NCBI GenBank assembly: GCA_020832365.1
Contig: JAFIEX010000001.1
Span: forward strand, 1 to 61,299
Length of the DNA stretch: 61,299 nt
Origin: Crocinitomicaceae bacterium
GTDB lineage: Bacteria; Bacteroidota; Bacteroidia; Flavobacteriales_D; Crocinitomicaceae
Direction of reading: 5' to 3'
Numbering within the stretch: the first letter of the stretch is position 1; every line of letters begins with the position of its first letter. Below, piece by piece: positions 1 to 61,299 of this stretch. Under the pieces are notes generated by a model. That model was not told the DNA's origin, ran no database searches, and saw only the letters and a program-made list of their open reading frames with translations. The translations under genes were made by a program, and so were the position numbers.

Positions 1-1050
1 ATCACAAAACAATTGAATTTTTCTATTGGATAATAGGAAGTTGGCAAAATGTTCTCCGTACTCCTCAGCGATATAGGCTTTTATTGGTCGAAAAAAATTA
101 TCACTCCAAGCATTGTTGCGTTGTCGTATTTGACTTAGTCTAATTTTCTCATTTTTACTAAGTTTAATTTGTGCACTTTCTTTTGGGTCAATTAGCTTGT
201 TTTCAATTTCCTGACTAACCTCATGCTGCAAGATTAAAAGGTCATTCAAAAATGACTTTTTATCTATTAAACGGTGCAATTGTTGTATAAGCCTATCCTG
301 ATTAAATTGCTCATCCTTGGCAAACGAAAGCGCGATATCTTTCCGCAATACGCGATAGGCGGGTCTGTTAATCAAAGCGGCGTGTTTGTCAATAATGGTA
401 AGTAGTTTTGTTAGTCTACTCCATTCAACGGCGTTCATTTCTTTCCTGTATTTTTGAAAATTCGCTGTTGGCTCAACATTGTTATCATAGATTCGGTTGG
501 TAAAAAAATCCATCTCTTGCAGTAACCAATCCTTTCTGTTAAGTTGGTTTAGCGTTGCATCAATACTTTGATATAAGCTGGGTAAATATTGAACATCCTC
601 TGCTGCGTATTGCAACTGTTTTTCTGTTAAGGGCCTTAAGCACCAGTTGCTTTTTTGCTGGCTTTTTTCTTTTGAATCTGTTATTCCAAGCGCAGTATCC
701 AGTGATACTTGTGGCAAGTTAATAATGCTTCTAGCAATGGCGATATCGTATAGGTTTTTAGGAAAACAGCCCAAGTGCTGTAACAGGCGAATATCTTCAC
801 CAAAGGCATAGCAAACTTTTAATATGTCTTTGTTTTGAAGTATTTCATAAATAGGCTGAAGACTATCAATAGCCAAGGGGTCGATAAGGTAATTGGTATT
901 TCCATCATTGACTTGGATCAGACAAAGGTTAAATCCAAAATGGTAATGGTTTTTATCAAACTCTAAGTCTATGTAAATGGTTTTTGAAGCACTTAATATT
1001 GGAACAATCGCAGACAATTCTGTTTCTAACGTAATATATTTGGTTTTCAT
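1..1050 (-). CDS. rnd: Ribonuclease D-like 3'-5' exonuclease (DEDDy family); 3'-partial, runs off the left edge
   Basis: Absent from the ORF track because there is no stop inside the window. I translated the minus strand from the ATG at 1050 (MKTKYITLETELSAIV...). It stays open for all 350 codons to position 1. Motifs: IYIDLEFD (Exo I), CYAFGEDIRLL (Exo II), KSNWCLRPLTEKQLQYAAEDVQYL (Exo III, Y-x3-D). Confidence 0.65.
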   Translation of the reverse strand, partial: MKTKYITLETELSAIVPILSASKTIYIDLEFDKNHYHFGFNLCLIQVNDGNTNYLIDPLAIDSLQPIYEILQNKDILKVCYAFGEDIRLLQHLGCFPKNLYDIAIARSIINLPQVSLDTALGITDSKEKSQQKSNWCLRPLTEKQLQYAAEDVQYLPSLYQSIDATLNQLNRKDWLLQEMDFFTNRIYDNNVEPTANFQKYRKEMNAVEWSRLTKLLTIIDKHAALINRPAYRVLRKDIALSFAKDEQFNQDRLIQQLHRLIDKKSFLNDLLILQHEVSQEIENKLIDPKESAQIKLSKNEKIRLSQIRQRNNAWSDNFFRPIKAYIAEEYGEHFANFLLSNRKIQLFCD

Positions 1051-1054
1051 CCTA

Positions 1055-2023
1055 TTATTTATCTCGAATGATAAGGTACTTTGCTAACTCCTCCAAAACT
1101 TGCTTGTTCTCTGAAGGGATACTAACATTTCTCAATGCTTCCATAGCTTTAATGTAGAACTTATCCATTTCTTTTTTTGTTAATAAAGGGATATCAAGTT
1201 CGTTAAATAGTGCTTTGGCTAAACTTATTTTATCCTCTTTATCAGTTGTGTTTTTCATTACTTCAAATCGCTCAATTTGTTCATTATTGCAACAGGAAAC
1301 AGCTGTCAGCCAAAGAAAAGTTTTTTTATTTGAAAGGATATCTCCTCCAACTTGTTTACCAAATTTATCAGGATCAGCATATAGGTCTAAATAATCATCT
1401 TGCAACTGAAAAGCAATACCGATGTTTTCTCCAAATTGATAGAGATGATCAGCATCTGATTGTCCAGCACCGCCAACAATTGCACCCATTTTGAGCGCAG
1501 CACCCAATAAAACGGATGTTTTCAAACGTATCATTTCGATGTAAGCTGAGATGGTAACATTATCAGAGCTTTCAAAATCCATATCCATTTGCTGACCTTC
1601 ACAAACTTCTATTGCAGTTTGAGAAAATACGTTCATTAATTCCTTTAAAACGTTAGCTTCGTATTGCATTAACTGTTTATAAGCTTCCACGAAAAGTACG
1701 TCACCAGATAAGATAGCAATATTTGAATTCCATTTTTCATGAACAGTTGCCATGCCTCTTCGCAGAGGTGCTTCGTCCATAATGTCGTCATGAATTAAAG
1801 TGAAATTATGAAAAAGCTCAACACTCATGGCGGCAGGAAGAGCCTTTTGATATTCACTGTTAAAGAGTTCACAAGCAAGCAAGGCCAGAACGGGTCTTGT
1901 TCTTTTACCTCCGAGTTGTAAAAAGTAATGAAGTGGATCGTAAAGGTTCTTTGGATTATCGGGAAGTTCAAATTGTTGAAGCGCTGTTTCGATTTGAGTA
2001 ACGTACGGTTTTAAAAATTCCAT
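1055..2023 (-). CDS. Polyprenyl (isoprenyl) diphosphate synthase family protein
   Basis: 322 aa. Carries the two Asp-rich motifs of trans-prenyltransferases, LIHDDIMDEAPLRRG and FQLQDDYLD. ATG checked at 2021-2023. Confidence 0.85.
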   Translation of the reverse strand: MEFLKPYVTQIETALQQFELPDNPKNLYDPLHYFLQLGGKRTRPVLALLACELFNSEYQKALPAAMSVELFHNFTLIHDDIMDEAPLRRGMATVHEKWNSNIAILSGDVLFVEAYKQLMQYEANVLKELMNVFSQTAIEVCEGQQMDMDFESSDNVTISAYIEMIRLKTSVLLGAALKMGAIVGGAGQSDADHLYQFGENIGIAFQLQDDYLDLYADPDKFGKQVGGDILSNKKTFLWLTAVSCCNNEQIERFEVMKNTTDKEDKISLAKALFNELDIPLLTKKEMDKFYIKAMEALRNVSIPSENKQVLEELAKYLIIRDK

Positions 2024-2079
2024 ATTAAACTATTGTTTTGGAGATTAACAACATTTCTTTGATATTGTTAATTTGGGAC

Positions 2080-4968
2080 TTAATTACTTTCATTTGGTTT
2101 GTTAGCGTTAGGATTAGCGCTATGGTCCAATTTTGTTTTAGGATCTATTTGTAAATGTTCTAAATCTATATCTTCATGTTCGTCATAAATCGTAATAAAT
2201 GGTTCACGAAAAGCTTTTGTAGCAATTCGATTTTCTAATGTCAGTAACAAAGAAGGGAGCACAGCTAAATTGGTAAGCATTGCTACTAATAACGTTAATG
2301 AAACTAATAAGCCTAGTGCTTTTGTCCCTCCGAATTGAGAAAGTGTAAACATGGAAAAACCGAAAAACAGCACAATAGAAGTGTAAAACATGCTTAGACC
2401 AGTTTCTCTCAAGGCATTTAAAACGCAAGAGCGTAAATCATACTGTCTAACTTTTAATTCTTGGCGGTATTTCGCCAAAAAATGTATCGTGTCATCCACA
2501 GAAATACCAAAAGCAATGCTAAATACTAAAATAGTAGAAGGCTTGATTGGGATACTAAAAAAGCCCATAATTCCAGCTGTAACTAGCAATGGAATGAAGT
2601 TCGGCACTAAGGAAATCAGAACCATTTTCCATGATTGAAATAAAAAGGCCATTAAAATAGCAATGATAAAGACAGCTATTATCAAGCTGGTTAAAAGATT
2701 TTTCACAAGGTATTGCGTTCCTTCGGCAGCAACTACTGATGTTCCGGTTATAAAAAACTCAAAATATTCTCGGTCTATTGCACTGCGTAAAAATCCTATA
2801 AAATCATCATCAGAAATATAGGACCAAATCAAGTCTGGATCCATGTCGAAATTGTAGCGTAATTCGTCATCATCTCCAGCTATTGCGTGTGTGAGGTTGT
2901 TTCGATAACTTGGTGTCAGGTGAAAAATGGAATCCAAATAAGCGGTGTTCCCGGCCTTAAATCGCTCAAAATAGAACTCAGTATTTGTGCGAAGCGGGTT
3001 TAAAATACTATCGATTTCTTTTGATAAATCTTGTACTTTGTCTGCCATTTCATAGGAGCCTATGTCTAGTACTTGCAGTCTGATCCGCATAGTTGTATTA
3101 GTCGTATCGACTAGTTCTTTCATTTCGAAAGCAAAATTGAACTTAGGGTATTCTGTGCTAATTAATTTTTGAATGATTTTATTGGCTGTTTTATTGCGAT
3201 ATAACTCTTGAATAATAGAGTCTTCAATAAAGGAGCTCTGATTAAGGTCTGAATTGTTTTTGAATAGATCTGGGTAATTGCGAACGAGTGAGTCTATATA
3301 TCTTGTGTTTCCTGCTTGAAGAGAGTCATTATAACGATGTATTCGCGAAGTTTTAAAAACATCATCTTGGTATTTTTGCACATAATTCCCAAGTCGTCTA
3401 AGGTCTTTTCGAGCAATTAATTGGTATTTTTCTGGGTCGTTACCATAATAGGCCATGTTGATGGTTTTCATGAAATCCACCATCGAGATAGATTTACTGA
3501 AAAGCGTGTCCTTGGTTAAGAGTTCTTGAACCTGTTCAATTTTATTGAGTAAATTATTACTGAATTTTCTTCCGTCTTCTTTATAATCAATAATAATTTC
3601 AAAAGGAATGGCGCCACCGAAGTTTTCCTGAATGAATTCAATGTCTTTTAAAATAGGATCATTGGCGGGCAAATCGCTTGTTAGGTTTCCAGTTGCTTCA
3701 ATTTTTGTCATTCCAAAAATGGCAAGAGCAACAATAATAATCGCAACAGAATAAACTAATGGTCTTCTAAAATCGGAAAGATAAACAAGTTTTTCGATTA
3801 CTGCCTTGATGTAATTTTTTTCCAAGTGCTTCAAATGCTTGTTTTTGGGAGTAGGTGCAATAGAAAATACGATTGGTATAATACATATCGAAAGTAAGAA
3901 CACCATTAATATGTTCAATGAAGCTATGGTTCCAAATTCAATCAGCTTTTCAGAATTAGTAAATATAAAGGTAGAGAAACCAAGCGCAGTGGTCAGGTTT
4001 GTCAAGAAAGTGGCATTACCTACTTTTTGAATTACTCGAGATAAAGCCTTGGTTTTATTGCCATGGTCTTTGACTTCTCTGTGAAATTTAGTGAGTAAGA
4101 AAATACAGTTCGGTATCCCGATTACAATCATTAATGGCGGTATTAATGCCATAAGAATCGAAAGATTAAAACCAAATAAACCTATAGAGCCAAGCGACCA
4201 AATTACAGCTGTAAATACGACAATATTGCAAAAAAGAACAACGCGCAATGAACGGAAAAATAAATAGAGTAATAGGGAGGTAACTAAAATGGCAAGTCCA
4301 ATGAAAATGTACATTTCATTCACTACTCTTTTGCCAATCACTACACGGATGTGAGGTAATCCTGCAAAATGCATTTTACCAAAATAGGGTTCATATTGTA
4401 TCGCTAAATCTTCGATATCCAATACGAGGTTGGATTTTTTTTGATCACTGAGGTAATCTTCGTCAATTGAAACCATCATCAAAGAGACATTGGTTGCCTT
4501 ATTGAATAAGATTTTATCGTATATCGGAATTGATCTTAATTGTTTTTTAATTTCATCTATACTTTTTGATTGAAACGTAGTGTCTTCGAATATGCGATGC
4601 GCCTCAAATTTACCTTCTTCAGTATTGTTGTATATCTGAACTAAATCTGATTCATTAATAACTTGTAAAACTCCGGGAAATCCCTGTATTCGACTACTGA
4701 GCTCTCGCCATTTCAAAAAGTTTTCTTCCGTATATAATTGGTCGGATTGAACGGCTATAACCAAAGTACCTCCATCTTCCCCGAACATTTCTTTGAATTT
4801 CAAATAAGTGGATTGCGCTGGAGACTTTTTGGGAAGCATATTCCCATATTTGTTATCGAGCTTTAAAGAAGTAATAGCAAAATAACCAAAAAAAACAGTG
4901 AGCAGTCCTATACCTATCAGTATGGGTAACTTATTACGGAGTATAATTTGTGAAAGCTTAAACCACAT
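2080..4968 (-). CDS. MMPL/RND-superfamily membrane exporter (two sterol-sensing-like TM bundles)
   Basis: 962 aa. An N-terminal TM is followed by a soluble loop, a TM block (about res 215-375), a second TM, a roughly 330-aa loop and a second TM block (about res 765-935). This is the MMPL/HpnN-like layout. Confidence 0.8.
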   Translation of the reverse strand: MWFKLSQIILRNKLPILIGIGLLTVFFGYFAITSLKLDNKYGNMLPKKSPAQSTYLKFKEMFGEDGGTLVIAVQSDQLYTEENFLKWRELSSRIQGFPGVLQVINESDLVQIYNNTEEGKFEAHRIFEDTTFQSKSIDEIKKQLRSIPIYDKILFNKATNVSLMMVSIDEDYLSDQKKSNLVLDIEDLAIQYEPYFGKMHFAGLPHIRVVIGKRVVNEMYIFIGLAILVTSLLLYLFFRSLRVVLFCNIVVFTAVIWSLGSIGLFGFNLSILMALIPPLMIVIGIPNCIFLLTKFHREVKDHGNKTKALSRVIQKVGNATFLTNLTTALGFSTFIFTNSEKLIEFGTIASLNILMVFLLSICIIPIVFSIAPTPKNKHLKHLEKNYIKAVIEKLVYLSDFRRPLVYSVAIIIVALAIFGMTKIEATGNLTSDLPANDPILKDIEFIQENFGGAIPFEIIIDYKEDGRKFSNNLLNKIEQVQELLTKDTLFSKSISMVDFMKTINMAYYGNDPEKYQLIARKDLRRLGNYVQKYQDDVFKTSRIHRYNDSLQAGNTRYIDSLVRNYPDLFKNNSDLNQSSFIEDSIIQELYRNKTANKIIQKLISTEYPKFNFAFEMKELVDTTNTTMRIRLQVLDIGSYEMADKVQDLSKEIDSILNPLRTNTEFYFERFKAGNTAYLDSIFHLTPSYRNNLTHAIAGDDDELRYNFDMDPDLIWSYISDDDFIGFLRSAIDREYFEFFITGTSVVAAEGTQYLVKNLLTSLIIAVFIIAILMAFLFQSWKMVLISLVPNFIPLLVTAGIMGFFSIPIKPSTILVFSIAFGISVDDTIHFLAKYRQELKVRQYDLRSCVLNALRETGLSMFYTSIVLFFGFSMFTLSQFGGTKALGLLVSLTLLVAMLTNLAVLPSLLLTLENRIATKAFREPFITIYDEHEDIDLEHLQIDPKTKLDHSANPNANKPNESN

Positions 4969-5026
4969 TTGTTTTGAAATCCAACCAACAAAGATAGTCT
5001 TTTGGACGGTATAAAGAGATTAATTC

Positions 5027-6307
5027 TTACTGAATGGCATTTTTTAAAGCGAGCCCAAAACGATAAACATCTTCAAAAGAGTTGTAAAGCGGCGCAGGAG
5101 CTACTCTAATTACATTTGGCTCCCTCCAATCTGCAACGACACCTTGTGCACTTAGCGCTTCAAAGAGCTTCTTGCCTTGCCCATGTGCGAGAATGGAAAG
5201 CTGTGACCCTCGTTTTGAAGGATCTTTAGGTGTAATTATTTCGAAATCTACTTTACTAGTATTGCTAGAGATGTCGGTTATAATGAATTCCAAGTAACCT
5301 GTTAAAAGCTCTCTTTTTTTAGAAACAGCTGTCATTCCAGCTTTGTCAAATAAATCAAGAGCTGCGCGATGTGCTGCCATTCCGAGAACTGGAGCATTAC
5401 TTAATTGCCAGCCTTCTGCACCAGGAATAGGTTGGAAGTTTTTCTCCATTTTAAAGCGCACGGACTTATCATGACCCCACCACCCAGCAAATCTTGGAAG
5501 CGCTTTGTTGTGTGCGTGTTTTTCATGTACAAATAATCCCGATACGCCTCCAGGGCTACTGTTAAGGTATTTATAACTGCACCATGCTGCAAAATCCACT
5601 TGCCAATCATGTAATTTTAGTTCAACATTACCCGCTGCGTGTGCTAGGTCAAAACCAACAATGGCACCTTGTGCATGACCAGCAGTAGTTATTTTCTCCA
5701 AATCAAAAAATTGTCCCGTATAATAATTCACCCCTCCAAACATTACCAATGCTAATTCGTCTCCAGCCTCTTCAATTGCTGAGAGAATATCCTCTTCTCG
5801 AATGAGATGTTCTCCTGCTCTTGGCCCAACTTCGATGATTCCATCAGCTGGATCTATACCATGAAAGGCAACTTGAGAGGCGAGGGCATATTGGTCAGAA
5901 GGAAATGCTTTTGCCTCACAAATAATTTTATAACGTGTTTCAGTTGGTCGATAAAAGGAAACCATGAGCAGGTGTAAGTTCGTTGTAAGTGAATGGGTAA
6001 CCACTACCTCAATGGGTTTAGCACCCGCAATTTTAGCTAATTTTTCAGTTAATAGTTCGTGATAGGAGTACCAAGGATTTTTAGCTTCAAAATGCCCTTC
6101 TACTCCCCATTTTGCCCAATCATCCAATTCCTGCTGTATGTATTTAGCTGTTTGTCTTGGTTGCAATCCAAGCGAATTACCAGTAAAATAAACCACTTCA
6201 TTTTCGTGGAAAGTTGGAAAAAGAAATTCCGCTCTAAACTTTCTGAGTGGATCTTCTTTATCCATGTTTTGAGCAAAAGCAAGATTGTTTTGGTATGAAT
6301 TGGACAT
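5027..6307 (-). CDS. kynU: Kynureninase
   Basis: 426 aa. FTGNSLGLQP near the N-terminus and CSYKYLNSSPGG (PLP-lysine motif) match kynureninases. Length is typical. Confidence 0.9.
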   Translation of the reverse strand: MSNSYQNNLAFAQNMDKEDPLRKFRAEFLFPTFHENEVVYFTGNSLGLQPRQTAKYIQQELDDWAKWGVEGHFEAKNPWYSYHELLTEKLAKIAGAKPIEVVVTHSLTTNLHLLMVSFYRPTETRYKIICEAKAFPSDQYALASQVAFHGIDPADGIIEVGPRAGEHLIREEDILSAIEEAGDELALVMFGGVNYYTGQFFDLEKITTAGHAQGAIVGFDLAHAAGNVELKLHDWQVDFAAWCSYKYLNSSPGGVSGLFVHEKHAHNKALPRFAGWWGHDKSVRFKMEKNFQPIPGAEGWQLSNAPVLGMAAHRAALDLFDKAGMTAVSKKRELLTGYLEFIITDISSNTSKVDFEIITPKDPSKRGSQLSILAHGQGKKLFEALSAQGVVADWREPNVIRVAPAPLYNSFEDVYRFGLALKNAIQ

Positions 6308-6478
6308 AAATTATTTTTTGCGGCTAAATTACAATTTTCTTCAAAACCCAATAATGCCCATTTGCTAATCTTTGTTTCAGACTTGCTGTTATGAAGATCA
6401 TTTTGTTACACAGTTTTAAGACCACTTTACTTTAAATGTTTAAGACATGATTCACTTCGTTGTGCATTGTGGCATATC

Positions 6479-7255
6479 CTATAGGTCCTCCACCAATCCA
6501 TCCCATTCTACAAGATGCATTTTGACCGTTCCAACAGGAATTTTAGCTTTAACAAGAAGCGGAATTCTGTTTCTATCGTTGGTGACCCAGAATTGCACAT
6601 CTTCATCATTTTCGAAGTATCGCCCTTCCTGCACCACAGGCACAAATTTCATACACTCAAACTTTCCTTTTCTAATTTTTACCTCTTCAATACCTTCAAA
6701 TCTAATGTGTAGCGGGTAAACTTCATCGTCCATAAAGCATTTAAAGGTGGTAACATCTCCAGGCTTCATGCTGCCAAAATCCAAGGTGCGGGCATAGTAA
6801 AATGAAGATAGCATATCCTGCACGCCCAATGGGACATCAAAGATTTTTTTACCCGTATCAACCTTTTTTTGGTCCTGCATAAAAGTATAGTCTTGACTTT
6901 TCTTGTAGCTTCCTTCTTGAACCCTTCGAACAAAATACCAAGGAAAAACACCCTCAGTGTCTAGATAAGATTCATACTTATCACGCACTTTGAAAAAAGC
7001 ATTAAATGCGCCTAGCGTTCTGCCTATACCCTTAACGTGAATCAACTCTCTAGCGTTAGCACCTTTTTTATGCGTTGCATTGACCGTAAGTATGGCTTCT
7101 CCAGCGTCTACAAAGCCATAAGATACTTTATAGCGCAACATTTCACCAACTTGGAAACTCTTAAATTTCGCTTTTGGATAAACCACATGGGATGAGCTGC
7201 TCATTAAAAGTAGACTTAAAATCGATAATCCCAATACTGTTACTAATGTTTTCAT
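6479..7255 (-). CDS. DUF3108-like secreted protein
   Basis: 258 aa with a signal peptide. Beta-rich sequence with the Bacteroidota DUF3108-type opening (EMLRYKVSYGFVDAGEAILTV). Family assigned from memory only. Confidence 0.55.
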   Translation of the reverse strand: MKTLVTVLGLSILSLLLMSSSSHVVYPKAKFKSFQVGEMLRYKVSYGFVDAGEAILTVNATHKKGANARELIHVKGIGRTLGAFNAFFKVRDKYESYLDTEGVFPWYFVRRVQEGSYKKSQDYTFMQDQKKVDTGKKIFDVPLGVQDMLSSFYYARTLDFGSMKPGDVTTFKCFMDDEVYPLHIRFEGIEEVKIRKGKFECMKFVPVVQEGRYFENDEDVQFWVTNDRNRIPLLVKAKIPVGTVKMHLVEWDGLVEDL

Positions 7256-7412
7256 GGTGAACTATTTGTTGATTAAATTACAATAATTTTGCCAAACTTG
7301 GAAAGGTTTTGAGAAATTAATAGAAACATTCTTTAATCATATACTTGTCCGCTGTATTGCTATACTAATCGAAAAAGTAACAAATATTACGTTAGATGAA
7401 TTTCGGAAAGTT

Positions 7413-7420
7413 TATCTTTG
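7413..7420 (+). promoter_or_regulatory. -7 box TATCTTTG upstream of the DUF983-trxA pair
   Basis: Perfect TAnnTTTG only 4 nt before ATG 7425, which implies a leaderless or near-leaderless transcript. Confidence 0.45.
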
Positions 7421-7424
7421 TATC

Positions 7425-7832
7425 ATGGGATTGAAAGGTAATAGATTATACAGTATTTTCAAAAATCGGTGTCCGGTTTGTCACGAGGGTAAAGTGTTTC
7501 AATACAATAAATATTTTCACCCCACAAAATTTGATAAAATGCTTGATCGTTGTTCTGAATGTGGACACAAATATGAGATAGAAACTGGTTTTTTCTACGG
7601 GGCGATGTATGTTGCATATGCTTTATCTGTTGCTATTTCTGTGGCGGCGTTTTTGTCGACCTATTTATTATTCCCTGAGACACCTTATTGGGCCTATATC
7701 ATTATTGTACTGTTGAGTTTAGTTGGGATGGCTCCAATTACTTTTAGAGGTGCACGACTAATTTGGATTAACTTTTTCAGCAGTTATAAGTCAGATGCTA
7801 TAGATAAATTCAAAAAACAAAATAATGAGTAG
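7425..7832 (+). CDS. DUF983-like zinc-ribbon membrane protein
   Basis: 135 aa. CPVCHEG...CSECGH zinc-ribbon followed by two TM helices. The stop overlaps the trxA start. Confidence 0.6.
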   Translation: MGLKGNRLYSIFKNRCPVCHEGKVFQYNKYFHPTKFDKMLDRCSECGHKYEIETGFFYGAMYVAYALSVAISVAAFLSTYLLFPETPYWAYIIIVLLSLVGMAPITFRGARLIWINFFSSYKSDAIDKFKKQNNE

Positions 7833-8124
7833 TTTTAAGGATATTATCAAAGGTGAAACACCTGTTTTAGTTGATTTTTATGCAACTTGGTGTGGACCTT
7901 GCCAAACGATGATGCCAATTATCGATGAGGTAAAATCAGCTTTGGGTGAAGGTGTTCGCGTGTTAAAAGTTGATGTGGATAAGAATCACGAAGCTGCTGC
8001 GAAGTATAAAGTTCGTTCAGTACCTACACTGCTCCTTTTCAAAAATGGAGAAATTGTTTATCGCGGAGCTGGTTTGCATTCCAGAAACGATTTGATTAGC
8101 TTGATTGAAAAGCACAAGGACTAA
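7825..8124 (+). CDS. trxA: Thioredoxin
   Basis: 99 aa with the WCGPC active site and a thioredoxin-fold sequence. ATG 7825 overlaps the upstream stop TAG at 7830-7832. Confidence 0.9.
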   Translation: MSSFKDIIKGETPVLVDFYATWCGPCQTMMPIIDEVKSALGEGVRVLKVDVDKNHEAAAKYKVRSVPTLLLFKNGEIVYRGAGLHSRNDLISLIEKHKD

Positions 8125-8350
8125 AATAAAGGAGGTTTCATATCTATTAAATGTCGTCCTTTTATCCTTTTTATAGATTTACTGACTTATAAATATGTCA
8201 TTTTGTTCAGTTTTTAACCTTCCTAAATCACAATATATTTAAAGTAAATAATTGAAAATCAAAGTATTAACAATCTTTAACATGACATTTTGTATCGAAA
8301 TAATGACATGGCGTTAATATTGGTGTGTTATTTTAGAAAATATAAAGGTT

Positions 8351-9823
8351 ATGAAAAATAAATTGCAAGTAGTTTTGTTAGGTGTTTTAGGAGGTTTTTT
8401 GCCGTTAATGGGTTATGTCGCGTTTAGTAAAAGCGGTAAGATGTCCCCTGACACTTATTATACAGAAAGAGGAGTTGAGGCACCAGTTCATCAAGTAAAT
8501 ATTCCTCAATTTAATCCTGATTTCACCAATGACTTTGTTACTGCGAGTGCTAAAACAGTTCATTCTGTAGTTCACGTTACTACAAAAGTGGTTAGAACCA
8601 CCATGCAACGCGATCCATTCTTTGAATTCTTCTATGGTCCAGGTGCTGGCGGGAGAGAGCGCAAACACTATGGGCAAGGTTCTGGTTCGGGAGTTATCGT
8701 TTCTGAGGACGGCTACATTGTTACCAATAACCATGTTATAGAAGACGCAAAAGAAATAGAGGTTACTTTGAACGATAATTCTACTTATGCTGCTGAAATT
8801 GTAGGAACAGATCCTTCAACAGATTTAGCAATCTTGAAAATTAAGGCCATTGGCTTATCTCCCATAAATTTTGGAAATAGTGATGATATTCAAGTAGGGG
8901 AGTGGGTGTTAGCTGTTGGAAATCCATTTAACCTAACCTCTACCGTTACAGCAGGTATTGTATCAGCTAAGGCGAGAAATATCAACATCATTGGGAGTAG
9001 AAATAGAGATGTTGTGCCGATTGAATCTTTCATTCAAACAGATGCAGCAGTTAATCCAGGTAATTCAGGAGGGGCGTTAGTTAATACACAAGGTGAGTTA
9101 ATTGGAATCAACACGGCTATTGCATCTCAAACAGGTAGTTATGCGGGATATGCCTTTGCTGTGCCGTCTAAATTAGTTAGAAAAGTAATGACGGACTTGA
9201 TAGATTTCGGAATAGTTCAGCGAGGATTTCTTGGTGTTCAAATTATGGAAATCAACCAGAAATTAGTAGACGAGAAAAAGTTGAAAGACACAAGAGGTAT
9301 TTACGTAGCTGGCGTGAATGAGGATTCCGGAGCCGCTTTAGCAAAAATTAAGGAAGGAGACGTGATCCTTAAAATTGGTTCAAGAGAGGTCAATACGCCA
9401 TCTCAATTACAAGAGGAAATTGGAAAGCGCAGGCCTGGTGATAAAGTAGCTATTACTATACGAAGAGGAACAGAAGAGTTGGTAAAAGAAGTACTGTTAA
9501 AAAACATTGATGGAACTACGGAGCTAATATCTAAGGAGGAATTGGAAAGAAATTCGGCCTTGGGGGCAACATTTGTAGAGCTAACCAAGGAAGAGAGAAA
9601 GGAATTGAATACAGACCATGGGGTAAAAATCAGCAGTATATCAACTGGTAAACTAAAAGCTTTGGGCTTAAGAGAAGGCATGGTCATTACGAAAGTAAAC
9701 AATGATAAAGTGCGCTCAGTTGAGCAGTTAACTACCTTTTTTAAGAATAACCAAAATAAAGGAGTGTTGCTTGAAATTTTGACAGAAAGCGGCAAGAAAG
9801 ATTATGTAGGTTTTGGACTCTAA
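8351..9823 (+). CDS. htrA: HtrA/DegP-family periplasmic serine protease with two PDZ domains
   Basis: 490 aa with an N-terminal anchor. Catalytic contexts TNNHVI, DLAILK and GNSGGAL, followed by two PDZ-like segments. Confidence 0.9.
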   Translation: MKNKLQVVLLGVLGGFLPLMGYVAFSKSGKMSPDTYYTERGVEAPVHQVNIPQFNPDFTNDFVTASAKTVHSVVHVTTKVVRTTMQRDPFFEFFYGPGAGGRERKHYGQGSGSGVIVSEDGYIVTNNHVIEDAKEIEVTLNDNSTYAAEIVGTDPSTDLAILKIKAIGLSPINFGNSDDIQVGEWVLAVGNPFNLTSTVTAGIVSAKARNINIIGSRNRDVVPIESFIQTDAAVNPGNSGGALVNTQGELIGINTAIASQTGSYAGYAFAVPSKLVRKVMTDLIDFGIVQRGFLGVQIMEINQKLVDEKKLKDTRGIYVAGVNEDSGAALAKIKEGDVILKIGSREVNTPSQLQEEIGKRRPGDKVAITIRRGTEELVKEVLLKNIDGTTELISKEELERNSALGATFVELTKEERKELNTDHGVKISSISTGKLKALGLREGMVITKVNNDKVRSVEQLTTFFKNNQNKGVLLEILTESGKKDYVGFGL

Positions 9824-9840
9824 AGGTATGTTTGAATTGA

Positions 9841-9866
9841 AAACCCGTCGAGAGACGGGTTTTTTT
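9841..9866 (+). terminator. Rho-independent terminator after htrA
   Basis: Stem ACCCGTC/GACGGGT, loop GAGA, followed by T7. Confidence 0.85.
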
Positions 9867-9997
9867 ATACTTGCTTTTTTCCTTTTATCACAATTTTTAC
9901 TAATACCCTTAGATAAGCTTGTAACAAATACAATAAATGTATGTTTTAGAAGTTAGTCAAGCGTGCGAAGTTTTCGACGAATGTTAATAAAATATTT

Positions 9998-10028
9998 TTG
10001 TTAGATTAAGAAATTCGAAGTATCTTTG
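9998..10028 (+). promoter_or_regulatory. Bacteroidota-type promoter of rpoD (-33 TTG, -7 TATCTTTG)
   Basis: TTG at 9998-10000, a 20-nt spacer, then TATCTTTG at 10021-10028, 42 nt before the ATG. Matches the TTG/TAnnTTTG consensus. Confidence 0.65.
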
Positions 10029-10069
10029 CGCCCACTTTACTCATTAATATTTGATAGCAATTTAAGCAT

Positions 10070-10936
10070 ATGAGACAATTAAAGATTACAAAATCAATCA
10101 CCAACCGCGAAAGTCAATCCCTAGATAAATACTTACAAGATATCGGTAAAGAAGAGTTAATCACTGCCGAGGAAGAAGTAGAGTTAGCAAGAAGAATTAA
10201 GGAAGGAGACCAAAGAGCTTTGGAGAAACTTACAAGAGCAAATTTGCGTTTCGTTGTTTCTGTAGCTAAGCAATACCAAAACCAAGGTTTGACCTTACCT
10301 GATTTAATCAACGAAGGAAATTTAGGCTTGATCAAAGCAGCACAAAAGTTTGATGAAACAAGAGGTTTTAAATTTATCTCCTATGCTGTTTGGTGGATTC
10401 GTCAATCTATTTTACAAGCGTTAGCAGAACAGGCTAGAATCGTGCGTTTACCGCTAAATCAGGTGGGGTCTTTGAATAAAATTAACAAGGCATTTTCTCG
10501 TTTGGAGCAGGAGTATGAAAGACCGCCTTCGGCTGAAGAATTAGCTGAAGCACTTGAAGTGCCTGAAGATAAAGTAAAAGAAAGTCTAAACGTAGCAGGA
10601 AGACATGTGTCTATGGATGCGCCATTAAGTTCTGCAGAAGACGGAGGTACTTTAATGGATGTTATGACAAACCCAGATTCTCCTAAAGCAGATACTTTGC
10701 TAATGTCAGAATCTTTACAAAGAGAAATTGAACGCTCTTTATCTACTTTAACTGACAAAGAGAGAGAAATTATTCGTTTGTTCTTCGGAATTGGAATGAA
10801 TCATGGTTTGACTTTAGAGGAGATTGGCGCAAAATTCAACCTCACTCGTGAGCGCGTACGCCAAATTAAAGAGAAAGCAATTCGACGTTTAAGACATACG
10901 TCACGTAATAAATTATTAAAAGCCTATTTAGGTTAA
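10070..10936 (+). CDS. rpoD: Primary RNA polymerase sigma factor (sigma-70/SigA, short Bacteroidota form)
   Basis: 288 aa. Region 2 ([28 protein letters not shown]) and region 4 ([24 protein letters not shown]). Confidence 0.9.
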
Positions 10937-10943
10937 CAGAAAT

Positions 10944-10971
10944 AAAGGCTGCCGGATTGGTGGCCTTTTTT
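10944..10971 (+). terminator. Probable terminator after rpoD
   Basis: AAAGGCTGCCG...TGGTGGCCTTT stem with G-U pairs, followed by a T-run. Confidence 0.55.
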
Positions 10972-11011
10972 GTTTCGTAAAATCTGTAATTATCAACTAT
11001 AAATTAAAATC

Positions 11012-12463
11012 ATGAACACTGATTTAGATTATGAAGTACAGCTAGATGCGCATGTTAAGAGAGAACGTGCAGCAGTAAAGCTGGCAAGTAAAACAGGTCA
11101 ATTATTGTATGACCATGGTGTGGAGCTTGTTTTATTTAGAAACCACCTAGTGAACCTCTCAGTTTCGGAAATTCTTAACCTGCATGAGTATGCAGCAAAA
11201 GTAGTGAACAAACCAATCGATGTTTTCACAACTTCAACATTGGCAGAAGAACTTTTGAAGATGGATTTGGCGCCATCTAAAATTGATATTGGGAAACTTA
11301 CTTTTGAATACTTGGAAGAGCAAAGTAAATTTGCTTCAAAAGCTGACTTTTTAAATGACAAATTGGCTAGCTTTATTGGAAAAGATAAATTCCAACTGGC
11401 ACCAAGAGATGTGGTTTTGTATGGCTTTGGTCGTATTGGTCGTCTTGCAGCGCGTGAATTAATCAAACAAGCTGGTAAAGGACAGCAGTTGCGTTTAAGA
11501 GCAATTGTAACGAGAGACAACTCAGATTTAACTATCACTAAGCGTGCAGCATTGTTTAAAAATGATTCTGTGCACGGAGCTTTTGATGGAACTGTAGACC
11601 TGGATTTAGAGAACAAGACACTGACAATTAATGGTCAAACGATTCAAATGATTGCAGCAAAGAATCCTGAGGACATTGATTATACAGCTTATGGTATTAA
11701 AAATGCCTTATTAATTGATAATACTGGTGTTTTTACAGATAGAACTGCTTTGAGTCGTCATTTGCAATCAAATGGTGTAGATAAAGTAATTTTAACTGCT
11801 CCAGGGAAGGAGATTCCAAATATTGTTTATGGCATTAACCAAGGAGATTTAGATATAGAAAATGAGAAAATATTCTCAGCGGCGTCTTGTACAACAAATG
11901 CTATTTCTCCTGTTTTGAAGGTCGTAAATGATGCTTTCGGTATCGAAAAAGGTCATATCGAAACGGTGCATGCGTACACCAATGATCAAAACTTATTGGA
12001 CAATATGCATAACAAGCCTAGAAGAGGTAGGTCTGCGGCCATCAACATGGTAATTACTTCAACTGGTGCGGGTAAAGCCGTAACAAAGGTTATTCCTGAT
12101 TTACAAGATAAATTAACGGCAAATGCTGTGCGTGTTCCTACGCCTAATGGTTCTTTAGCTATTTTGTCTTTGGCTTTGCGTTCAGAAACAACTGTGGCAG
12201 AAATCAATGAGAAGATTCGTTTTGCTGCGTTAAATGGTAATTTAGTAAATCAAATCTATTATTCGATTGATCCAGAATTAGTATCAAACGATATCATTGG
12301 AAATACATGCTGCTCAGTTTATGATGCACCTGCAACAATTGTTTCCCCTGATGGAAAAAATGTAGTGCTTTACACATGGTACGATAATGAGTTTGGTTAT
12401 ACCAAGCAGGTTATTCGATTGGCGAAATATGTAGCCAAGGTGAGAAGAATGATTTATTACTAG
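11012..12463 (+). CDS. Long-form glyceraldehyde-3-phosphate dehydrogenase paralog (about 130-aa N-terminal extension)
   Basis: 483 aa. Rossmann motif YGFGRIGR begins about res 137. Catalytic-Cys motif SAASCTTNAISP and C-terminal WYDNEFGY. Confidence 0.8.
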   Translation: MNTDLDYEVQLDAHVKRERAAVKLASKTGQLLYDHGVELVLFRNHLVNLSVSEILNLHEYAAKVVNKPIDVFTTSTLAEELLKMDLAPSKIDIGKLTFEYLEEQSKFASKADFLNDKLASFIGKDKFQLAPRDVVLYGFGRIGRLAARELIKQAGKGQQLRLRAIVTRDNSDLTITKRAALFKNDSVHGAFDGTVDLDLENKTLTINGQTIQMIAAKNPEDIDYTAYGIKNALLIDNTGVFTDRTALSRHLQSNGVDKVILTAPGKEIPNIVYGINQGDLDIENEKIFSAASCTTNAISPVLKVVNDAFGIEKGHIETVHAYTNDQNLLDNMHNKPRRGRSAAINMVITSTGAGKAVTKVIPDLQDKLTANAVRVPTPNGSLAILSLALRSETTVAEINEKIRFAALNGNLVNQIYYSIDPELVSNDIIGNTCCSVYDAPATIVSPDGKNVVLYTWYDNEFGYTKQVIRLAKYVAKVRRMIYY

Positions 12464-12487
12464 TCAATAGATAGTTAATTGTAGCAA

Positions 12488-12515
12488 AGGCCTCCGAGTT
12501 TCGGGGGCTTTTTTT
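12488..12515 (+). terminator. Rho-independent terminator after the long-form GAPDH gene
   Basis: Stem GCCTCCGA/TCGGGGGC with one G-U pair, loop GTT, followed by T7. Confidence 0.8.
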
Positions 12516-12592
12516 ATGCTATTTTTTTAATAACCTTGAGTTAATCCTTAATTAACCTTTAAGCTGTTCTTTTGCAATAAACTTTTAAAAAG

Positions 12593-13240
12593 ATGCGCTT
12601 ATTTTTTTTTAGCTTAATGGTTATAATCTTGCATGGATGTACCAAAGACAGGGCCATCAATATCCCGCCAATCATGGTTGATGGTGACAGAACTGTTTTA
12701 GCTTATTGGGATTTCAACAATGTGCAGCAAGAAGATATATTACTTCCATCAGTGCAAGTAAACACAAGTTTCTTAGCTTATTTAAGTGCCTCTGGTGTTT
12801 TGAATTATTGCAGTGGTGCAAACCAGTCTTGTTATGAAACTACTAATGATTTTACAGCGTTAAATCTTTTGGAAGGATTTCAAGCAGGAACGGTACTTCG
12901 ATTGAGAAATCCAGGAGATGCATTGCTTTTAAATATCGACACTAAAGATTATGCGAACATTAGAATAGATTATGCGGCAAGACGAACAGGAAGCGGTGCA
13001 AAACTCAATGAAATTTTTTATTCCGTGGATGGGACCAATTTTTTGAATAGCGGCTTATCCGAGTTTAGTTTTGTTGTTGAAGAAGAGTGGCGTCTGATTA
13101 CTGTTGATTTATCAAATATTCCTTCGGTGAATAACAATGAAAATTTACGCATTAAAATTGATTTTGCAGACGGAAACAACAATGATTCCGGTAATAATCG
13201 CATTGATAATTTATTAATAACTGGACAAAAAATAAATTAA
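12593..13240 (+). CDS. Hypothetical lipoprotein (beta-sandwich-like)
   Basis: 215 aa with a lipoprotein signal (ILHGC). The stop abuts the next ATG (TAA-ATG). No family recognised. Confidence 0.5.
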   Translation: MRLFFFSLMVIILHGCTKDRAINIPPIMVDGDRTVLAYWDFNNVQQEDILLPSVQVNTSFLAYLSASGVLNYCSGANQSCYETTNDFTALNLLEGFQAGTVLRLRNPGDALLLNIDTKDYANIRIDYAARRTGSGAKLNEIFYSVDGTNFLNSGLSEFSFVVEEEWRLITVDLSNIPSVNNNENLRIKIDFADGNNNDSGNNRIDNLLITGQKIN

Positions 13241-13966
13241 ATGAGACAGTTATACTGGATTTTACCTTTTCTTTTCCTGCTTGCTTCTGCTTTTATAGTA
13301 AAAAAGGCGACACACATTAAACCTAAAGAAAGCTTTTTTACAAATGTACCTGAGCCTTCAGATATCTGCAATCATCCCAATAACAATAATTACTTCATGG
13401 TTAGTGACAATGGTTATTTATTTGAAGTGGATGAAAACGGACAAATTATTAGAAAAGCTGATTTTGAAGGATTTGATTGTGAGGGAGTGCACGCTGATGA
13501 AAATTTTGTCTATGTTGTAGAGGAGATGGTGCGAAAAATACGTGTTTTCGATTTGAATACACTAGAATTAGTTCGAACAGTTCATTTGCCTTATCAAGGT
13601 GGGAGAAACAAGGGGTATGAGGCGATAACTTTCAATAAAGCAAAAAATAGAATGGTTATATTAACTGAAAAAGACCCTATCTATTTGTTTGAATTGAATG
13701 AAGACTTGAGTATTTACAATGAGATTCTTCTTGATGGGATAGCACGGGATATTTCAGCAGCTACTTATCATGCTGATCATCTTTGGTTGTTAAGTGATGA
13801 AGACAGAACGGTTTTTAAGTTAGATCCGAATAACTATAAAGTTTTAGCTGCTTGGAAATTTCCAATCATTAACCCCGAAGGGTTAGTCTTTAATAAAAAA
13901 GATCAGATGGTGATCGTCTCTGATGATATGGAAAAATTCTTCATTTTTGAAACCCCATTACCATGA
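13241..13966 (+). CDS. SdiA-regulated/YjiK-like beta-propeller protein
   Basis: 241 aa with a signal anchor. The pattern EPSDI...VSDNGYLFEVDENGQIIRK...FDCEGV...VYVVEE resembles the SdiA-regulated (YjiK) family. Confidence 0.6.
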   Translation: MRQLYWILPFLFLLASAFIVKKATHIKPKESFFTNVPEPSDICNHPNNNNYFMVSDNGYLFEVDENGQIIRKADFEGFDCEGVHADENFVYVVEEMVRKIRVFDLNTLELVRTVHLPYQGGRNKGYEAITFNKAKNRMVILTEKDPIYLFELNEDLSIYNEILLDGIARDISAATYHADHLWLLSDEDRTVFKLDPNNYKVLAAWKFPIINPEGLVFNKKDQMVIVSDDMEKFFIFETPLP

Positions 13967-15135
13967 GAAAATTAATTCTTGTTGTTTTATTGATTATAGC
14001 GTATGTACCAACTAATGCGCAATTATCGCTTGGTAACGGTCAACATGTTTTGGAAATTACAGGAGGAGTTTCTACATACTACAATCAGCGTATTTTGAAA
14101 GAAACCAGTGATAATAAGAATAAAGACAGGTTTCGGTTGCGAGATGCGCAGTTGCAGCTAGAGGGACGTTACAAAAATACCATAGCATACGAGCTGCAAG
14201 TAGATTTCGTAGATTTAGCCTCGTTTGCTACTGGTGCAATTGACCCAGAGAACCCTGGTTTGATGGATGCTTTTGTAACATACAAAGGCTTAGGTTTTAT
14301 GGATATTCAAATGGGTTATGGTAAATTGTTTTATTCTCGAAGCTCCTTAGTACCTTTTCAATACACCACATTTTGGCAGCGAGCACAAATTGTAAGAGGG
14401 GATATGTTTAGCAGAAGAGATGTTGGAATTACCTTAATGAGTGATTTTTGGAGACAGCGCATCAATCTATATGGTGGCGTTTACACTGGTTTAGGTGAAT
14501 TAAGTATTCGTGGGGATAATGATGCTAGCGGTCAACCGGAATTTGTAGGTAGAATAGATATTGCTTACCCTTCACGTTTTCGGTATAGAGATATTGATGA
14601 TAAAATCACGCCAATACCAATGTTTCAACTTGGTGTAAATGGAAGGTATGCCAACAAGCAACTACCTGAGGGAAGATCATTTCCAGCTTTTTCAACTGGC
14701 GAGTTCGGTTTAAAGGTTATCAACGGCGAAAGATACCTTTATGGCATGGATGCTGCATTCCAGTACATGGGCTTTTCAGCACAATTTGAAATTCATCAAA
14801 TGCATGCTATTCCACAATTAGAGAATGATGCACTTTTTCAGGGGTTACCTATTGATCAAACAGATGGGTTTGTGCTAGCTGGAGGTTATGTGACACAATT
14901 GAACTACCATTATCGACCATGGAAGTCAATTATATCGTTGCGTTTTGAAGAATTAGACTTGAATGATTTAGTGCCGGGTAATTCACAACGATTATCTATT
15001 GGTGCAGCATATCAATTTCGGGGGTTTGATTCCATGTTGAAATTTCAATACTTTAGAATTTTGAGAGAAGAGAGCATAGACCCCATAAGATGGACAGAGC
15101 AGTTTAGAATTGGTTGGCAGTATAACTTTAAGTAG
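13963..15135 (+). CDS. Outer-membrane beta-barrel porin (phosphate-selective porin O/P-like)
   Basis: 390 aa with a signal peptide (TNAQ). The early FRLRDAQLQLEGRY motif and alternating beta-strand pattern ending ...WQYNFK fit a porin. ATGA overlap with the upstream gene. Confidence 0.55.
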   Translation: MRKLILVVLLIIAYVPTNAQLSLGNGQHVLEITGGVSTYYNQRILKETSDNKNKDRFRLRDAQLQLEGRYKNTIAYELQVDFVDLASFATGAIDPENPGLMDAFVTYKGLGFMDIQMGYGKLFYSRSSLVPFQYTTFWQRAQIVRGDMFSRRDVGITLMSDFWRQRINLYGGVYTGLGELSIRGDNDASGQPEFVGRIDIAYPSRFRYRDIDDKITPIPMFQLGVNGRYANKQLPEGRSFPAFSTGEFGLKVINGERYLYGMDAAFQYMGFSAQFEIHQMHAIPQLENDALFQGLPIDQTDGFVLAGGYVTQLNYHYRPWKSIISLRFEELDLNDLVPGNSQRLSIGAAYQFRGFDSMLKFQYFRILREESIDPIRWTEQFRIGWQYNFK

Positions 15136-15166
15136 CTTCGTTATGCTAAACTGCAATTGGTGAAAA

Positions 15167-15613
15167 TCAATGCACCATCATAATCACTATGTCATTTTGA
15201 ACTAGCGTAACCATGTTACCTGCATCATTGAGCATTGTTAATTCTAAATCAAACTTTTCTTTCACTTTTTCTGGAACATTCCTTAGGTTGTTTCTCCATT
15301 CCAATTGATTTTTCCCAGAGAATGCAGATTGATCCATTTCATCTAATTCCAAAATATTACCATTTGTTGTCCGTACAACAGCTTCTTTAATTTTCCAGTT
15401 ATTTTCAAATGGCTTTCCATCTGCTCTCCGCATCGCTATAACAACATAAGGTAATTTAGGTGTTTCGGATACCCCAGGCATTACATCAACAAAGCATTCA
15501 ACAATTAATACAAAGTCTTCGCTTGGAAGGGTTTGCGTTTTGCGTTTTAAAACGCCACAATTTGACAACAAAAAGCCAAATAGAACGATCATTAGAATAT
15601 AATTAGCCTTCAT
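15167..15613 (-). CDS. Hypothetical lipoprotein; last gene of the MbnP-like operon
   Basis: 148 aa with a lipoprotein signal (LLSNC). Lies 29 nt downstream of the hydroxylase gene on the same strand. Confidence 0.5.
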   Translation of the reverse strand: MKANYILMIVLFGFLLSNCGVLKRKTQTLPSEDFVLIVECFVDVMPGVSETPKLPYVVIAMRRADGKPFENNWKIKEAVVRTTNGNILELDEMDQSAFSGKNQLEWRNNLRNVPEKVKEKFDLELTMLNDAGNMVTLVQNDIVIMMVH

Positions 15614-15642
15614 GGATAAAATTTAGTGTTGGTTTAAAGTTA

Positions 15643-16560
15643 TTATTTTTTCTTGACTTTTGAACTTGTCTTTTTCTTTTTTCCAAAAGCCTCACGAAAA
15701 GGATGAATCATTTGACCAACAAATGTGGTTGGGATTTTTGCTTGATCATCCACGCCAAGTTGAGGGGTTTCTTTATTTCTAGGGTAATAGAAATAACCGA
15801 AAATGTGATCCCAAACCGTTAGTACCGAAGCGAAATTCACGCCATATTTTCCTGGGATATTTTTAGCATGGTGCCAATAGTGCGTCTCTGGCGTAATGAG
15901 TAAATAATTAAGTGGTTTAAAATTAACACGTATGTTGGCATGTGAGAAAAAAGTAAAACTTAGCCCTATCCACAAATAAACAGCGAAAAAGCTTGAAACC
16001 GGCACGTTTAAGAGGATAAAAGGAATAAAAAGTAGTGGTTTAAAAACTAAATATTCCATCCAGTGAAAATGCCTAGTTGATGCAAACCCTAATTCTTCTT
16101 GGGCATGATGAATTTTATGAAAGTGCCAAAGAAAATCGACGCGGTGCAATAGAAAATGCCCGAACCACTGCATAAAATCTAAAACAAAGAATATAATTAG
16201 GAATTGAACTGCGCCATTTAATTGTGTAATATCAAAAATTAAAAAATCTGAAACCCCAAAAATGCCCATGGTTTGGGTGAATATATATTCTACAGCCTTT
16301 GCAGCTGCATAAAATCCAAACAGCATCAATAAAAAGTCAATAAAAATCACATAAAAGATGTCCAAGGCAAAACCTTTTCTTCCAACAGGACTGTAAGGCA
16401 GCTTTCTTGGAAGTGTGAGTTCCATGATGAAGGTCGCAACACAAATAAAGAATACCATATATAAAGGGTTATTCCAAGCGGGATTCTTTATCATGTAACC
16501 AAAATACTGCTTGTAAAAAGCGAAGTTTTCTGCAAATACATCTATAACGGATAAAACCAT
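15643..16560 (-). CDS. Fatty acid hydroxylase / sterol desaturase superfamily membrane di-iron enzyme
   Basis: 305 aa, multi-TM. Histidine boxes HFLLHRVDFLWHFHKIHHAQEE and HYWHH. Lys-rich C-terminal tail. Confidence 0.8.
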   Translation of the reverse strand: MVLSVIDVFAENFAFYKQYFGYMIKNPAWNNPLYMVFFICVATFIMELTLPRKLPYSPVGRKGFALDIFYVIFIDFLLMLFGFYAAAKAVEYIFTQTMGIFGVSDFLIFDITQLNGAVQFLIIFFVLDFMQWFGHFLLHRVDFLWHFHKIHHAQEELGFASTRHFHWMEYLVFKPLLFIPFILLNVPVSSFFAVYLWIGLSFTFFSHANIRVNFKPLNYLLITPETHYWHHAKNIPGKYGVNFASVLTVWDHIFGYFYYPRNKETPQLGVDDQAKIPTTFVGQMIHPFREAFGKKKKTSSKVKKK

Positions 16561-16584
16561 GACATTTTTTTGTAAAATTAAAGA

Positions 16585-17607
16585 TTATGGTTCAGAAAAT
16601 AATGGGTTGTTAATGAATTCGTGGTCGGTTAATGTCTTCAGAAAGGCTAATAGTGCTTTTTTTTCTTCCAAACTAAGGTGCAAATTTTTTAATTCTGGTG
16701 CTAAAGTTTCAGTGTAAATAATTCCTTCACTGTAATGGTTGATAACATCTTCTAGTGTTTGCATGCGACCATCATGCATGTAGGGCCATGTCAATTCCAC
16801 ATTTCGTAAACTTGGGATTTTAAATTTGCCTAAATCACTTTCTCGATGGGTGATTTCCTTTCTTCCTTCATCATTAAAAACGCTGTCAATGCCATTGTTT
16901 GCAAATCCGAAGTTGCTGAATAAAGGTGGAGTGTGGCAGCTTGCGCAATGTTGATTAAATAAATTCAGGCCTTCTTTTTGTTGCGCATTAAATTTACTCT
17001 GACCTCTGCGGTATTCGTCATATAAGGATTGATCTGAAATTTTTACTGCCATAAATTGTGTAAGCGCATAAAGAAGCTCTAAACTGGTTATTTCATCAAC
17101 ATCAAAGGCTTCTTTAAATAATTTTTGGTAGCTGGCAATTCCATTAAGCCGATCTAGTAGGTCGTTTAAGGGCATGTTCATTTCGTTCTCATCCGTAATG
17201 GGCGCTACGGAAAATATTTCAATGTGATTGACACCACCATCCCAGTTAAAGTGTGGATGCCATGCAAGGTTAAACAAAGGAGGGCTGTTTCTTCTTCCTT
17301 GCGCACCATTTACACCTGATGAAAGCGCTTTTCCTGGGTCACTAAATGCGGCATGTTGGAAATGACAAGATGCGCATGAAACGGAGTTGTCTATAGATAA
17401 ACGTTTGTCATAAAACATTTTGCGGCCAAGCTCAAAGCCCTTTACACTTAAGGAATTATTGGTTTGAAATTGGTAAACAGGTGTTGGGAAATCTGATGGC
17501 ACCTCAAAATCGATGATGCGATTTTGAGGTGCGTTATCAAATCTTTTTTGGCATGCAACTAAGCTAATTACCAAACAAGCAAGTAGTATTTGAACTACAT
17601 TTTTCAC
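16585..17607 (-). CDS. Di-haem cytochrome c peroxidase family enzyme (MauG/MbnH-like)
   Basis: 340 aa with a lipoprotein-type signal (LVAC). Two haem-c motifs, CASCH twice. The GTG start overlaps the upstream stop by 1 nt (TAGTG). Confidence 0.85.
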   Translation of the reverse strand: MKNVVQILLACLVISLVACQKRFDNAPQNRIIDFEVPSDFPTPVYQFQTNNSLSVKGFELGRKMFYDKRLSIDNSVSCASCHFQHAAFSDPGKALSSGVNGAQGRRNSPPLFNLAWHPHFNWDGGVNHIEIFSVAPITDENEMNMPLNDLLDRLNGIASYQKLFKEAFDVDEITSLELLYALTQFMAVKISDQSLYDEYRRGQSKFNAQQKEGLNLFNQHCASCHTPPLFSNFGFANNGIDSVFNDEGRKEITHRESDLGKFKIPSLRNVELTWPYMHDGRMQTLEDVINHYSEGIIYTETLAPELKNLHLSLEEKKALLAFLKTLTDHEFINNPLFSEP

Positions 17608-18428
17608 TAATGTAAATGATCAATTATGAACCCCTCACTAAAGTTTGTTGCCATTGTCTCTGCCATTTGACCTGGCATATGTACTGATGGAGTATTGCTA
17701 ATTTGAATACCTCCATGCCATAATCTGGCTGCATTAACAAGGAAATGTATTGAGGCACCACCTCCTTTTCTAACGTTCAGTTCCTCACCATTGAATGTTT
17801 GGTTATTAATTCGTATGGCGTCTCCACCAACATCTTTACTGAAACCACCAATATGGTATGCGAAAAAGTCCATTGGCGCATCGTTGGAATGGCCTTCTGC
17901 TTTAATGAAAATGTATCCTGTTGTCCAAGACCAAAACATGCCATGCGATGGAGATAGTGCTCCAGTTTGCGCTCCAGAAACATTTCTTGTAGAATCTACA
18001 CCAATCATGTATGAAATTTCTGTATATTTTCCTAAAGGAACTCCTTCTAATACAATTTGTGGAACAGTGTTTTCTGTAACTTTAACTAAGTGGTAGCTTT
18101 CGTTTTCTGTCCACCAAGTACCATCAGCATTTTTCAATTTCACATTCGAAATGTAATAATTAAGCGTCGTGAAGTTGATATGGTTTTGCGTGCCTGGATG
18201 GGTTAAGTCTTCATTCATTGAAAAAGGCCCCCAAGTGTTACCCCATCTATGGTCAAATTTTAGTGCAACAGTGCTGCCTTCAAAGATGCACGAACCATCA
18301 TCCTTTTTAGCATCAGGGTTATAGTTGCTTGCATTTTCATCTGTACACCCTTCTTTTTTACATCCTGTTAAAGAAAGGGCTGCTATCGCTACTAAAGCGA
18401 CAAACATGGGTTGAAATATATTTTTCAT
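17607..18428 (-). CDS. MbnP-like periplasmic lipoprotein (putative copper-binding partner of the di-haem enzyme)
   Basis: 273 aa with a lipoprotein signal (LTGC). Size, beta-rich Trp/His-rich sequence (NFTTLNYYISNVKLKNADGTWW) and the position directly upstream of, and translationally coupled to, an MbnH-like gene fit the MbnP/MbnH pairing. Family call from memory, not an HMM. Confidence 0.5.
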   Translation of the reverse strand: MKNIFQPMFVALVAIAALSLTGCKKEGCTDENASNYNPDAKKDDGSCIFEGSTVALKFDHRWGNTWGPFSMNEDLTHPGTQNHINFTTLNYYISNVKLKNADGTWWTENESYHLVKVTENTVPQIVLEGVPLGKYTEISYMIGVDSTRNVSGAQTGALSPSHGMFWSWTTGYIFIKAEGHSNDAPMDFFAYHIGGFSKDVGGDAIRINNQTFNGEELNVRKGGGASIHFLVNAARLWHGGIQISNTPSVHMPGQMAETMATNFSEGFIIDHLH

Positions 18429-18519
18429 AGCTATAATTTTTTTAATTTATATGTTGAGATTAAACTCAGCTTTATTTTTTATTTATGTAACGTTGGCGCA
18501 ACTGGTTATGTTGCTTTTC

Positions 18520-18549
18520 ACATGGATTGCTTAAACTGTTCATCCATGT
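18520..18549. promoter_or_regulatory. 8-bp inverted repeat ACATGGAT-N14-ATCCATGT upstream of the MbnP-like operon
   Basis: Read directly. It lies 92-121 nt upstream of ATG 18428 in a 245-bp intergenic region. Function unknown. Confidence 0.3.
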
Positions 18550-18673
18550 TATTTTTTTATGAAAGATGAGGGTTTTTGTTTAAAACACCTAATTAATGTC
18601 TTAGCCTTTACAAAGTTGGCAAACAGCTATTGCTGCCTCTACACCAAAACGTTAATTTAAAGTCCCCAGTTGT

Positions 18674-19045
18674 TTATGTATGTTTTGGAGGATGGTAAAT
18701 ATCCTTTACAATATGAAAGGCATATGTGAAATTATAATACCAATTATGTGACTCGTGGTATTGAAGTATTGTAAATAAATTAGTTGCTTTTTCAGAAGGA
18801 ATAAACAACGGACCAATCTCGACTTGCGACGAACTAGGCGCAATCGGTTCATTGGGTGATTCTGATGCATCTGTGTTCATTGCTAACTGACATTTTCCAT
18901 TACATTTTTTCTCTGGAATGTCTTTATTGATACACAGTTCCGTGGCATATTTTTGATAACGAATGCTATAGTCTAACAGAACACCAAACTTGTAACCCGC
19001 GGGGAGTATAAGCGTAAAAAGTGTTATGTAAACGAACCATTTCAT
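18674..19045 (-). CDS. Hypothetical small membrane-anchored protein with a Cys motif
   Basis: 123 aa. N-terminal TM followed by CINKDIPEKKCNGKCQL. Lies 7 nt downstream of the coiled-coil gene. Confidence 0.4.
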   Translation of the reverse strand: MKWFVYITLFTLILPAGYKFGVLLDYSIRYQKYATELCINKDIPEKKCNGKCQLAMNTDASESPNEPIAPSSSQVEIGPLFIPSEKATNLFTILQYHESHNWYYNFTYAFHIVKDIYHPPKHT

Positions 19046-19052
19046 TGAAATA

Positions 19053-19910
19053 CTACTTAACAGTGACTACTAAATAATTTGAAACCCTCCAAAAAGCGTT
19101 TAGGTCGTTGATGATTAATTTGTTTCCATTCCATTCGTAAGAATTGGACGGGTGGTCTGTAATTATTCTTGGTTTATCACCAACAATAGTCAATTGCTTC
19201 GTTTTGGTTTTATCCAAACTTTGGAAGTACTTCTGATTAAGGTTGTCTGCAATATTGGTCTTTTTACCTATACCTATAAAACCACCTTCTTTCATTAAAA
19301 CATTATTTGCGATCAATTCATCTAATGTGCCATAAGCAAAATAAACTTTATTTAATTCTTTCATGACATCAAGTGCTAGTTCAACTTGCTCTTGATATTG
19401 ATCTAATAAGGCAGCGTATTCCATATCAAGATTAGCAAGCATGTTTTGCAGCGCTACTATTTGTTCGTCACGCGACCGAATATCTAAAGCTAGCCTGTCA
19501 ATCATGGCTTGTAATTCCACAATTTTTATGCCTTGCTCTTGAATAGTCCCTTGCAGGCTTTTCATCTTTTTAGCATTTTCTTCTCTTAAATAGTTAAGGT
19601 TTTGAATTTGCTGTAAAACCCACTCCTTGTCGTCATTTGTTAGCTCGGGATCACTACTTTTTATTCGAATTTGATCTTGTTTCAAAGCTATTTTGGCAAG
19701 GTTGTCTTGGATTTCATTAAAAAATGCAATGGATTCATTTAAGACGGAATCTTTAATTGTTTGCTCTAACTCCATTTGCCTAATCTGATTGCGTAAAGCA
19801 ATGATTTCTGCATTTTCCAGTTCCTCAGACTCTAAGATATTCAAATCCTTATCGTTGGTGCATGATAAAACAACGAAAAATAATATACAAAACACAGAGA
19901 ACACCCTCAT
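19053..19910 (-). CDS. Hypothetical coiled-coil lipoprotein
   Basis: 285 aa with a lipoprotein signal (VLSC). About 150 aa of heptad-like Q/E/L-rich sequence, then a globular C-terminal domain. Confidence 0.5.
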   Translation of the reverse strand: MRVFSVFCILFFVVLSCTNDKDLNILESEELENAEIIALRNQIRQMELEQTIKDSVLNESIAFFNEIQDNLAKIALKQDQIRIKSSDPELTNDDKEWVLQQIQNLNYLREENAKKMKSLQGTIQEQGIKIVELQAMIDRLALDIRSRDEQIVALQNMLANLDMEYAALLDQYQEQVELALDVMKELNKVYFAYGTLDELIANNVLMKEGGFIGIGKKTNIADNLNQKYFQSLDKTKTKQLTIVGDKPRIITDHPSNSYEWNGNKLIINDLNAFWRVSNYLVVTVK

Positions 19911-20010
19911 ATAATCTATTTCTTATACGAAGATAGCACATTGAGAACAATAATTCTGATTTTTTCTACAAATTCTTTATATAGGTGATAAAAATCAGTT
20001 TATTTCGGCT

Positions 20011-21588
20011 CTAAATCTTGTTGATCTTATGAATTGATTTTCGCTGAGTATTTGCGCTTTCCGCTTTTAAAAGGTAATTGCCGCTAGCAAATGATGAAAT
20101 ATCTATAGGGATTAAGTTGTTCCCTTCTTGAATATTGAACGTTTGGCTGAAAACGTTTTTTCCTTGAGTGTCAAAAATGGCAACTTTCAATGGTTCAGCA
20201 ATATTATTTGAAGTAATTGAAAGTTGGATTTTATCTTTTGCTGGATTTGGAAAGATAATAATTGAAAAGTTATCAGTATCACAGTGTTCTCCAATGGGGC
20301 CAAAAAATTCAAATTCACCATCAAAGTCCTTTTGCAATAATCTGTAATAATTAACTTGTCCTCGGTGCGGTGTATTATCTGTGAAAGAATAATTTGATAT
20401 TTGATTGGTTGTGCCTTGTGCATCCACTGTTGCTATTGCTTCCCAATCGCTTCCATCTGCACTTCTTTCAATTTTAAAATGCATTGCATTTACTTCTGAA
20501 AGTGTTTGCCAATTTATTACGATACTTCCATTATTGGTGCATGTTGTCCAGAAATTGCTCATAATTACAGGGAGGGTGTTGGGAGCAGGAACAAGTTCCC
20601 CATCACTTAATAGCATTGCGCCTCCAGCATATCCATCGAAATTGATTTGCGAGAGCTGGGCTGTCGTTAAGGCACTTGAGTTGTTGCCGATATAAATTTT
20701 CCCAGCGGTTCCTGAGGTAGCTGCTAATCCTTGCCACCCGAAAATTGTCAATGTTGCCGATGAGTTCCAAGTGATGCCGCTGCTATTGGAGAATCTTAAC
20801 TCGTGTATATCGTTCTGAAGTTGAATATTGGAGCTGAGGTCTAGCCTTAGGTTGCCCGACGTGTTTATGATGCGATTCGTTGCGATAAAGCTAGTGCTAA
20901 GCGTACCACCATTCAAAATAAATGTAGTACTAAGTGAAGTATTTCCTACTGGGTTAAGTTGTATGGTGCCATTGTTAATTTGAGTCGCACCGCTGTAGGT
21001 GTTCCCAGCATTGGTGAAAACAGTTATACCTGTTCCATTTTTTGTAATGCTCCCTCCGGTTCCTGTAATTGGACCGTCTAAAGTAAAAATACCAGGGCCA
21101 TCGAAAACAGCGTTGTTGTTATTCAAAAATAGGTCGCTAGTAAATAACACGTTTCCCGACTGTGCCTGAAAGTCTACATTAGCTCCATCAACACCAAAAG
21201 GCACATTGAAAGTTTGTAAATTGGCAGAAGCACTGTAGAAGCCTTTGGATAGGCTTATGCCGCCTCCAGATGCTGCATTATATGTTCTGTTAATTGTTAC
21301 GGTGCTTTGTATGTTTAAATCTCGTAATTGAAAAAATGCTCCATTAACGGTCATTGGATTGTTATTGTTATGACCAATATAAACATCATTTCTAGTGAAA
21401 TCATCTGGTCGGGCTCGATTTCCATCGAATTGATAAAACCATGGATTCGCTCCATCCCACCAATTACCAGTACCAGAATTATTCCTATTAAATACATCTT
21501 GTTGTGCAGCTAAAAAGTAGGGTACAAAAACTAGCAAAGTCAAACATTTTAACTTTGCTAGTGTAATAGTATTTGGTGGAAATTTCAT
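20011..21588 (-). CDS. T9SS-secreted protein with autotransporter-associated beta-strand (PATR-like) repeats
   Basis: 525 aa with a signal peptide. Repeats of the type GTGGSITKNGTGITVFTNAGNTYSGATQINNGTIQL. C-terminal type A sorting domain (IIIFPNPAKDKIQLS...YLLKAES). Confidence 0.65.
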   Translation of the reverse strand: MKFPPNTITLAKLKCLTLLVFVPYFLAAQQDVFNRNNSGTGNWWDGANPWFYQFDGNRARPDDFTRNDVYIGHNNNNPMTVNGAFFQLRDLNIQSTVTINRTYNAASGGGISLSKGFYSASANLQTFNVPFGVDGANVDFQAQSGNVLFTSDLFLNNNNAVFDGPGIFTLDGPITGTGGSITKNGTGITVFTNAGNTYSGATQINNGTIQLNPVGNTSLSTTFILNGGTLSTSFIATNRIINTSGNLRLDLSSNIQLQNDIHELRFSNSSGITWNSSATLTIFGWQGLAATSGTAGKIYIGNNSSALTTAQLSQINFDGYAGGAMLLSDGELVPAPNTLPVIMSNFWTTCTNNGSIVINWQTLSEVNAMHFKIERSADGSDWEAIATVDAQGTTNQISNYSFTDNTPHRGQVNYYRLLQKDFDGEFEFFGPIGEHCDTDNFSIIIFPNPAKDKIQLSITSNNIAEPLKVAIFDTQGKNVFSQTFNIQEGNNLIPIDISSFASGNYLLKAESANTQRKSIHKINKI

Positions 21589-21611
21589 TTATGGTTATAA
21601 TTTCAATCCTA

Positions 21612-24362
21612 TCATTTACTTACGATGAATGGCGATACAGCAAATTGACCATCTTGCTCAACATAAAGCAAGTACTTTCCGTTGGTTAGTGCCTGTATAT
21701 CAATGTGTTGCTTGCCATTTTGTAAGTTGCTTGAAACATTCATAACGATGCTGCCATTGGTATCTAAAACTTTAATTTCAGCATGCTCTTTTTTATTGTT
21801 GATAATTAGCGTTATATGATCGGTAGCAGGGTTTGGATAGACTTTCTGAATAATATTGTTAGCATATATTTCAGAAACATTTACCGTTGAAATTATTTCT
21901 GGTTGTTCTAGTCTATCTGTCGTCCAAAGTTGATAAGCTCCAGCTTGAAGGTTGATTTGCATATTAACATTGTCCACAAAAAGACTATCGCCTGTGTAAT
22001 ATTCATACCACCAGCCTTCTTGAGTGAATCCTGCAATTGCTTGACTTTCATTCACATTAAAGTTCGTAATGACAATAGCGTCCATATCTGAATGTGTATA
22101 AATTATTCTTTTTATCATTCCATTCAGGTTGTAACTGTAATCTCCTTCTAAAAAAGTAGGATGATTTAGACGTAATTTAATACTTGCTGCATAAACATCA
22201 TAGATTTGTTTCCGTCGTGCTTCGAAGTAATAGTTCCATAAAATGGGTTTGTTACAAACACGACATGGGAAGTTGATGGAAATGTCATAACCCAGTTCAC
22301 CAAATTGCCAAATCATTTTTGGGCCAGGGGTGAAGAACATCAAAACTGCTGCTGTTTGGGCTCTTGTTAAAGCTACATCTAGCACCCTTACGTTATGGTC
22401 TGGGTTCGATTGGTTTCCATTTACTAGGGCTTCGTACATGCCTCTTTCTTCGTCATGGCTTTCGACGTAAGTGATTAAATGTGGATCATTCCATCCTCTT
22501 GCTTCATGCACACCGAAAGTTAAATTTGAACTGAATCCTTTAATAGCATTATGGTATTCCCAAGTAATATTCCCCCATAACATCATACCGTAATCAGATA
22601 GAATCTTTTCTTCTTCGTTATCACAAAAGTGTTCTAAAATGATATAAGCATCAGGATGAACAGCCCAAATTGTATCAGCCATTCTTTTGAGAATATCGAT
22701 TCTGGTTTGACTAAATAAATCCGAATTATTTACAAAACCTTTAGTAAAGTCGAAACGGTAACCATCAACCTTATATTCATTTAGCCAATAAAGGTTGATT
22801 TGGTCTATGTAATCTTCGACTACTTTTGTTTCGTGATTAATGTCATAGCCCCAACAAAATGGTTCGTGCGGACACTCCTCATTGAACCAAGGACTGTTTG
22901 CTGCGGGCCTATTGTTAGCTGCATCCCAATACATCCGAACCATTGGGGCCTGACCAAATAAATGATTTAAAACGACATCTTGTATTACGGCGATACCTCT
23001 TTCATGACAAGCGTCAACAAATGCTTTAAAATGCTCTGGTGTACCATAATATTTATCCAATGCCATGTGGAAACTGGGGTTATATCCCCAACTTTCATTA
23101 TTTTCAAATTCATTTACAGGCATAAGCTCTATGGCATTAACACCAAGCGTTACTAAATAATCTAGGGTATCAACTAAGGTTTGATAGTTGTGACTTGCTA
23201 TAAAATCTCTAACAAGCAACTCATAAATGATTAAATTTTCTTTTTTGGGTCTAACATAATTGTTGTGCTGCCAATTAAATGGCGCTGGATCAGTTTCAAA
23301 TAGTGATATAAATCCTGCTGTTTTACCAGATGGATATGGATATGGATTTGGGTAAATGTGCAGTGGAATAGCATCGTCATTAGCTGGGTCTGCTATTAAT
23401 TCACTTAGTGGGTCAGCAAACGGTTGGTTGTCCACTAAATATTGATAACCATAGCGTATTCCAGGAGAGAGGTTCCCTAATGATATCCACCAGGTAGTAA
23501 GGTCTTCAGATAAATTTAGTTGGTATTCTGGTGTAGGAATCCAGTCATTAAAGTCTCCTATAAGATAGATGTTGTCCTTTTCAGGAGCATAAAATTTATA
23601 AACAACACTATCTGGTGTTATTCTGTTGAGTCCAAATATTAATCCTTGAGGAGGATCTTGAATCGTTGGGGACTCATTAATGATGATTAATGTACTATCT
23701 TCAACTGTTTCAGTAGAAGTATTGCCAATAAACTTAACCCAGTATGAACCTGGATTACTTTCTGTAAAAGTATGAGTAATAATGTCTGTATTGGTTACTT
23801 GAGCAATGATTTGATTATCCTGAATAAATACTAGATCGGCATTTTGGTTGGTTTTAGCGACTAATTGAACTGGCTCATTCGGATTAGTTAAAACAAAGCT
23901 TTCAGGAGCAAAAAACTTTCCTAAAAAACCTGCATTTGCTGGATAGATTTCATAAAAAATATCTCCGCCATCACTTGCTCTACCAACGATAGTTCCATTT
24001 GTATTCCTAAATACAAAAGCAAGTCTTTCAACAACCGTTCCAGCTGGGAAATTGTAAAAACTAGGAATGTCAATGGTTATTTCAAACAGATTATTCCCAA
24101 GACTTGTCATGGCAACATTAGGGTCATTTGTGCCCCAATTTCCTCTAACAAATTGCCAATCCGATGGTGAGTTACTTTGGTCAGTTATTACACCAGTGTG
24201 TGCGAAAATACTTGTTACGCCTTGTAATACGCCATTTCCTTGTGCTGCATCATAGATAATAGTAATGACATCATTTTGAGTAGGAAATGCAGGGTCTACA
24301 TTTAAAATTTGCGCTTGTAAACTACCAAAAAACAAGCATAATACAACAACTAACCTTTTCAT
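21612..24362 (-). CDS. GH13 alpha-glucan hydrolase with N-terminal binding modules (CBM48-like) and a T9SS type A C-terminal domain
   Basis: GH13 regions DGYRFDFTKGF, IILEHF and YVESHDEER. C-terminal VYPNPATDHITLII...YLLYV. I start it at ATG 24362 (MKRLVVVLCLFFGSLQAQ signal peptide), not at the track's 24410. The extension would run through a terminator hairpin. Confidence 0.85.
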   Translation of the reverse strand: MKRLVVVLCLFFGSLQAQILNVDPAFPTQNDVITIIYDAAQGNGVLQGVTSIFAHTGVITDQSNSPSDWQFVRGNWGTNDPNVAMTSLGNNLFEITIDIPSFYNFPAGTVVERLAFVFRNTNGTIVGRASDGGDIFYEIYPANAGFLGKFFAPESFVLTNPNEPVQLVAKTNQNADLVFIQDNQIIAQVTNTDIITHTFTESNPGSYWVKFIGNTSTETVEDSTLIIINESPTIQDPPQGLIFGLNRITPDSVVYKFYAPEKDNIYLIGDFNDWIPTPEYQLNLSEDLTTWWISLGNLSPGIRYGYQYLVDNQPFADPLSELIADPANDDAIPLHIYPNPYPYPSGKTAGFISLFETDPAPFNWQHNNYVRPKKENLIIYELLVRDFIASHNYQTLVDTLDYLVTLGVNAIELMPVNEFENNESWGYNPSFHMALDKYYGTPEHFKAFVDACHERGIAVIQDVVLNHLFGQAPMVRMYWDAANNRPAANSPWFNEECPHEPFCWGYDINHETKVVEDYIDQINLYWLNEYKVDGYRFDFTKGFVNNSDLFSQTRIDILKRMADTIWAVHPDAYIILEHFCDNEEEKILSDYGMMLWGNITWEYHNAIKGFSSNLTFGVHEARGWNDPHLITYVESHDEERGMYEALVNGNQSNPDHNVRVLDVALTRAQTAAVLMFFTPGPKMIWQFGELGYDISINFPCRVCNKPILWNYYFEARRKQIYDVYAASIKLRLNHPTFLEGDYSYNLNGMIKRIIYTHSDMDAIVITNFNVNESQAIAGFTQEGWWYEYYTGDSLFVDNVNMQINLQAGAYQLWTTDRLEQPEIISTVNVSEIYANNIIQKVYPNPATDHITLIINNKKEHAEIKVLDTNGSIVMNVSSNLQNGKQHIDIQALTNGKYLLYVEQDGQFAVSPFIVSK

Positions 24363-24374
24363 AACTTTATTTAT

Positions 24375-24410
24375 TAAAAAATGAGGTGCCAAAATCCCTT
24401 GACACCTCAT
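24375..24410 (-). terminator. Hairpin plus U-tract after the CBM-protein gene (terminator or attenuator ahead of GH13)
   Basis: Minus strand: ATGAGGTG, a 14-nt loop, CACCTCAT, then T6. It lies 13 nt after stop 24424 and 12 nt before ATG 24362. Confidence 0.65.
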
Positions 24411-24423
24411 TTAATTTTGTTAT

Positions 24424-25122
24424 TTACTGTACATTTAATTTTCCAGTTTTAACTGCCTCGCCTGCTACAACATGATACACATAAGTTCCAGGAGCTAAGC
24501 CAGAAATATTCACTTGAATATCATTACCGTTAATCTGGGCAGCTCTAGCAACAACTCTTCCTGATAAATCGTGGATTTGAACAAACGCTGCTTCTTTAGC
24601 TTGAACACTGAAATTTACTAAATCCTTAGCTGGATTTGGATAAACGTTAAACGATGAAAATGACGCTTCATTTGTAGATAATTCAGCGCAAGATGTACAG
24701 TCGTCCCATTCAAAACAAATCGTTGTGCTTTCTGTAGGAATTACGAAAGTTCTGTTGAAACCTCCTAATCCATCTTCAACTCCGCATTCGTCTAGCGCTG
24801 GCGCCCCTTCGTTAGAGCCCCAATCACCATTTACAAATTTAAAAAGTTGTGTTTCACCAGCCGCAGCAGAAGGATAAGTCACTTCGATAGACCAATAATT
24901 ACCACCAATGTTTGTCATCTCACAAGCGGCATCTGATGGTGTCCAATCTGGAAGTGTGCTGCCAATTTCAGCAAAGTTACCTCCAATTCGAATCCCCTCT
25001 GGTGCTAAAGGAATACTTGCATCTAACATTGGTGTAATGTCAACTTGATAGGTGATTGTGATTTGTGCAAAAAGCGCTGATCCTAATATCATGCTACTTA
25101 AAAAAGTAAATGTTTTTTTCAT
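24424..25122 (-). CDS. T9SS-secreted small protein with a putative glycan-binding beta-sandwich module
   Basis: 232 aa with a signal peptide. A module of the type IRIGGNFA...NYWSIEVTYP...FKFVNGDWGSNEG resembles starch/glycogen-binding CBMs. Type A sorting domain (FNVYPNPAKDLVNF...). Confidence 0.6.
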   Translation of the reverse strand: MKKTFTFLSSMILGSALFAQITITYQVDITPMLDASIPLAPEGIRIGGNFAEIGSTLPDWTPSDAACEMTNIGGNYWSIEVTYPSAAAGETQLFKFVNGDWGSNEGAPALDECGVEDGLGGFNRTFVIPTESTTICFEWDDCTSCAELSTNEASFSSFNVYPNPAKDLVNFSVQAKEAAFVQIHDLSGRVVARAAQINGNDIQVNISGLAPGTYVYHVVAGEAVKTGKLNVQ

Positions 25123-25145
25123 AATTAATTAATTTTAAGTTTGTC

Positions 25146-25153
25146 CAAATTTA
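25146..25153 (-). promoter_or_regulatory. -7 box (TAAATTTG on the minus strand) of the CBM-protein gene
   Basis: Plus-strand CAAATTTA, 23 nt from ATG 25122. A possible -33 TTG (plus-strand CAA at 25172-25174) lies inside site C. Confidence 0.5.
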
Positions 25154-25163
25154 CAAAAAAAAA

Positions 25164-25186
25164 CTTAGTGTCAAAATGACAATGAT
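25164..25186. promoter_or_regulatory. Candidate operator, site C: CTTAGTGT-CAAAATG-ACAATGAT
   Basis: Read directly. Perfect left arm, partial right arm, with an embedded TGTCA-N3-TGACA. It lies between the divergent -7 boxes at 25146-25153 (-) and 25195-25202 (+). Confidence 0.6.
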
Positions 25187-25194
25187 ATTTTTTT

Positions 25195-25202
25195 TATATT
25201 TG
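25195..25202 (+). promoter_or_regulatory. -7 box TATATTTG of the adhesin operon
   Basis: Perfect TAnnTTTG, 64 nt before ATG 25267. Confidence 0.55.
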
Positions 25203-25266
25203 TTGTCGAAACAGTTGCCTTTTTTGTCTCTTTTAATAGGTAGAAATTGTAATATGTGCCATAATC

Positions 25267-28200
25267 ATGACATTCAGAAAGAAGAACATATTCTTATTTA
25301 TTTCAACATTGCTGGTGTGCAGCTATTTTTTTTCTCAAAACTTACTGCCAAATGGTTCTTTTGAATTGGGTGGCCCAGGCAATGGTTTTGTTGTGGATGG
25401 CGCAGGATATAATCTTGTTTCACCTCCTTTTTCTGGTGCTTCTAATAATGGTGATTTTGCTCATGTAACTAACCCCAATGATTTTAATAGTTCCTTCAAC
25501 ATTGGTGCAGACCATACTACAGGAACTGGATTTATGTTGGTTTATGATGGAAATACGACAGGTGGACAGCAACGGTTTTATAAAGCAGGTAATAATGGTG
25601 GAGGTATCTGCGGATTAACTGTTGGTCAAAGCTATACTTTTAGTTATTGGATTAAAAGTGTTTCCAATGATGTTACTAATAATGCTACTAGGGCTGATGT
25701 TGGTGTGGCATTTAATAATGTTTCAAACTTCCAATTACAATCAGGTATAACATTAGCACCGCTTCCAGCTGATGGTTGGCAGCAGGTTGTTTACTCATTC
25801 ACCCCTAGTTTTAACTGTGTTAATATTGAGCTTTTTAATAACAATACCAATGGGGCGGGTAACAATTTCGCAATTGATGATTTAGCAGTTTTTGCCCCTA
25901 CATCTCCTGTGAGTTTGACTTATTCAAAGGTGTTTGGACAATGTGCTTCTTCTGGAGGCTTTATAGCTGGGTATGCATTTAATGGAGAGGCGCCCTTTAC
26001 ATTTTCCCTTAGTGGGCCAACTAATCAGACGAGTAATACAGGATATTTTTCAGGACTGCCAGATGGCACCTATAATTTAACTGTGCAAGATAACCTGGGC
26101 GACCAAGAAGTTATTTCTAACATTGTTCTTCAAAGTGTTAATACAGGGGCTTTTTTCTTAAATGCGAATTCCACTATTTGCTTGGGAGACACCTTGATTT
26201 TAGAAGCTAGCGGTGGAAATGGGAACTACTCATGGAGCAGTAATCCGAATGACCCAAGCTTTTTATTGATCAATGATTCAATAGCTCAAGTAGCTCCCTC
26301 ACAAAATACAACATACGCTTTAGGAGGTATAGGCGCTAACAGTAATTTGATTTTTAACCCATCTTTTGGATTGGGTAATAGTGGCTTTTATTCAGATTAT
26401 TTTATTTCGTCAAGCAATCCATCAGGAGCACAAGGAGTTGTTGGAGTTGCAAGTGATCCAAGTTTGTTTTTTAATCAATTTGACAACTGTACCGATCAAG
26501 ACGGTAACGATGCGATGCTTGTTGTGGATGGAGCAACATTCAACACGCCAACTGCTATTGTTTGGAAACAAGCTGTTCCGGTTATACCGAATACAACTTA
26601 TTCGTTTTCTTATTGGGCAACCAGTGTTACAAATAATAATCCGGCAGAGCTTCGCAGCTCCATTAATGGTGTAATTCAAAATACCACCACATTATCTAAT
26701 ACAACTTGCAATTGGCAACAAATAACTTTCAATTGGAACTCTGGTAACGATACAATTGCCATTATTGACATCAACAACCTAAACTTTGAGGCTGCGGGCA
26801 ATGATTTTGCACTTGATAATTTTAGTTTTACTGGCGCTACGAACTGCAACTTAACAATTGAAGTGGTAACTCCTCAAAATTTAATTATTGCTGCTTCAAA
26901 TGCTCCAGTTTGCGCGGGTGATTCAATCGTGCTAACAAGTAATGCCCTTGGAACGGCTGATTGGATTTTGCCATCAGGTGCAACACAACAAGCCTCCGAT
27001 ATTACCTTGTCAAATGTCTCCTTGGCTGATCAAGGTCTTTACGAGGTAATTGCCCTGGATTCAAATCAATGTCAAGCACAAGGAACATTTATTTTGGATG
27101 TTTTTCAGGGGCCCACAATTACATTAACTACTGAGGATGTTCAGTGTTTTGGAGGGAGCAATGGTGAAGCAGAGGCCACTGTGGTTGGCGCAAACCCTTT
27201 TTCCTTTTTGTGGTCTGCAGGAGGCACAGCCAATATCACGCAAGGATTGTCAGCTGGCAGCTATACGCTTGAAGTAACTGACGATAATGGTTGTATATCA
27301 AATGCAGCTTTTGAAATAATCGAGCCTGATAGTTTAGTCTTAAATATCATAATAAATGATTCTGACTGTCTAATACCTGATGGATCTGCCGAAGTGATTG
27401 TTAATGGAGGAGTTCCTAATTATGAGTTTGATTGGTCAACAGGAGGAACAGGACAGATAGAAACTAGCTTAGGACAGGGGAGTTATGCGCTAACTGTTAC
27501 CGATGGAAATGGATGTTCGGTGACTGATTCTTTTACCGTTAATGCAGCCAATGCGCCTGATGTGAGCTTAGTGAGTGTTCAAGATGTTTTATGTTTTGGT
27601 GATGCAACGGGTAACGCAGAAATTCAAGTGACTGGTGGGCAAACTCCTTATCTTGTTGAATGGTCAGCATCAGGACAATTTGGTAATTTTTTAGAAAATG
27701 TGCTTGCTGGAAATTATGTGGCTACGATTACAGATGATAATGGCTGTGAAATAAGTTTTTCAGTTGAAATAACACAACCTAACCCTATTAATCCGACAGT
27801 AGAAATTAAAGATTCGGAATGTGGTTTGAATAACGGTCAAATCTCAATTGATTTAGCAGGAGGGACTCCAACTTTTACTTATGAATGGATACCTGCTGTA
27901 AGTAATACGAATATGGCAAACAATTTGTCAGCCGATGATTACCAAGTCGTTATTTTGGATGCCAATGATTGCGAAACGATTATCAATGTTACTGTTGGCT
28001 TGGTGGGGAATATTCCTCTAAGTATTGCGCCTAATAATGTAACGATTGAGGAGGGAGATAATATACAACTCACAGCAGATATTGGTGGAATAACGCATTT
28101 CTCCGTGATTTGGTCACCCGAATCTGGATTGAGTTGCACGGATTGTTTAAATCCGATTGCAAGTCCAACTGAAACCACAACGTATTTAGTCATTATAAAT

Positions 28201-28527
28201 ACGCCAGACGGTTGCCAAATACAAGATTCTGTCACGGTTTTTGTTGAAGAAGCTTGTGAGGAGATTCAAGCACCAACAATTTTCTCTCCAAATGGGGATG
28301 GCAATAATGATTTTTTTTGCCTATTTGGAACTTGTATCGAAAATTTGGAATTTACCATCTACAATAGATGGGGGGAAGAAATTTTTAAAACCAATGACCC
28401 AGTGGTTTGTTGGGATGGAACGTTTAAAGGAGCGCTGTTAAATAGTGGTGTTTATGTCTATCAGGTGATTGCATCTGTCAAAGGACAAAGAGTTGTGCAA
28501 TCAGGAAATGTTACTTTGGTGAGGTAG
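25267..28527 (+). CDS. Large cell-surface adhesin: two CBM-like jelly-roll modules, SprB repeats, Ig-like domains and a T9SS type B (gliding-motility) C-terminal domain
   Basis: 1086 aa. NGSFELG...NNFAIDDLAVF and NPSFGLGN...GNDFALDNFSFTG modules. Four CFGG/SNGEA...TDDNGC SprB-type repeats. C-terminus PTIFSPNGDGNNDFF...IYNRWGEEIF...WDGTFKG...GVYVYQV. Confidence 0.8.
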   Translation: MTFRKKNIFLFISTLLVCSYFFSQNLLPNGSFELGGPGNGFVVDGAGYNLVSPPFSGASNNGDFAHVTNPNDFNSSFNIGADHTTGTGFMLVYDGNTTGGQQRFYKAGNNGGGICGLTVGQSYTFSYWIKSVSNDVTNNATRADVGVAFNNVSNFQLQSGITLAPLPADGWQQVVYSFTPSFNCVNIELFNNNTNGAGNNFAIDDLAVFAPTSPVSLTYSKVFGQCASSGGFIAGYAFNGEAPFTFSLSGPTNQTSNTGYFSGLPDGTYNLTVQDNLGDQEVISNIVLQSVNTGAFFLNANSTICLGDTLILEASGGNGNYSWSSNPNDPSFLLINDSIAQVAPSQNTTYALGGIGANSNLIFNPSFGLGNSGFYSDYFISSSNPSGAQGVVGVASDPSLFFNQFDNCTDQDGNDAMLVVDGATFNTPTAIVWKQAVPVIPNTTYSFSYWATSVTNNNPAELRSSINGVIQNTTTLSNTTCNWQQITFNWNSGNDTIAIIDINNLNFEAAGNDFALDNFSFTGATNCNLTIEVVTPQNLIIAASNAPVCAGDSIVLTSNALGTADWILPSGATQQASDITLSNVSLADQGLYEVIALDSNQCQAQGTFILDVFQGPTITLTTEDVQCFGGSNGEAEATVVGANPFSFLWSAGGTANITQGLSAGSYTLEVTDDNGCISNAAFEIIEPDSLVLNIIINDSDCLIPDGSAEVIVNGGVPNYEFDWSTGGTGQIETSLGQGSYALTVTDGNGCSVTDSFTVNAANAPDVSLVSVQDVLCFGDATGNAEIQVTGGQTPYLVEWSASGQFGNFLENVLAGNYVATITDDNGCEISFSVEITQPNPINPTVEIKDSECGLNNGQISIDLAGGTPTFTYEWIPAVSNTNMANNLSADDYQVVILDANDCETIINVTVGLVGNIPLSIAPNNVTIEEGDNIQLTADIGGITHFSVIWSPESGLSCTDCLNPIASPTETTTYLVIINTPDGCQIQDSVTVFVEEACEEIQAPTIFSPNGDGNNDFFCLFGTCIENLEFTIYNRWGEEIFKTNDPVVCWDGTFKGALLNSGVYVYQVIASVKGQRVVQSGNVTLVR

Positions 28528-28567
28528 CAATTGAATTGAATTAAACGAAAACATAATAGTTAGAAAA

Positions 28568-30418
28568 ATGAGAAAGGTTGTTTTATTTTTTGTTGGGTTG
28601 TTTGCTTCGGGACTTTTGTTGGCGCAAGCGGTTAAGCGTATGGAGCCATTGAATTGGTGGGAAGGCATGAATCTTAGCCGGGTAGAGATCATGCTTTATG
28701 GTGATGACATTGCCAAATATGATGTAAATGTAGAAGGATTAACCGTTATGCAGCAGCTTAGAACGGAAAATCCCAACTATATTTTCGTCACGGTAGAAAC
28801 AAGAAACATGCCTGCTGGTATTTATCCGATTCAATTGCGAAATAAAAAAAGAGTCGTTCAAACATTAAATTTTGAATTAAAAGAGCGGCGTCCGGGTTCT
28901 GCAAGAAGACCGAGCTTTAATACCTCTGATGTGGTTTATTTGTTAATGCCAGATCGTTTCGCTAATGGTAATCCTGAGAATGACTCTCACCCAGCTGTTA
29001 CCGAAAAAGCGAACAGGTCTTATCCAGGAGGTCGTCATGGTGGAGATATTGAAGGGATTATTCAACATTTAGATTATATCAAAGAGCTAGGCGCTACAGC
29101 TATTTGGTCAACGCCTTTATTGGAGGATAATGATGCAACGTATTCCTACCACACTTACGGTCAAAGTGATTTATATAAAATTGATCCACGTTTTGGCACC
29201 AATGAAGATTACTTAAGATTAGTAGAAGAAGCCCATAAACGAGGCATTAAAATTATTAAGGACGTAGTTCCCAACCATTGGGGGGAAGAGCATTGGATGA
29301 TGCATGATTTACCAACTTATGATTGGTTACATCAATTCCCAGGTTACGGTCAAACGAACTATCGATCATCTACGCAAATCGATCCAAATCGATCTGAAAT
29401 AGATTTGAAATATTGTGAAGATGGGTGGTTTGTAAAGTCTATGCCAGATTTAAATCAGCGCAATCCGTTGGTGCAAAATTATTTGATTCAAAATACGATT
29501 TGGTGGGTGGAGTATGCCAATTTAGATGGGCTTCGCGTAGATACTTATCCGTATAACGACAAAAATAAAATTGCTGAATGGACGAAAGCTATCACGGACG
29601 AGTACCCCAACTTTAATATTGTGGGAGAAATTTGGATGCACGACCAAGCGCAAATCAGTTATTGGCAAAAAGATAGTCCTATTGGTGCCATTCAATCTTT
29701 TAATTCTCATTTGCCCTCGGTAATGGATTTTACTTTTCATGATGCTGTTGGAGTAGCTTTCGGTGAAACACATGACGGATGGGATGCTGGAATGTATAGA
29801 TTCTATGAAAACTTGGTGAATGATTTCTTGTATGCTGATCCACAAAATTTATTGATTTTCTTGGAGAATCACGACACTGATAGGTTCAACCATAAATATC
29901 CTGACCTGAAAGACTACAAATTGGCTATGACCATTATGGCGACACACAGAGGTATTCCTCAATTGTATTATGGTTCAGAAATAGGAATGGCAGGAGACAA
30001 AAGTAAGGGAGATGCATTTATTCGCGAAGATTTCCCTGGTGGTTGGCCCGGAGATGAGCAAAATGCTTTTACGCAAGATGGTAGGACTGAAAAACAAGAA
30101 GCTTATCATGCTTTCACAAAGAAAGTACTGAATTGGAGAAAAGGTTCTAAAGCTGTGCATGATGGCCGAACGATTCAATTTTTACCTCACCAAAACATCT
30201 ATGTTTACTTCAGGTTGTTGGAGGATGAAAAAGTAATGGTAGTGGTCAATAATAGCAAGGAGGAAAGAGAATTGGACTTAAATCGCTTTGATGAGGTACT
30301 AAGAACTATTTCAGGTGGTACGGATGTTATTTCTGGTGAAAACATATCTTTTTCGACTGGCAAATGGAATATAGCCCCGAAATCATCTTATATTATTCAA
30401 TTAGATTTGGTTAAATGA
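28568..30418 (+). CDS. SusA-like periplasmic GH13 (neopullulanase/cyclomaltodextrinase type)
   Basis: 616 aa with a signal peptide. N-terminal cyclomaltodextrinase-type domain (MEPLNWWEGMN...). GH13 regions GLRVDTYPY, VGEIWMHD and LENHDTDR. Confidence 0.85.
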   Translation: MRKVVLFFVGLFASGLLLAQAVKRMEPLNWWEGMNLSRVEIMLYGDDIAKYDVNVEGLTVMQQLRTENPNYIFVTVETRNMPAGIYPIQLRNKKRVVQTLNFELKERRPGSARRPSFNTSDVVYLLMPDRFANGNPENDSHPAVTEKANRSYPGGRHGGDIEGIIQHLDYIKELGATAIWSTPLLEDNDATYSYHTYGQSDLYKIDPRFGTNEDYLRLVEEAHKRGIKIIKDVVPNHWGEEHWMMHDLPTYDWLHQFPGYGQTNYRSSTQIDPNRSEIDLKYCEDGWFVKSMPDLNQRNPLVQNYLIQNTIWWVEYANLDGLRVDTYPYNDKNKIAEWTKAITDEYPNFNIVGEIWMHDQAQISYWQKDSPIGAIQSFNSHLPSVMDFTFHDAVGVAFGETHDGWDAGMYRFYENLVNDFLYADPQNLLIFLENHDTDRFNHKYPDLKDYKLAMTIMATHRGIPQLYYGSEIGMAGDKSKGDAFIREDFPGGWPGDEQNAFTQDGRTEKQEAYHAFTKKVLNWRKGSKAVHDGRTIQFLPHQNIYVYFRLLEDEKVMVVVNNSKEERELDLNRFDEVLRTISGGTDVISGENISFSTGKWNIAPKSSYIIQLDLVK

Positions 30419-32712
30419 TGCTGCGTATATCCTTGCTTTGGTGTGTGTTGCTTTCGGTTGTTCTTGCATGGTCGCAATCAGAGGTTTTATCAATTGTCTC
30501 CGATTCAATCGTGCGGGTAAAAACAAATACTGGAAGCTATCACCTTTCAGCTTATGGCGAAAATGTTATAGCTGTGGATTATTATCCTAATGAAGCTGGT
30601 CATCACCTAGAAAGTTTTGCTTTAATTGCAGAGATGGGTAGGTTTGATAAAGTGGAGGAAGATGATGAAAAACTACTGCTGCAAAATGGATTATTAACAT
30701 GTGTTATACAAAAAGCATCTTTTTCTTTGAATTTTGAAAGCCCAAATGAACACTTGTTTAGCCAGAAACCCTTTGGTTTATCCAAGGACGATTCCGTAAA
30801 AATTGCCTTAAATATATCTTCTGAAGATGTTTTGTATGGTGGTGGAGCAAGAGCAGTTGGGATGAATAGAAGAGGTCATCGTTTAGAGCTCTATAATAAA
30901 GCCCATTATGGTTACGAAGAATATTCAGATTGGATGAATTATACTTTGCCCTTGGTTTTTAGTTCAAAGCGTTATTTCGTTCATTTTGATAACCCCACAA
31001 AAGGCATCTTGGATTTAGACCACGAAAAAGTCGATACAGTGCGCTTTGAAGCTGAGAGCGGTGCGCATCGCTATCAAGTTGCTTATGCTCAAAATTGGGA
31101 TGATTTACTGCATGACTTCACCTTAGTCTTTGGTAGACAACCTCTGCCACCAATGTGGGTATTGGGTAATTTCTCAAGTAGATTTGGTTATCGCTCTGCT
31201 GAGGAGGTCAGAAACGTAGTGCAACTTTATGAGCAGATGAACATCCCTGTAGATGCTTTGATTTTAGATTTGTACTGGTTTGGAAAAACCATTCAAGGCA
31301 CGATGGGTAATTTGCGTTTCGATATAGACTCTTTTCCTAATCCAACTGGTTTGTTACAAGAATTACAAGCGAAAAAAATTCAGCCGATATTAATTACAGA
31401 GCCTTTTATTTTATCTACAAGCGATAGATGGGAAGAAGCTTTAGCAGCCGATGTGTTAGCAAAAGATGCTGACGGCAAACCTTATCTATTTGATTTTTAC
31501 TTTGGCAATACAGGCTTAATTGATATTTTTTCTCCAAAAGCCAAAGCATGGTTTTGGGATATTTATAAGGAGCTCCGAGAAATGGGGGCTATCGGAGTTT
31601 GGGGTGATTTAGGTGAGCCAGAAGTACATCCTGCTGGTATTATGCACCACGGCGGGAGAACAGCAAATGAACTGCACAATGTTTATGGGCATGAATGGGC
31701 GAGACTTGTTTATGAGGGCTATGCCAACGATTTTCCAGAAGAAAGACTCTTCAATTTGATGCGTGCAGGTGCGACAGGCTCTCAGCGATATGGTTTAGTT
31801 CCTTGGTCTGGCGATGTAAATAGGACATGGGGAGGATTGAAATCACAAGTGGAGATCGCCCTACAAATGGGAATGCAAGGTTTGGCTTATATGCATTCTG
31901 ATTTAGGTGGATTTGCGGGGGATTATGATGACCCAGAACTATATGTTCGATGGCTGCAATATGGTGTTTTTCAACCAGTTTTTAGACCACATGCTCAAGA
32001 AGAAGTGCCCAGTGAACCAGTTTTTAAGGACGCTGAAACAAGAGCCATTGCCGCAAATGCCATTCAATTGCGTTACCAATTGTTACCTTACAATTATGCA
32101 TTGGTTTACGAGAATAGTTTGAAAGGTAGGCCATTGATGAGACCATTATTTTTTGACTTCCCTATTGACAGTTTAGCACAAATTACCAATTCATCTTTTC
32201 TATGGGGGAAGTCTTTTTTGATTACTCCGGTGGTTGAAAAGTCACTGAGTGCGGTGGAAATAGTTGTGCCACCACATTCTACTTGGGTCGATTTTTACTC
32301 TGGAGAATTGATTCAAAACCTAACTGCAAAAAGTAAATTAATTGCTAAACCTATAAATGAAAATCAAATTCCAACCTTGGTAAAGTCTGGTAGTATTATT
32401 CCGTTTCATCAACCTATGCAGAGAACATCAGAATATGATTTAGCAAAAATTGATTGGTTAATTTTTCTGGATAATGCCATAGCCTCTTGTGATGCGACGA
32501 TTTATTTTGATAACGGACTCCCTATGTCTCATATTAACTTTCAAGTTGATGAATACAATTTACGTTATCAATGGAGGAGCAATACCTTATTATTGGAATT
32601 TACTAAAAACGGGATGCCCTCTGATGAATTGACAATCGAAAAGTTGAAGTTTAAAGGAAAAATAGCGCCTAAAAAAATAAAAATTAACGGGAAAAAGGCG
32701 ACAAAACAATAA
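30415..32712 (+). CDS. GH31 alpha-glucosidase
   Basis: 765 aa with a signal peptide. GH31 motifs GVWGDLGEPE (nucleophile region) and PWSGDVNRTW (acid/base region). ATGA overlap with the upstream gene. Confidence 0.85.
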   Translation: MMLRISLLWCVLLSVVLAWSQSEVLSIVSDSIVRVKTNTGSYHLSAYGENVIAVDYYPNEAGHHLESFALIAEMGRFDKVEEDDEKLLLQNGLLTCVIQKASFSLNFESPNEHLFSQKPFGLSKDDSVKIALNISSEDVLYGGGARAVGMNRRGHRLELYNKAHYGYEEYSDWMNYTLPLVFSSKRYFVHFDNPTKGILDLDHEKVDTVRFEAESGAHRYQVAYAQNWDDLLHDFTLVFGRQPLPPMWVLGNFSSRFGYRSAEEVRNVVQLYEQMNIPVDALILDLYWFGKTIQGTMGNLRFDIDSFPNPTGLLQELQAKKIQPILITEPFILSTSDRWEEALAADVLAKDADGKPYLFDFYFGNTGLIDIFSPKAKAWFWDIYKELREMGAIGVWGDLGEPEVHPAGIMHHGGRTANELHNVYGHEWARLVYEGYANDFPEERLFNLMRAGATGSQRYGLVPWSGDVNRTWGGLKSQVEIALQMGMQGLAYMHSDLGGFAGDYDDPELYVRWLQYGVFQPVFRPHAQEEVPSEPVFKDAETRAIAANAIQLRYQLLPYNYALVYENSLKGRPLMRPLFFDFPIDSLAQITNSSFLWGKSFLITPVVEKSLSAVEIVVPPHSTWVDFYSGELIQNLTAKSKLIAKPINENQIPTLVKSGSIIPFHQPMQRTSEYDLAKIDWLIFLDNAIASCDATIYFDNGLPMSHINFQVDEYNLRYQWRSNTLLLEFTKNGMPSDELTIEKLKFKGKIAPKKIKINGKKATKQ

Positions 32713-32737
32713 AATATAACCTTCTTTGGAAAAATAT

Positions 32738-32760
32738 CTTAGTGTCTTTTTGACGTTTAA
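32738..32760. promoter_or_regulatory. Candidate operator, site D: CTTAGTGT-CTTTTTG-ACGTTTAA
   Basis: Read directly. Perfect left arm. It overlaps the -33 TTG (32750-32752) of the susC promoter. Confidence 0.6.
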
Positions 32761-32780
32761 CAATAATTAATATATATTTG
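32750..32780 (+). promoter_or_regulatory. susC promoter (-33 TTG, -7 TATATTTG)
   Basis: TTG at 32750-32752, a 20-nt spacer, then TATATTTG at 32773-32780, 38 nt before the ATG. Confidence 0.65.
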
Positions 32781-32818
32781 AGGTTCAGAAATGATTTTGA
32801 TAAAGCAAATGTAAAACC

Positions 32819-35800
32819 ATGAAACAAACACTTTTACTATTTACAGTCGTATTTTCATTAAGTTTCTCAATGGCTCAAACTAGCGCTATTAAGGGTAAAG
32901 TAATCGACGAAGAAGGTAATCCTATATTTAATGCAGCTATTGTAGTTGAAGGAGAAGGAAAGGGTGCCTACACTAATATGAATGGAGATTATGAGGTAGC
33001 TGGTTTAACGCCAGGTGAATACACAGTCTCTTTTAGAAGTAGTGAGTTTAAAAACAAACAAGAAACGGTTACACTAGGTGCAGGTGAGACATTAGTTCTT
33101 GATGTCATCATGTCTACTTCTCAGGATTTAGAGGAAGTCATGGTAATCGGCTATGGAACCATGCGGACTTCTGATTTAACGGGTGCAGCAACTGTGATTA
33201 AAGAAGATAAGTTTTTCAAGGGGAATGTTGGTACACCAGAGCAGTTGATTATGGGTAAAGCTGCTGGTCTTAGGGTTAATACCAATGATGGGTCTCCTGG
33301 AGGAGGGAGTACGATTCGTTTACGTGGAGGAACTTCTTTGAATGCTAGCAATGATCCTTTGATTGTGGTGGATGGTGTGCCTTTAGATAATGGTGGTATT
33401 GCTGGTTCGCCAAACGCTTTGTCATTAATAAATCCGAATGACATTGAATCTTTCGTGATTTTGAGAGATGCTTCAGCAACTGCTATTTACGGTTCTAGAG
33501 GTGCAAATGGTGTGATTTTAATTACCACCAAGAAAGGGACGAAAAAGAACAAACTCAATGTTAATGTGCAGTCTATTCATAATGTAATGACAGTTGCTCG
33601 CTATGCGGATGTCCTTTCTGCTGATGAATTCAGAGAGTTGGTTACTACAAACGGAACACCTGCTCAGGCTGCCTTATTGGGAGAAGCCAATACAGATTGG
33701 CAACGTGAAGTTTTCAGGACAGCCTACACCGCAGACAATAACGTGTCTGTTACTGGAGGGATTAACAATTTACCTTACAGGCTTTCTTTTGGTAATAGAT
33801 ATGAAAATGGTTTGTTGCAAAATGATAGATTTATTAGAAACTCCTTGGCTTTGTCTTTAACGCCTCAGTTTTTGGATGGTGATTTGCAAATTCAATTCAA
33901 CAATAGGCTTGCCCATACTTCAAATGTGTTTGCTGATAGAGGAGCCTTAGGCGCTGCCTATTTTGATCCTACACAACCAGTTTTTGTCGATAGTGAGGAC
34001 TTTGGTGGTTATTTCGAGTGGTTGGAAAATAACGGTGCGCCAAATCAACTTTCTCCGCGAAATCCAGTTGGATTAATCAATCAAAGAGATGACCGAAGTT
34101 CAGTGTTGCGATATATTGGTAATTTAAAGGCTACTTATCGACTACCTTTTTGGAGAGAGGTAAGAACAACTGTAAATGTTGGTACGGATAGAGCAGAAAG
34201 TTCAGGTTCCGTAACTACAGCTGCATCATCTGCTGCAGGATTTTTCTCGCAAGGAAGTTTCAATGAGTATTTTCAAAGACGAGGGAATCAGTTGTTTGAG
34301 GCATTTGTTAACTATAATAATGGTGAAAATGATTCTCGTCATTTAATTGATTTTACTGGAGGTTGGACAGCTCAAGATTGGTTTACAATTAGTCCTAATT
34401 TGCCAATTTTCAATGAAGCTCAGGATTCTATTATTCAACCTGCTGCTGCCAATCCTTTTGATACCAGAAACGCTTTGCTTTCCTATTTTGGTAGGGGAAT
34501 TTATACTTTTGATGACAGATATGTGCTCAACCTTTCGGTGCGTCGCGATGGGTCTTCACGCTTCAGCCCTGAAACGAGATGGGGAACTTTCCCTTCTGCA
34601 TCTGCTGCATGGTTAATTTCAAGAGAAAACTTCATGAAAGATCTTAAATGGATGAGCATGATGAAAGTAAGAGCTGGATGGGGTGTGACTGGTCAGCAGG
34701 ATGGTATTGGTGATTACGCCTATATCCCTAATTATTTCCCAGGTTCAGAAACAGCTCAGTATGGTTTTGGTGGTGTTTTCTACCCTGTACTTCGACCTGA
34801 TGGTTTTGATGCGAATCTGCGCTGGGAAACAACATCGAGTATCAACATTGGTGTAGATTTTGGATTTTTTAAAGATAGGATTAACGGTTCAATTGATATT
34901 TATTCTAGAGATACCAGAGATTTATTGGCAGTAGTTCCGGTACCTGCTGGTTCTAACTTTACTAATCAAATTTTAACCAACGTTGGTGCAATGCGCAATG
35001 AAGGTATTGAATTCATGTTAAATGCGGCTGTAATCTCCAAAAAAGACACAAGATTGGATATTTCCGGTAATGCGGCATATAATTTTAATACCGTATTACA
35101 GTTGACGCAAATTGAAGACCCTAATTCTCCAGGTGTTTTAGTAGGGGGAATAGCCGGTGGAATAGGTAATACAATTCAAGTTCATCAAATTGGGTCGCCA
35201 ACATTTTCTTTCTTTGTCTATGAACAGCAGTATGATGCTGATGGTATGCCAATTGAAGTAGGTGCGCCTAATCCTGCGGGAGGAACTTATACAGAATTAG
35301 ATGCCTTTGTGGATAGAAATGGAGACGGTGTTATTAATATTGAAGATAGATATGTACTTGGTCAAGCGGCACCACTCTGGTTTTTAGGTCTTTCTTTCGA
35401 CTATTCCTATAAAAAGTGGTTTGCTTCATTAGGCGTTAGGGCTGAATTGGGTGGTTATATTTATAATAACATTCATTCGAACAATGGAACTTTTATGGGG
35501 ATTAACGGTACACAAGGTTTCTTGAATAACTTGACGGATTTATATTTTGAAGAGGAGTTTCAAACAACAACTGAACGTCAGTTGTTAAGTGATCACTACG
35601 TTGAAAGAGCAGATTTCCTTAGGTTAGATTATATTAGTGTTGGTTATGACTTTGGTAGATTAAAAGCTTTTAAAGAAAGAGTAACTTTCAGAGCTGCTCT
35701 GACGGTGAATAATGTTGCCGTGCTTACCCAATACAAAGGATTAGACCCCGAAATTGTAGGTGGAATTGATAATAATATTTATCCAAGACCAAGAGTGTTC

Positions 35801-35827
35801 TCATTGAATTTGTCATTTGGATTTTAA
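32819..35827 (+). CDS. susC: SusC/RagA-family TonB-dependent outer-membrane transporter
   Basis: 1002 aa. Carboxypeptidase-regulatory-like N-domain (IKGKVIDEEGNPI), plug with a TonB-box region, SusC signature LRGGTSLNASNDPLIVVDGVP, terminal ...LNLSFGF. Confidence 0.9.
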   Translation: MKQTLLLFTVVFSLSFSMAQTSAIKGKVIDEEGNPIFNAAIVVEGEGKGAYTNMNGDYEVAGLTPGEYTVSFRSSEFKNKQETVTLGAGETLVLDVIMSTSQDLEEVMVIGYGTMRTSDLTGAATVIKEDKFFKGNVGTPEQLIMGKAAGLRVNTNDGSPGGGSTIRLRGGTSLNASNDPLIVVDGVPLDNGGIAGSPNALSLINPNDIESFVILRDASATAIYGSRGANGVILITTKKGTKKNKLNVNVQSIHNVMTVARYADVLSADEFRELVTTNGTPAQAALLGEANTDWQREVFRTAYTADNNVSVTGGINNLPYRLSFGNRYENGLLQNDRFIRNSLALSLTPQFLDGDLQIQFNNRLAHTSNVFADRGALGAAYFDPTQPVFVDSEDFGGYFEWLENNGAPNQLSPRNPVGLINQRDDRSSVLRYIGNLKATYRLPFWREVRTTVNVGTDRAESSGSVTTAASSAAGFFSQGSFNEYFQRRGNQLFEAFVNYNNGENDSRHLIDFTGGWTAQDWFTISPNLPIFNEAQDSIIQPAAANPFDTRNALLSYFGRGIYTFDDRYVLNLSVRRDGSSRFSPETRWGTFPSASAAWLISRENFMKDLKWMSMMKVRAGWGVTGQQDGIGDYAYIPNYFPGSETAQYGFGGVFYPVLRPDGFDANLRWETTSSINIGVDFGFFKDRINGSIDIYSRDTRDLLAVVPVPAGSNFTNQILTNVGAMRNEGIEFMLNAAVISKKDTRLDISGNAAYNFNTVLQLTQIEDPNSPGVLVGGIAGGIGNTIQVHQIGSPTFSFFVYEQQYDADGMPIEVGAPNPAGGTYTELDAFVDRNGDGVINIEDRYVLGQAAPLWFLGLSFDYSYKKWFASLGVRAELGGYIYNNIHSNNGTFMGINGTQGFLNNLTDLYFEEEFQTTTERQLLSDHYVERADFLRLDYISVGYDFGRLKAFKERVTFRAALTVNNVAVLTQYKGLDPEIVGGIDNNIYPRPRVFSLNLSFGF

Positions 35828-35839
35828 AGAAATAGTGTT

Positions 35840-37420
35840 ATGAAGATGAATTGGAAAATTTTAGTAGTTGGTTTGATGGCCATGAGTTTTGGACTCTTCG
35901 GATGTCGCAAGTACCTGAATCAAACCCCAAAATACGGTTTAAATGCGGAGGCCGTTTTTAGTGATCCGAATAATTATATTAATGTTTTGGCAAACCTTTA
36001 CTCTGGTTTGTCAATGACAGGCTTGGAAGGTCCCGCTGGAAATGGTGACATTGCTGGGATCGATGAAGGTTTTTCAGCATACATTCGTGTGCTTTATAAC
36101 CTACAAGTGCTTCCAACGGATGAGGTGGTTTGTGGATGGAATGACCCAGGTATTCCAGAGTTGAATAACATGCAATGGTCAGCGGAAAGTCCTTTCGTCT
36201 TGGGAATGTATTACAGAATTTACTATCAAGTGATGTTGTGTAATGAGTTTATTCGTCAAGCTAGCGAAGAGCAAATGGAAAACAGAGGATTTAGTGAAGC
36301 TGATAGAACAAAAATCAGGAGGTTTAGACAAGAGGCGAGATTCTTGCGTGCACTTAGTTATTACCACGCTTTGGATTTGTTTGGTAATGTTCCATTTGTG
36401 ACAGAAGAGAATTTGGTTGGTGCATTTCAGCCAGAGCGTATTCGCAGAGCTGAGCTTTTTGATTATATTGAATCGGAAATTTTGGATATTGTTAATGATC
36501 TTCCGTTACCTTCTCCAGCAATTTATGGGCACGCAACGCAAGATGCAGCGAGAACTTTGTTGGCTAGATTGTATTTGAATGCGGAGGTTTACACTGGTGT
36601 TCCTAGGTATGCAGATTGTGCAACGCAATGTTCTCAGGTGATTAATTCGGGTGCTTATGCTTTACAAACGAATTATCCAGACCTTTTCAAAGCTGACAAT
36701 AAATTATCTAATGAAATAATATTTCCTGTTGTGTTTGATGGTTTATATGCGCAGACTTGGGGTGGAACAACTTTCCTTGTGTGTGCTGCACTCGGAGGAA
36801 CAATGAACGCAGCCGATTTTGGTGTGAATGGTGCTTGGGCTGGTTTGCGTGTAACACCACAATTTGTAGATAAATTCCCAGACTCTACACTAGATAGCAG
36901 ATACCAATTCTGGACGGATGGTCAACAAAAGGAAATTACCTCATTGACTACTTTTTCTCACGGATATGGCTTACCGAAATATAAAAATATTCGTTCCACA
37001 GGGCAAGTAGGTTCAAACAATGGAAACACGGCGTTTGTGGATATTGACTTTCCTATGTTCCGCTTAGCAGATGTTTACTTAATGTATGCTGAATGTGCAG
37101 TTCGTGGTGCAGCTGACCCAGGTCTTGGGGCCAATTATTTTAACCAAGTGCGCGAAAGAGCCTATGGAAATGCAAGTTTCAATATCGCCAGTCCAACACT
37201 ACAAGATATTTTGGATGAAAGAGGTAGAGAGTTACATTGGGAATGTGTTAGAAGAACAGATTTAATTCGTTTTAACTTGTTCACTGAAGGAGACTATTTA
37301 TGGACATTTAAAGGAGGACCTGTAAATGGTCAAGCTGTATCTTCACATCGGAACCTTTATCCGTTGCCAACAGCTGATCTTGTTTTGAATCCTAATTTGA
37401 TACAAAATACTGGTTATTAG
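35840..37420 (+). CDS. susD: SusD/RagB-family glycan-binding lipoprotein
   Basis: 526 aa with a lipoprotein signal (LFGC). Sits directly after SusC. TPR-like helical sequence with RAEL/RFLRALSYYHALDLFGNVPF. Confidence 0.9.
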   Translation: MKMNWKILVVGLMAMSFGLFGCRKYLNQTPKYGLNAEAVFSDPNNYINVLANLYSGLSMTGLEGPAGNGDIAGIDEGFSAYIRVLYNLQVLPTDEVVCGWNDPGIPELNNMQWSAESPFVLGMYYRIYYQVMLCNEFIRQASEEQMENRGFSEADRTKIRRFRQEARFLRALSYYHALDLFGNVPFVTEENLVGAFQPERIRRAELFDYIESEILDIVNDLPLPSPAIYGHATQDAARTLLARLYLNAEVYTGVPRYADCATQCSQVINSGAYALQTNYPDLFKADNKLSNEIIFPVVFDGLYAQTWGGTTFLVCAALGGTMNAADFGVNGAWAGLRVTPQFVDKFPDSTLDSRYQFWTDGQQKEITSLTTFSHGYGLPKYKNIRSTGQVGSNNGNTAFVDIDFPMFRLADVYLMYAECAVRGAADPGLGANYFNQVRERAYGNASFNIASPTLQDILDERGRELHWECVRRTDLIRFNLFTEGDYLWTFKGGPVNGQAVSSHRNLYPLPTADLVLNPNLIQNTGY

Positions 37421-37489
37421 TTTTTATCGCTGAATTAGACATCTTTTTTGTTTTATTTTTTGTTTTATCTCTCAGTTTAATTTCAGCAG

Positions 37490-37519
37490 TCCCTCACCTT
37501 TGGTGGGGGATATTTTTTT
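37490..37519 (+). terminator. Rho-independent terminator after susD
   Basis: Stem CCCTCACC/GGTGGGGG with one G-U pair, loop TTT, followed by a T-run. Confidence 0.7.
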
Positions 37520-37588
37520 AATATTGATCATGAAACATCTATTAATCATCAGAATTATTCCGGAAACAATGCCCTCATGCATCAAAAC

Positions 37589-37614
37589 AAAAAAAACGCC
37601 CTTAAAAGGACGTT
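37589..37614 (-). terminator. Rho-independent terminator after eda
   Basis: Minus strand: AACGTCCT...AGGGCGTT followed by T8. The mismatch is a G-U pair only on the minus-strand RNA, which fits this orientation. Confidence 0.75.
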
Positions 37615-37640
37615 TTTCGCTAATTTAGTTGCTTATATTG

Positions 37641-38201
37641 TTATTTCAGCATCCAGCTTCCGCCAACTGCTAGTACGTTTTTTAAGGCAAGGAAATCTTT
37701 GTGGTTACCTGCGTTTAGTCCGCCTGTTGGACAGAAGCTACATTGGCTGAATACTTGTCCATAAGTTTGAAGTGTCGCTATGCCACCAAATAGATTAGCA
37801 GGAAAAAACTTGAAGATTGAAACGCCATTTCCCATTCCACTAATAATTTCACTTGGCGTTACAGCGCCCGGTAAATAAGCAATACCACTGTTCTCCATTG
37901 CTTTCAACAGTTCAGGGGTGCTCCCGGGGGAAACCATAAACGAGACCGCCAAATCTTGGAGCGCTGCGATTTGATTTTTGTCGACAACAGTGCCTACACC
38001 AATTGAAATTTCTGGATAATTTACTTTCATGAATTGAATCCCCTCCAATGCATATTCCGTTCTTAAAGTGACTTCTGCACAAGAGATATTGGATTGGGCT
38101 AGCTTCTTCGCCACAGTATGCACGTCACTTTCTTGTTGTAAAGTAACCACTGGTATGATTGGATGTTGAAGTAAGATTTCTTTAATGCCGTTTTGTGTCA
38201 T
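37641..38201 (-). CDS. eda: 2-keto-3-deoxy-6-phosphogluconate (KDPG) aldolase, C-terminally short
   Basis: 186 aa. EVTLRT (catalytic Glu region), FKFFPA (Schiff-base Lys), CPTGG, and it ends at GGSWMLK. Confidence 0.85.
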   Translation of the reverse strand: MTQNGIKEILLQHPIIPVVTLQQESDVHTVAKKLAQSNISCAEVTLRTEYALEGIQFMKVNYPEISIGVGTVVDKNQIAALQDLAVSFMVSPGSTPELLKAMENSGIAYLPGAVTPSEIISGMGNGVSIFKFFPANLFGGIATLQTYGQVFSQCSFCPTGGLNAGNHKDFLALKNVLAVGGSWMLK

Positions 38202-38211
38202 GAATGTGTTT

Positions 38212-40011
38212 TTAAAATATGAAACTTGCGCCTTCCTCGCTATTGGTTACTACCTTTCTTGCAATTTGGAATAGCTCTCTTCCTACACCGTAAACATTAT
38301 CATTGTCTTTCGTGCGTGCAGGTCTATTTTCAACCCCCTCTGTTAAACAAGTTAATTCTCCTGTAACACCATCCAATCGGATCAGATCTCCAGTTTGAAT
38401 TTTTCCAATAACGCCACCATCACGTGCCTCAGGCCAAATATGTATTGCAGAAGCTACTTTTCCAGAAGCGCCAGACATTCTTCCATCTGTAACTAAGCCA
38501 ACTTTGTAACCGCGTTTTTGAAGAATCGTTAAAGAAGGGGTTAGCTGATGCAACTCAGGCATGCCATTTTGTTTAGGTCCTTGAAATGGAATAACAGCAA
38601 TGAAATCTTTGTTGAGCTCATTGTTTTTGAACGCTTTAATAAAGTCTTCTTGCTCGTCGAATACTATGGCAGGTGCTTCGATAATGCGATTTTCTTCTTC
38701 AACAGCTGAGATCTTTATGACACCTCTACCTATATTTCCTTGCATACGTTTGATACCTCCTTCTGCTTGAAAAGGTTCAGTTGCTGAGCGCAATATTGAA
38801 GTATTTAGACTTTCAGATGGTCCATTTGCCCACTTGATACCCTTTTCTCCAATCTTTGGCTCTTGAGTGTATAAATTTAGGCCATGCCCGAAAATTGTAT
38901 TTACATCATCGTGTAACAGTCCATTTTCTAAAAGTGTACGGATAACATATCCCATTCCTCCAGCTGCATGAAAGTGATTGACATCCGCTGCTCCGTTTGG
39001 GTAAACACGCGTAATCAATGGAATGACAGCTGATAAATCAGAAAAATCATCCCAGTTGATGATGATGCCTGCAGCTGCTGCAATTGCAATTAAATGAATG
39101 GTGTGGTTCGTGGATCCTCCTGTAGCCAATAAACCAATGATACCATTTACCACTGTTTTTTCACTCACTACATGGGAAATGCTGTTTTCTATGTTGCCAG
39201 ATTTGATATTTTGTAACAAAACTTTTACACCTTCCTCGTTTAACAATTCACGCAAAGGAGTGCCTGGATTAACAAAACTAGATCCGGGTAACTGCAACCC
39301 CATGATTTCCATGAGCATTTGATTACTATTGGCTGTTCCGTAAAATGTACATGTTCCTGGAGAATGGTAGGAATCTGATTCACCTTTCAAGAGTGCGGCA
39401 CGGTCAATCTTTCCTTCAGCAAAATCTTGTCGGATGCGCGCTTTTTCTTCATTGCTAATTCCTGAAGGCATAGGCCCCCCAGGCAAGAAGATAGTTGGTA
39501 AATGACCAAACTTGAGAGATGCTATCATCATCCCAGGTACAATTTTATCACAAATACCTAAATTAATGACTCCGTCATACATATTGTGTGAAAGTGAAAC
39601 AGCAGCCGACATGGCGATGACATCCCTGCTAAATAAAGAGAGTTCCATACCGACCTGCCCTTGTGTTACACCGTCACACATCGCAGGTACACCACCAGCG
39701 ACTTGTGCAGCAGCCTCATACTTATTGGCGTACTTTCTGATCATCTGCGGATAATCTTCGTAAGGCTTATGCGCTGAAAGCATGTCATTGTATGCTGTAA
39801 CAATTGCAATATTCGGTAAAATATCCTCCGCAAGTATGTTCTTATCCACTGACCCACACCCTGCAAAGCCATGCGCTAAATTTCCACAACTTAACTTGCC
39901 TCTTTTTGGTCCGGCGTCAAACTGGGCTTTTATGCGGTCAAAATATATTTTTCGATGTGCAGCACTGCGTGTTGTTATTCTATCGGTAACTTTTTGAATA
40001 ATCTCATTCAT
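38212..40011 (-). CDS. edd: 6-phosphogluconate dehydratase
   Basis: 599 aa, IlvD/Edd family. The N-terminus MNEIIQKVTDRITTRS parallels E. coli Edd. Also CDKIVPGM and TDGRMSGASG. Confidence 0.9.
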   Translation of the reverse strand: MNEIIQKVTDRITTRSAAHRKIYFDRIKAQFDAGPKRGKLSCGNLAHGFAGCGSVDKNILAEDILPNIAIVTAYNDMLSAHKPYEDYPQMIRKYANKYEAAAQVAGGVPAMCDGVTQGQVGMELSLFSRDVIAMSAAVSLSHNMYDGVINLGICDKIVPGMMIASLKFGHLPTIFLPGGPMPSGISNEEKARIRQDFAEGKIDRAALLKGESDSYHSPGTCTFYGTANSNQMLMEIMGLQLPGSSFVNPGTPLRELLNEEGVKVLLQNIKSGNIENSISHVVSEKTVVNGIIGLLATGGSTNHTIHLIAIAAAAGIIINWDDFSDLSAVIPLITRVYPNGAADVNHFHAAGGMGYVIRTLLENGLLHDDVNTIFGHGLNLYTQEPKIGEKGIKWANGPSESLNTSILRSATEPFQAEGGIKRMQGNIGRGVIKISAVEEENRIIEAPAIVFDEQEDFIKAFKNNELNKDFIAVIPFQGPKQNGMPELHQLTPSLTILQKRGYKVGLVTDGRMSGASGKVASAIHIWPEARDGGVIGKIQTGDLIRLDGVTGELTCLTEGVENRPARTKDNDNVYGVGRELFQIARKVVTNSEEGASFIF

Positions 40012-40022
40012 AACTAAAGGTT

Positions 40023-40694
40023 TTAACAGTAAAATACATAAAAATTCCTAAGGTCTTTGGTTAATTGGTAGATGGGATAGTTTTTTTGTTTAGCTTCATC
40101 AAATACGGCTTTTTTATCAGCGCCAGTAAAAAGTAGAAAAGTATGCGCGGCACTGCGCAACAACCCACTAGAACATGTAATTCTATGTTTAGGATGACTC
40201 GGCGAAGTAGCGTAAATTAATTGAAGCTCGTTCTTTGTTAAGTCATCTAGAGCAACTTGATCACCTGGAAAAAGAGAAGCCGTGTGACCATCATTGCCCA
40301 TTCCTAAAAAAGAAACATCTAATCGCTCTATAAATGGCGCATAATTAGAATTCGCTTTTAGCAGATTTTGCGCTCTATTTTCAGTATCATTCACCATTGG
40401 ATATAAATTGACTCCTGCCTCAATCGCCTTTTGCATGGCTTTCTTCAAATTTCGAAAGTTGCTGTTTTCGTCCGTTTCAGGAACAAAGCGCTCATCAACT
40501 AAACCGATATGGACATTTTTCCAGTCCAAGTCTGATTGAGCTAGTAGTTCGTACACGCCAAATGGTGTGCTCCCTCCAGATAAAAGCAATCTGGTGTCAC
40601 CAAACAAATCTATAGCTTGACGGGCTAATTCCACGATAGTATTAGCCAATTTTATTTCTAAATCACTTTTGTTTTGGAACGGATACAATTTCAT
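40023..40694 (-). CDS. pgl: 6-phosphogluconolactonase
   Basis: GMGNDGHTASLFPG motif. I prefer ATG 40694 (MKLYPFQ...). The track's ATG at 40727 is also possible. Either start overlaps the zwf 3' end. Confidence 0.85.
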   Translation of the reverse strand: MKLYPFQNKSDLEIKLANTIVELARQAIDLFGDTRLLLSGGSTPFGVYELLAQSDLDWKNVHIGLVDERFVPETDENSNFRNLKKAMQKAIEAGVNLYPMVNDTENRAQNLLKANSNYAPFIERLDVSFLGMGNDGHTASLFPGDQVALDDLTKNELQLIYATSPSHPKHRITCSSGLLRSAAHTFLLFTGADKKAVFDEAKQKNYPIYQLTKDLRNFYVFYC

Positions 40695-42171
40695 AAATAC
40701 TTGTTTTTGACCATTTTTCGTTTCCATCCATTACTAAATCGCCAGGGCCCCAAGTACCTGCTTCATAAAGGATGTTTTTTTGATTCGTTTTTTTCCAATT
40801 GTTGGTAATCGACTCTACCCAGATCCATGCTGCTTCTAACTCATCTTGGCGCATGAATAAGGTTTGGTTGCCTCTTAACATATCAATGAACAAACGCTCA
40901 TAAGCTTCTGGAAATTTTTCGTTAAATGAATCTGAGAAGTCTAATTTTAGCGCAACTGGTTTGTAACGATAACCCCCAGGACCTGGCAGTTTAGACATTT
41001 GCACAAGCTCTATTCGCTCCTCAGGTTGCAGGCGAATAATGAGTTTGTTACCTGGGATTTCTTCATTGCCATTGAATACGTTATAAGCAACGGGCTTGAA
41101 GTTTATAATAATCTCTGAGTATCGCTTGGGCATTCTTTTACCGGTTCTAAGAAAAAACGGAACGCCTTTCCATCGCCAATTATCTACAAATGCCTTGATA
41201 GCTACAAATGTTTCTGTGTTAGACGAAAACTTATCGATATCTTCAAGGTAAGAATTAATAGATACACCATCTTTTTCACCTCGTGTGTATTGTCCTCGTG
41301 CAGTATGTGTCTTTACCGTGTTTTCATCCAATAAACGGAGGGCATGAATAACTTTCAATTTTTCATCTCTCACGAAATTAGCTTCCATTCTAACGGGGGG
41401 CTCCATAGCAATAAGGCAGAGCAACTGCATTAAGTGGTTTTGCACCATGTCAAGAAGTGCACCACTTTGGTCATAATAGTCGCCCCGCTCCTCGACACCT
41501 AAACTTTCTGCTACTGTAATTTGAACAGATTCAACGTGATTACTGTTCCAAGCATTTTCAAACAAATGATTCGCAAATCGCAATACCATCAAGTTTTGCA
41601 CTGTTTCTTTCCCCAAGTAATGGTCAATGCGATAAATTTGATCTTCCGTAAAAACTTGTGTGATACTATCATTGATGGACTGCGAAGAAGCTAAACTATT
41701 GCCTAATGGCTTTTCAAGTACTACTTTGCTCAGTTGATTAACTAGTCCATGATTTTTAAGTGATTCACAAATCGGACCGAAAGCATTGGAAGGGGTAGAT
41801 AAATAAAATAGCGTTTGGTAATCTTTATTTGCATCTAATTGAACTTTTAATTGTAAATACCCCTCATCGTTATCTCCAGGTACGACAGTAAGCAACATTT
41901 TTTCTAAAAAAGCATCAATTTTTGTTTCATCTACTTGGAATTTAATTGAATCCTTAATAAACTGTTTTACGGTAGGAAAAAAGTTGGCATGTTTCTTATC
42001 TGACCTTGTTATGGCAAAAACTTTGAAGTCGACATTTAGCTGTCCGTCTAAATACCTTCTGCATATCGCCGGATAAATTTTTCTTATCGCCAAATCCCCA
42101 TCACCGCCAAAAATCACAGCATGAAAAGGTTGTATTTGCGTTTTTGTTTTTCTATATTTACGATTACTCAT
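40663..42171 (-). CDS. zwf: Glucose-6-phosphate 1-dehydrogenase
   Basis: IFGGDGDLAIRKIYPA (NADP site) and RIDHYLGKE active-site motif. The track start at 42180 is a TTG. I prefer the ATG at 42171 (MSNRKYRK...). Confidence 0.9.
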   Translation of the reverse strand: MSNRKYRKTKTQIQPFHAVIFGGDGDLAIRKIYPAICRRYLDGQLNVDFKVFAITRSDKKHANFFPTVKQFIKDSIKFQVDETKIDAFLEKMLLTVVPGDNDEGYLQLKVQLDANKDYQTLFYLSTPSNAFGPICESLKNHGLVNQLSKVVLEKPLGNSLASSQSINDSITQVFTEDQIYRIDHYLGKETVQNLMVLRFANHLFENAWNSNHVESVQITVAESLGVEERGDYYDQSGALLDMVQNHLMQLLCLIAMEPPVRMEANFVRDEKLKVIHALRLLDENTVKTHTARGQYTRGEKDGVSINSYLEDIDKFSSNTETFVAIKAFVDNWRWKGVPFFLRTGKRMPKRYSEIIINFKPVAYNVFNGNEEIPGNKLIIRLQPEERIELVQMSKLPGPGGYRYKPVALKLDFSDSFNEKFPEAYERLFIDMLRGNQTLFMRQDELEAAWIWVESITNNWKKTNQKNILYEAGTWGPGDLVMDGNEKWSKTSIYEIVSVPKQK

Positions 42172-42195
42172 CTTTGTCAATTTTACATCTTACTC

Positions 42196-42203
42196 ACAAA
42201 TAT
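42196..42203 (-). promoter_or_regulatory. -7 box (TATATTTG on the minus strand) of the zwf-pgl-edd-eda operon
   Basis: Plus-strand CAAATATA, 24 nt upstream of ATG 42171. Confidence 0.6.
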
Positions 42204-42206
42204 AAC

Positions 42207-42229
42207 ACTTTGTGTCAATAAAACACTAA
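42207..42229. promoter_or_regulatory. Candidate operator, site A: CTTTGTGT-CAATAAA-ACACTAAG (near-perfect palindrome)
   Basis: Read directly. The arms are reverse complements except for one position. It starts 3 nt from the zwf -7 box (42196-42203, minus strand). Confidence 0.65.
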
Positions 42230-42315
42230 GTGAATTGTTAAAAATTCTGGCTTAACAAAAGATTAATGTATTGGAAACATATTTTTACGATTGAGTAATC
42301 TAGGGCTAGAGACCA

Positions 42316-43083
42316 CTAAAAACCAAAATTATCATAACCTTCTTCAACTAATCGCTGATAGTTTTCTTCATTGAATTTATAAATGAGAGAAGGTTTATGT
42401 GGGACGCCTGTTTGTTTTTTATTGAGACTTTCAACAATGCCTAGCTTGTTTATTTTTCTGCGAAAGTTTCTTTTATCTAATGGTCTACCCAAAATAGATT
42501 CGTATAGTTTGTGCAAGTCGGAAAGTACAAATTGTGCGGGTAACAGGTTGAATCCCACTGGCTGAGTTTTTATTTTTGAGCGGAGCTGTTTTAATGCGGC
42601 TTTCAAGATTTCAAAATGATCAAATGCGAGTGTTGTTACCTCCGACACAGGCACCCAAACTGCACTTTGTGCAAACGATGAGGCTTGAGGCTTGTAAAGA
42701 TTCTTGTTTACAAGAGAGTAATAAGCAATAGTTATTACTCGTTCATCTGGGTACTGTCGAACTGATTCGAGCCATTTCTTGTCCTCTGGTTTGCTTAGTC
42801 TATCTGGAGAGCCAAAAGCACCGATTTGCTCGAGAAAAATGTCTGATAGGCCTGTGAGCTCTTTCAGAACACGCTGTGCAGCATCGTCTAAATCTTCGTC
42901 GTCGTAAATTAAATCACCAGGCAAAGCATTGTTTTCCTCCCTATCTGATACTGGTTTTCGTTCTATTAAAAGGACTTGTAAACCTTCGTTGTCAAAGCCG
43001 AAAATAACGCAATCCGTGGAGATTTTCGGGTTAATTTGATGATTTTTATTTAAACTCATGTGCGAAATTAAAAAGATTTTCAT
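42316..43083 (-). CDS. Nudix-domain transcriptional regulator (NrtR/AraR-like; degenerate Nudix box plus C-terminal winged helix)
   Basis: 255 aa. Nudix-box remnant GDLIYDDEDLDDAAQRVLKELTGL lacks two catalytic Glu of REUXEE. The C-terminal LDKRNFRRKINKLGIVE resembles the NrtR-type wHTH. Palindromic sites flank the gene. Confidence 0.7.
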   Translation of the reverse strand: MKIFLISHMSLNKNHQINPKISTDCVIFGFDNEGLQVLLIERKPVSDREENNALPGDLIYDDEDLDDAAQRVLKELTGLSDIFLEQIGAFGSPDRLSKPEDKKWLESVRQYPDERVITIAYYSLVNKNLYKPQASSFAQSAVWVPVSEVTTLAFDHFEILKAALKQLRSKIKTQPVGFNLLPAQFVLSDLHKLYESILGRPLDKRNFRRKINKLGIVESLNKKQTGVPHKPSLIYKFNEENYQRLVEEGYDNFGF

Positions 43084-43090
43084 AATTTAG

Positions 43091-43113
43091 CAAAGTGTAA
43101 TTGTGACACCAAG
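43091..43113. promoter_or_regulatory. Candidate operator, site B: CAAAGTGT-AATTGTG-ACACCAAG (palindrome)
   Basis: Read directly. It lies in the 53-bp divergent region, 8 nt from the regulator ATG (43083) and 24 nt from the kinase ATG (43137). Confidence 0.65.
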
Positions 43114-43136
43114 GATATTTTAATCGAATTTTACTT

Positions 43137-43985
43137 ATGATAATCATTGTTGAAAGTGGCTCTACAAAGAGTGATTGGGTAGTGCTAAAAAAGGAGGAAG
43201 CAGCGTATTATGAAACAATTGGGTTGAATCCATATTTTCATTCTGAGCAGGAGGTTAGCGCAGCAATTATGCAAAACGAATTGCTTTGTAATTTGGCAAG
43301 TGATGTGACTAAAATATTTTTCTACGGAGCGGGTTGTTCTGCTCAACATTTGAATGAAATAATTAGAAAAGGGATTGCTGCTGTTTTCCCTTATGCTTCG
43401 GTTCATGTAGATCATGATATGAAGGCTGCTGCTTACGCTACCTTCAATGGGGTGCCTGCAATTGCTTGTATTCTTGGAACAGGTTCAAATTCTTGTTTTT
43501 TTGATGGTGAAAATGTTGTAGAGGCCGTACCAGCTTTGGGTTATATTTTAGGAGATGAGGGGAGTGGTTCCTATTTTGGTAAACAAGTTTTGACAGATTT
43601 TTTATACAATCGACTACCTTTTGCCATGCAAGAGGGTTTAGTTGATTTGGGATGGAATAAAGACAAAATAATTGAATCGGTTTACAGAAAGCCGCATGCT
43701 AATGTGTTTTTAGCCTCGTTTATGCCTTTTATTGTTTCGCACAAAACACAACCGTATGTCATGGAAATGGTTAAAAACGGTTTTGCTAACTTTTTGAAAT
43801 ATCATGTGCTAAGCTTTTCAAATGGGAAAGATGTTCCTGTTAATTTCGTTGGCTCTGTAGCCCATTTCTTTCAAGAGGAGTTGAAGCTTGTTTGTGAATC
43901 AGAAGGTGTTCAATTTGGTGAAGTTGTGCGCCGTCCAATTGATGGTTTAGTGAGATTTCATTCCAAAAACATTATTAAAGTTTAA
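43137..43985 (+). CDS. BadF/BadG/BcrA/BcrD-type ATPase (N-acetylglucosamine-kinase-like sugar kinase)
   Basis: 282 aa. N-terminal IIVESGSTKSDWVV phosphate-1 motif and ILGTGSNS. First gene of the maltose operon. Confidence 0.7.
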   Translation: MIIIVESGSTKSDWVVLKKEEAAYYETIGLNPYFHSEQEVSAAIMQNELLCNLASDVTKIFFYGAGCSAQHLNEIIRKGIAAVFPYASVHVDHDMKAAAYATFNGVPAIACILGTGSNSCFFDGENVVEAVPALGYILGDEGSGSYFGKQVLTDFLYNRLPFAMQEGLVDLGWNKDKIIESVYRKPHANVFLASFMPFIVSHKTQPYVMEMVKNGFANFLKYHVLSFSNGKDVPVNFVGSVAHFFQEELKLVCESEGVQFGEVVRRPIDGLVRFHSKNIIKV

Positions 43986-43988
43986 GAT

Positions 43989-45323
43989 ATGAGAAAGTTG
44001 AAATTGCTGTTCCTATTTTTTATTTTGGTCATTAGCCAACTATTATTTGCGCAAAGTAATCAGCCTGAGTGGGCAAAAAATGCAACGATCTATGAAGTCA
44101 ATATTCGGCAATATACCAAAGAAGGAACATTTAAAGCGTTTGCTGAGCATTTGCCAAGACTAAAAGAAATGGGAGTTGATATCCTTTGGCTGATGCCTAT
44201 TCACCCAATTGGAGTAAAAAATCGCAAAGGAGAGTTAGGTAGTTATTATGCTGTGCGTGATTATAAAGGAATTAATCCAGAATTTGGAACAGCTAAAGAT
44301 TTTAGACGATTGATCAAGCAAATTCATGACTTAGACATGAAAATCATTCTGGATTGGGTCGCTAATCATAGTGCTCCAGATAATGTTTGGTTAGACCAAT
44401 GCAGACAACATTGGTACACGCTAGATTCAGCAGGCTATTTACAGCCAACTTTAGGAACTGATTGGTGGGATGTTGCGGATTTGAATTACAACAATCCCGA
44501 AATGCGAAAAGAAATGATTAACTCTTTATCCTTTTGGGTGAAGGAATTTGATATCGATGGTTTTCGTTGTGATGTTGCAGATTATGTTCCAACAGATTTT
44601 TGGGTAGATGCTCGCAAGGCTTTGGATGAAATTAAGCCAGTGTTTATGCTTGCTGAGGCTGAAAACCCAGAACATCATGATTTTGCTTTTGAAATGTCCT
44701 ACGCTTGGGAATTTCATCACATTATGAATGGTTTAGCAAGCGGAGAGAAAAGCTTGAGAGATGTACATGAGTATTTCAGAAATAACAGGTTTAAACCTGT
44801 TGATTTTCGCATGCAATTTACATCTAATCATGATGAAAATTCTTGGAATGGTACAGAGCACGAAAGATATGGCGACCAAAGACTAATGTATGCGGCATTG
44901 GCTGCTACTATTGAAGGAATGCCATTGATCTATTCTGGCCAGGAAGCAGATTTCAATCGAAGACTGAAGTTTTTCGATAAAGATGAAATTGATTGGAGTG
45001 ATTTTTCCTTAGTACCTTTCTACACCAAATTGTTTCAATTAAATAAAAACAATCAAGCACTTTGGAATGGCGAGCATGGCGGACAAGTTCGTTTTGAATC
45101 GAGCTCTGATGAGCCTAATGTGTTAGTTTTTGTTAGAGAAAAGAATGGAGACAAGGTTGTTGGTTTGTTTAATTTCTCAAGCGAAGCGCAAGAATATGTT
45201 GTGACAAAAGAATTTACTACTGGAAACTACAAGTCGCTTTTTGAGGACGATAAGTCAGTAACGATAGAACGGGCACAAATCCTATCGTTGCAGCCTTATG
45301 AATTTCAAATCTACTACAAATAA
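43989..45323 (+). CDS. GH13 alpha-amylase family enzyme (signal peptide, periplasmic)
   Basis: 444 aa. GH13 regions DWVANH, DGFRCDVADYVP, MLAEAE and FTSNHDENS. Confidence 0.85.
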   Translation: MRKLKLLFLFFILVISQLLFAQSNQPEWAKNATIYEVNIRQYTKEGTFKAFAEHLPRLKEMGVDILWLMPIHPIGVKNRKGELGSYYAVRDYKGINPEFGTAKDFRRLIKQIHDLDMKIILDWVANHSAPDNVWLDQCRQHWYTLDSAGYLQPTLGTDWWDVADLNYNNPEMRKEMINSLSFWVKEFDIDGFRCDVADYVPTDFWVDARKALDEIKPVFMLAEAENPEHHDFAFEMSYAWEFHHIMNGLASGEKSLRDVHEYFRNNRFKPVDFRMQFTSNHDENSWNGTEHERYGDQRLMYAALAATIEGMPLIYSGQEADFNRRLKFFDKDEIDWSDFSLVPFYTKLFQLNKNNQALWNGEHGGQVRFESSSDEPNVLVFVREKNGDKVVGLFNFSSEAQEYVVTKEFTTGNYKSLFEDDKSVTIERAQILSLQPYEFQIYYK

Positions 45324-45331
45324 AGAGGATA

Positions 45332-46852
45332 ATGCAAAAGGCAAAACTTTCATTTTGGCAAATATGGAACATGAGTTTCGGTTTTCTCGGAATTCAGTTT
45401 GGTTTTGCCTTGCAGAATGCTAATACATCAAGAATTTTTGAAACGCTCGGTGCAGAGGTTGAGTCTATTCCAATTCTTTGGATTGCAGCTCCTGTTACTG
45501 GTCTTATTGTTCAGCCAATTGTTGGTTATTTTAGTGATAAAACATGGACAAGGTTAGGGCGGCGAAGACCCTATTTTTTAATAGGTGCTATTCTTTCCTC
45601 AATTGCTTTGTGCGTTATGCCAAACTCACCAACTTTATGGGTTGCGGCTGGAACACTTTGGATCATGGATGCCTCGATTAATATCTCTATGGAACCTTTC
45701 CGTGCATTTGTCGGAGATAACTTACCAGAGAGTCAGCGAACAAAAGGTTTTGCCATGCAAAGCTTCTTTATTGGCACCGGCGCAGTAGTTGGTTCAATGA
45801 TGCCTTACATTTTTACGAACTATTTTGGAATTAGTAATGTTGCTCCAGAAGGGGTTATACCAGACTCTGTTAAATGGTCGTTTTATGTGGGAGCAGTTGT
45901 GTTCTTTTTATCAGTTTTATGGACGGTTATTAGTTCCAAAGAGTATTCTCCAGAACAGTTAGCACAATTTGAGGAAAATAAAGCACAGTTTCACCCTGTA
46001 ATTACGCCAGAAGAAAACATCAGAAGAATTAAGCGTTTGATGCGAATAGGTCTTGCTTTTTTTGCAGTGGGTGGGGTTTCAACGCTTATCTTATTTTTGG
46101 TTGACTTAGAAAAAGAGCTGTTTGTTTTATCCATTGGTTTATGGATTACCGGATTACTCTTTATCTTGGCCTCACTAATCCGTAAGGCAAAGGGTAGAAC
46201 GGGTTTTGTAATTATGATGACAGACTTGATATACATGCCAAACACAATGAAACAGCTAGCTTGGGTGCAGTTCTTTTCATGGTTTGCGCTCTTTTCCATG
46301 TGGATTTATACGACTCAAGCTGTCACATCGCACACTTATGGCGTCTCAGACACTACCTCTAAAATCTATAATGACGCTGCTGACTGGGTTACAGTGCTTT
46401 TTGGCGTTTACAATGGAGTTGCCGCATTAGTTGCCTTTTTGATTCCAGTTGTTGCCAAGAGGATTACACGTAAAGTGACACACTTTTTATCCTTAACTTT
46501 AGGCGGATTTGGTTTGATTTCAATATTTTTTATAATGGACCCCATATTTTTGGTGTTCTCCATGATTGGTATTGGAGTAGCATGGTCGAGTATCCTTTCA
46601 ATTCCATATGCCATGCTTGCTGGAGCGCTTCCTGCTAATAAAATGGGATATTACATGGGGGTGTTTAATTTTTTTATTGTCATACCACAGATGATTGCAG
46701 CCACAATTTTAGGATTCTTAGTAGCTAAGTTTTTCAATGGGATGCCAATTTATGCTTTGATACTTGGAGGGGTTGCAATGATTATTGCGGGATTACTCAC
46801 TTTGAGAGTGAGTGACGGAGCAACCATTGAATTGAAAGAAGAAACAGTTTGA
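45332..46852 (+). CDS. MFS/GPH-type sugar:cation symporter (maltose/maltodextrin importer candidate)
   Basis: 506 aa with about 12 TMs. GRRRPYFLIGA motif, typical of sucrose/maltose-type MFS carriers. Confidence 0.8.
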   Translation: MQKAKLSFWQIWNMSFGFLGIQFGFALQNANTSRIFETLGAEVESIPILWIAAPVTGLIVQPIVGYFSDKTWTRLGRRRPYFLIGAILSSIALCVMPNSPTLWVAAGTLWIMDASINISMEPFRAFVGDNLPESQRTKGFAMQSFFIGTGAVVGSMMPYIFTNYFGISNVAPEGVIPDSVKWSFYVGAVVFFLSVLWTVISSKEYSPEQLAQFEENKAQFHPVITPEENIRRIKRLMRIGLAFFAVGGVSTLILFLVDLEKELFVLSIGLWITGLLFILASLIRKAKGRTGFVIMMTDLIYMPNTMKQLAWVQFFSWFALFSMWIYTTQAVTSHTYGVSDTTSKIYNDAADWVTVLFGVYNGVAALVAFLIPVVAKRITRKVTHFLSLTLGGFGLISIFFIMDPIFLVFSMIGIGVAWSSILSIPYAMLAGALPANKMGYYMGVFNFFIVIPQMIAATILGFLVAKFFNGMPIYALILGGVAMIIAGLLTLRVSDGATIELKEETV

Positions 46853-46857
46853 AAAAA

Positions 46858-47490
46858 ATGAGAAAAGCAAAAGCATTAATATTTGATTTGGACGGCGTCG
46901 TTGTAACCACAGAACATAATCACTTTGTTGCATGGAAGAGAACAGCGGATCGCTTGGGGATTAATTTTTCTGAAAGAGAAAATGAAGCACTTAAGGGTCT
47001 TAGCCGCGTAGATTCGCTTCGTAAAATACTGGAAATTGGTAATAAGCAAATTGAAGAAAATTATTTTGAAGAGCTTTTGGTTGAGAAAAATAATTTTTAC
47101 AAGGCTTCTATTGCTCAATTAGACAGATCTGCGTGTCTACCTGGTGTGTTAAATTTACTATCAAAAGCCAAAGAAGAGGGTATTCCCATGGCTGTCGGTT
47201 CTTCTAGCAAGAATGCAAAGTTTATTTTAGATCGTTTAAATCTTTCGGATTATTTCCAAATCATAGTGGATGGTAATATGGTTGAACACCCAAAACCCCA
47301 CCCTGAGGTGTTTTTACAAGCCGCCGAAGCGATGAAGGTAGTGCCTAGTGAAAGCATTGTCTTTGAAGATGCAGAAAGCGGGATTAAGGCAGCTAAAGCA
47401 GGTGGATTTTATGCTATCGCAGTTGGTAATCCAAATATTGCAGCGCTAGCAGATGAGTTTTTAGAAAGTTTAGAAGAATTTAAGATATAG
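46858..47490 (+). CDS. pgmB: Beta-phosphoglucomutase
   Basis: HAD motifs FDLDGVVV, GSSSKNA and FEDAESGIKAAKAGG. The track start at 46849 is a TTG. I prefer ATG 46858 (MRKAKALIFDLDG). Confidence 0.85.
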   Translation: MRKAKALIFDLDGVVVTTEHNHFVAWKRTADRLGINFSERENEALKGLSRVDSLRKILEIGNKQIEENYFEELLVEKNNFYKASIAQLDRSACLPGVLNLLSKAKEEGIPMAVGSSSKNAKFILDRLNLSDYFQIIVDGNMVEHPKPHPEVFLQAAEAMKVVPSESIVFEDAESGIKAAKAGGFYAIAVGNPNIAALADEFLESLEEFKI

Positions 47491-47493
47491 TTT

Positions 47494-49782
47494 ATGCGAA
47501 ATTTATTTGATATCCACGATTGGAAAATTGTAGAAACTTCTTTCGATCCGAAAAAGCAGATGCAAGCTGAAAGTATCTTCAGCATTGGTAATGGGAGTTT
47601 TGGGCAACGCGCTAATTTCGAAGAGCGCTATTCTGGTGAATCACTGCAAGGAAGTTATGTTGGTGGGGTTTATTACCCAGATAAAACAAGAGTGGGTTGG
47701 TGGAAAAATGGCTATCCGGAATATTTTGCAAAGGTATTAAATGCTTGTAATTGGATAGGTATTGACATCGAAATTCAAGGAGAGTCAGTTGATTTAAACC
47801 ATGCAACGGTGCTGTCTTTCTATCGCGAGCTGGACATGCAAAGTAGCACTTTATCTCGGAAAGTGACTCTCCGATTGAAAAGCGGGAAAGAATTAGAGAT
47901 TAACTCAATTCGTTTTTGCTCTATGCATCGTAATGAAATAGCTGCAATTTCTTATTCCGTTAAGCCCCTAAATTTTAGTGGTAATGTCAAATTCACACCT
48001 TATTTGGATAATAACGTCTCTAATGATGATGCCAATTATGATGAGTTTTTCTGGGAAGAAGAGAGCCAAAAAGCAGGAAATAAAAAAGCTTTTGTTTGCA
48101 GCAAAACCAAAAAGACCAATTTCCATGTGGCAACTGCCATGCGTATTTCTTTTTGGAAAGAAAAAGAATTGCAAGAAATCCATCCGAATTTTGCAACAAA
48201 ATCTCTATATGCCGAGAATAGTTTTGAAACTTACTTAGAGATAGGAACAACTTACACTTTAAAAAAATATGTGGCGGTAGCTTCTACTTTGAACCACTCT
48301 GAGTTTTCCCTAGTTACGCATGCCATTAACCAAGTAAAATCGGCTTATTTAACTGGCTTTGATGATCTACTAGAAGAACATAAGGTTGCATGGTCAAATA
48401 TTTGGGAAAATGCCGATATTCAAATTGATGGAGATGTTGCGGCACAACAAGGTATTCGTTTTAATATCTTTCACCTCTATCAAACTTATACTGGTACAAA
48501 TGAAAAACTGAACATCGGTCCCAAAGGCTTTACAGGTGAAAAGTACGGGGGCGCTACTTATTGGGACACAGAGGCCTATTGTTTGCCTTTTTACTTAAAA
48601 ACTGCTGATCCCAAAATTGCTAGACAATTGTTGATTTATCGTTATAATCAACTGGATAAAGCAATTGAAAATGCCGAGAAATTAGGCTTTGTAAATGGTG
48701 CAGCATTGTATCCTATGGTAACGATGAATGGAGAAGAGTGTCACAATGAATGGGAAATCACTTTTGAAGAAATTCACCGAAATGGTGCTATCGCTTTTGC
48801 CATTTACAATTATGTAAGACACACAGGAGACCATGAATATTTAAAAGACTATGGACGCCCGGTGTTAAACGCCATTGCCCGTTTTTGGTTCCAAAGATTT
48901 AATTGGTCGAAGGCCAAACAAGCCTATGTGATGTTAGGTGTAACCGGACCAAATGAGTATGAAAACAACGTCAATAACAATTGGTATACCAATTATATTG
49001 CAAAATGGTGTTTGAGTTATGCTTTGGAAGTGGAAGAGTCATGGGCGAAAAAAGACAAGGCATTACTTTCAAATCAAGAGTTGTTCCAATGGAAAGAAAT
49101 GTTGGATAAAATTTACTTCCCAAAACTAGAAGGTACGAATATTTTCTTGCAACAAGATGGATTCTTAGATAAAGAATTACTCAACGCAAGCGATATTCCT
49201 GATGCGCAACGACCAATTAATCAGCATTGGTCATGGGATAGAATTTTGCGCTCTGTATTTATAAAACAAGCTGATGTTTTGCAGGGGATTTACTTGTTTG
49301 AAGACCATTTTGATTTGGATGTCATCAGAGATAATTTTGATTTCTATGAACCTAAAACTGTTCATGAATCCTCTTTATCGCCATGTGTACACGCTATTAT
49401 CGCTGCTAAAATTGGTAACCTAGATAAAGCTTATGAAATGTATTTGCGCACAGCCAGATTGGACTTAGATGATTATAATCATGAAGCAGACGAAGGATTA
49501 CATATAACAAGTATGGCAGGAACTTGGATGAGCATGGTTGAAGGTCTTGCAGGAGTTCGAGTTTATGAAGACCATGTTTTAATTGACCCGAAAATTCCGG
49601 CCACTTGGAAAAGTTACAGTTTTAAAATTAGATTTAGAAATAATCCTATTCAAGTGACTGTTAATCAAGAGGGCTATGTGTTGGAAAATTTCGGCAATGA
49701 TAGTATTACTTATACTTACAAGGGAAAGAAAATTGAATTATGTGCTAATCAAACATCTAATTCTTTACAATTAATAGTTTAG
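47494..49782 (+). CDS. GH65 maltose (alpha-glucoside) phosphorylase
   Basis: 762 aa, the length and layout of GH65. GVTGPNEYENNVNNN catalytic-acid region. Adjacent to pgmB, as in known maltose phosphorylase operons. Confidence 0.9.
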   Translation: MRNLFDIHDWKIVETSFDPKKQMQAESIFSIGNGSFGQRANFEERYSGESLQGSYVGGVYYPDKTRVGWWKNGYPEYFAKVLNACNWIGIDIEIQGESVDLNHATVLSFYRELDMQSSTLSRKVTLRLKSGKELEINSIRFCSMHRNEIAAISYSVKPLNFSGNVKFTPYLDNNVSNDDANYDEFFWEEESQKAGNKKAFVCSKTKKTNFHVATAMRISFWKEKELQEIHPNFATKSLYAENSFETYLEIGTTYTLKKYVAVASTLNHSEFSLVTHAINQVKSAYLTGFDDLLEEHKVAWSNIWENADIQIDGDVAAQQGIRFNIFHLYQTYTGTNEKLNIGPKGFTGEKYGGATYWDTEAYCLPFYLKTADPKIARQLLIYRYNQLDKAIENAEKLGFVNGAALYPMVTMNGEECHNEWEITFEEIHRNGAIAFAIYNYVRHTGDHEYLKDYGRPVLNAIARFWFQRFNWSKAKQAYVMLGVTGPNEYENNVNNNWYTNYIAKWCLSYALEVEESWAKKDKALLSNQELFQWKEMLDKIYFPKLEGTNIFLQQDGFLDKELLNASDIPDAQRPINQHWSWDRILRSVFIKQADVLQGIYLFEDHFDLDVIRDNFDFYEPKTVHESSLSPCVHAIIAAKIGNLDKAYEMYLRTARLDLDDYNHEADEGLHITSMAGTWMSMVEGLAGVRVYEDHVLIDPKIPATWKSYSFKIRFRNNPIQVTVNQEGYVLENFGNDSITYTYKGKKIELCANQTSNSLQLIV

Positions 49783-49784
49783 TT

Positions 49785-52397
49785 ATGAAAAGAATTTGTT
49801 TTTTACTCGTTTTCTTCGTTTTCGGATACGTTAATTCCCAAATCGGAATGGTTGGAACTTTCAACAATTGGCAAAATGATGTTTTCTTGCAGACAACGGA
49901 TGGCATCAATTGGTCAGTGAATCACACCTTTAACACTTCGGCATTAGTGAAGTTTCGAGAGGATGGTGATTGGGCAGTTAATTGGGGTGCTCCAGACTTT
50001 CCAACGGGTGTTGGTTTTCAAGGTGGACCAGATATTCCGGTAGCTGCTGGTGTATATGACATCTTTTTTAATAGTCAGACTGGCGCTTACGAGTTTGATT
50101 TAATTGATCCCATTCAAGAGGTTTATATTAATCCTACAAATAGGCAGGTACTATTGCAGGGATTTTGGTGGGATTACCATAATGATAATTATCCTAGTGG
50201 ATGGTCAAATTATTTAGCAGAACTGGCGCCGAGATTGAGAGAACTTGGTATTGATGCGGTTTGGATTCCGCCTTCAATCAAAAATACAGGTACCAACAGT
50301 GTTGGTTATGCTCCTTTCGACCATTACGATTTGGGAGATAAATTCCAGAAAGGCAATGTCAGAACTAGACTTGGTGATAAGGATGAGTTATTAAGAATGA
50401 CTGCTGTGCTCAAAGCAAATGGTATGGATGTAATTCAGGATATAGTGCTTAACCACTTAATGGGTGCAGGAAGCAGCACAGGAGCTGGTGGTATTGATCC
50501 CGCGGCTATGGATGATGGGTCAACTGGAAGATTTAAAAACTTCCGTTACAATTCGTATGCCTCTCCAGCGGTAAATCAAACTGCGGCTGATTATTTGGCA
50601 AGATCTGGAAGATTCCCAAAGAATTGGCAAAATTTTTACCCTAATCCTGGAAATCCTTGTTGTACAAACGATATTAATTCTCCTTTTTGGGGTCCAGATA
50701 TTTCTTATGAAATGAATGCCTTTGGTCAAAGTAGCAATGCTATTTATAATCCACCTCAGTCAGAGGGTCATATGCGAAATGGAATGAGAGAGTGGATCAT
50801 TTGGTACAAAAAGCAAGCAGGATGGGATGGTGTTAGGATTGATGCAGTGAAACACTTTCCGAATGAAGTAACTGAAGATTATTTGTGGAACTTGCAAAAT
50901 AATGCGGGATGGGCAAGTGGAGGAGACGAAATGTTTGCTGTTGGCGAGTGGGTAGATTTTAATGCAGGAATATTGGATTGGTGGGCCAATGAAATGCAAA
51001 ACCGAGCGGGAACATTTGACTTTGCATTGAGAGATGGATTGTATGGAATTATCACAGGGCAAGGTGGCTATAATTTGGGTGCTATTCCAAGTACACAACA
51101 AAACAATCGGCTAAGAACTGTGCCTTTTGTTAATAATCACGACACCTTTCGTCCTGATTTAGATAGCGATGGAAATTACATAGGTTGGGGGAGTGCTTTA
51201 GCGCCAAGAATTGAACCGAATGATGGTAGACTAAGTGTAATTTATGCGATCATGATGGCTGTAGATGGGGCTCCACAGATTTTCTTTGAAGATTTATTTG
51301 ACATTGGTTATAATAGCAATCGTTTTAATCACGACCCAAAAGACCCTGACCAACTGCCAATGCGCAGTGATATAGCCAATATTATATGGTGTCACCAAAA
51401 CTTGCATTTCAAAGCTGGACCTTACCTTGTTAGATGGCAAGCGCAAGATGCATTGGTTATTGAAAGAGGGGAGAAGGCGCTAATTGCTGTTACTGATCAT
51501 TGGACAGATTGGCAAAACCTACAAGGTGTCCAAACACAATGGCCTGACGGAACCGTGCTTCAAGATTATTCTGGTGCTAATAGTAATACCGTTACAGTTT
51601 ATGGAGGAGGTTTAGTCGATATTTCAATCCCTCCATGTAATGGAAGTGCACCGAACGGTCGAAGAGGATATTCAATATGGGCGCCAGAAGGGATTACTCA
51701 AAATTATGCGCAACCTATTAAAAGAGTAACGCAAGAATGGGAAATGGCCAATGACATTGGAGATAGCCACATCAGCTCTTTACAGCAAGGAGGCGCTTTG
51801 CCAGATAATAACGATAATTGTCGTGCGGTTGGAAAAATATTTGTTCAAGCCGATGAGGAAATTATCCTAGAACTCTTCCCCGAAAATAGTGATTTATCTG
51901 TCACCTTATTTATTGAAGAAAGCGAATGTAATTTCTTAGATTCTGTTGCTGGCACTGGAATGTTAACATTAACTTATACGCCTTCGACTTCTGGTTGGAT
52001 CAATATGAAAGTGAAAAATACAACACCGAACCAACTTGGACAGCGTGTTTGGGTAAAAGCAAACTACGTCGCCCCGCAAGTGGTGCAAACGAATGTTCCA
52101 AAATTCCGTTGTGCTTGTCCGCTAGACAATCTTGCTAACAATGAATTAGAACTCGATAAAATTAGAATTTATCCAAACCCGACTAGGGAAATACTAAATA
52201 TCGACTGGGCGACTGCTAAAAACAATTATGATGCTTTCGAAGTTCGAAGCTTAGACGGTAGATTGGTTTTAAGCGGACAAATGGAAAACAGTTTACACCA
52301 GATTGAAGTAAGTGCACTTCAAAAGGGCGCTTACCTTTTGATTGTAAAGTCTTCTCATTTAAACGAACGCATTGTTAAGAAATTTGTCAAAGACTAA
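49785..52397 (+). CDS. Secreted GH13 alpha-amylase with an N-terminal CBM-like module and a T9SS type A C-terminal domain
   Basis: 870 aa. GH13 regions DIVLNH, DGVRIDAVKHFP, AVGEWVD and FVNNHDTFR. C-terminal IRIYPNPTREILNI...AYLLIVKS. Confidence 0.85.
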   Translation: MKRICFLLVFFVFGYVNSQIGMVGTFNNWQNDVFLQTTDGINWSVNHTFNTSALVKFREDGDWAVNWGAPDFPTGVGFQGGPDIPVAAGVYDIFFNSQTGAYEFDLIDPIQEVYINPTNRQVLLQGFWWDYHNDNYPSGWSNYLAELAPRLRELGIDAVWIPPSIKNTGTNSVGYAPFDHYDLGDKFQKGNVRTRLGDKDELLRMTAVLKANGMDVIQDIVLNHLMGAGSSTGAGGIDPAAMDDGSTGRFKNFRYNSYASPAVNQTAADYLARSGRFPKNWQNFYPNPGNPCCTNDINSPFWGPDISYEMNAFGQSSNAIYNPPQSEGHMRNGMREWIIWYKKQAGWDGVRIDAVKHFPNEVTEDYLWNLQNNAGWASGGDEMFAVGEWVDFNAGILDWWANEMQNRAGTFDFALRDGLYGIITGQGGYNLGAIPSTQQNNRLRTVPFVNNHDTFRPDLDSDGNYIGWGSALAPRIEPNDGRLSVIYAIMMAVDGAPQIFFEDLFDIGYNSNRFNHDPKDPDQLPMRSDIANIIWCHQNLHFKAGPYLVRWQAQDALVIERGEKALIAVTDHWTDWQNLQGVQTQWPDGTVLQDYSGANSNTVTVYGGGLVDISIPPCNGSAPNGRRGYSIWAPEGITQNYAQPIKRVTQEWEMANDIGDSHISSLQQGGALPDNNDNCRAVGKIFVQADEEIILELFPENSDLSVTLFIEESECNFLDSVAGTGMLTLTYTPSTSGWINMKVKNTTPNQLGQRVWVKANYVAPQVVQTNVPKFRCACPLDNLANNELELDKIRIYPNPTREILNIDWATAKNNYDAFEVRSLDGRLVLSGQMENSLHQIEVSALQKGAYLLIVKSSHLNERIVKKFVKD

Positions 52398-52443
52398 TGG
52401 TACTTCTTCTGTTTTGAACAGAAGTGGTAATCAGTGTTCAAAA

Positions 52444-52468
52444 AGCTCCTCCAACGAGGAGTTTTTTT
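52444..52468 (+). terminator. Rho-independent terminator after the secreted amylase gene
   Basis: Stem CTCCTC/GAGGAG, loop CAAC, followed by T7. It is preceded by a second 8-bp hairpin at 52406-52424. Confidence 0.75.
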
Positions 52469-52487
52469 CGTTTAAAAAAAAGTTAAA

Positions 52488-53541
<1,054 letters not shown>

Positions 53542-53728
53542 AAACAAATCCATCAGCTATTAAACACAAAAAATCGGTATTTATCTCTAATGGATTACCC
53601 CTTTTTTGTTTTTTTCACTTTTGTATAGCCTTAGTTTTTGCATATTTGTCTCGGAATTAAATGAATGATGATTAATGCTACTTATGTAACGTGTTTTTCC
53701 AGTCGTTCGAAGCAATTAATGAAATACC

Positions 53729-55513
53729 ATGAATAAATTTTTGTCTTTAGCAGTTGGTTTAATATTAGCGGGGCTTTCGTTCTCTCAAAAAATTAGTCAT
53801 GAACTTTCCATGCCTAATCCAGAAACACATTATTTTCATGTAGAGGTAACTTTAGAGGATTTTTCAGAAGATACAATTACTTTAGCGCTACCCGTGTGGG
53901 CGCCTGGTTCTTATTTGGTGAGAGAATTTTCAAGACACATTGATGTGGTTAGGGCTGCTGACATAAATGGTGAAGCATTAAAAGTATATAAAACCCGAAA
54001 AAACCATTGGGTAATTGTTAAAGGGAACTCGAGTAGGGTTACCGTAAACTATGAAGTTTATGCATTTGATTTAACTGTTCGCACGAGCTTTTTGGATCGT
54101 TCGCATGGTTTCGTAAATGGTAGTAATGTTTTTATGTACCCCATAGGATATAAAAATCTAGGTGGTGAACTTAGTATTCAAAAAGGTATTTTCAGTAGGA
54201 TATCAACTATCTTGCCTCCTAAACCGGAAGGAGTTGCCAACGACGGTCAAGAAACATTCATGTTTTCAGATTATGATGAATTAGCAGATTCCCCCATAGA
54301 AATTGGCAATCATGAAGAGTTTACGTTTGAAGCTGCGGGCGCTTTACACAGGGTTGCCATGTATGGTAGTGGAAATTACCATATTCCAACGCTTCAAAAG
54401 GACATGGCTCGAATTGTTGAAGTTTGTGTCAATGTTTTTAAAGGGGATAATCCCAACAAAGAATATTTATTCATCATTCACAACACCCACACAGGAAGTG
54501 GCGGATTAGAACACATGGCATCGACGGTGCTTAATGTTAACAGATGGACTTACGAAGGCCCCGCATACAATAGATTTTTATCCTTAGTGGCCCATGAGTA
54601 TTTTCATTTATGGTTGGTTAAAAGATTACGCCCAATTCAACTTGGTCCTTTCGATTACGACAGAGAAAATTATACCGATTTATTATGGGTTATGGAGGGT
54701 TTTACTTCTTATTATGATGACTTATTGATGCGCAGGGCTGGCTTTTATTCTGAGCAAGAATACCTCAATAAAATTCAAGGAACAATGAATTTTGTTGAAA
54801 ATACCCATGGAAATTCTGTTCATCCTGTAGCACATTCTTCCTTTGATGCTTGGATAAAATTATACAGACCAGATGAAAACACAAGAAATTCCAGAATCTC
54901 CTATTATTCTAAAGGACATTTAGTGGCAGCAACAATTGATGCAATGATTATGGAACAGTATAAAGGCAAGAAAAGTATGGACGATTTCTTGTTAATGTTG
55001 TATAACAAGTATTACAAAGAGCTTGATCGAGGCTTTTCAGAAGCAGAATTTAAGGAAGAACTAGAAAAATTCTTAAAAAGAGACCTTACAAAGTTCTTTG
55101 AGGATCATATTTATGATAGCAAGACCATTGATTATCCGAAATATTTTAAGCCCCTTGGTATCGATTTAAGAAAGGATGAATTACAAAAAGTTCAATTTGG
55201 AATAACTACTGCAATGGAAAACGGTAAGTTGATAGTTAAAAATGTTGATTTATTGAGTGCGGCTAAAAGAGCAGGCTTAAGTCCTAATGACGAAATAATT
55301 GCCTTCAACAGTTTTAGAGTGGATCAAACTGCTTTAAACAACTTTATGGGTGGTTTAAATCCAGGCGACCCATTCGTGTTAATCGTTTCACGAGATCATG
55401 AGTTGATGGTTATCCAAGCGGAAATGGGAACCATGGATCAAGTAAGGTATGTTTTTGATACAACCCATAAAAATAAAATAGGTCAATATTGGCTACGAAC
55501 AGATGAGCCTTAA
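53729..55513 (+). CDS. M61 family (glycyl aminopeptidase-like) metallopeptidase with a C-terminal PDZ domain
   Basis: 594 aa with a signal peptide. HEYFHLW zinc motif and a PDZ-like C-terminus. Confidence 0.8.
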   Translation: MNKFLSLAVGLILAGLSFSQKISHELSMPNPETHYFHVEVTLEDFSEDTITLALPVWAPGSYLVREFSRHIDVVRAADINGEALKVYKTRKNHWVIVKGNSSRVTVNYEVYAFDLTVRTSFLDRSHGFVNGSNVFMYPIGYKNLGGELSIQKGIFSRISTILPPKPEGVANDGQETFMFSDYDELADSPIEIGNHEEFTFEAAGALHRVAMYGSGNYHIPTLQKDMARIVEVCVNVFKGDNPNKEYLFIIHNTHTGSGGLEHMASTVLNVNRWTYEGPAYNRFLSLVAHEYFHLWLVKRLRPIQLGPFDYDRENYTDLLWVMEGFTSYYDDLLMRRAGFYSEQEYLNKIQGTMNFVENTHGNSVHPVAHSSFDAWIKLYRPDENTRNSRISYYSKGHLVAATIDAMIMEQYKGKKSMDDFLLMLYNKYYKELDRGFSEAEFKEELEKFLKRDLTKFFEDHIYDSKTIDYPKYFKPLGIDLRKDELQKVQFGITTAMENGKLIVKNVDLLSAAKRAGLSPNDEIIAFNSFRVDQTALNNFMGGLNPGDPFVLIVSRDHELMVIQAEMGTMDQVRYVFDTTHKNKIGQYWLRTDEP

Positions 55514-55543
55514 ATTGTTTTAGTTTTTGGTAAAACTATAGAG

Positions 55544-56854
55544 ATGTTTCAAAATTGTAGGTTTTTTCTCCTTTATTGTATTATCGGGATGTTAATCCTA
55601 AGTGCTTGTGGAACACCTTTCAGAATTATTGAAATTCAAAAATCAGAAGAAAGCACCTATGCTTTTGCGCAAACCGAACCTAGTATTGCAATAGATCCAA
55701 ATGACCCAATGGTTATGGTGGCGGGAACAGTAATGAACGATTATTATTTCTCCAATAATGGTGGGAAAAAGTGGCATAGTACCGTGTTAAAAAGTCCTTT
55801 TGGTGTAAACGGAGACCCAGTTTTACACATTAGTCAAAATGGTAGGATTTACTATTTTCACTTATCTAATCCAGAAAATGGCCACCGATTAGACAGGATC
55901 GCTTGTGCTCATTCTGACTTTTACAATGGTAAATCTTGGGAGTATTCTGCTACGGCTGTAAACAGTACCAAAGTTCAAGATAAACCCTGGGTAGCAGAAT
56001 GTCCAGTCACTGGAAATCTATACCTTACATGGACGCAATTTGATGCTTATAAATCGCCAGACCCAAAAGACTCATCATTTATTTTTTTTGCTAAAAGCAC
56101 AGATGAAGGTAAGACTTGGTCTAATCCTATTCGCATTTCAAAACTTGGAGGCGACTGTATGGATGGTAACCAAACCGTAGAAGGGGCAGTGCCAGCAGTA
56201 GACAATCAGGGAAATCTTTTTGTAGTGTGGACAGGACCTCATGGTTTAAGAATGAATTATTCCATGGATGAAGGTGAAACATGGTTGGAAGAGGAATTAT
56301 TTGTGACCGATCATCCCGGAGGATGGTCATTTGATGTGCCAGGCATTTATCGTTGTAACGGTTTGCCGATTATTAAAATTGACCGTTCAAAAGGTGAGCA
56401 AAGAGGCAGGATTTACATTAATTGGTCCGATCAAAGCAATGGTGAAAATCAGACGGATGTTTGGTTAGTTCATTCTGATGATCAGGGAAAAACTTGGACA
56501 GCGCCCAAGAGAGTCAATCAAAATAAAGAAGCAAGTCACCAATTTTTTACTTGGATGGACATCGATCAAGCCTCAGGCTATCTTTATTTTGTTTACTATG
56601 ATAGGCGGAATCATCCAGATAATTTTACTGATGTGTTTTTAGCTGCTTCTTTTGATGGTGGAGAAACATTCGCTGATATGAAAATTTCGAAAGAGGCATT
56701 TTTACCATCCGAGAATATTTTCTTTGGCGATTACACCAACATAGCTGCGGTTAAAGGAGTGATAAGACCCATTTGGACCACCATGCATTTTGGTAAAATT
56801 GGACTCAATACAGCCTTGATCAATGAAAGGAAATTGAAAAGAAAATTAAAGTAG
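55544..56854 (+). CDS. BNR/Asp-box repeat (sialidase-fold) protein
   Basis: 436 aa with a lipoprotein-like signal (LSAC). Four Asp-boxes: STDEGKTWS, SMDEGETW, SDDQGKTWT, SFDGGETF. Confidence 0.7.
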   Translation: MFQNCRFFLLYCIIGMLILSACGTPFRIIEIQKSEESTYAFAQTEPSIAIDPNDPMVMVAGTVMNDYYFSNNGGKKWHSTVLKSPFGVNGDPVLHISQNGRIYYFHLSNPENGHRLDRIACAHSDFYNGKSWEYSATAVNSTKVQDKPWVAECPVTGNLYLTWTQFDAYKSPDPKDSSFIFFAKSTDEGKTWSNPIRISKLGGDCMDGNQTVEGAVPAVDNQGNLFVVWTGPHGLRMNYSMDEGETWLEEELFVTDHPGGWSFDVPGIYRCNGLPIIKIDRSKGEQRGRIYINWSDQSNGENQTDVWLVHSDDQGKTWTAPKRVNQNKEASHQFFTWMDIDQASGYLYFVYYDRRNHPDNFTDVFLAASFDGGETFADMKISKEAFLPSENIFFGDYTNIAAVKGVIRPIWTTMHFGKIGLNTALINERKLKRKLK

Positions 56855-56995
56855 TTGATTAAAGGAGTTAGGCGATAGAAGTAGGGTTTTTTATAAAAGT
56901 AATGCGGCACGGTCTCTTTCCTCAAAAGCCGAAATATCTATAGGTTTTGTCGAAGGGAAGTTCCTCATAGTGATTGTTGAGATCATGAAAGCTAA

Positions 56996-57580
56996 TCAAC
57001 TATTTTTATCTCCAAACAATGCCGACTCGATATAAAGAATCAAGCTATGAATGACCTTAATATGAATTTCTTGCGCTCTATCGGCGTAATCAGAAAATGG
57101 AGCTCTAATTTCTATATCACATAAATCTGCCATTGCTCCACCAGACTTTCCGGTCAAACCAACGATCATCATGCCTTTCGCTTTTGCGGCTTTAATGGCT
57201 GCGATAACATTTTTGGAGTTCCCACTTGTTGAAATAGCCAATAAGACATCACCTTCTTGTCCGACAGCTTCTACATACCTTGAAAAAATAGCATCGAATC
57301 CATAATCATTGCCAACACAAGTAATATGGCTTGGGTCAGAGATAGCAATGGCTGCAAGACCAGGTCGGTTATCCCTAAATCTACCAGATAATTCTTCCGC
57401 AAAATGCATTGCGTCACACATCGAGCCTCCGTTACCACAAGAAATTATTTTCTTTTTCCCTTTTAAAGCCGATGCCATTAGTTCACCTGCGGCACATATT
57501 TTTTCGAAATTCTCTGGGTTTTTGTTAAATTTTAGCAAAATTTCTGCTGCTTCCTGAAATTGGTCTGTTATTTGTTTCAT
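56996..57580 (-). CDS. gmhA: SIS-domain phosphoheptose isomerase (GmhA/DiaA family)
   Basis: [20 protein letters not shown] and ISTSGNS motifs. The track start at 57586 is a GTG. I prefer ATG 57580 (MKQITDQ...). Confidence 0.75.
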
Positions 57581-57706
57581 GTTCACCAGTTGAATGAATG
57601 CATAAAATTAGATGGATTCTTGGAAATAACAGCTCTAAAAATCAATTTTTAAAAAAAGCGCGCAACTTTTTTGCAGAAATAAATGTTTTGTTCGACACAA
57701 CTTTAG

Positions 57707-57714
57707 TATATTTG
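57707..57714 (+). promoter_or_regulatory. -7 box TATATTTG of the 57748 gene
   Basis: Perfect TAnnTTTG in the divergent region between gmhA and the 57748 ORF. Confidence 0.5.
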
Positions 57715-57747
57715 GAAACTTCGAGCTTGCTCATAAATTATAATAAA

Positions 57748-58176
57748 ATGAAAAAAATAGCCGTACTTCTATTGTTATCCTTAGGTTTTGTTTTTGAATC
57801 AAAGAGCCAAGAAGGGTGTTATGATCGTCTAGAAAAAGCCTTTAAAGAAAGAGGGTCGTATACAATATCTGACGATATTCACAGAAATGTAATCGTCGTA
57901 TTTTTTGATAAAAATAATGAATCTACTTGCGTTAAAGGTAAAGCAAGAGTAGAAAATGGGGCTATTTCTTCAATATTTATATACTACGATGACAATACCT
58001 CTGAATTGTATGATAAAAAATTTCATAATGAGAAGCGTCAACCGCCTAGAATTGCTGATGGTATCTCTGAGATGATCTTCACAACGGATGGTGAAAGAAT
58101 TAAGGTTGTTTTCGTAGATAAAATTAAACCTAGAAAAAAACAATTCAAAGAAGCAGTTATTCCAGACGATTTATAA
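57748..58176 (+). CDS. Hypothetical secreted protein
   Basis: I start it at ATG 57748 (MKKIAVLLLLSLGFVFESKSQ signal peptide), which lies 34 nt downstream of a perfect TATATTTG box. The track's 57598 start covers the divergent promoter region. Confidence 0.5.
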   Translation: MKKIAVLLLLSLGFVFESKSQEGCYDRLEKAFKERGSYTISDDIHRNVIVVFFDKNNESTCVKGKARVENGAISSIFIYYDDNTSELYDKKFHNEKRQPPRIADGISEMIFTTDGERIKVVFVDKIKPRKKQFKEAVIPDDL

Positions 58177-58260
58177 GAATTTTTAAGAAAGTAAAAGGTT
58201 ATCCTCTTTTAGGATAACTTTTTTTATTTTATCTTGTAACCAAATTCTAAATCCGATACA

Positions 58261-59280
58261 ATGTTGAAAATTGATATGCATACCCATATTATTCCTAAGC
58301 ACCTTCCGAATTGGACGGAGCGTTTTGGGTATGGCAATTTTATTGATTTAGTCCATCGGCAGGACGGGAAAGCCGATATGATGCAAGGAGGTAAGTTTTT
58401 TAGGACTATTGATGAAAACTGCTGGGATGAGAAAGTTCGCATGCAAGAATATGACGATTTTAGCACCCAAGTTCAGGTTGTATGCACTATTCCAGTTTTA
58501 TTTTCCTATTGGGCCAAAGCAAAGGACACCCTTGCGCTAAGTGAGTTTTTAAATGATCATATCGCGGATTTAGTGCAACGTTATCCAAAGCATTACATTG
58601 GTTTGGGAACTGTGCCCATGCAAGACCCAGCATTAGCTGTGCAAGAACTGGAAAGAATAAAAAAAATCGGATTAGTTGGTATTCAAATTGGTTCCAATAT
58701 CAATGATGAAAATTTGAGTGAACAGAAATTTTTTCCAATTTTTGAGGCCTGCGAGCGACTTGGATTAGCCATCATGATTCACCCTTGGCAAATGATGGGG
58801 TTTGATCAAATGAAAAAATATTGGCTTCCTTGGTTAGTGGGGATGCCAGCCGAAACATCAAGAGCAGCTTGTTCATTGATTTTCGGAGGAGTACTGGAAA
58901 GATTACCCAATTTACGTGTTTGTTTATCGCACGCTGGTGGTTCTTTTTTGCCAACTTTAGGAAGAATTGAACATGGTTTTAATTGCAGACCTGACTTAGT
59001 AGCGATTGACAACCCAACAAACCCAAGAGAATATGTCGGTAAGTTTTGGGTGGATTGTATCACGCATGATATTGATTTACTGAAATATATACTCAAACTT
59101 CAAGGCAGTGAAAGGGTATGCTTAGGCACGGATTATCCTTTCCCACTTGGTGACCTAGAGATAGGCAAGTTCATAGAAGAAAGTGATTTGAGTCTATCTG
59201 TAATTGAAGATATTTTCTGTAATGCTACTTTAGCATGGTTGAATATAGATAAACAACTGTTTTTAGATGAATTAAATTAA
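58261..59280 (+). CDS. Amidohydrolase-2 family decarboxylase (2-amino-3-carboxymuconate-6-semialdehyde decarboxylase-like)
   Basis: 339 aa. The N-terminus MLKIDMHTHIIPKHLPNWTERFGYGNFIDLVH closely parallels animal and bacterial ACMSD N-termini. Further metal-ligand contexts MIHPW and LSHAGG. Confidence 0.75.
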   Translation: MLKIDMHTHIIPKHLPNWTERFGYGNFIDLVHRQDGKADMMQGGKFFRTIDENCWDEKVRMQEYDDFSTQVQVVCTIPVLFSYWAKAKDTLALSEFLNDHIADLVQRYPKHYIGLGTVPMQDPALAVQELERIKKIGLVGIQIGSNINDENLSEQKFFPIFEACERLGLAIMIHPWQMMGFDQMKKYWLPWLVGMPAETSRAACSLIFGGVLERLPNLRVCLSHAGGSFLPTLGRIEHGFNCRPDLVAIDNPTNPREYVGKFWVDCITHDIDLLKYILKLQGSERVCLGTDYPFPLGDLEIGKFIEESDLSLSVIEDIFCNATLAWLNIDKQLFLDELN

Positions 59281-59288
59281 ATTAGAAT

Positions 59289-60056
59289 ATGCGAAATACA
59301 AAAGTGATATCAGTAATATTTTTATCGATGCTTTTATTTAGCTGTGGTAATAAAAAAAACGCTATAAATTTTAATGAGGCTGAGGCAATGGCTAAACATG
59401 CAAAAGTTGAAAATCCTGACTTTTCCGCAAAGCTCGAAGATAAAGGAGTTTACTTCGATGTGCAATTCAATGAGAAGTTGGTTTTAACAATTAAGGAGAA
59501 AAAGTTTCAAATTTATACTACTGATGCAGCGCCTCTTGTAGCAGCAGGCACAGATATTCTGCAATATTCTTTTACCACAGATCAAGCTAGTGTTACCGTA
59601 ATTATTGATGTTCAAACTTGTAAAGAGGGTGGTCAAAAAGTGGATATTTCTTATACAGATAAGTCATCAATGAATATAACTAATTATTCACTTTGTGGAA
59701 ACTATACTCCAAATAAATCTTTATTGTACAAATGGCAATTACAAAGTATAAACGACATAGAAGTTAACCCTAAACTATTTGAAAATGAACAACCATTTAT
59801 AACTTTTTCAGAAGAAAAGGGTGGCACTATCGGAGGTTTTGGTGGCTGTAATAGGTTTGGCGGAAATTTTAACTTTACTTTTAATGGAATTCATCCTTCT
59901 GAAGTGATGGCTACAAAAATGTATTGTGAAAACACATCAGATTTGGAGCAAGCCTTTTTAGCTATTTTTAATGCTAAATTTGTGAAATACCATTTCGATG
60001 AAGAAGGTGGCTTAATGCTTGAGTCAATGAATGGGTCAGCTTATTTTATTAAATAA
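59289..60056 (+). CDS. META-domain (HslJ-like) lipoprotein
   Basis: 255 aa with a lipoprotein signal (LFSC). GGCNRFGGNFNF motif, typical of META domains. Confidence 0.65.
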   Translation: MRNTKVISVIFLSMLLFSCGNKKNAINFNEAEAMAKHAKVENPDFSAKLEDKGVYFDVQFNEKLVLTIKEKKFQIYTTDAAPLVAAGTDILQYSFTTDQASVTVIIDVQTCKEGGQKVDISYTDKSSMNITNYSLCGNYTPNKSLLYKWQLQSINDIEVNPKLFENEQPFITFSEEKGGTIGGFGGCNRFGGNFNFTFNGIHPSEVMATKMYCENTSDLEQAFLAIFNAKFVKYHFDEEGGLMLESMNGSAYFIK

Positions 60057-60059
60057 TAT

Positions 60060-60581
60060 ATGGAGAAGAAAGAAAAAAGTAAGCAACAGGATAGCGATAA
60101 GCCAAATGCTATTATTGCGTTTTTGAAGAAATACCCCTTGCAGGTAATTTTGTCTTTACTACTTGTAATTGTGTTATTTTGGAGTAATATCAATGGTAAA
60201 AGAATAGCACGAGAGTTAAATGCTGCACACCATAAAGAAATGACTAGCTTCAAGGAACAGTTTGGACTTCAATTAGGATCCGCTTTTGCGCTTGCCATTC
60301 GCAGTGAGTTTACAAGAGGAAATAAGGAGAATGCTAATCAGTACATGATAGAATTATTAAGAAGCGAGGAGGTTACGAAAGTTCAATTCGTTGATAGAGC
60401 TTCAGCAACGATAGCTATTTCTACCGATAGCAATGATGAGGGCAAACTTGTTGAAGATGATTTTATTCTCTCTGCGACAAAAGTAGCTACAGAATTAAAA
60501 GAGGAAACGCAAAGGGTTGTAGCCCCGATTTTTGGTGTGTCTGACCAATTTGGTTGGGTAGTGATTTTTATGAATTGGTAG
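60060..60581 (+). CDS. Hypothetical membrane-anchored protein
   Basis: 173 aa with one TM after a Lys-rich N-terminus. No family recognised. Confidence 0.45.
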   Translation: MEKKEKSKQQDSDKPNAIIAFLKKYPLQVILSLLLVIVLFWSNINGKRIARELNAAHHKEMTSFKEQFGLQLGSAFALAIRSEFTRGNKENANQYMIELLRSEEVTKVQFVDRASATIAISTDSNDEGKLVEDDFILSATKVATELKEETQRVVAPIFGVSDQFGWVVIFMNW

Positions 60582-60732
60582 TGATATCTGGCATTGTTTT
60601 TGCTTTAAACATTGTAGAAATTATATTTTGCCGTTTAAAAAAAAAGTAGGATATTAGTAAAATATTTGAATTGCTTTTTTGTAAATAGGAAAGGTAAGAA
60701 AAGTAAAATAGAGAATTAATAAAATTGAAATC

Positions 60733-61095
60733 ATGAAAAAAATTGTATTGTTGTTCATTTTGTTCTTGGGGGCATATGGTTTGAATGCTCAAACTGCGAG
60801 TATCAGCGGTGATGCTGAGTCAATGGCAAGGCAGGTTGAAAAAGGTGTATTTGAAATTGTTATGCCATCTACTGTAACTGCTGAAGAGGCTGAAAAAACC
60901 GCTGGTTATTACACAGAGTACTTCACTGTAGATTTTAATGCGACAACTAAAGTGGCCAAAATTACTATGGTGGATAATTCGCAATTAGGTAGAAGAGTAA
61001 TCACAAGATTTTTACTTTCTAATGAAGTTAGAGAATTAAAGTTTAATGGTAACAATTATACGCTAAGTGACTTTTTCATGAAGTACTGGCAATAG
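60733..61095 (+). CDS. Hypothetical secreted protein
   Basis: 120 aa with a signal peptide (LNAQ). Followed by a strong terminator. Confidence 0.45.
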   Translation: MKKIVLLFILFLGAYGLNAQTASISGDAESMARQVEKGVFEIVMPSTVTAEEAEKTAGYYTEYFTVDFNATTKVAKITMVDNSQLGRRVITRFLLSNEVRELKFNGNNYTLSDFFMKYWQ

Positions 61096-61115
61096 AGTTA
61101 CTGAAATTTATTTCG

Positions 61116-61142
61116 AGCGCACAGTCTTGTGCGCTTTTTTTT
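61116..61142 (+). terminator. Rho-independent terminator after the 60733 gene
   Basis: Stem AGCGCACA/TGTGCGCT, loop GTCT, followed by T8. Confidence 0.85.
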
Positions 61143-61299
61143 GTGATTCTTTTTAAGCTTTAAAAGTAAAATTTACAATAATGTGTTCCGAAATTCATTT
61201 TTTATTGGTGAGACTGATTCGTTTTTTTACTTCTCGAAGCATTTTCGGAATACAAATTTATTAAGAACGACAGCGAGAATGGGTGTGAGTTGGAGCGTG

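Follow-up and report, generated by a model that had tools for sequence, protein, structure and literature searches.

An MbnP/MbnH-like gene pair in a recurrent Bacteroidota cassette, with a separable hydroxylase neighbour

The window (the whole 61,299-nucleotide stretch of Crocinitomicaceae contig JAFIEX010000001.1 analysed here) carries a minus-strand run of closely spaced genes (Table 1). These encode an MbnP-like lipoprotein (P), a predicted di-haem enzyme that resembles MbnH and MauG (H), a membrane hydroxylase and a small putative lipoprotein, and they are preceded by two further genes, s and a Cbp1-family gene. The TAG stop of P overlaps the GTG start of H by a single base (TAGTG); H and the hydroxylase are separated by 24 nt (16561-16584), and the hydroxylase and the 148-aa gene by 29 nt (15614-15642). 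The four reading frames from P onwards, their overlap and both gaps all lie where the initial annotation had placed them. That annotation placed the four genes in one operon and overlooked s, the conserved third gene of the cassette described below.

Table 1 Features of the locus in the window
Feature	Position	Strand	Size and remarks
MbnP-like gene (P)	17607-18428	minus	273 aa
MbnH-like gene (H)	16585-17607	minus	340 aa, GTG start
Hydroxylase gene	15643-16560	minus	305 aa
Small lipoprotein gene	15167-15613	minus	148 aa
s gene	18674-19045	minus	123 aa, upstream of P; absent from the initial finding
s/P spacer	18429-18673		245 bp
Cbp1-family lipoprotein gene	19053-19910	minus	ends 7 nt before s
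Core s-P-H cassette	19045-16585	minus	three genes

The 273-aa lipoprotein belongs to the MbnP family, as had been proposed from its sequence. It passes the gathering threshold of Pfam PF20243 across the full domain (169.6 bits, cut-off 27; residues 52-251 correspond to profile positions 2-189 of 189), and it is below the equivalog cut-off of NCBIfam TIGR04052 (MbnP_like_WxW; 41.4 versus 140 bits), to which residues 68-195 alone match. After the lipobox (LTGC23, with Cys23), a Cys-bounded N-terminal mini-module is followed by a beta-rich body. Among 82 Bacteroidota members, W166-S-W168 is 98% conserved, as are M164 (99%), H192 (98%), H60 (95%) and M251 (90%); a Trp of the WxW motif is the kynurenine precursor in MbnP (PMC11951088). 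An AlphaFold2 model of P (pLDDT 86.9) was compared with the PDB using Foldseek, and the only matches with E≤0.001 were six chains of 7L6G, the solved MbnP (E 3.6e-9 to 4.5e-8, probability 1.00, TM 0.44-0.54); the next match had an E value of 0.035. Sequence identity to 7L6G is about 15%. Searches of the PDB by sequence and by profile, including one with a profile of the Bacteroidota family, do not reach 7L6G and give no residue-level alignment to it; the conserved His and Met residues of P are candidate copper ligands.

The reading of the 340-aa protein as MauG/MbnH-like also holds; the top NCBIfam model and the top solved relative are both MbnH. H scores 163.8 bits against Pfam PF03150. Its best-scoring NCBIfam model is TIGR04039 ('MbnH family'; 221.1 bits, below the cut-off of 362.85), ahead of MauG (TIGR03791) at 187.3 bits. 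Among solved structures, H is closest to 6e1c (MbnH; E 2.4e-43); classical peroxidases reach 1.9e-34 at best, and MauG about 1e-16. Both CASCH motifs were located (residues 78 and 221) and are 99-100% conserved across 72 sequences, in which Tyr292 is invariant (100%) and Trp122, the Trp between the haems, is 93% conserved. The HYSEG of H aligns with the IYSEG of 6e1c, such that Tyr292 corresponds to the Tyr of the YSEG of MbnH; by analogy with MauG and MbnH, it would be the axial ligand of the second haem. On inspection, the stretch directly after Tyr292, HYSEGIIYTETLAPELKNLHL, contains no Met, and it is presumably the corresponding region that supplies the Met haem ligand in classical peroxidases. 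H has its own lipobox (LVAC19), and the lipobox Cys residues of both P and H are conserved over 72-82 loci.

The third gene falls in the fatty-acid-hydroxylase superfamily, as first annotated (PF04116, 84.2 bits, threshold 31). Its hydrophobic segments give a multi-pass membrane layout, and the three annotated His boxes were located as HFLLH (135-139), HKIHH (148-152) and HYWHH (227-231). Ten His residues are invariant across 32 homologues: the eight in these boxes (H135, H139, H148, H151, H152, H227, H230 and H231), plus His166 and His207. The top NCBIfam match is the ornithine-lipid hydroxylase OlsE (NF052566), which belongs to the same sterol desaturase family and has the same three boxes and layout; at 97.4 bits against a cut-off of 475, however, the window protein is not an OlsE equivalog. 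No solved homologue was found by sequence, and public sources call the protein just 'sterol desaturase family protein'. Beside distant relatives of the hydroxylase, folE recurs in one syntenic group only, where its neighbour appears by eye to be QueD- or PTPS-like. A tetrahydrobiopterin-dependent role, similar to that of alkylglycerol monooxygenase, was rejected as unsupported because folE is a housekeeping gene and the link is confined to that group.

The 148-aa protein is a putative lipoprotein (lipobox LSNC19, with an atypical Asn at -1) and a nearly orphan, species-level addition. No Pfam or NCBIfam model matches it. Homologues at E≤1e-3 comprise 13 representatives among 1.84 billion, one of which exceeds 50% identity. 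It is absent from 166 MbnP- and hydroxylase-anchored loci and from L169-L171; outside the window, it stands beside the hydroxylase only in L167/L168, the same-species relative. It is unrelated to the lipoprotein family, denoted L below, of other cassettes.

The gene upstream of the pair is far more widespread. We surveyed species-level Bacteroidota MbnP loci by clustering of open reading frames (80 loci) and by tblastn (82 loci). The s family is present in 73 of the 80 clustered loci, together with P (79), H (70), a beta-barrel-like protein denoted B (48) and the His-rich lipoprotein L (20); the architectures include s-P-H (18 loci), s-P-H-B (18) and s-B-L-P-H (11). The tblastn search places s upstream of P, in the same orientation, in 51 of the 82 loci and detects MbnH in 76, nearly always directly downstream of P; the P and H genes often overlap or abut. 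The s protein, a small membrane protein, has a hydrophobic N terminus and three conserved Cys residues (C38, C48 and C52; consensus CxNKDKPxxxCNGKCxL over 75 sequences), and its C terminus carries an HPP motif. It matches no model in Pfam or NCBIfam, a word-index homologue search retrieved three close relatives only, and structure prediction from a three-sequence alignment gave no usable model (pLDDT 38). The optional partner B (around 306 aa) has a CDxCGC motif and the appearance of a beta-barrel. Like s, B and L have no Pfam or NCBIfam model; neither is encoded in this window. A 303-aa gene after MbnH in L001, considered as a hydroxylase homologue, was rejected as such and belongs to the beta-barrel-like family. 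We conclude that s-P-H is the three-gene core of a Bacteroidota cassette, in which s is an obligatory-looking third component. The pair itself is real and common in Bacteroidota, and is already annotated automatically in public genomes.

The Cbp1-family gene (NF052320, 110 bits, cut-off 90) may be co-transcribed with s in this species. L167/L168 have a 291-aa gene in the same slot, 7 nt from s, a counterpart by position. No homologue of the window gene was detected in the 166 MbnP- and hydroxylase-anchored loci, and the gene lies outside the conserved cassette.

The 245-bp region that the initial annotation placed upstream of the operon has the size given, and is in fact the spacer between s and P. 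It does contain the perfect 8-bp inverted repeat that had been described, ACATGGAT-N14-ATCCATGT (18520-18527/18542-18549). The suggestion that this repeat is a metal-responsive operator is unsupported: 21% of 2,000 dinucleotide-preserving shuffles of the spacer hold an equal or longer one (perfect, at least 8 bp, loop of 3-30 nt), and its arms have diverged in the closest relative, L167. A block nearer to the start codon of P (about 18453-18517) is conserved in L167. The interval 15000-20200 holds no Rfam family. Upstream of s and of P, the minus strand lacks an exact match to the Bacteroidota -7 box (TAnnTTTG), and sigma-70-type promoter-like and terminator-like sites are no commoner than in shuffled sequence.

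The neighbourhood survey does not support a conserved four-gene functional unit. None of the 80 species-level MbnP loci has a related hydroxylase adjoining the pair, or the 148-aa lipoprotein, and none of 80 hydroxylase-anchored loci has MbnP. The full four-gene order is kept in the same-species relative L167/L168 (95% MbnP identity) and nowhere else. Four other lineages (L083, L084, L170 and L169) have P-H-hydroxylase but lack the fourth gene, which brings the cassette-linked hydroxylases to five related lineages; no hydroxylase follows H in L085, L086, L171, L003 or any more-distant locus. One syntenic site shows three states: nuclease|hydroxylase (L087 and L089), nuclease|s-P-H|hydroxylase (L083 and L170) and nuclease|s-P-H (L085 and L003). 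The cassette and the hydroxylase each occur alone at this site and are therefore separable, with no obligate functional link. A search of the gap between nuclease and hydroxylase in L087 and in L089 revealed no relics of s, P or H, so the cassette may have been either inserted or deleted. We conclude that the hydroxylase and the 148-aa lipoprotein are lineage-specific neighbours and not parts of a conserved system.

It is nevertheless conceivable, although unlikely, that in this clade the hydroxylase does serve MbnPH as a functional accessory, as the initial annotation suggested, with a shared substrate or regulatory signal and a single transcript; an example would be a lipid hydroxylation that responds to copper or oxidant status. 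In the hydroxylase tree, the unlinked L087/L089 are sister to a single clade of the linked enzymes, and the branching of that clade mirrors the P+H tree. H-hydroxylase gaps are 24, 28, 33, 32 and 3 nt in the five lineages, and the s-P-H-hydroxylase block has stayed intact, with gaps of 3-33 nt, across three flanking contexts and 56-68% protein divergence. The window also lacks the other usual neighbours of the hydroxylase family. Such persistence is more than adjacency by mere chance would predict, and it allows for a functional tie specific to this clade. Against such a role stand the two empty sets of 80 loci and the occurrence of either part alone at a shared site (the cassette in L085, L086, L171 and L003; the hydroxylase in L087 and L089), as well as the unrelated genes that fill the slot after H in other genomes. 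P and H are exported lipoproteins, but the di-iron site formed by the His boxes of this superfamily lies on the cytoplasmic side; direct delivery of copper or electrons to the hydroxylase would thus be topologically unlikely.

The closest known system is the MbnP/MbnH pair of Methylosinus trichosporium OB3b (7L6G and 6e1c; TIGR04052/TIGR04039; PF20243), in which the genes are likewise adjacent, P then H (GenProp0940). Shared features are the MbnP fold and WxW motif of P and, in H, two CxxCH motifs, the MauG/MbnH-type Tyr and the inter-haem Trp. By contrast, P and H here are both lipoproteins, both fall under the equivalog cut-offs and they have partners of their own, s and optionally B and L. 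The annotated absence of methanobactin genes agrees with our scan of the 39 window open reading frames, which detected none of MbnA/B/C, MbnT and MbnI/R, and no Pfam match to methanobactin-type families such as DUF692/MbnB (a small mbnA would escape such a scan). The sole TonB-dependent receptor in the window is SusC-type and lies beside a SusD-family gene (32819-37420). MbnP/MbnH pairs are known far outside methanobactin producers (PMC3621798).

In gammaproteobacterial methanotrophs, MopE/CorA and their di-haem partners (for example, CorB) offer a second comparison: these copper proteins have a kynurenine copper site and an adjoining gene for a MauG-like peroxidase (PMC3621798, PMC11951088). 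They resemble the present pair in that a surface or periplasmic copper protein, a putative one in the case of P, is encoded beside the di-haem enzyme; however, MopE and CorA differ in fold from MbnP (PMC11951088), and P matches MbnP alone by fold. MauG, which matures the tryptophan tryptophylquinone of methylamine dehydrogenase, is also a di-haem enzyme that modifies a Trp of a partner protein, and H matches its model and structures as given above. H is nonetheless far under the MauG cut-off (443.85), its partner is MbnP-fold, and no methylamine dehydrogenase family appeared among the matches of the scanned reading frames.

We regard a copper cassette, s-P-H, with a separable hydroxylase neighbour as the probable explanation of the locus. 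By analogy with Methylosinus MbnP/MbnH, H (a lipid-anchored di-haem enzyme of MauG/MbnH type) would, in a high-valent di-haem state, most likely oxidize a single Trp in the WxW of P, either W166 or W168, and so convert it to kynurenine. In the lipid-anchored, Trp-rich, MbnP-fold P, this kynurenine and the conserved Met and His residues would then form a Cu(I) site, and the role of the cassette would be to handle copper in the cell envelope. Both kynurenine formation and copper binding are inferred from the published account of MbnP/MbnH (PMC11951088). The hydroxylase would be a separate resident of the site that became linked to the cassette on a single occasion, in the ancestor from which a small clade descends; given the gaps of 3-33 nt, it is probably read through from the cassette, and gene spacing is likewise our guide to co-transcription of the run. 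The Cys and His motifs of the partner proteins would fit metal traffic.

Some observations count against this explanation and favour a non-copper one, in which H would be a standard cytochrome c peroxidase of the periplasm, acting in H2O2 detoxification, and P an unrelated surface lipoprotein with no more than the MbnP fold in common: sequence identity between P and MbnP is only about 15%, at a TM of only about 0.5; P and H both miss the NCBIfam equivalog cut-offs; and no copper gene was detected among the 39 open reading frames of the window. We consider this alternative very improbable. H aligns best with 6e1c and has YSEG in common with it, Tyr292 is invariant and followed by a stretch without Met, and the H and P genes form a pair in 70 of 80 loci, where they frequently abut or overlap. 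Conservation of the WxW, Met and His residues of P at 98-99%, and optional partners with CDxCGC and His-rich motifs, also speak against it.

More tentatively than the s-P-H copper cassette itself, we raise the possibility that s-P-H, with optional B and L, constitutes an undescribed envelope pathway for copper or another soft metal, built around a kynurenine-copper lipoprotein, with s as an essential new component. In such a pathway, s would, for example, accept metal and pass it into the inner membrane or through it; alternatively, it would act as the redox partner of H.

The tie between hydroxylase and cassette is one of position, and delivery of copper to a lipid hydroxylase is probably a misleading lead. 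To our knowledge, copper acquisition in Bacteroidota is poorly understood. Our analysis suggests that the MbnP/MbnH pair of this phylum belongs to a recurrent cassette with unannotated, Cys/His-rich members, and that s, B and L are specific candidates for the steps that this proposed copper system lacks so far, upstream as well as downstream.

The genomic picture around the MbnP-like lipoprotein (P) and the MbnH/MauG-like di-haem lipoprotein (H) is most likely that of the MbnP/MbnH system in a Bacteroidota variant. The families, the conserved residues and the linkage of the genes are observed; the chemistry that the pair may perform is proposed with less confidence. The initial annotation had placed both genes in a set of four closely linked minus-strand genes, together with a membrane hydroxylase and a small lipoprotein, and its physical description is accurate: the four open reading frames lie where it put them, P and H join through a one-base TAG/GTG overlap followed by gaps of 24 and 29 nt, H carries CASCH motifs at residues 78 and 221, the hydroxylase has the His boxes HFLLH, HKIHH and HYWHH, and a perfect 8-bp inverted repeat is present upstream of P (Table).

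Table. Features of the window and of the comparison loci named in the text
Feature	Location	Strand	Length	Remarks
Kynureninase-like gene	5027-6307	minus		KYNU_C + Aminotran_5
GAPDH-family gene	11012-12463	plus	483 aa	N-terminal extension of ~130 aa ahead of the NAD-binding domain
Three convergent genes	12593-15135	plus	215, 241 and 390 aa	putative lipoprotein; SdiA-regulated/phytase-like (PF06977); Porin_O_P-like
148-aa lipoprotein gene	15167-15613	minus	148 aa	
Hydroxylase gene	15643-16560	minus	305 aa	
H (MbnH-like)	16585-17607	minus	340 aa	GTG start
P (MbnP-like)	17607-18428	minus	273 aa	
P mini-module	~18288-18347	minus		residues 27-47
s-P spacer	18429-18673		245 bp	
Conserved block in spacer	~18453-18517			candidate regulatory element
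Terminator-like site	18453-18470	plus		
Inverted repeat	18520-18527/18542-18549		8-bp arms	
s	18674-19045	minus	123 aa	three-Cys membrane protein
Cbp1-family lipoprotein gene	19053-19910	minus		NF052320
Gene trio in the window	43137-56854			BcrAD_BadFG-like, Peptidase_M61, BNR-repeat
Second GAPDH-family gene	52549-53541	plus	330 aa	normal GAPDH
Gene trio in L167	L167:1-6375			same three families
B, example	L027:3419-4336			
L, example	L081:7580-7969			

The reading of P as MbnP-like is borne out by the Pfam MbnP profile (PF20243), which is covered in full at 169.6 bits (cut-off, 27). The stricter NCBIfam equivalog TIGR04052 gives 41.4 bits, below its cut-off of 140, and neither single-sequence nor profile searches of the PDB reached the solved MbnP from P. 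In structure comparison, a confident AlphaFold2 model (pLDDT 86.9, built on 31 homologues) matches nothing significantly except 7L6G, the Methylosinus trichosporium MbnP, whose six chains align at E 3.6e-9 to 4.5e-8 with probability 1.00, TM 0.44–0.54 and around 15% identity; the best match after these has an E value of 0.035. The WxW motif, which defines the MbnP family and whose Trp is turned into kynurenine (PMC11951088), is W166-S-W168 in P. Across the family set, conservation is 100% for the lipobox Cys23, 99% for Met164, 98% for Trp166, Trp168 and His192, 95% for His60 and 90% for Met251. The lipobox is followed, ahead of the MbnP domain, by a Cys-bounded mini-module, CTDENASNYNPDAKKDDGSC, found in just 15 of 82 family members; its sole PDB resemblance, to a segment of MPEG1 (6u2j, E 0.67), is non-significant.

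H likewise proved to be MbnH/MauG-like. It matches CCP_MauG (Pfam), and its top NCBIfam model is the MbnH family TIGR04039 (221 bits, short of the 362.85 cut-off), with MauG next at 187 bits. The best solved relative is 6e1c (PDB title 'Di-heme enzyme'; E 2.4e-43), which we take to be the Methylosinus MbnH structure; classical peroxidases match at 1.9e-34 or weaker and MauG at about 1e-16. HYSEG of H aligns over IYSEG of 6e1c. In classical peroxidases, a Met haem ligand comes from a region that would correspond to the stretch after Tyr292, and we found no Met in that stretch of H. Both CxxCH motifs are conserved at 99–100% across the family set, Tyr292 at 100%, Trp122 at 93% and the lipobox Cys19 at 90% at least.

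To place the pair among its relatives, we scanned one genome per species with the MbnP-family profile, which gave 540 confirmed loci, and kept the best 80; searches with the window proteins (tblastn) covered 82 loci, since two of the 80 are each represented a second time by a locus collected earlier. The best 80 of the 540 are nearly all from Bacteroidota (Crocinitomicaceae, Cryomorphaceae, Schleiferiaceae, Chitinophagales and Saprospiraceae), with MbnP 39–56% identical to P. MbnH was detected in 76/82 loci, nearly always directly downstream of MbnP, and a homologue of s, the small membrane protein that is encoded upstream of P and was left out of the initial annotation's set, in 51/82, in nearly all of them upstream of MbnP. 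Clustering of all open reading frames of the best 80 loci defined a cassette of s (~130 aa, consensus CxNKDKPxxxCNGKCxL with a C-terminal PP; 73 loci), P (79 loci) and H (70 loci), with two optional partners: B, a protein of ~306 aa that appears beta-barrel-like by eye and has CDxCGC just after the signal peptide (48 loci), and L, a His-rich lipoprotein of ~129 aa (20 loci). The commonest architectures among these 80 are s-P-H (18), s-P-H-B (18), s-B-L-P-H (11) and s-P-H-B-L (5). We found no Pfam or NCBIfam models for s, B or L. The 61-kb window as a whole holds s-P-H and lacks B and L. One locus labelled Glaciecola amylolytica (L037, CP034120.1) has a Bacteroidota-like P-H pair (46–49% identity) with no s detected by tblastn; its gammaproteobacterial name means that the pair was transferred horizontally or that the genome is mislabelled.

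Homologous pairs beyond methanobactin operons are already known (PMC3621798), as the initial annotation had said, and NCBI sources already call several homologues of P 'MbnP family protein'. Also as it had said, methanobactin genes were not detected among the window open reading frames scanned, nor were recognisable copper enzymes. The Bacteroidota variant differs from described MbnP/MbnH in sequence distance, as neither protein reaches its equivalog cut-off, in the anchoring of both as lipoproteins, and in the unannotated partners that belong to the cassette itself: s, B and L. The rest of the window includes a starch-utilisation locus, Entner–Doudoroff genes, type IX secretion substrates and two GAPDH-family genes, one with an extended N terminus. 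A kynureninase-like gene ~11 kb from P could mislead anyone seeking kynurenine links to P; it belongs to free-kynurenine metabolism, and its nearness is probably coincidence.

The 8-bp repeat, once proposed as a metal-responsive operator, does not stand up: perfect inverted repeats of at least 8 bp arise in 21% of 2,000 dinucleotide-preserving shuffles of the spacer, and the arms are among the spacer parts least conserved with L167, the closest relative. The spacer separates s from P and is not upstream of the operon. A better candidate for a regulatory element is a block nearer the MbnP start that is well conserved between the two sequences compared (window and L167); it holds GCAAC-N7-GTTGC and a CTGAG...CTCA hairpin, a plus-strand terminator-like site. 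No Rfam family matches within 15000-20200, and no exact Bacteroidota -7 box (TAnnTTTG) occurs on the coding (minus) strand ahead of s or P. Upstream of s, and separated from it by 7 nt, is a gene for a Cbp1-family lipoprotein (110 bits; cut-off, 90). L167/L168 have a 291-aa gene, matched by position alone, at the same 7-nt distance, and no homologue of the Cbp1-family gene was detected in 166 loci searched. In L167, BcrAD_BadFG-like, Peptidase_M61 and BNR-repeat genes adjoin the Cbp1-like gene; in the window, genes of the same three families and near-identical lengths, likened on those grounds alone, stand 23–36 kb off, on the far side of the starch-utilisation and Entner–Doudoroff genes. The difference suggests that a large rearrangement or insertion separates the window from this 95%-identity relative.

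The hydroxylase belongs to the fatty-acid-hydroxylase superfamily (PF04116, 84 bits), and NCBI sources call its homologues 'sterol desaturase family protein'. Its best named relative is OlsE, of which it is no equivalog at 97 bits, far under the cut-off of 475. A homologue lies near MbnP in just 1/82 loci (tblastn; 5 kb off, 33% identical), and MbnP occurs in 0/80 loci anchored on hydroxylase relatives of 30–65% identity, including L087 (65%) and L089 (59%), for both of which the 6-kb flanks were complete in either direction. Among closer relatives from metagenome contigs, the hydroxylase directly follows H in five lineages (the window with L167/L168, L083, L084, L170 and L169; gaps of 24, 28, 33, 32 and 3 nt) and is absent after H in L085, L086, L171 and L003 (54–62% MbnP identity). 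By neighbour-joining, linked hydroxylases group in a single clade whose branching follows that of the P+H tree; the sister of this clade is L087 and L089. Within the P+H tree, linked and unlinked loci are interspersed. In more distant Flavobacteriia (L124, L127–L130, L138–L141, L158, L161 and L162), the hydroxylase family sits in a different recurrent setting, no part of which is present in the window: folE, a small (100-aa) membrane protein, and a TonB-dependent receptor paired with a lipoprotein and divergently oriented. In L170, a Fur-family gene lies next to that receptor as well.

The initial annotation had linked the hydroxylase to the pair through copper or redox delivery or a shared substrate. 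A clade-specific functional tie between hydroxylase and cassette has one support, the persistence of the block through three flanking contexts, and we consider it unlikely, because the two are independently present or absent at one syntenic site. The synteny series is decisive here. L087 and L089 have efflux genes, an S1/P1 nuclease on the opposite strand, a gap of 153–238 nt and the hydroxylase; L083 and L170 have the opposite-strand nuclease, s-P-H, the hydroxylase and OmpA; L085 and L003 have the same nuclease, s-P-H and an OmpA-like gene, without the hydroxylase; and L171 has efflux genes, s-P-H and an opposite-strand TonB-dependent receptor. The cassette and the hydroxylase therefore come and go independently at one chromosomal site; as the L087 and L089 gaps hold no cassette relics, insertion and deletion of the cassette are not distinguishable. 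Chromosomal position largely explains the pairing. Given the short gap after H, one transcript probably covers both cassette and hydroxylase in this clade, and the hydroxylase is functionally separable from the cassette. In this superfamily the di-iron site faces the cytoplasm; the same layout here would, with P and H exported, argue against direct copper or electron delivery. The alternative that H is a plain peroxidase is more improbable still, since the Tyr is invariant, H is strictly paired with P and the WxW is conserved.

Conservation of the four-gene arrangement holds in L167/L168, a same-species relative (95% MbnP identity) that also has the 148-aa lipoprotein, and fails in the other loci compared, with this lipoprotein in 0/82 MbnP loci (tblastn). 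It matches nothing in Pfam or NCBIfam, and its relatives number 13 representatives among 1.84 billion, one of them above 50% identity. Facing its gene across a 31-nt gap are three convergent plus-strand genes that abut or overlap one another.

The conserved s-P-H cassette with optional B and L is a more useful lead than the hydroxylase pairing. As a variant of the MbnP/MbnH system, it would work through H, a lipid-anchored MauG/MbnH-type di-haem enzyme, oxidising one WxW Trp of lipid-anchored P to kynurenine, which together with Met and His would form a Cu(I) site; s, and elsewhere B and L, may add further components to a metal pathway of the envelope.

Follow-up and report, generated by a model that had tools for sequence, protein, structure and literature searches.

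A predicted sugar-responsive repressor with a degenerate Nudix domain at an alpha-glucan and Entner-Doudoroff locus of Crocinitomicaceae

The regulator gene and its neighbourhood

The stretch of Crocinitomicaceae DNA analysed here (61,299 nucleotides in full, referred to below as the window) carries a regulator gene set between two groups of sugar catabolic genes, with a palindromic candidate operator on either side of it (Table 1). The divergent operon opens with the gene for a putative glucokinase, a role suggested by context since the protein itself gives only a BadF-family match. On the other side of the regulator lie the Entner-Doudoroff (ED) genes, where the edd, zwf and pgl products score above the cut-offs of NCBIfam equivalog models and the eda product above that of subfamily TIGR01182. 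Further amylase, glucosidase and susC-susD genes follow, the latter belonging to an alpha-glucan polysaccharide utilisation locus (PUL). The window gave no matches in Rfam or tRNA scans.

Table 1. Features of the window discussed in the text (nucleotide positions in the window; residues in the 255-aa numbering)
Feature	Position	Strand	Description
Regulator gene	42316..43059	(-)	247 aa from the conserved Met; longest ORF reaches 43083
Regulator protein	residues ~17-145; 156-173; 187-237		Nudix-like effector domain; linker helix; winged HTH
Divergent operon, predicted target	43137..52397	(+)	BadF-type sugar kinase, GH13 amylase, MFS sugar transporter; further, beta-phosphoglucomutase, GH65 maltose phosphorylase, T9SS-secreted GH13
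ED operon	37641..42171	(-)	zwf-pgl-edd-eda; downstream of regulator
gap	52549..53541	(+)	Type I GAPDH; candidate target
susC-susD pair	32819..37420	(+)	Alpha-glucan PUL; candidate target
T9SS/GH13/GH31 genes	25267..32712	(+)	T9SS type-B SprB-repeat protein, GH13 cyclomaltodextrinase-like enzyme, GH31 alpha-glucosidase; possible target via 25164 site
T9SS/amylase genes	21612..25122	(-)	T9SS-tailed protein and secreted GH13 amylase (932 aa); possible target via 25164 site
Operator A (candidate)	42208..42230	(.)	CTTTGTGTCAATAAAACACTAAG; exact core; PWM 24.4, best in window
Operator B (candidate)	43091..43113	(.)	CAAAGTGTAATTGTGACACCAAG; exact core; PWM 19.9; divergent regulator/kinase intergenic region
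Candidate gap operator	52491..52513	(.)	CTAAGCGTTTAATAGACACTAAC; 35 nt upstream of gap; one core mismatch; PWM 15.9
Weak candidate susC operator	32738..32760	(.)	CTTAGTGTCTTTTTGACGTTTAA; 58 nt upstream of susC; PWM 9.5
Candidate operator, 25164 site	25164..25186	(.)	Divergent region between secreted GH13 amylase operon (-) and T9SS protein-GH13-GH31 genes (+); PWM 13.4

The longest open reading frame, 42316..43083 on the minus strand, encodes 255 aa, and its first codon at 43083 is the annotated start. Translation probably begins instead at Met9 (ATG 43059): 22 of 23 homologs start at this position, as do the gene calls of the relatives at 86% and 76% identity, and in the former the upstream ATG is out of frame. 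A preliminary description of this DNA had carried the gene to 43113, an end coordinate that must be abandoned because it takes in palindrome B, which is not coding sequence.

That description also presented the regulator as the sole DNA-binding protein of its block. In a Pfam scan this is true of every ORF of 150 aa or longer in the region from 21.6 to 54 kb, where no intergenic gap exceeds ~220 bp; the one further DNA-binding protein of the window is a sigma-70 factor at 10070-10936. The scan found no regulator in the window of the SusR or LacI type, in whose place the description had put the Nudix protein. Neither nad, pnc nor prs genes appeared among the window ORFs of at least 150 aa, and there were no ara genes in the window scan.

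Gene order was compared across 80 Crocinitomicaceae/Cryomorphaceae loci (1.27 Mb, many of them mutually related, regulator identity 50-100%) by looking for homologs of 16 proteins of sugar pathways. All were present around the regulator, and the neighbours recovered in this targeted way comprise gap together with alpha-glucan and ED genes. The proposal of a starch-ED regulon finds support here, but with its centre of gravity moved. It is the divergent kinase-GH13-MFS-pgmB-GH65 operon that forms the conserved core and constant partner, synteny with it being kept in essentially every locus with enough flanking sequence, whereas the ED genes adjoin the regulator in only ~16 of the 80 loci and are absent beside it in the 86% and 76% relatives.

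Protein architecture, catalytic residues and pocket

Three Pfam families match the regulator above their gathering scores: NUDIX (residues 22-161, E 1.8e-9), NrtR_WHD (PF21906, the NrtR-type winged helix; residues 177-237, E 2.8e-23) and AraR_C (PF19368, E 8e-12). In these matches and in the AF2 model (pLDDT 88.6) the DNA-binding domain makes up about one third of the protein. Foldseek searches with the model return structures including 5bs6, 3gz6 and 7q92, the top PDB matches being BtAraR, the L-arabinose repressor BT0354 of Bacteroides thetaiotaomicron (5bs6/5dd4/5deq), followed by the Shewanella oneidensis NrtR protein (SoNrtR). BtAraR is also the best PDB match by sequence (phmmer against 5bs6, E 2e-46) and, at 41.7% identity, the closest solved relative. 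The Nudix plus C-terminal winged-helix architecture put forward in the preliminary description, to be checked by profile search and structure prediction, is thus recovered by both, and the kinship proposed with NrtR and AraR proteins is borne out by the NrtR_WHD and AraR_C matches and by the proximity of BtAraR in sequence and structure.

The Nudix box reads GDLIYDDEDLDDAAQRVLKELTGL and aligns to BtAraR as D57-x5-E63-x7-R71-V72-L-K-E75-L76-T-G78-L79. The two glutamate losses reported earlier (RE to RV, EE to EL) are correct, and the canonical first glycine is replaced as well, its position being held by Asp57 with G56 one residue out of register. This degenerate box (G to D/N, RE to RV, EE to EL) is found in 81 of 81 orthologs examined, with V or I at position 72 and L at position 76 in all of them, and the glutamate changes are identical in BtAraR. 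As the signature glycine and all but one of the three catalytic glutamates are gone throughout, hydrolase activity is probably lost, as had been supposed.

The arabinose-binding triad of BtAraR, R34/R86/H131, corresponds to R42/R95/H156 of the regulator, of which R95 and H156 are present in 81/81 orthologs and R42 in 76/81. R95 and H156 are the equivalents of BtAraR residues that are spatially conserved with the ADP-ribose site of SoNrtR (PMC4666351). Around the triad the pocket departs from that of BtAraR by the substitutions F36P (P, E, S or Q among the orthologs), G48D/N, F49L and G89D/E, and by a helix of 15-16 residues (96-111) inserted directly after R95 in which D101, W104 and R109 are invariant. 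These pocket substitutions and the inserted helix mean that the ligand is not readable from homology. The insertion was considered as a unique hallmark of the clade and rejected, because many 40-48% relatives carry a comparable 'D..W' insertion; a stricter motif that includes R109 marks only ~11 of the best 150 representatives, in a family that counts 2976 representatives with E <= 1e-10.

Among the residues expected to read DNA, K179, R180, N181 and R183 of BtAraR, which 'define the GTGT motif' in the crystal operator AAGTGTTACTTTTACAC, that is, GTGT-N7-ACAC (PMC4666351), are matched by K204, R205, N206 and R208 here, invariant in 81/81 orthologs. The next position of the helix, K184 in BtAraR, is R209 and likewise invariant within the clade. 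The DNA-contacting residues of the wing differ, BtAraR K204/R205 being replaced by a clade-invariant H229/K230, and the predicted operator keeps the GTGT core. The regulator's paralogs share the recognition helix DKRNFR; one of them is part of a GH3/GH16 beta-glucan cluster that has a similar site.

Collectively these analyses, which are computational throughout, identify the regulator as a new member of the AraR/XylR branch of the NrtR family, currently mis-annotated under public names such as '8-oxo-dGTP diphosphatase' or 'NUDIX hydrolase'. With BtAraR (5bs6/5dd4/5ddg/5deq; PMC4666351) it has in common the two-domain architecture and fold, the RV/EL glutamate losses, the R/R/H sugar triad, the DKRNFR helix and the GTGT-N7-ACAC operator architecture. 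It is not an AraR ortholog: no ara genes turned up in the window scan, F36, G48 and F49 of the hydrophobic arabinose pocket (Y5, F36, G48, F49) are replaced, identity is 41.7%, and the host belongs to the Crocinitomicaceae rather than the Bacteroidales. Within the same branch, BtXylR (BT0791) and the 'Bacteroidetes-1a/1c' NrtR-like regulators of Flavobacteriia and gammaproteobacteria are predicted repressors of xylose genes (PMC2330246, PMC4666351). Compared by description rather than by sequence, these are similar in being sugar-responsive NrtR-type proteins of Bacteroidota, predicted to repress the catabolic genes beside them, and different in that their genes serve a pentose whereas the candidate regulon here serves hexoses and alpha-glucans. 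NrtR proper, the ADP-ribose-responsive repressor of NAD genes from S. oneidensis (SO1979; 3gz5/3gz6/3gz8), has the same family architecture but is only 23-24% identical, and its phosphate- and adenine-binding residues for ADP-ribose are replaced in the regulator, for which the window's ORFs of at least 150 aa show no link to NAD genes.

Candidate operators and promoter geometry

Only two exact GTGT-N7-ACAC cores occur in the window (0.7 expected), and both flank the regulator gene. These sites, A and B, also have the two best scores in the window with a position weight matrix (PWM). The preliminary description had rightly placed palindromes on both sides of the gene, although its distances need adjustment: operator A ends 85 nt below the stop codon (not 87), and operator B starts 7 nt above the ATG at 43083 or 31 nt above that at 43059 (not 8). 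Five PWM matches in the window score at least 11, compared with 0.2 in shuffled sequence, a contrast to be read with the knowledge that the training sites of the matrix had been chosen beforehand for an exact core. Taken alone, the 8-bp core with one mismatch shows no significant enrichment in the window (23 matches, 14.3 expected), so that the case rests on the exact sites, their flanking bases, their position and their conservation across species. In BtAraR the operators are tandem; here they are single.

Three further sites complete the set. The gap site is one core mismatch away from the consensus, and a 97% relative has a perfect core at its position; gap belongs to the candidate regulon, as probably do the promoters at the 25164 and 32738 sites. 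Two other PWM matches are regarded as chance. One, at 42410-42432 (9.5), lies inside the regulator coding sequence. The second, at 158-180 (12.6), most likely lies inside a minus-strand gene running off the start of the window, where none of the listed ORFs of 60 aa or more falls within positions 1-1054 and a minus-strand ATG stands at 1050.

The regulon idea is consistent with the cross-genome comparison. The 23-bp site is present in the regulator/kinase intergenic region of 73 of the 80 loci, and these account for 73 of the 88 exact sites in the set; the flanks have diverged, giving 43 distinct 25-mers. PWM sites of at least 10 lie upstream of zwf in 16/16 loci, of susC in 12/12 and of gap in 9/11, against 3 of 271 internal operon genes. 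The zwf site is 15-30 nt upstream of the gene in 15 of the 16 loci (221 nt in locus L025), while the susC sites all share the offset of the 32738 site. At zwf and susC one half-site usually departs from the core by a conserved mismatch (ACAT, or ATGT/ACGT) that the autoregulatory site does not show.

The sites stand in regular relation to predicted promoters. Operator A ends 3 nt upstream of the zwf -7 box TATATTTG (minus strand), and at susC the same box, TATATTTG, starts 35 nt after the start of the 32738 site; the 25164 site has a -7 box on each side, 31-33 nt from the site start. Across the loci, the distance from the start of the site to the start of the box TAnnTTTG is 26-27 nt at zwf, 33-36 nt at susC and, where an exact box was found, 26-36 nt at gap. 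The kinase operon is arranged differently, its -7 box ending at the site start; in the window operator B lies directly 3' of the -7-like box TAATTTAG, and the regulator's own -7-like box is ~20 nt downstream of operator B. Since the sites overlap -33/-7 elements or the transcription start, repression is indicated.

Mode of action and effector

From sequence and modelled structure, the regulator is likely to be a sugar-responsive repressor of the AraR/XylR branch that controls the kinase/maltose, ED, susCD and gap genes through GTGT-N7-ACAC operators. By homology with BtAraR it would bind DNA as a dimer, its C-terminal winged helices recognising palindromes of 21-23 bp, although we infer the DNA binding itself. 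The operators would occupy -33/-7 elements at the zwf-pgl-edd-eda, susCD, gap and amylase promoters and the transcription start at the kinase-GH13-MFS-pgmB-GH65 operon, so that in the absence of inducer RNA polymerase would be blocked; its own gene is probably repressed too. The N-terminal Nudix-like domain, no longer catalytic, would act as the sensor, and a glucose-type sugar bound there would cause the winged helices to rotate and release DNA, as L-arabinose does with BtAraR.

Conservation of the AraR sugar-binding triad makes glucose or maltose the best guess as effector; either D-glucose or maltose, which the regulated pathway yields, is the most likely candidate. In Crocinitomix loci the search found the kinase, gap and ED genes as sole neighbours, and maltose genes were absent. 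This, together with the kinase as constant divergent neighbour, points to glucose as the common denominator.

HexR, an RpiR-family protein of Pseudomonas and Shewanella, is a KDPG-responsive repressor of zwf-pgl-eda, edd-glk and gap. The candidate regulon described here similarly places a sugar kinase, zwf, pgl, edd, eda and gap under one repressor, and in composition it matches the classical Pseudomonas HexR regulon. The likeness is functional, for the HexR fold (HTH_6 plus SIS) is unrelated and the window has no HexR-like gene, the SIS protein at 56996-57586 giving only a SIS domain in Pfam with no HTH. It does raise the possibility that, with repressor and operators as proposed, the effector is a phosphorylated intermediate (glucose-6-P, 6-phosphogluconate or KDPG), which would make the protein a functional HexR analogue rather than an AraR-like sensor of free sugar; R109 and R115, two basic residues that never vary and that lie within or beside the inserted helix, could bind phosphate. 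We consider this unlikely, if still worth weighing. Most loci, including the 86% and 76% relatives, lack ED genes beside the regulator whereas the kinase/maltose operon is always there; BtAraR, the characterised relative in the branch, senses an unphosphorylated monosaccharide (PMC4666351); and the phosphate-binding N43, K76 and R98 of SoNrtR are P44, L76 and D113 here, in a transitive mapping via BtAraR.

Because the DKRNFR helix is shared, some sites could be those of a paralog with its gene elsewhere in the genome. In its strongest form, this would confine the regulator to the divergent kinase/maltose operon and itself, leaving the zwf, susC and gap sites to another factor such as an AraR-like paralog. 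Paralogs with an identical recognition helix do exist, and the half-site mismatch that sets the zwf and susC sites apart from the autoregulatory one is in keeping with a separate reader, but such a division is distinctly improbable: the sites at zwf, susC and gap occur where these genes cluster with the regulator (37/39 regions positive), the zwf site of the window has a perfect core and the top score of all, and no second regulator gene is present in the 61 kb.

A role as activator has precedent in the starch PULs of Bacteroides, which are controlled by SusR, a membrane-spanning activator that senses periplasmic maltose (PMC3878776), and the site at the regulator's own promoter does lie further upstream, ~20 nt before the -7-like box. 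Sites that cover the -33 region at zwf, susC and gap and the transcription start of the kinase operon, and the precedent of BtAraR and NrtR proteins, repressors that lose DNA affinity on ligand binding (PMC4666351, PMC2330246), render activation highly unlikely. Finally, a canonical NrtR (ADP-ribose/NAD-responsive, governing NAD metabolism) or an active Nudix hydrolase, for example an 8-oxo-dGTP diphosphatase, as the public names and the best NCBIfam family match (NrtR equivalog NF050029) would have it, is scarcely credible and was rejected: the equivalog score of 123.9 bits falls short of the cut-off of 400, catalytic and ADP-ribose-binding residues are missing, about a third of the protein is given over to DNA binding and, in the genomic context, no NAD genes occur among the window's ORFs of at least 150 aa; the search of the loci was for sugar-pathway homologs, which it found.

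If the repressor model is right, the parallel with BtAraR extends to the regulon, as BtAraR, too, has monosaccharide catabolic genes as well as susC/susD genes of PULs under its control. In BtAraR, however, these are arabinose genes, in contrast to the alpha-glucan/maltose uptake, sugar kinase, ED and gap genes that are candidates here, and the sugar range of the AraR/XylR branch would be extended from pentoses to hexoses. Elsewhere in Bacteroidota the equivalent place in similar loci, with the maltose phosphorylase route, an MFS transporter, susCD and glycolytic genes, is held by LacI regulators of flavobacteria or by SusR, protein families unrelated to this one. An analogous cluster in Gramella forsetii, gapA-pfkA-GH-pgmB-MFS-lacI-susCDE, has a LacI regulator (PMC4069401). 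Here a cytoplasmic Nudix-type protein would take the role, and ED genes stand in place of pfkA.

A wider reading, put forward tentatively and somewhat short of probable, is that one cytoplasmic Nudix-type repressor is the master switch of hexose catabolism in Crocinitomicaceae and Cryomorphaceae. Its AraR-like pocket, remodelled, may detect free glucose or maltose, and a single operator type may serve uptake by SusCD at the outer membrane, amylases both secreted and periplasmic, the maltose-phosphorylase route, the sugar kinase, the whole ED pathway and GAPDH. The protein may thereby replace SusR/LacI-type PUL regulators and HexR-type ED regulators at once, and it may be part of a wider, unrecognised radiation of AraR-like regulators over glycan loci.

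A Nudix-type regulator joining a starch PUL to the ED pathway was new to the preliminary description, and full-text searches agree, finding in the literature they covered no NrtR-family or Nudix regulator tied to starch, maltose or ED genes. PUL regulation outside the gut Bacteroides is largely uncharted, and many PULs have been suggested to be unregulated since a recognisable regulator gene is absent (PMC10108472). Annotated publicly as a Nudix enzyme, the present regulator would be missed by surveys for regulator genes near PULs. For Bacteroidota, it offers a concrete, testable candidate for how a starch PUL could be tied to the ED pathway. Recognition of the clade also gives an operator motif from which regulons of alpha-glucan and glucose catabolism can be predicted, a motif that should be useful for the abundant freshwater and marine Crocinitomicaceae.

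Class and architecture of the regulator

Pfam assigns residues 22-161 of the regulator's 255-aa ORF to NUDIX and 177-237 to the NrtR winged helix (PF21906, E 2.8e-23), with a match to AraR_C (PF19368), and the AlphaFold2 model (pLDDT 88.6, pTM 0.85) has a Nudix fold connected by a long linker helix to a winged HTH, in agreement with the architecture put forward in the preliminary description. The top Foldseek match is BtAraR, the L-arabinose repressor of Bacteroides thetaiotaomicron (E 8e-23, TM 0.76), followed by SoNrtR, the ADP-ribose-responsive NrtR of Shewanella oneidensis, and NadQ. By sequence, too, the closest solved structure is BtAraR (5bs6, E 2e-46), with Shewanella NrtR far behind (E 3e-13).

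The regulator scores 124 bits against the NCBIfam NrtR equivalog (cut-off 400), and membership tests place it outside both NrtR proper and the AraR orthologous group but within the AraR/XylR-type branch. The NrtR-family sugar regulators known from Bacteroidota and a few gammaproteobacteria act on arabinose genes (AraR) and xylose genes (XylR) (PMC2330246, PMC3878776, PMC4666351). Full-text literature searches returned no NrtR/Nudix-type regulator tied to starch, maltose, alpha-glucan PULs or Entner-Doudoroff (ED) genes, as had been supposed. Bacteroides starch loci have SusR (PMC3878776) and in Gramella forsetii a LacI regulator goes with the syntenic gapA-pfkA-pgmB-MFS-susCDE cluster (PMC4069401), whereas the regulator here is of the Nudix type. 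The membership outcomes and this comparison point to an AraR/XylR-type protein with a new specificity and regulon within a known kind of regulator. In public annotation it appears as '8-oxo-dGTP diphosphatase' or 'NUDIX hydrolase', and it thereby escapes surveys of PUL regulators.

Residues were mapped to BtAraR by HMMER alignment (41.7% identity, 211 columns), and all BtAraR residues named in PMC4666351 fall on the stated letter. The Nudix box reads D57-x5-E63-x7-R71-V72-L-K-E75-L76-T-G-L, with the RE to RV and EE to EL changes identical to those of BtAraR. Both Glu losses had been recognised previously, but that list was incomplete, as the signature Gly is also replaced, by Asp/Asn, in the regulator clade. 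All three substitutions are fixed in 81/81 orthologs examined, which indicates an old loss of catalysis.

The Met9 position is the start in all but two of 24 aligned homologs, the genes called in the 86% and 76% relatives encode 247 aa and 245 aa, respectively, and the ATG upstream of the conserved start is out of frame in the 86% relative. The true start is thus most likely ATG 43059, the 255-aa ORF probably being an artefact of longest-ORF choice. The gene does lie within the span first proposed, 42316-43113, but the end coordinate does not hold because it takes in palindrome B, which is non-coding.

Candidate operators and promoter geometry

Palindromes A (42208-42230) and B (43091-43113), which flank the regulator gene, are the only exact GTGT-N7-ACAC matches in 61 kb (0.7 expected), and the preliminary description's choice of them is borne out by the two best scores with a symmetrized 23-bp PWM built from the sites of 80 related loci. 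BtAraR was co-crystallized with a 27-bp duplex of the same architecture, GCAAAAGTGTTACTTTTACACCCATGC (PMC4666351). GTGT specificity of BtAraR is ascribed to K179, R180, N181, K184, K204 and R205 (PMC4666351). K204, R205, N206 and R208 of the regulator are identical to their BtAraR counterparts, while BtAraR K184 is replaced by R209 and the wing pair K204/R205 by H229/K230; all of these are invariant within the clade.

Five PWM scores in the window reach at least 11, against 0.2 in shuffles. One of these (158-180, score 12.6) was taken as a chance match, probably intragenic, inside a likely minus-strand gene. The strongest result is the consistency across genomes: a site scoring 10 or more precedes zwf in 16/16 loci, susC in 12/12 and gap in 9/11, as opposed to 3/271 regions upstream of nine internal operon genes. 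Exact cores number 88 in the 80 loci (1.27 Mb); 73 of them fall between the divergent regulator and kinase genes and another 5 precede gap, and the intergenic sequence around the conserved sites has diverged (43 distinct 25-mers). When one mismatch is allowed, the bare core shows no enrichment in the window (23 vs 14 expected), so the evidence lies in position, flanking bases and conservation. Operators of zwf are nearly always GTGT-N7-ACAT and those of susC ATGT/ACGT-N7-ACAC, and the autoregulatory site has a perfect core; the conserved single half-site mismatch could give graded affinity and staggered de-repression.

Promoters of Bacteroides and Flavobacterium carry the Bacteroidota -7 box TAnnTTTG, and the predicted sites were compared with this consensus. 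The box begins 26-27 nt past the site start at zwf, 33-36 nt at susC and 26-36 nt at gap (five loci with an exact box), lies 31-33 nt away on both sides of the 25164 site, and at the kinase operon ends exactly where the site begins. These distances place the predicted operators over the -33 region or the transcription start, a repressor geometry, in agreement with BtAraR and NrtR proteins acting as repressors. The site at the promoter of the regulator itself is ~20 nt upstream of a -7-like box adjoining the start codon; this box ends 3 nt before the conserved start both in the window (TAATTTCG, 43059-43083) and in the 86% relative (TAATTTTG, L084:9990-10010). The position of the box suggests that the mRNA is leaderless; autoregulation, though plausible, is less clear.

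Features of the regulator locus and predicted operators in the window
Feature	Position	Strand	Details
Regulator ORF	42316..43083	minus	255 aa
zwf, pgl, edd, eda	downstream of regulator	minus	each above NCBIfam cut-off; edd 931 bits vs 708
BadF-type sugar kinase, GH13, MFS transporter, beta-phosphoglucomutase, GH65 maltose phosphorylase, T9SS-secreted GH13; gap next	divergent from regulator		type I gap, 52549-53541
T9SS protein, GH13 cyclomaltodextrinase-like enzyme, GH31, susC-susD	upstream of eda
Further secreted GH13 operon	21.6-25.1 kb	minus
Predicted operator	42208		PWM 24.4; zwf promoter
Predicted operator	43091		PWM 19.9; regulator/kinase intergenic region
Predicted operator	52491		PWM 15.9; 35 nt upstream of gap
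Predicted operator	25164		PWM 13.4; divergent amylase promoters
Predicted operator	32738		PWM 9.5; upstream of susC

Candidate regulon and effector

No other transcription factor was found between 21.6 and 54 kb, in line with the earlier view of the regulator as the only DNA-binding protein of the block; elsewhere in the window, the sole DNA-binding protein is a sigma-70, at 10.1 kb (10070-10936, +). Scanning one genome per GTDB species gave the 80 loci, almost all from Crocinitomicaceae or Cryomorphaceae MAGs, with regulator homologs 54-67% identical, and neighbours were identified by tblastn with the window proteins. In every locus with at least 1 kb of upstream flank, the regulator and kinase genes are divergent, and in most the kinase gene is followed by GH13, (MFS), pgmB, GH65 and GH13-T9SS. 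By contrast, only 16 loci have zwf-pgl-edd-eda after the regulator, so its steady partner is the kinase (plus maltose) operon and ED linkage is patchy. The 97% relative shares the synteny of the window, and ED genes are missing from this position in the 86% and 76% relatives; susD-susC directly follows the regulator in three or four loci, and in the Crocinitomix loci (L018, L024, L038) the neighbours are the kinase, gap and ED genes only. Control of starch and ED operons, as originally proposed, is supported, with the kinase/maltose genes in place of ED as the core and gap as an additional candidate target. That the protein is a DNA-binding repressor of all these operons is probable, and the regulator-plus-operator part alone more so.

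By homology with BtAraR, a ligand in the Nudix-like pocket would make the winged helices rotate, freeing the DNA (PMC4666351). BtAraR R34, R86 and H131 hydrogen-bond L-arabinose (PMC4666351) and correspond to R42, R95 and H156, kept in 76/81, 81/81 and 81/81 orthologs, whereas the hydrophobic pocket residues differ in the clade (F36 to P/E/S/Q, G48 to D/N, F49 to L). SoNrtR N43, K76 and R98, which bind ADP-ribose phosphates (PMC4666351), are replaced by P44, L76 and D113. An extra helix of 15-16 residues (96-111; invariant D101, W104, R109) follows R95; similar insertions in many 40-48% relatives led us to reject it as unique to the clade. D-glucose or maltose is the favoured effector, at about an even chance, because the monosaccharide-binding triad is retained, BtAraR, the characterized relative in the branch, senses a free sugar and a sugar kinase gene is the invariant neighbour. 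HexR-like logic, with a phosphorylated intermediate as effector, is a live alternative. The regulator extends the AraR paradigm in a natural but undescribed way, with a motif and regulon that are well supported and directly testable.

Other features of the window and related loci

Window 1-1054 has no complete ORF of at least 60 aa listed and no Rfam or tRNA match, and is most likely part of a minus-strand gene starting near 1050 and running off the window start. Directly 3' of the sigma-70 (RpoD-like) gene lies a second, long-form GAPDH-like gene (11012-12463, +; 483 aa, GAPDH domains 133-457), distinct from the type I gap. Next to a fatty-acid hydroxylase-family gene is an MbnP/MbnH-type pair (15643-18428, -), made up of an MbnP-family protein and a di-haem cytochrome c peroxidase/MauG-like protein. 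Among the related loci, L004, L006, L009, L041, L064 and L073 have Crocinitomicaceae-typical synteny and regulators 59-64% identical, with labels that include 'Akkermansia sp.', 'Sphingomonadales', 'Chitinophaga pinensis' and 'Saprospira sp.'; these MAGs are probably mis-binned or mislabelled. L018 also encodes a paralogous NrtR/AraR-like regulator (3167-3865, -; 232 aa, ~41% identical to the window protein) within a GH3/GH16/T9SS cluster of beta-glucan or laminarin type, with a similar GTGT-type site nearby (L018:3033-3055), and L024 has the same paralog, which suggests that the AraR-like family is spread over several glycan loci in Crocinitomicaceae.
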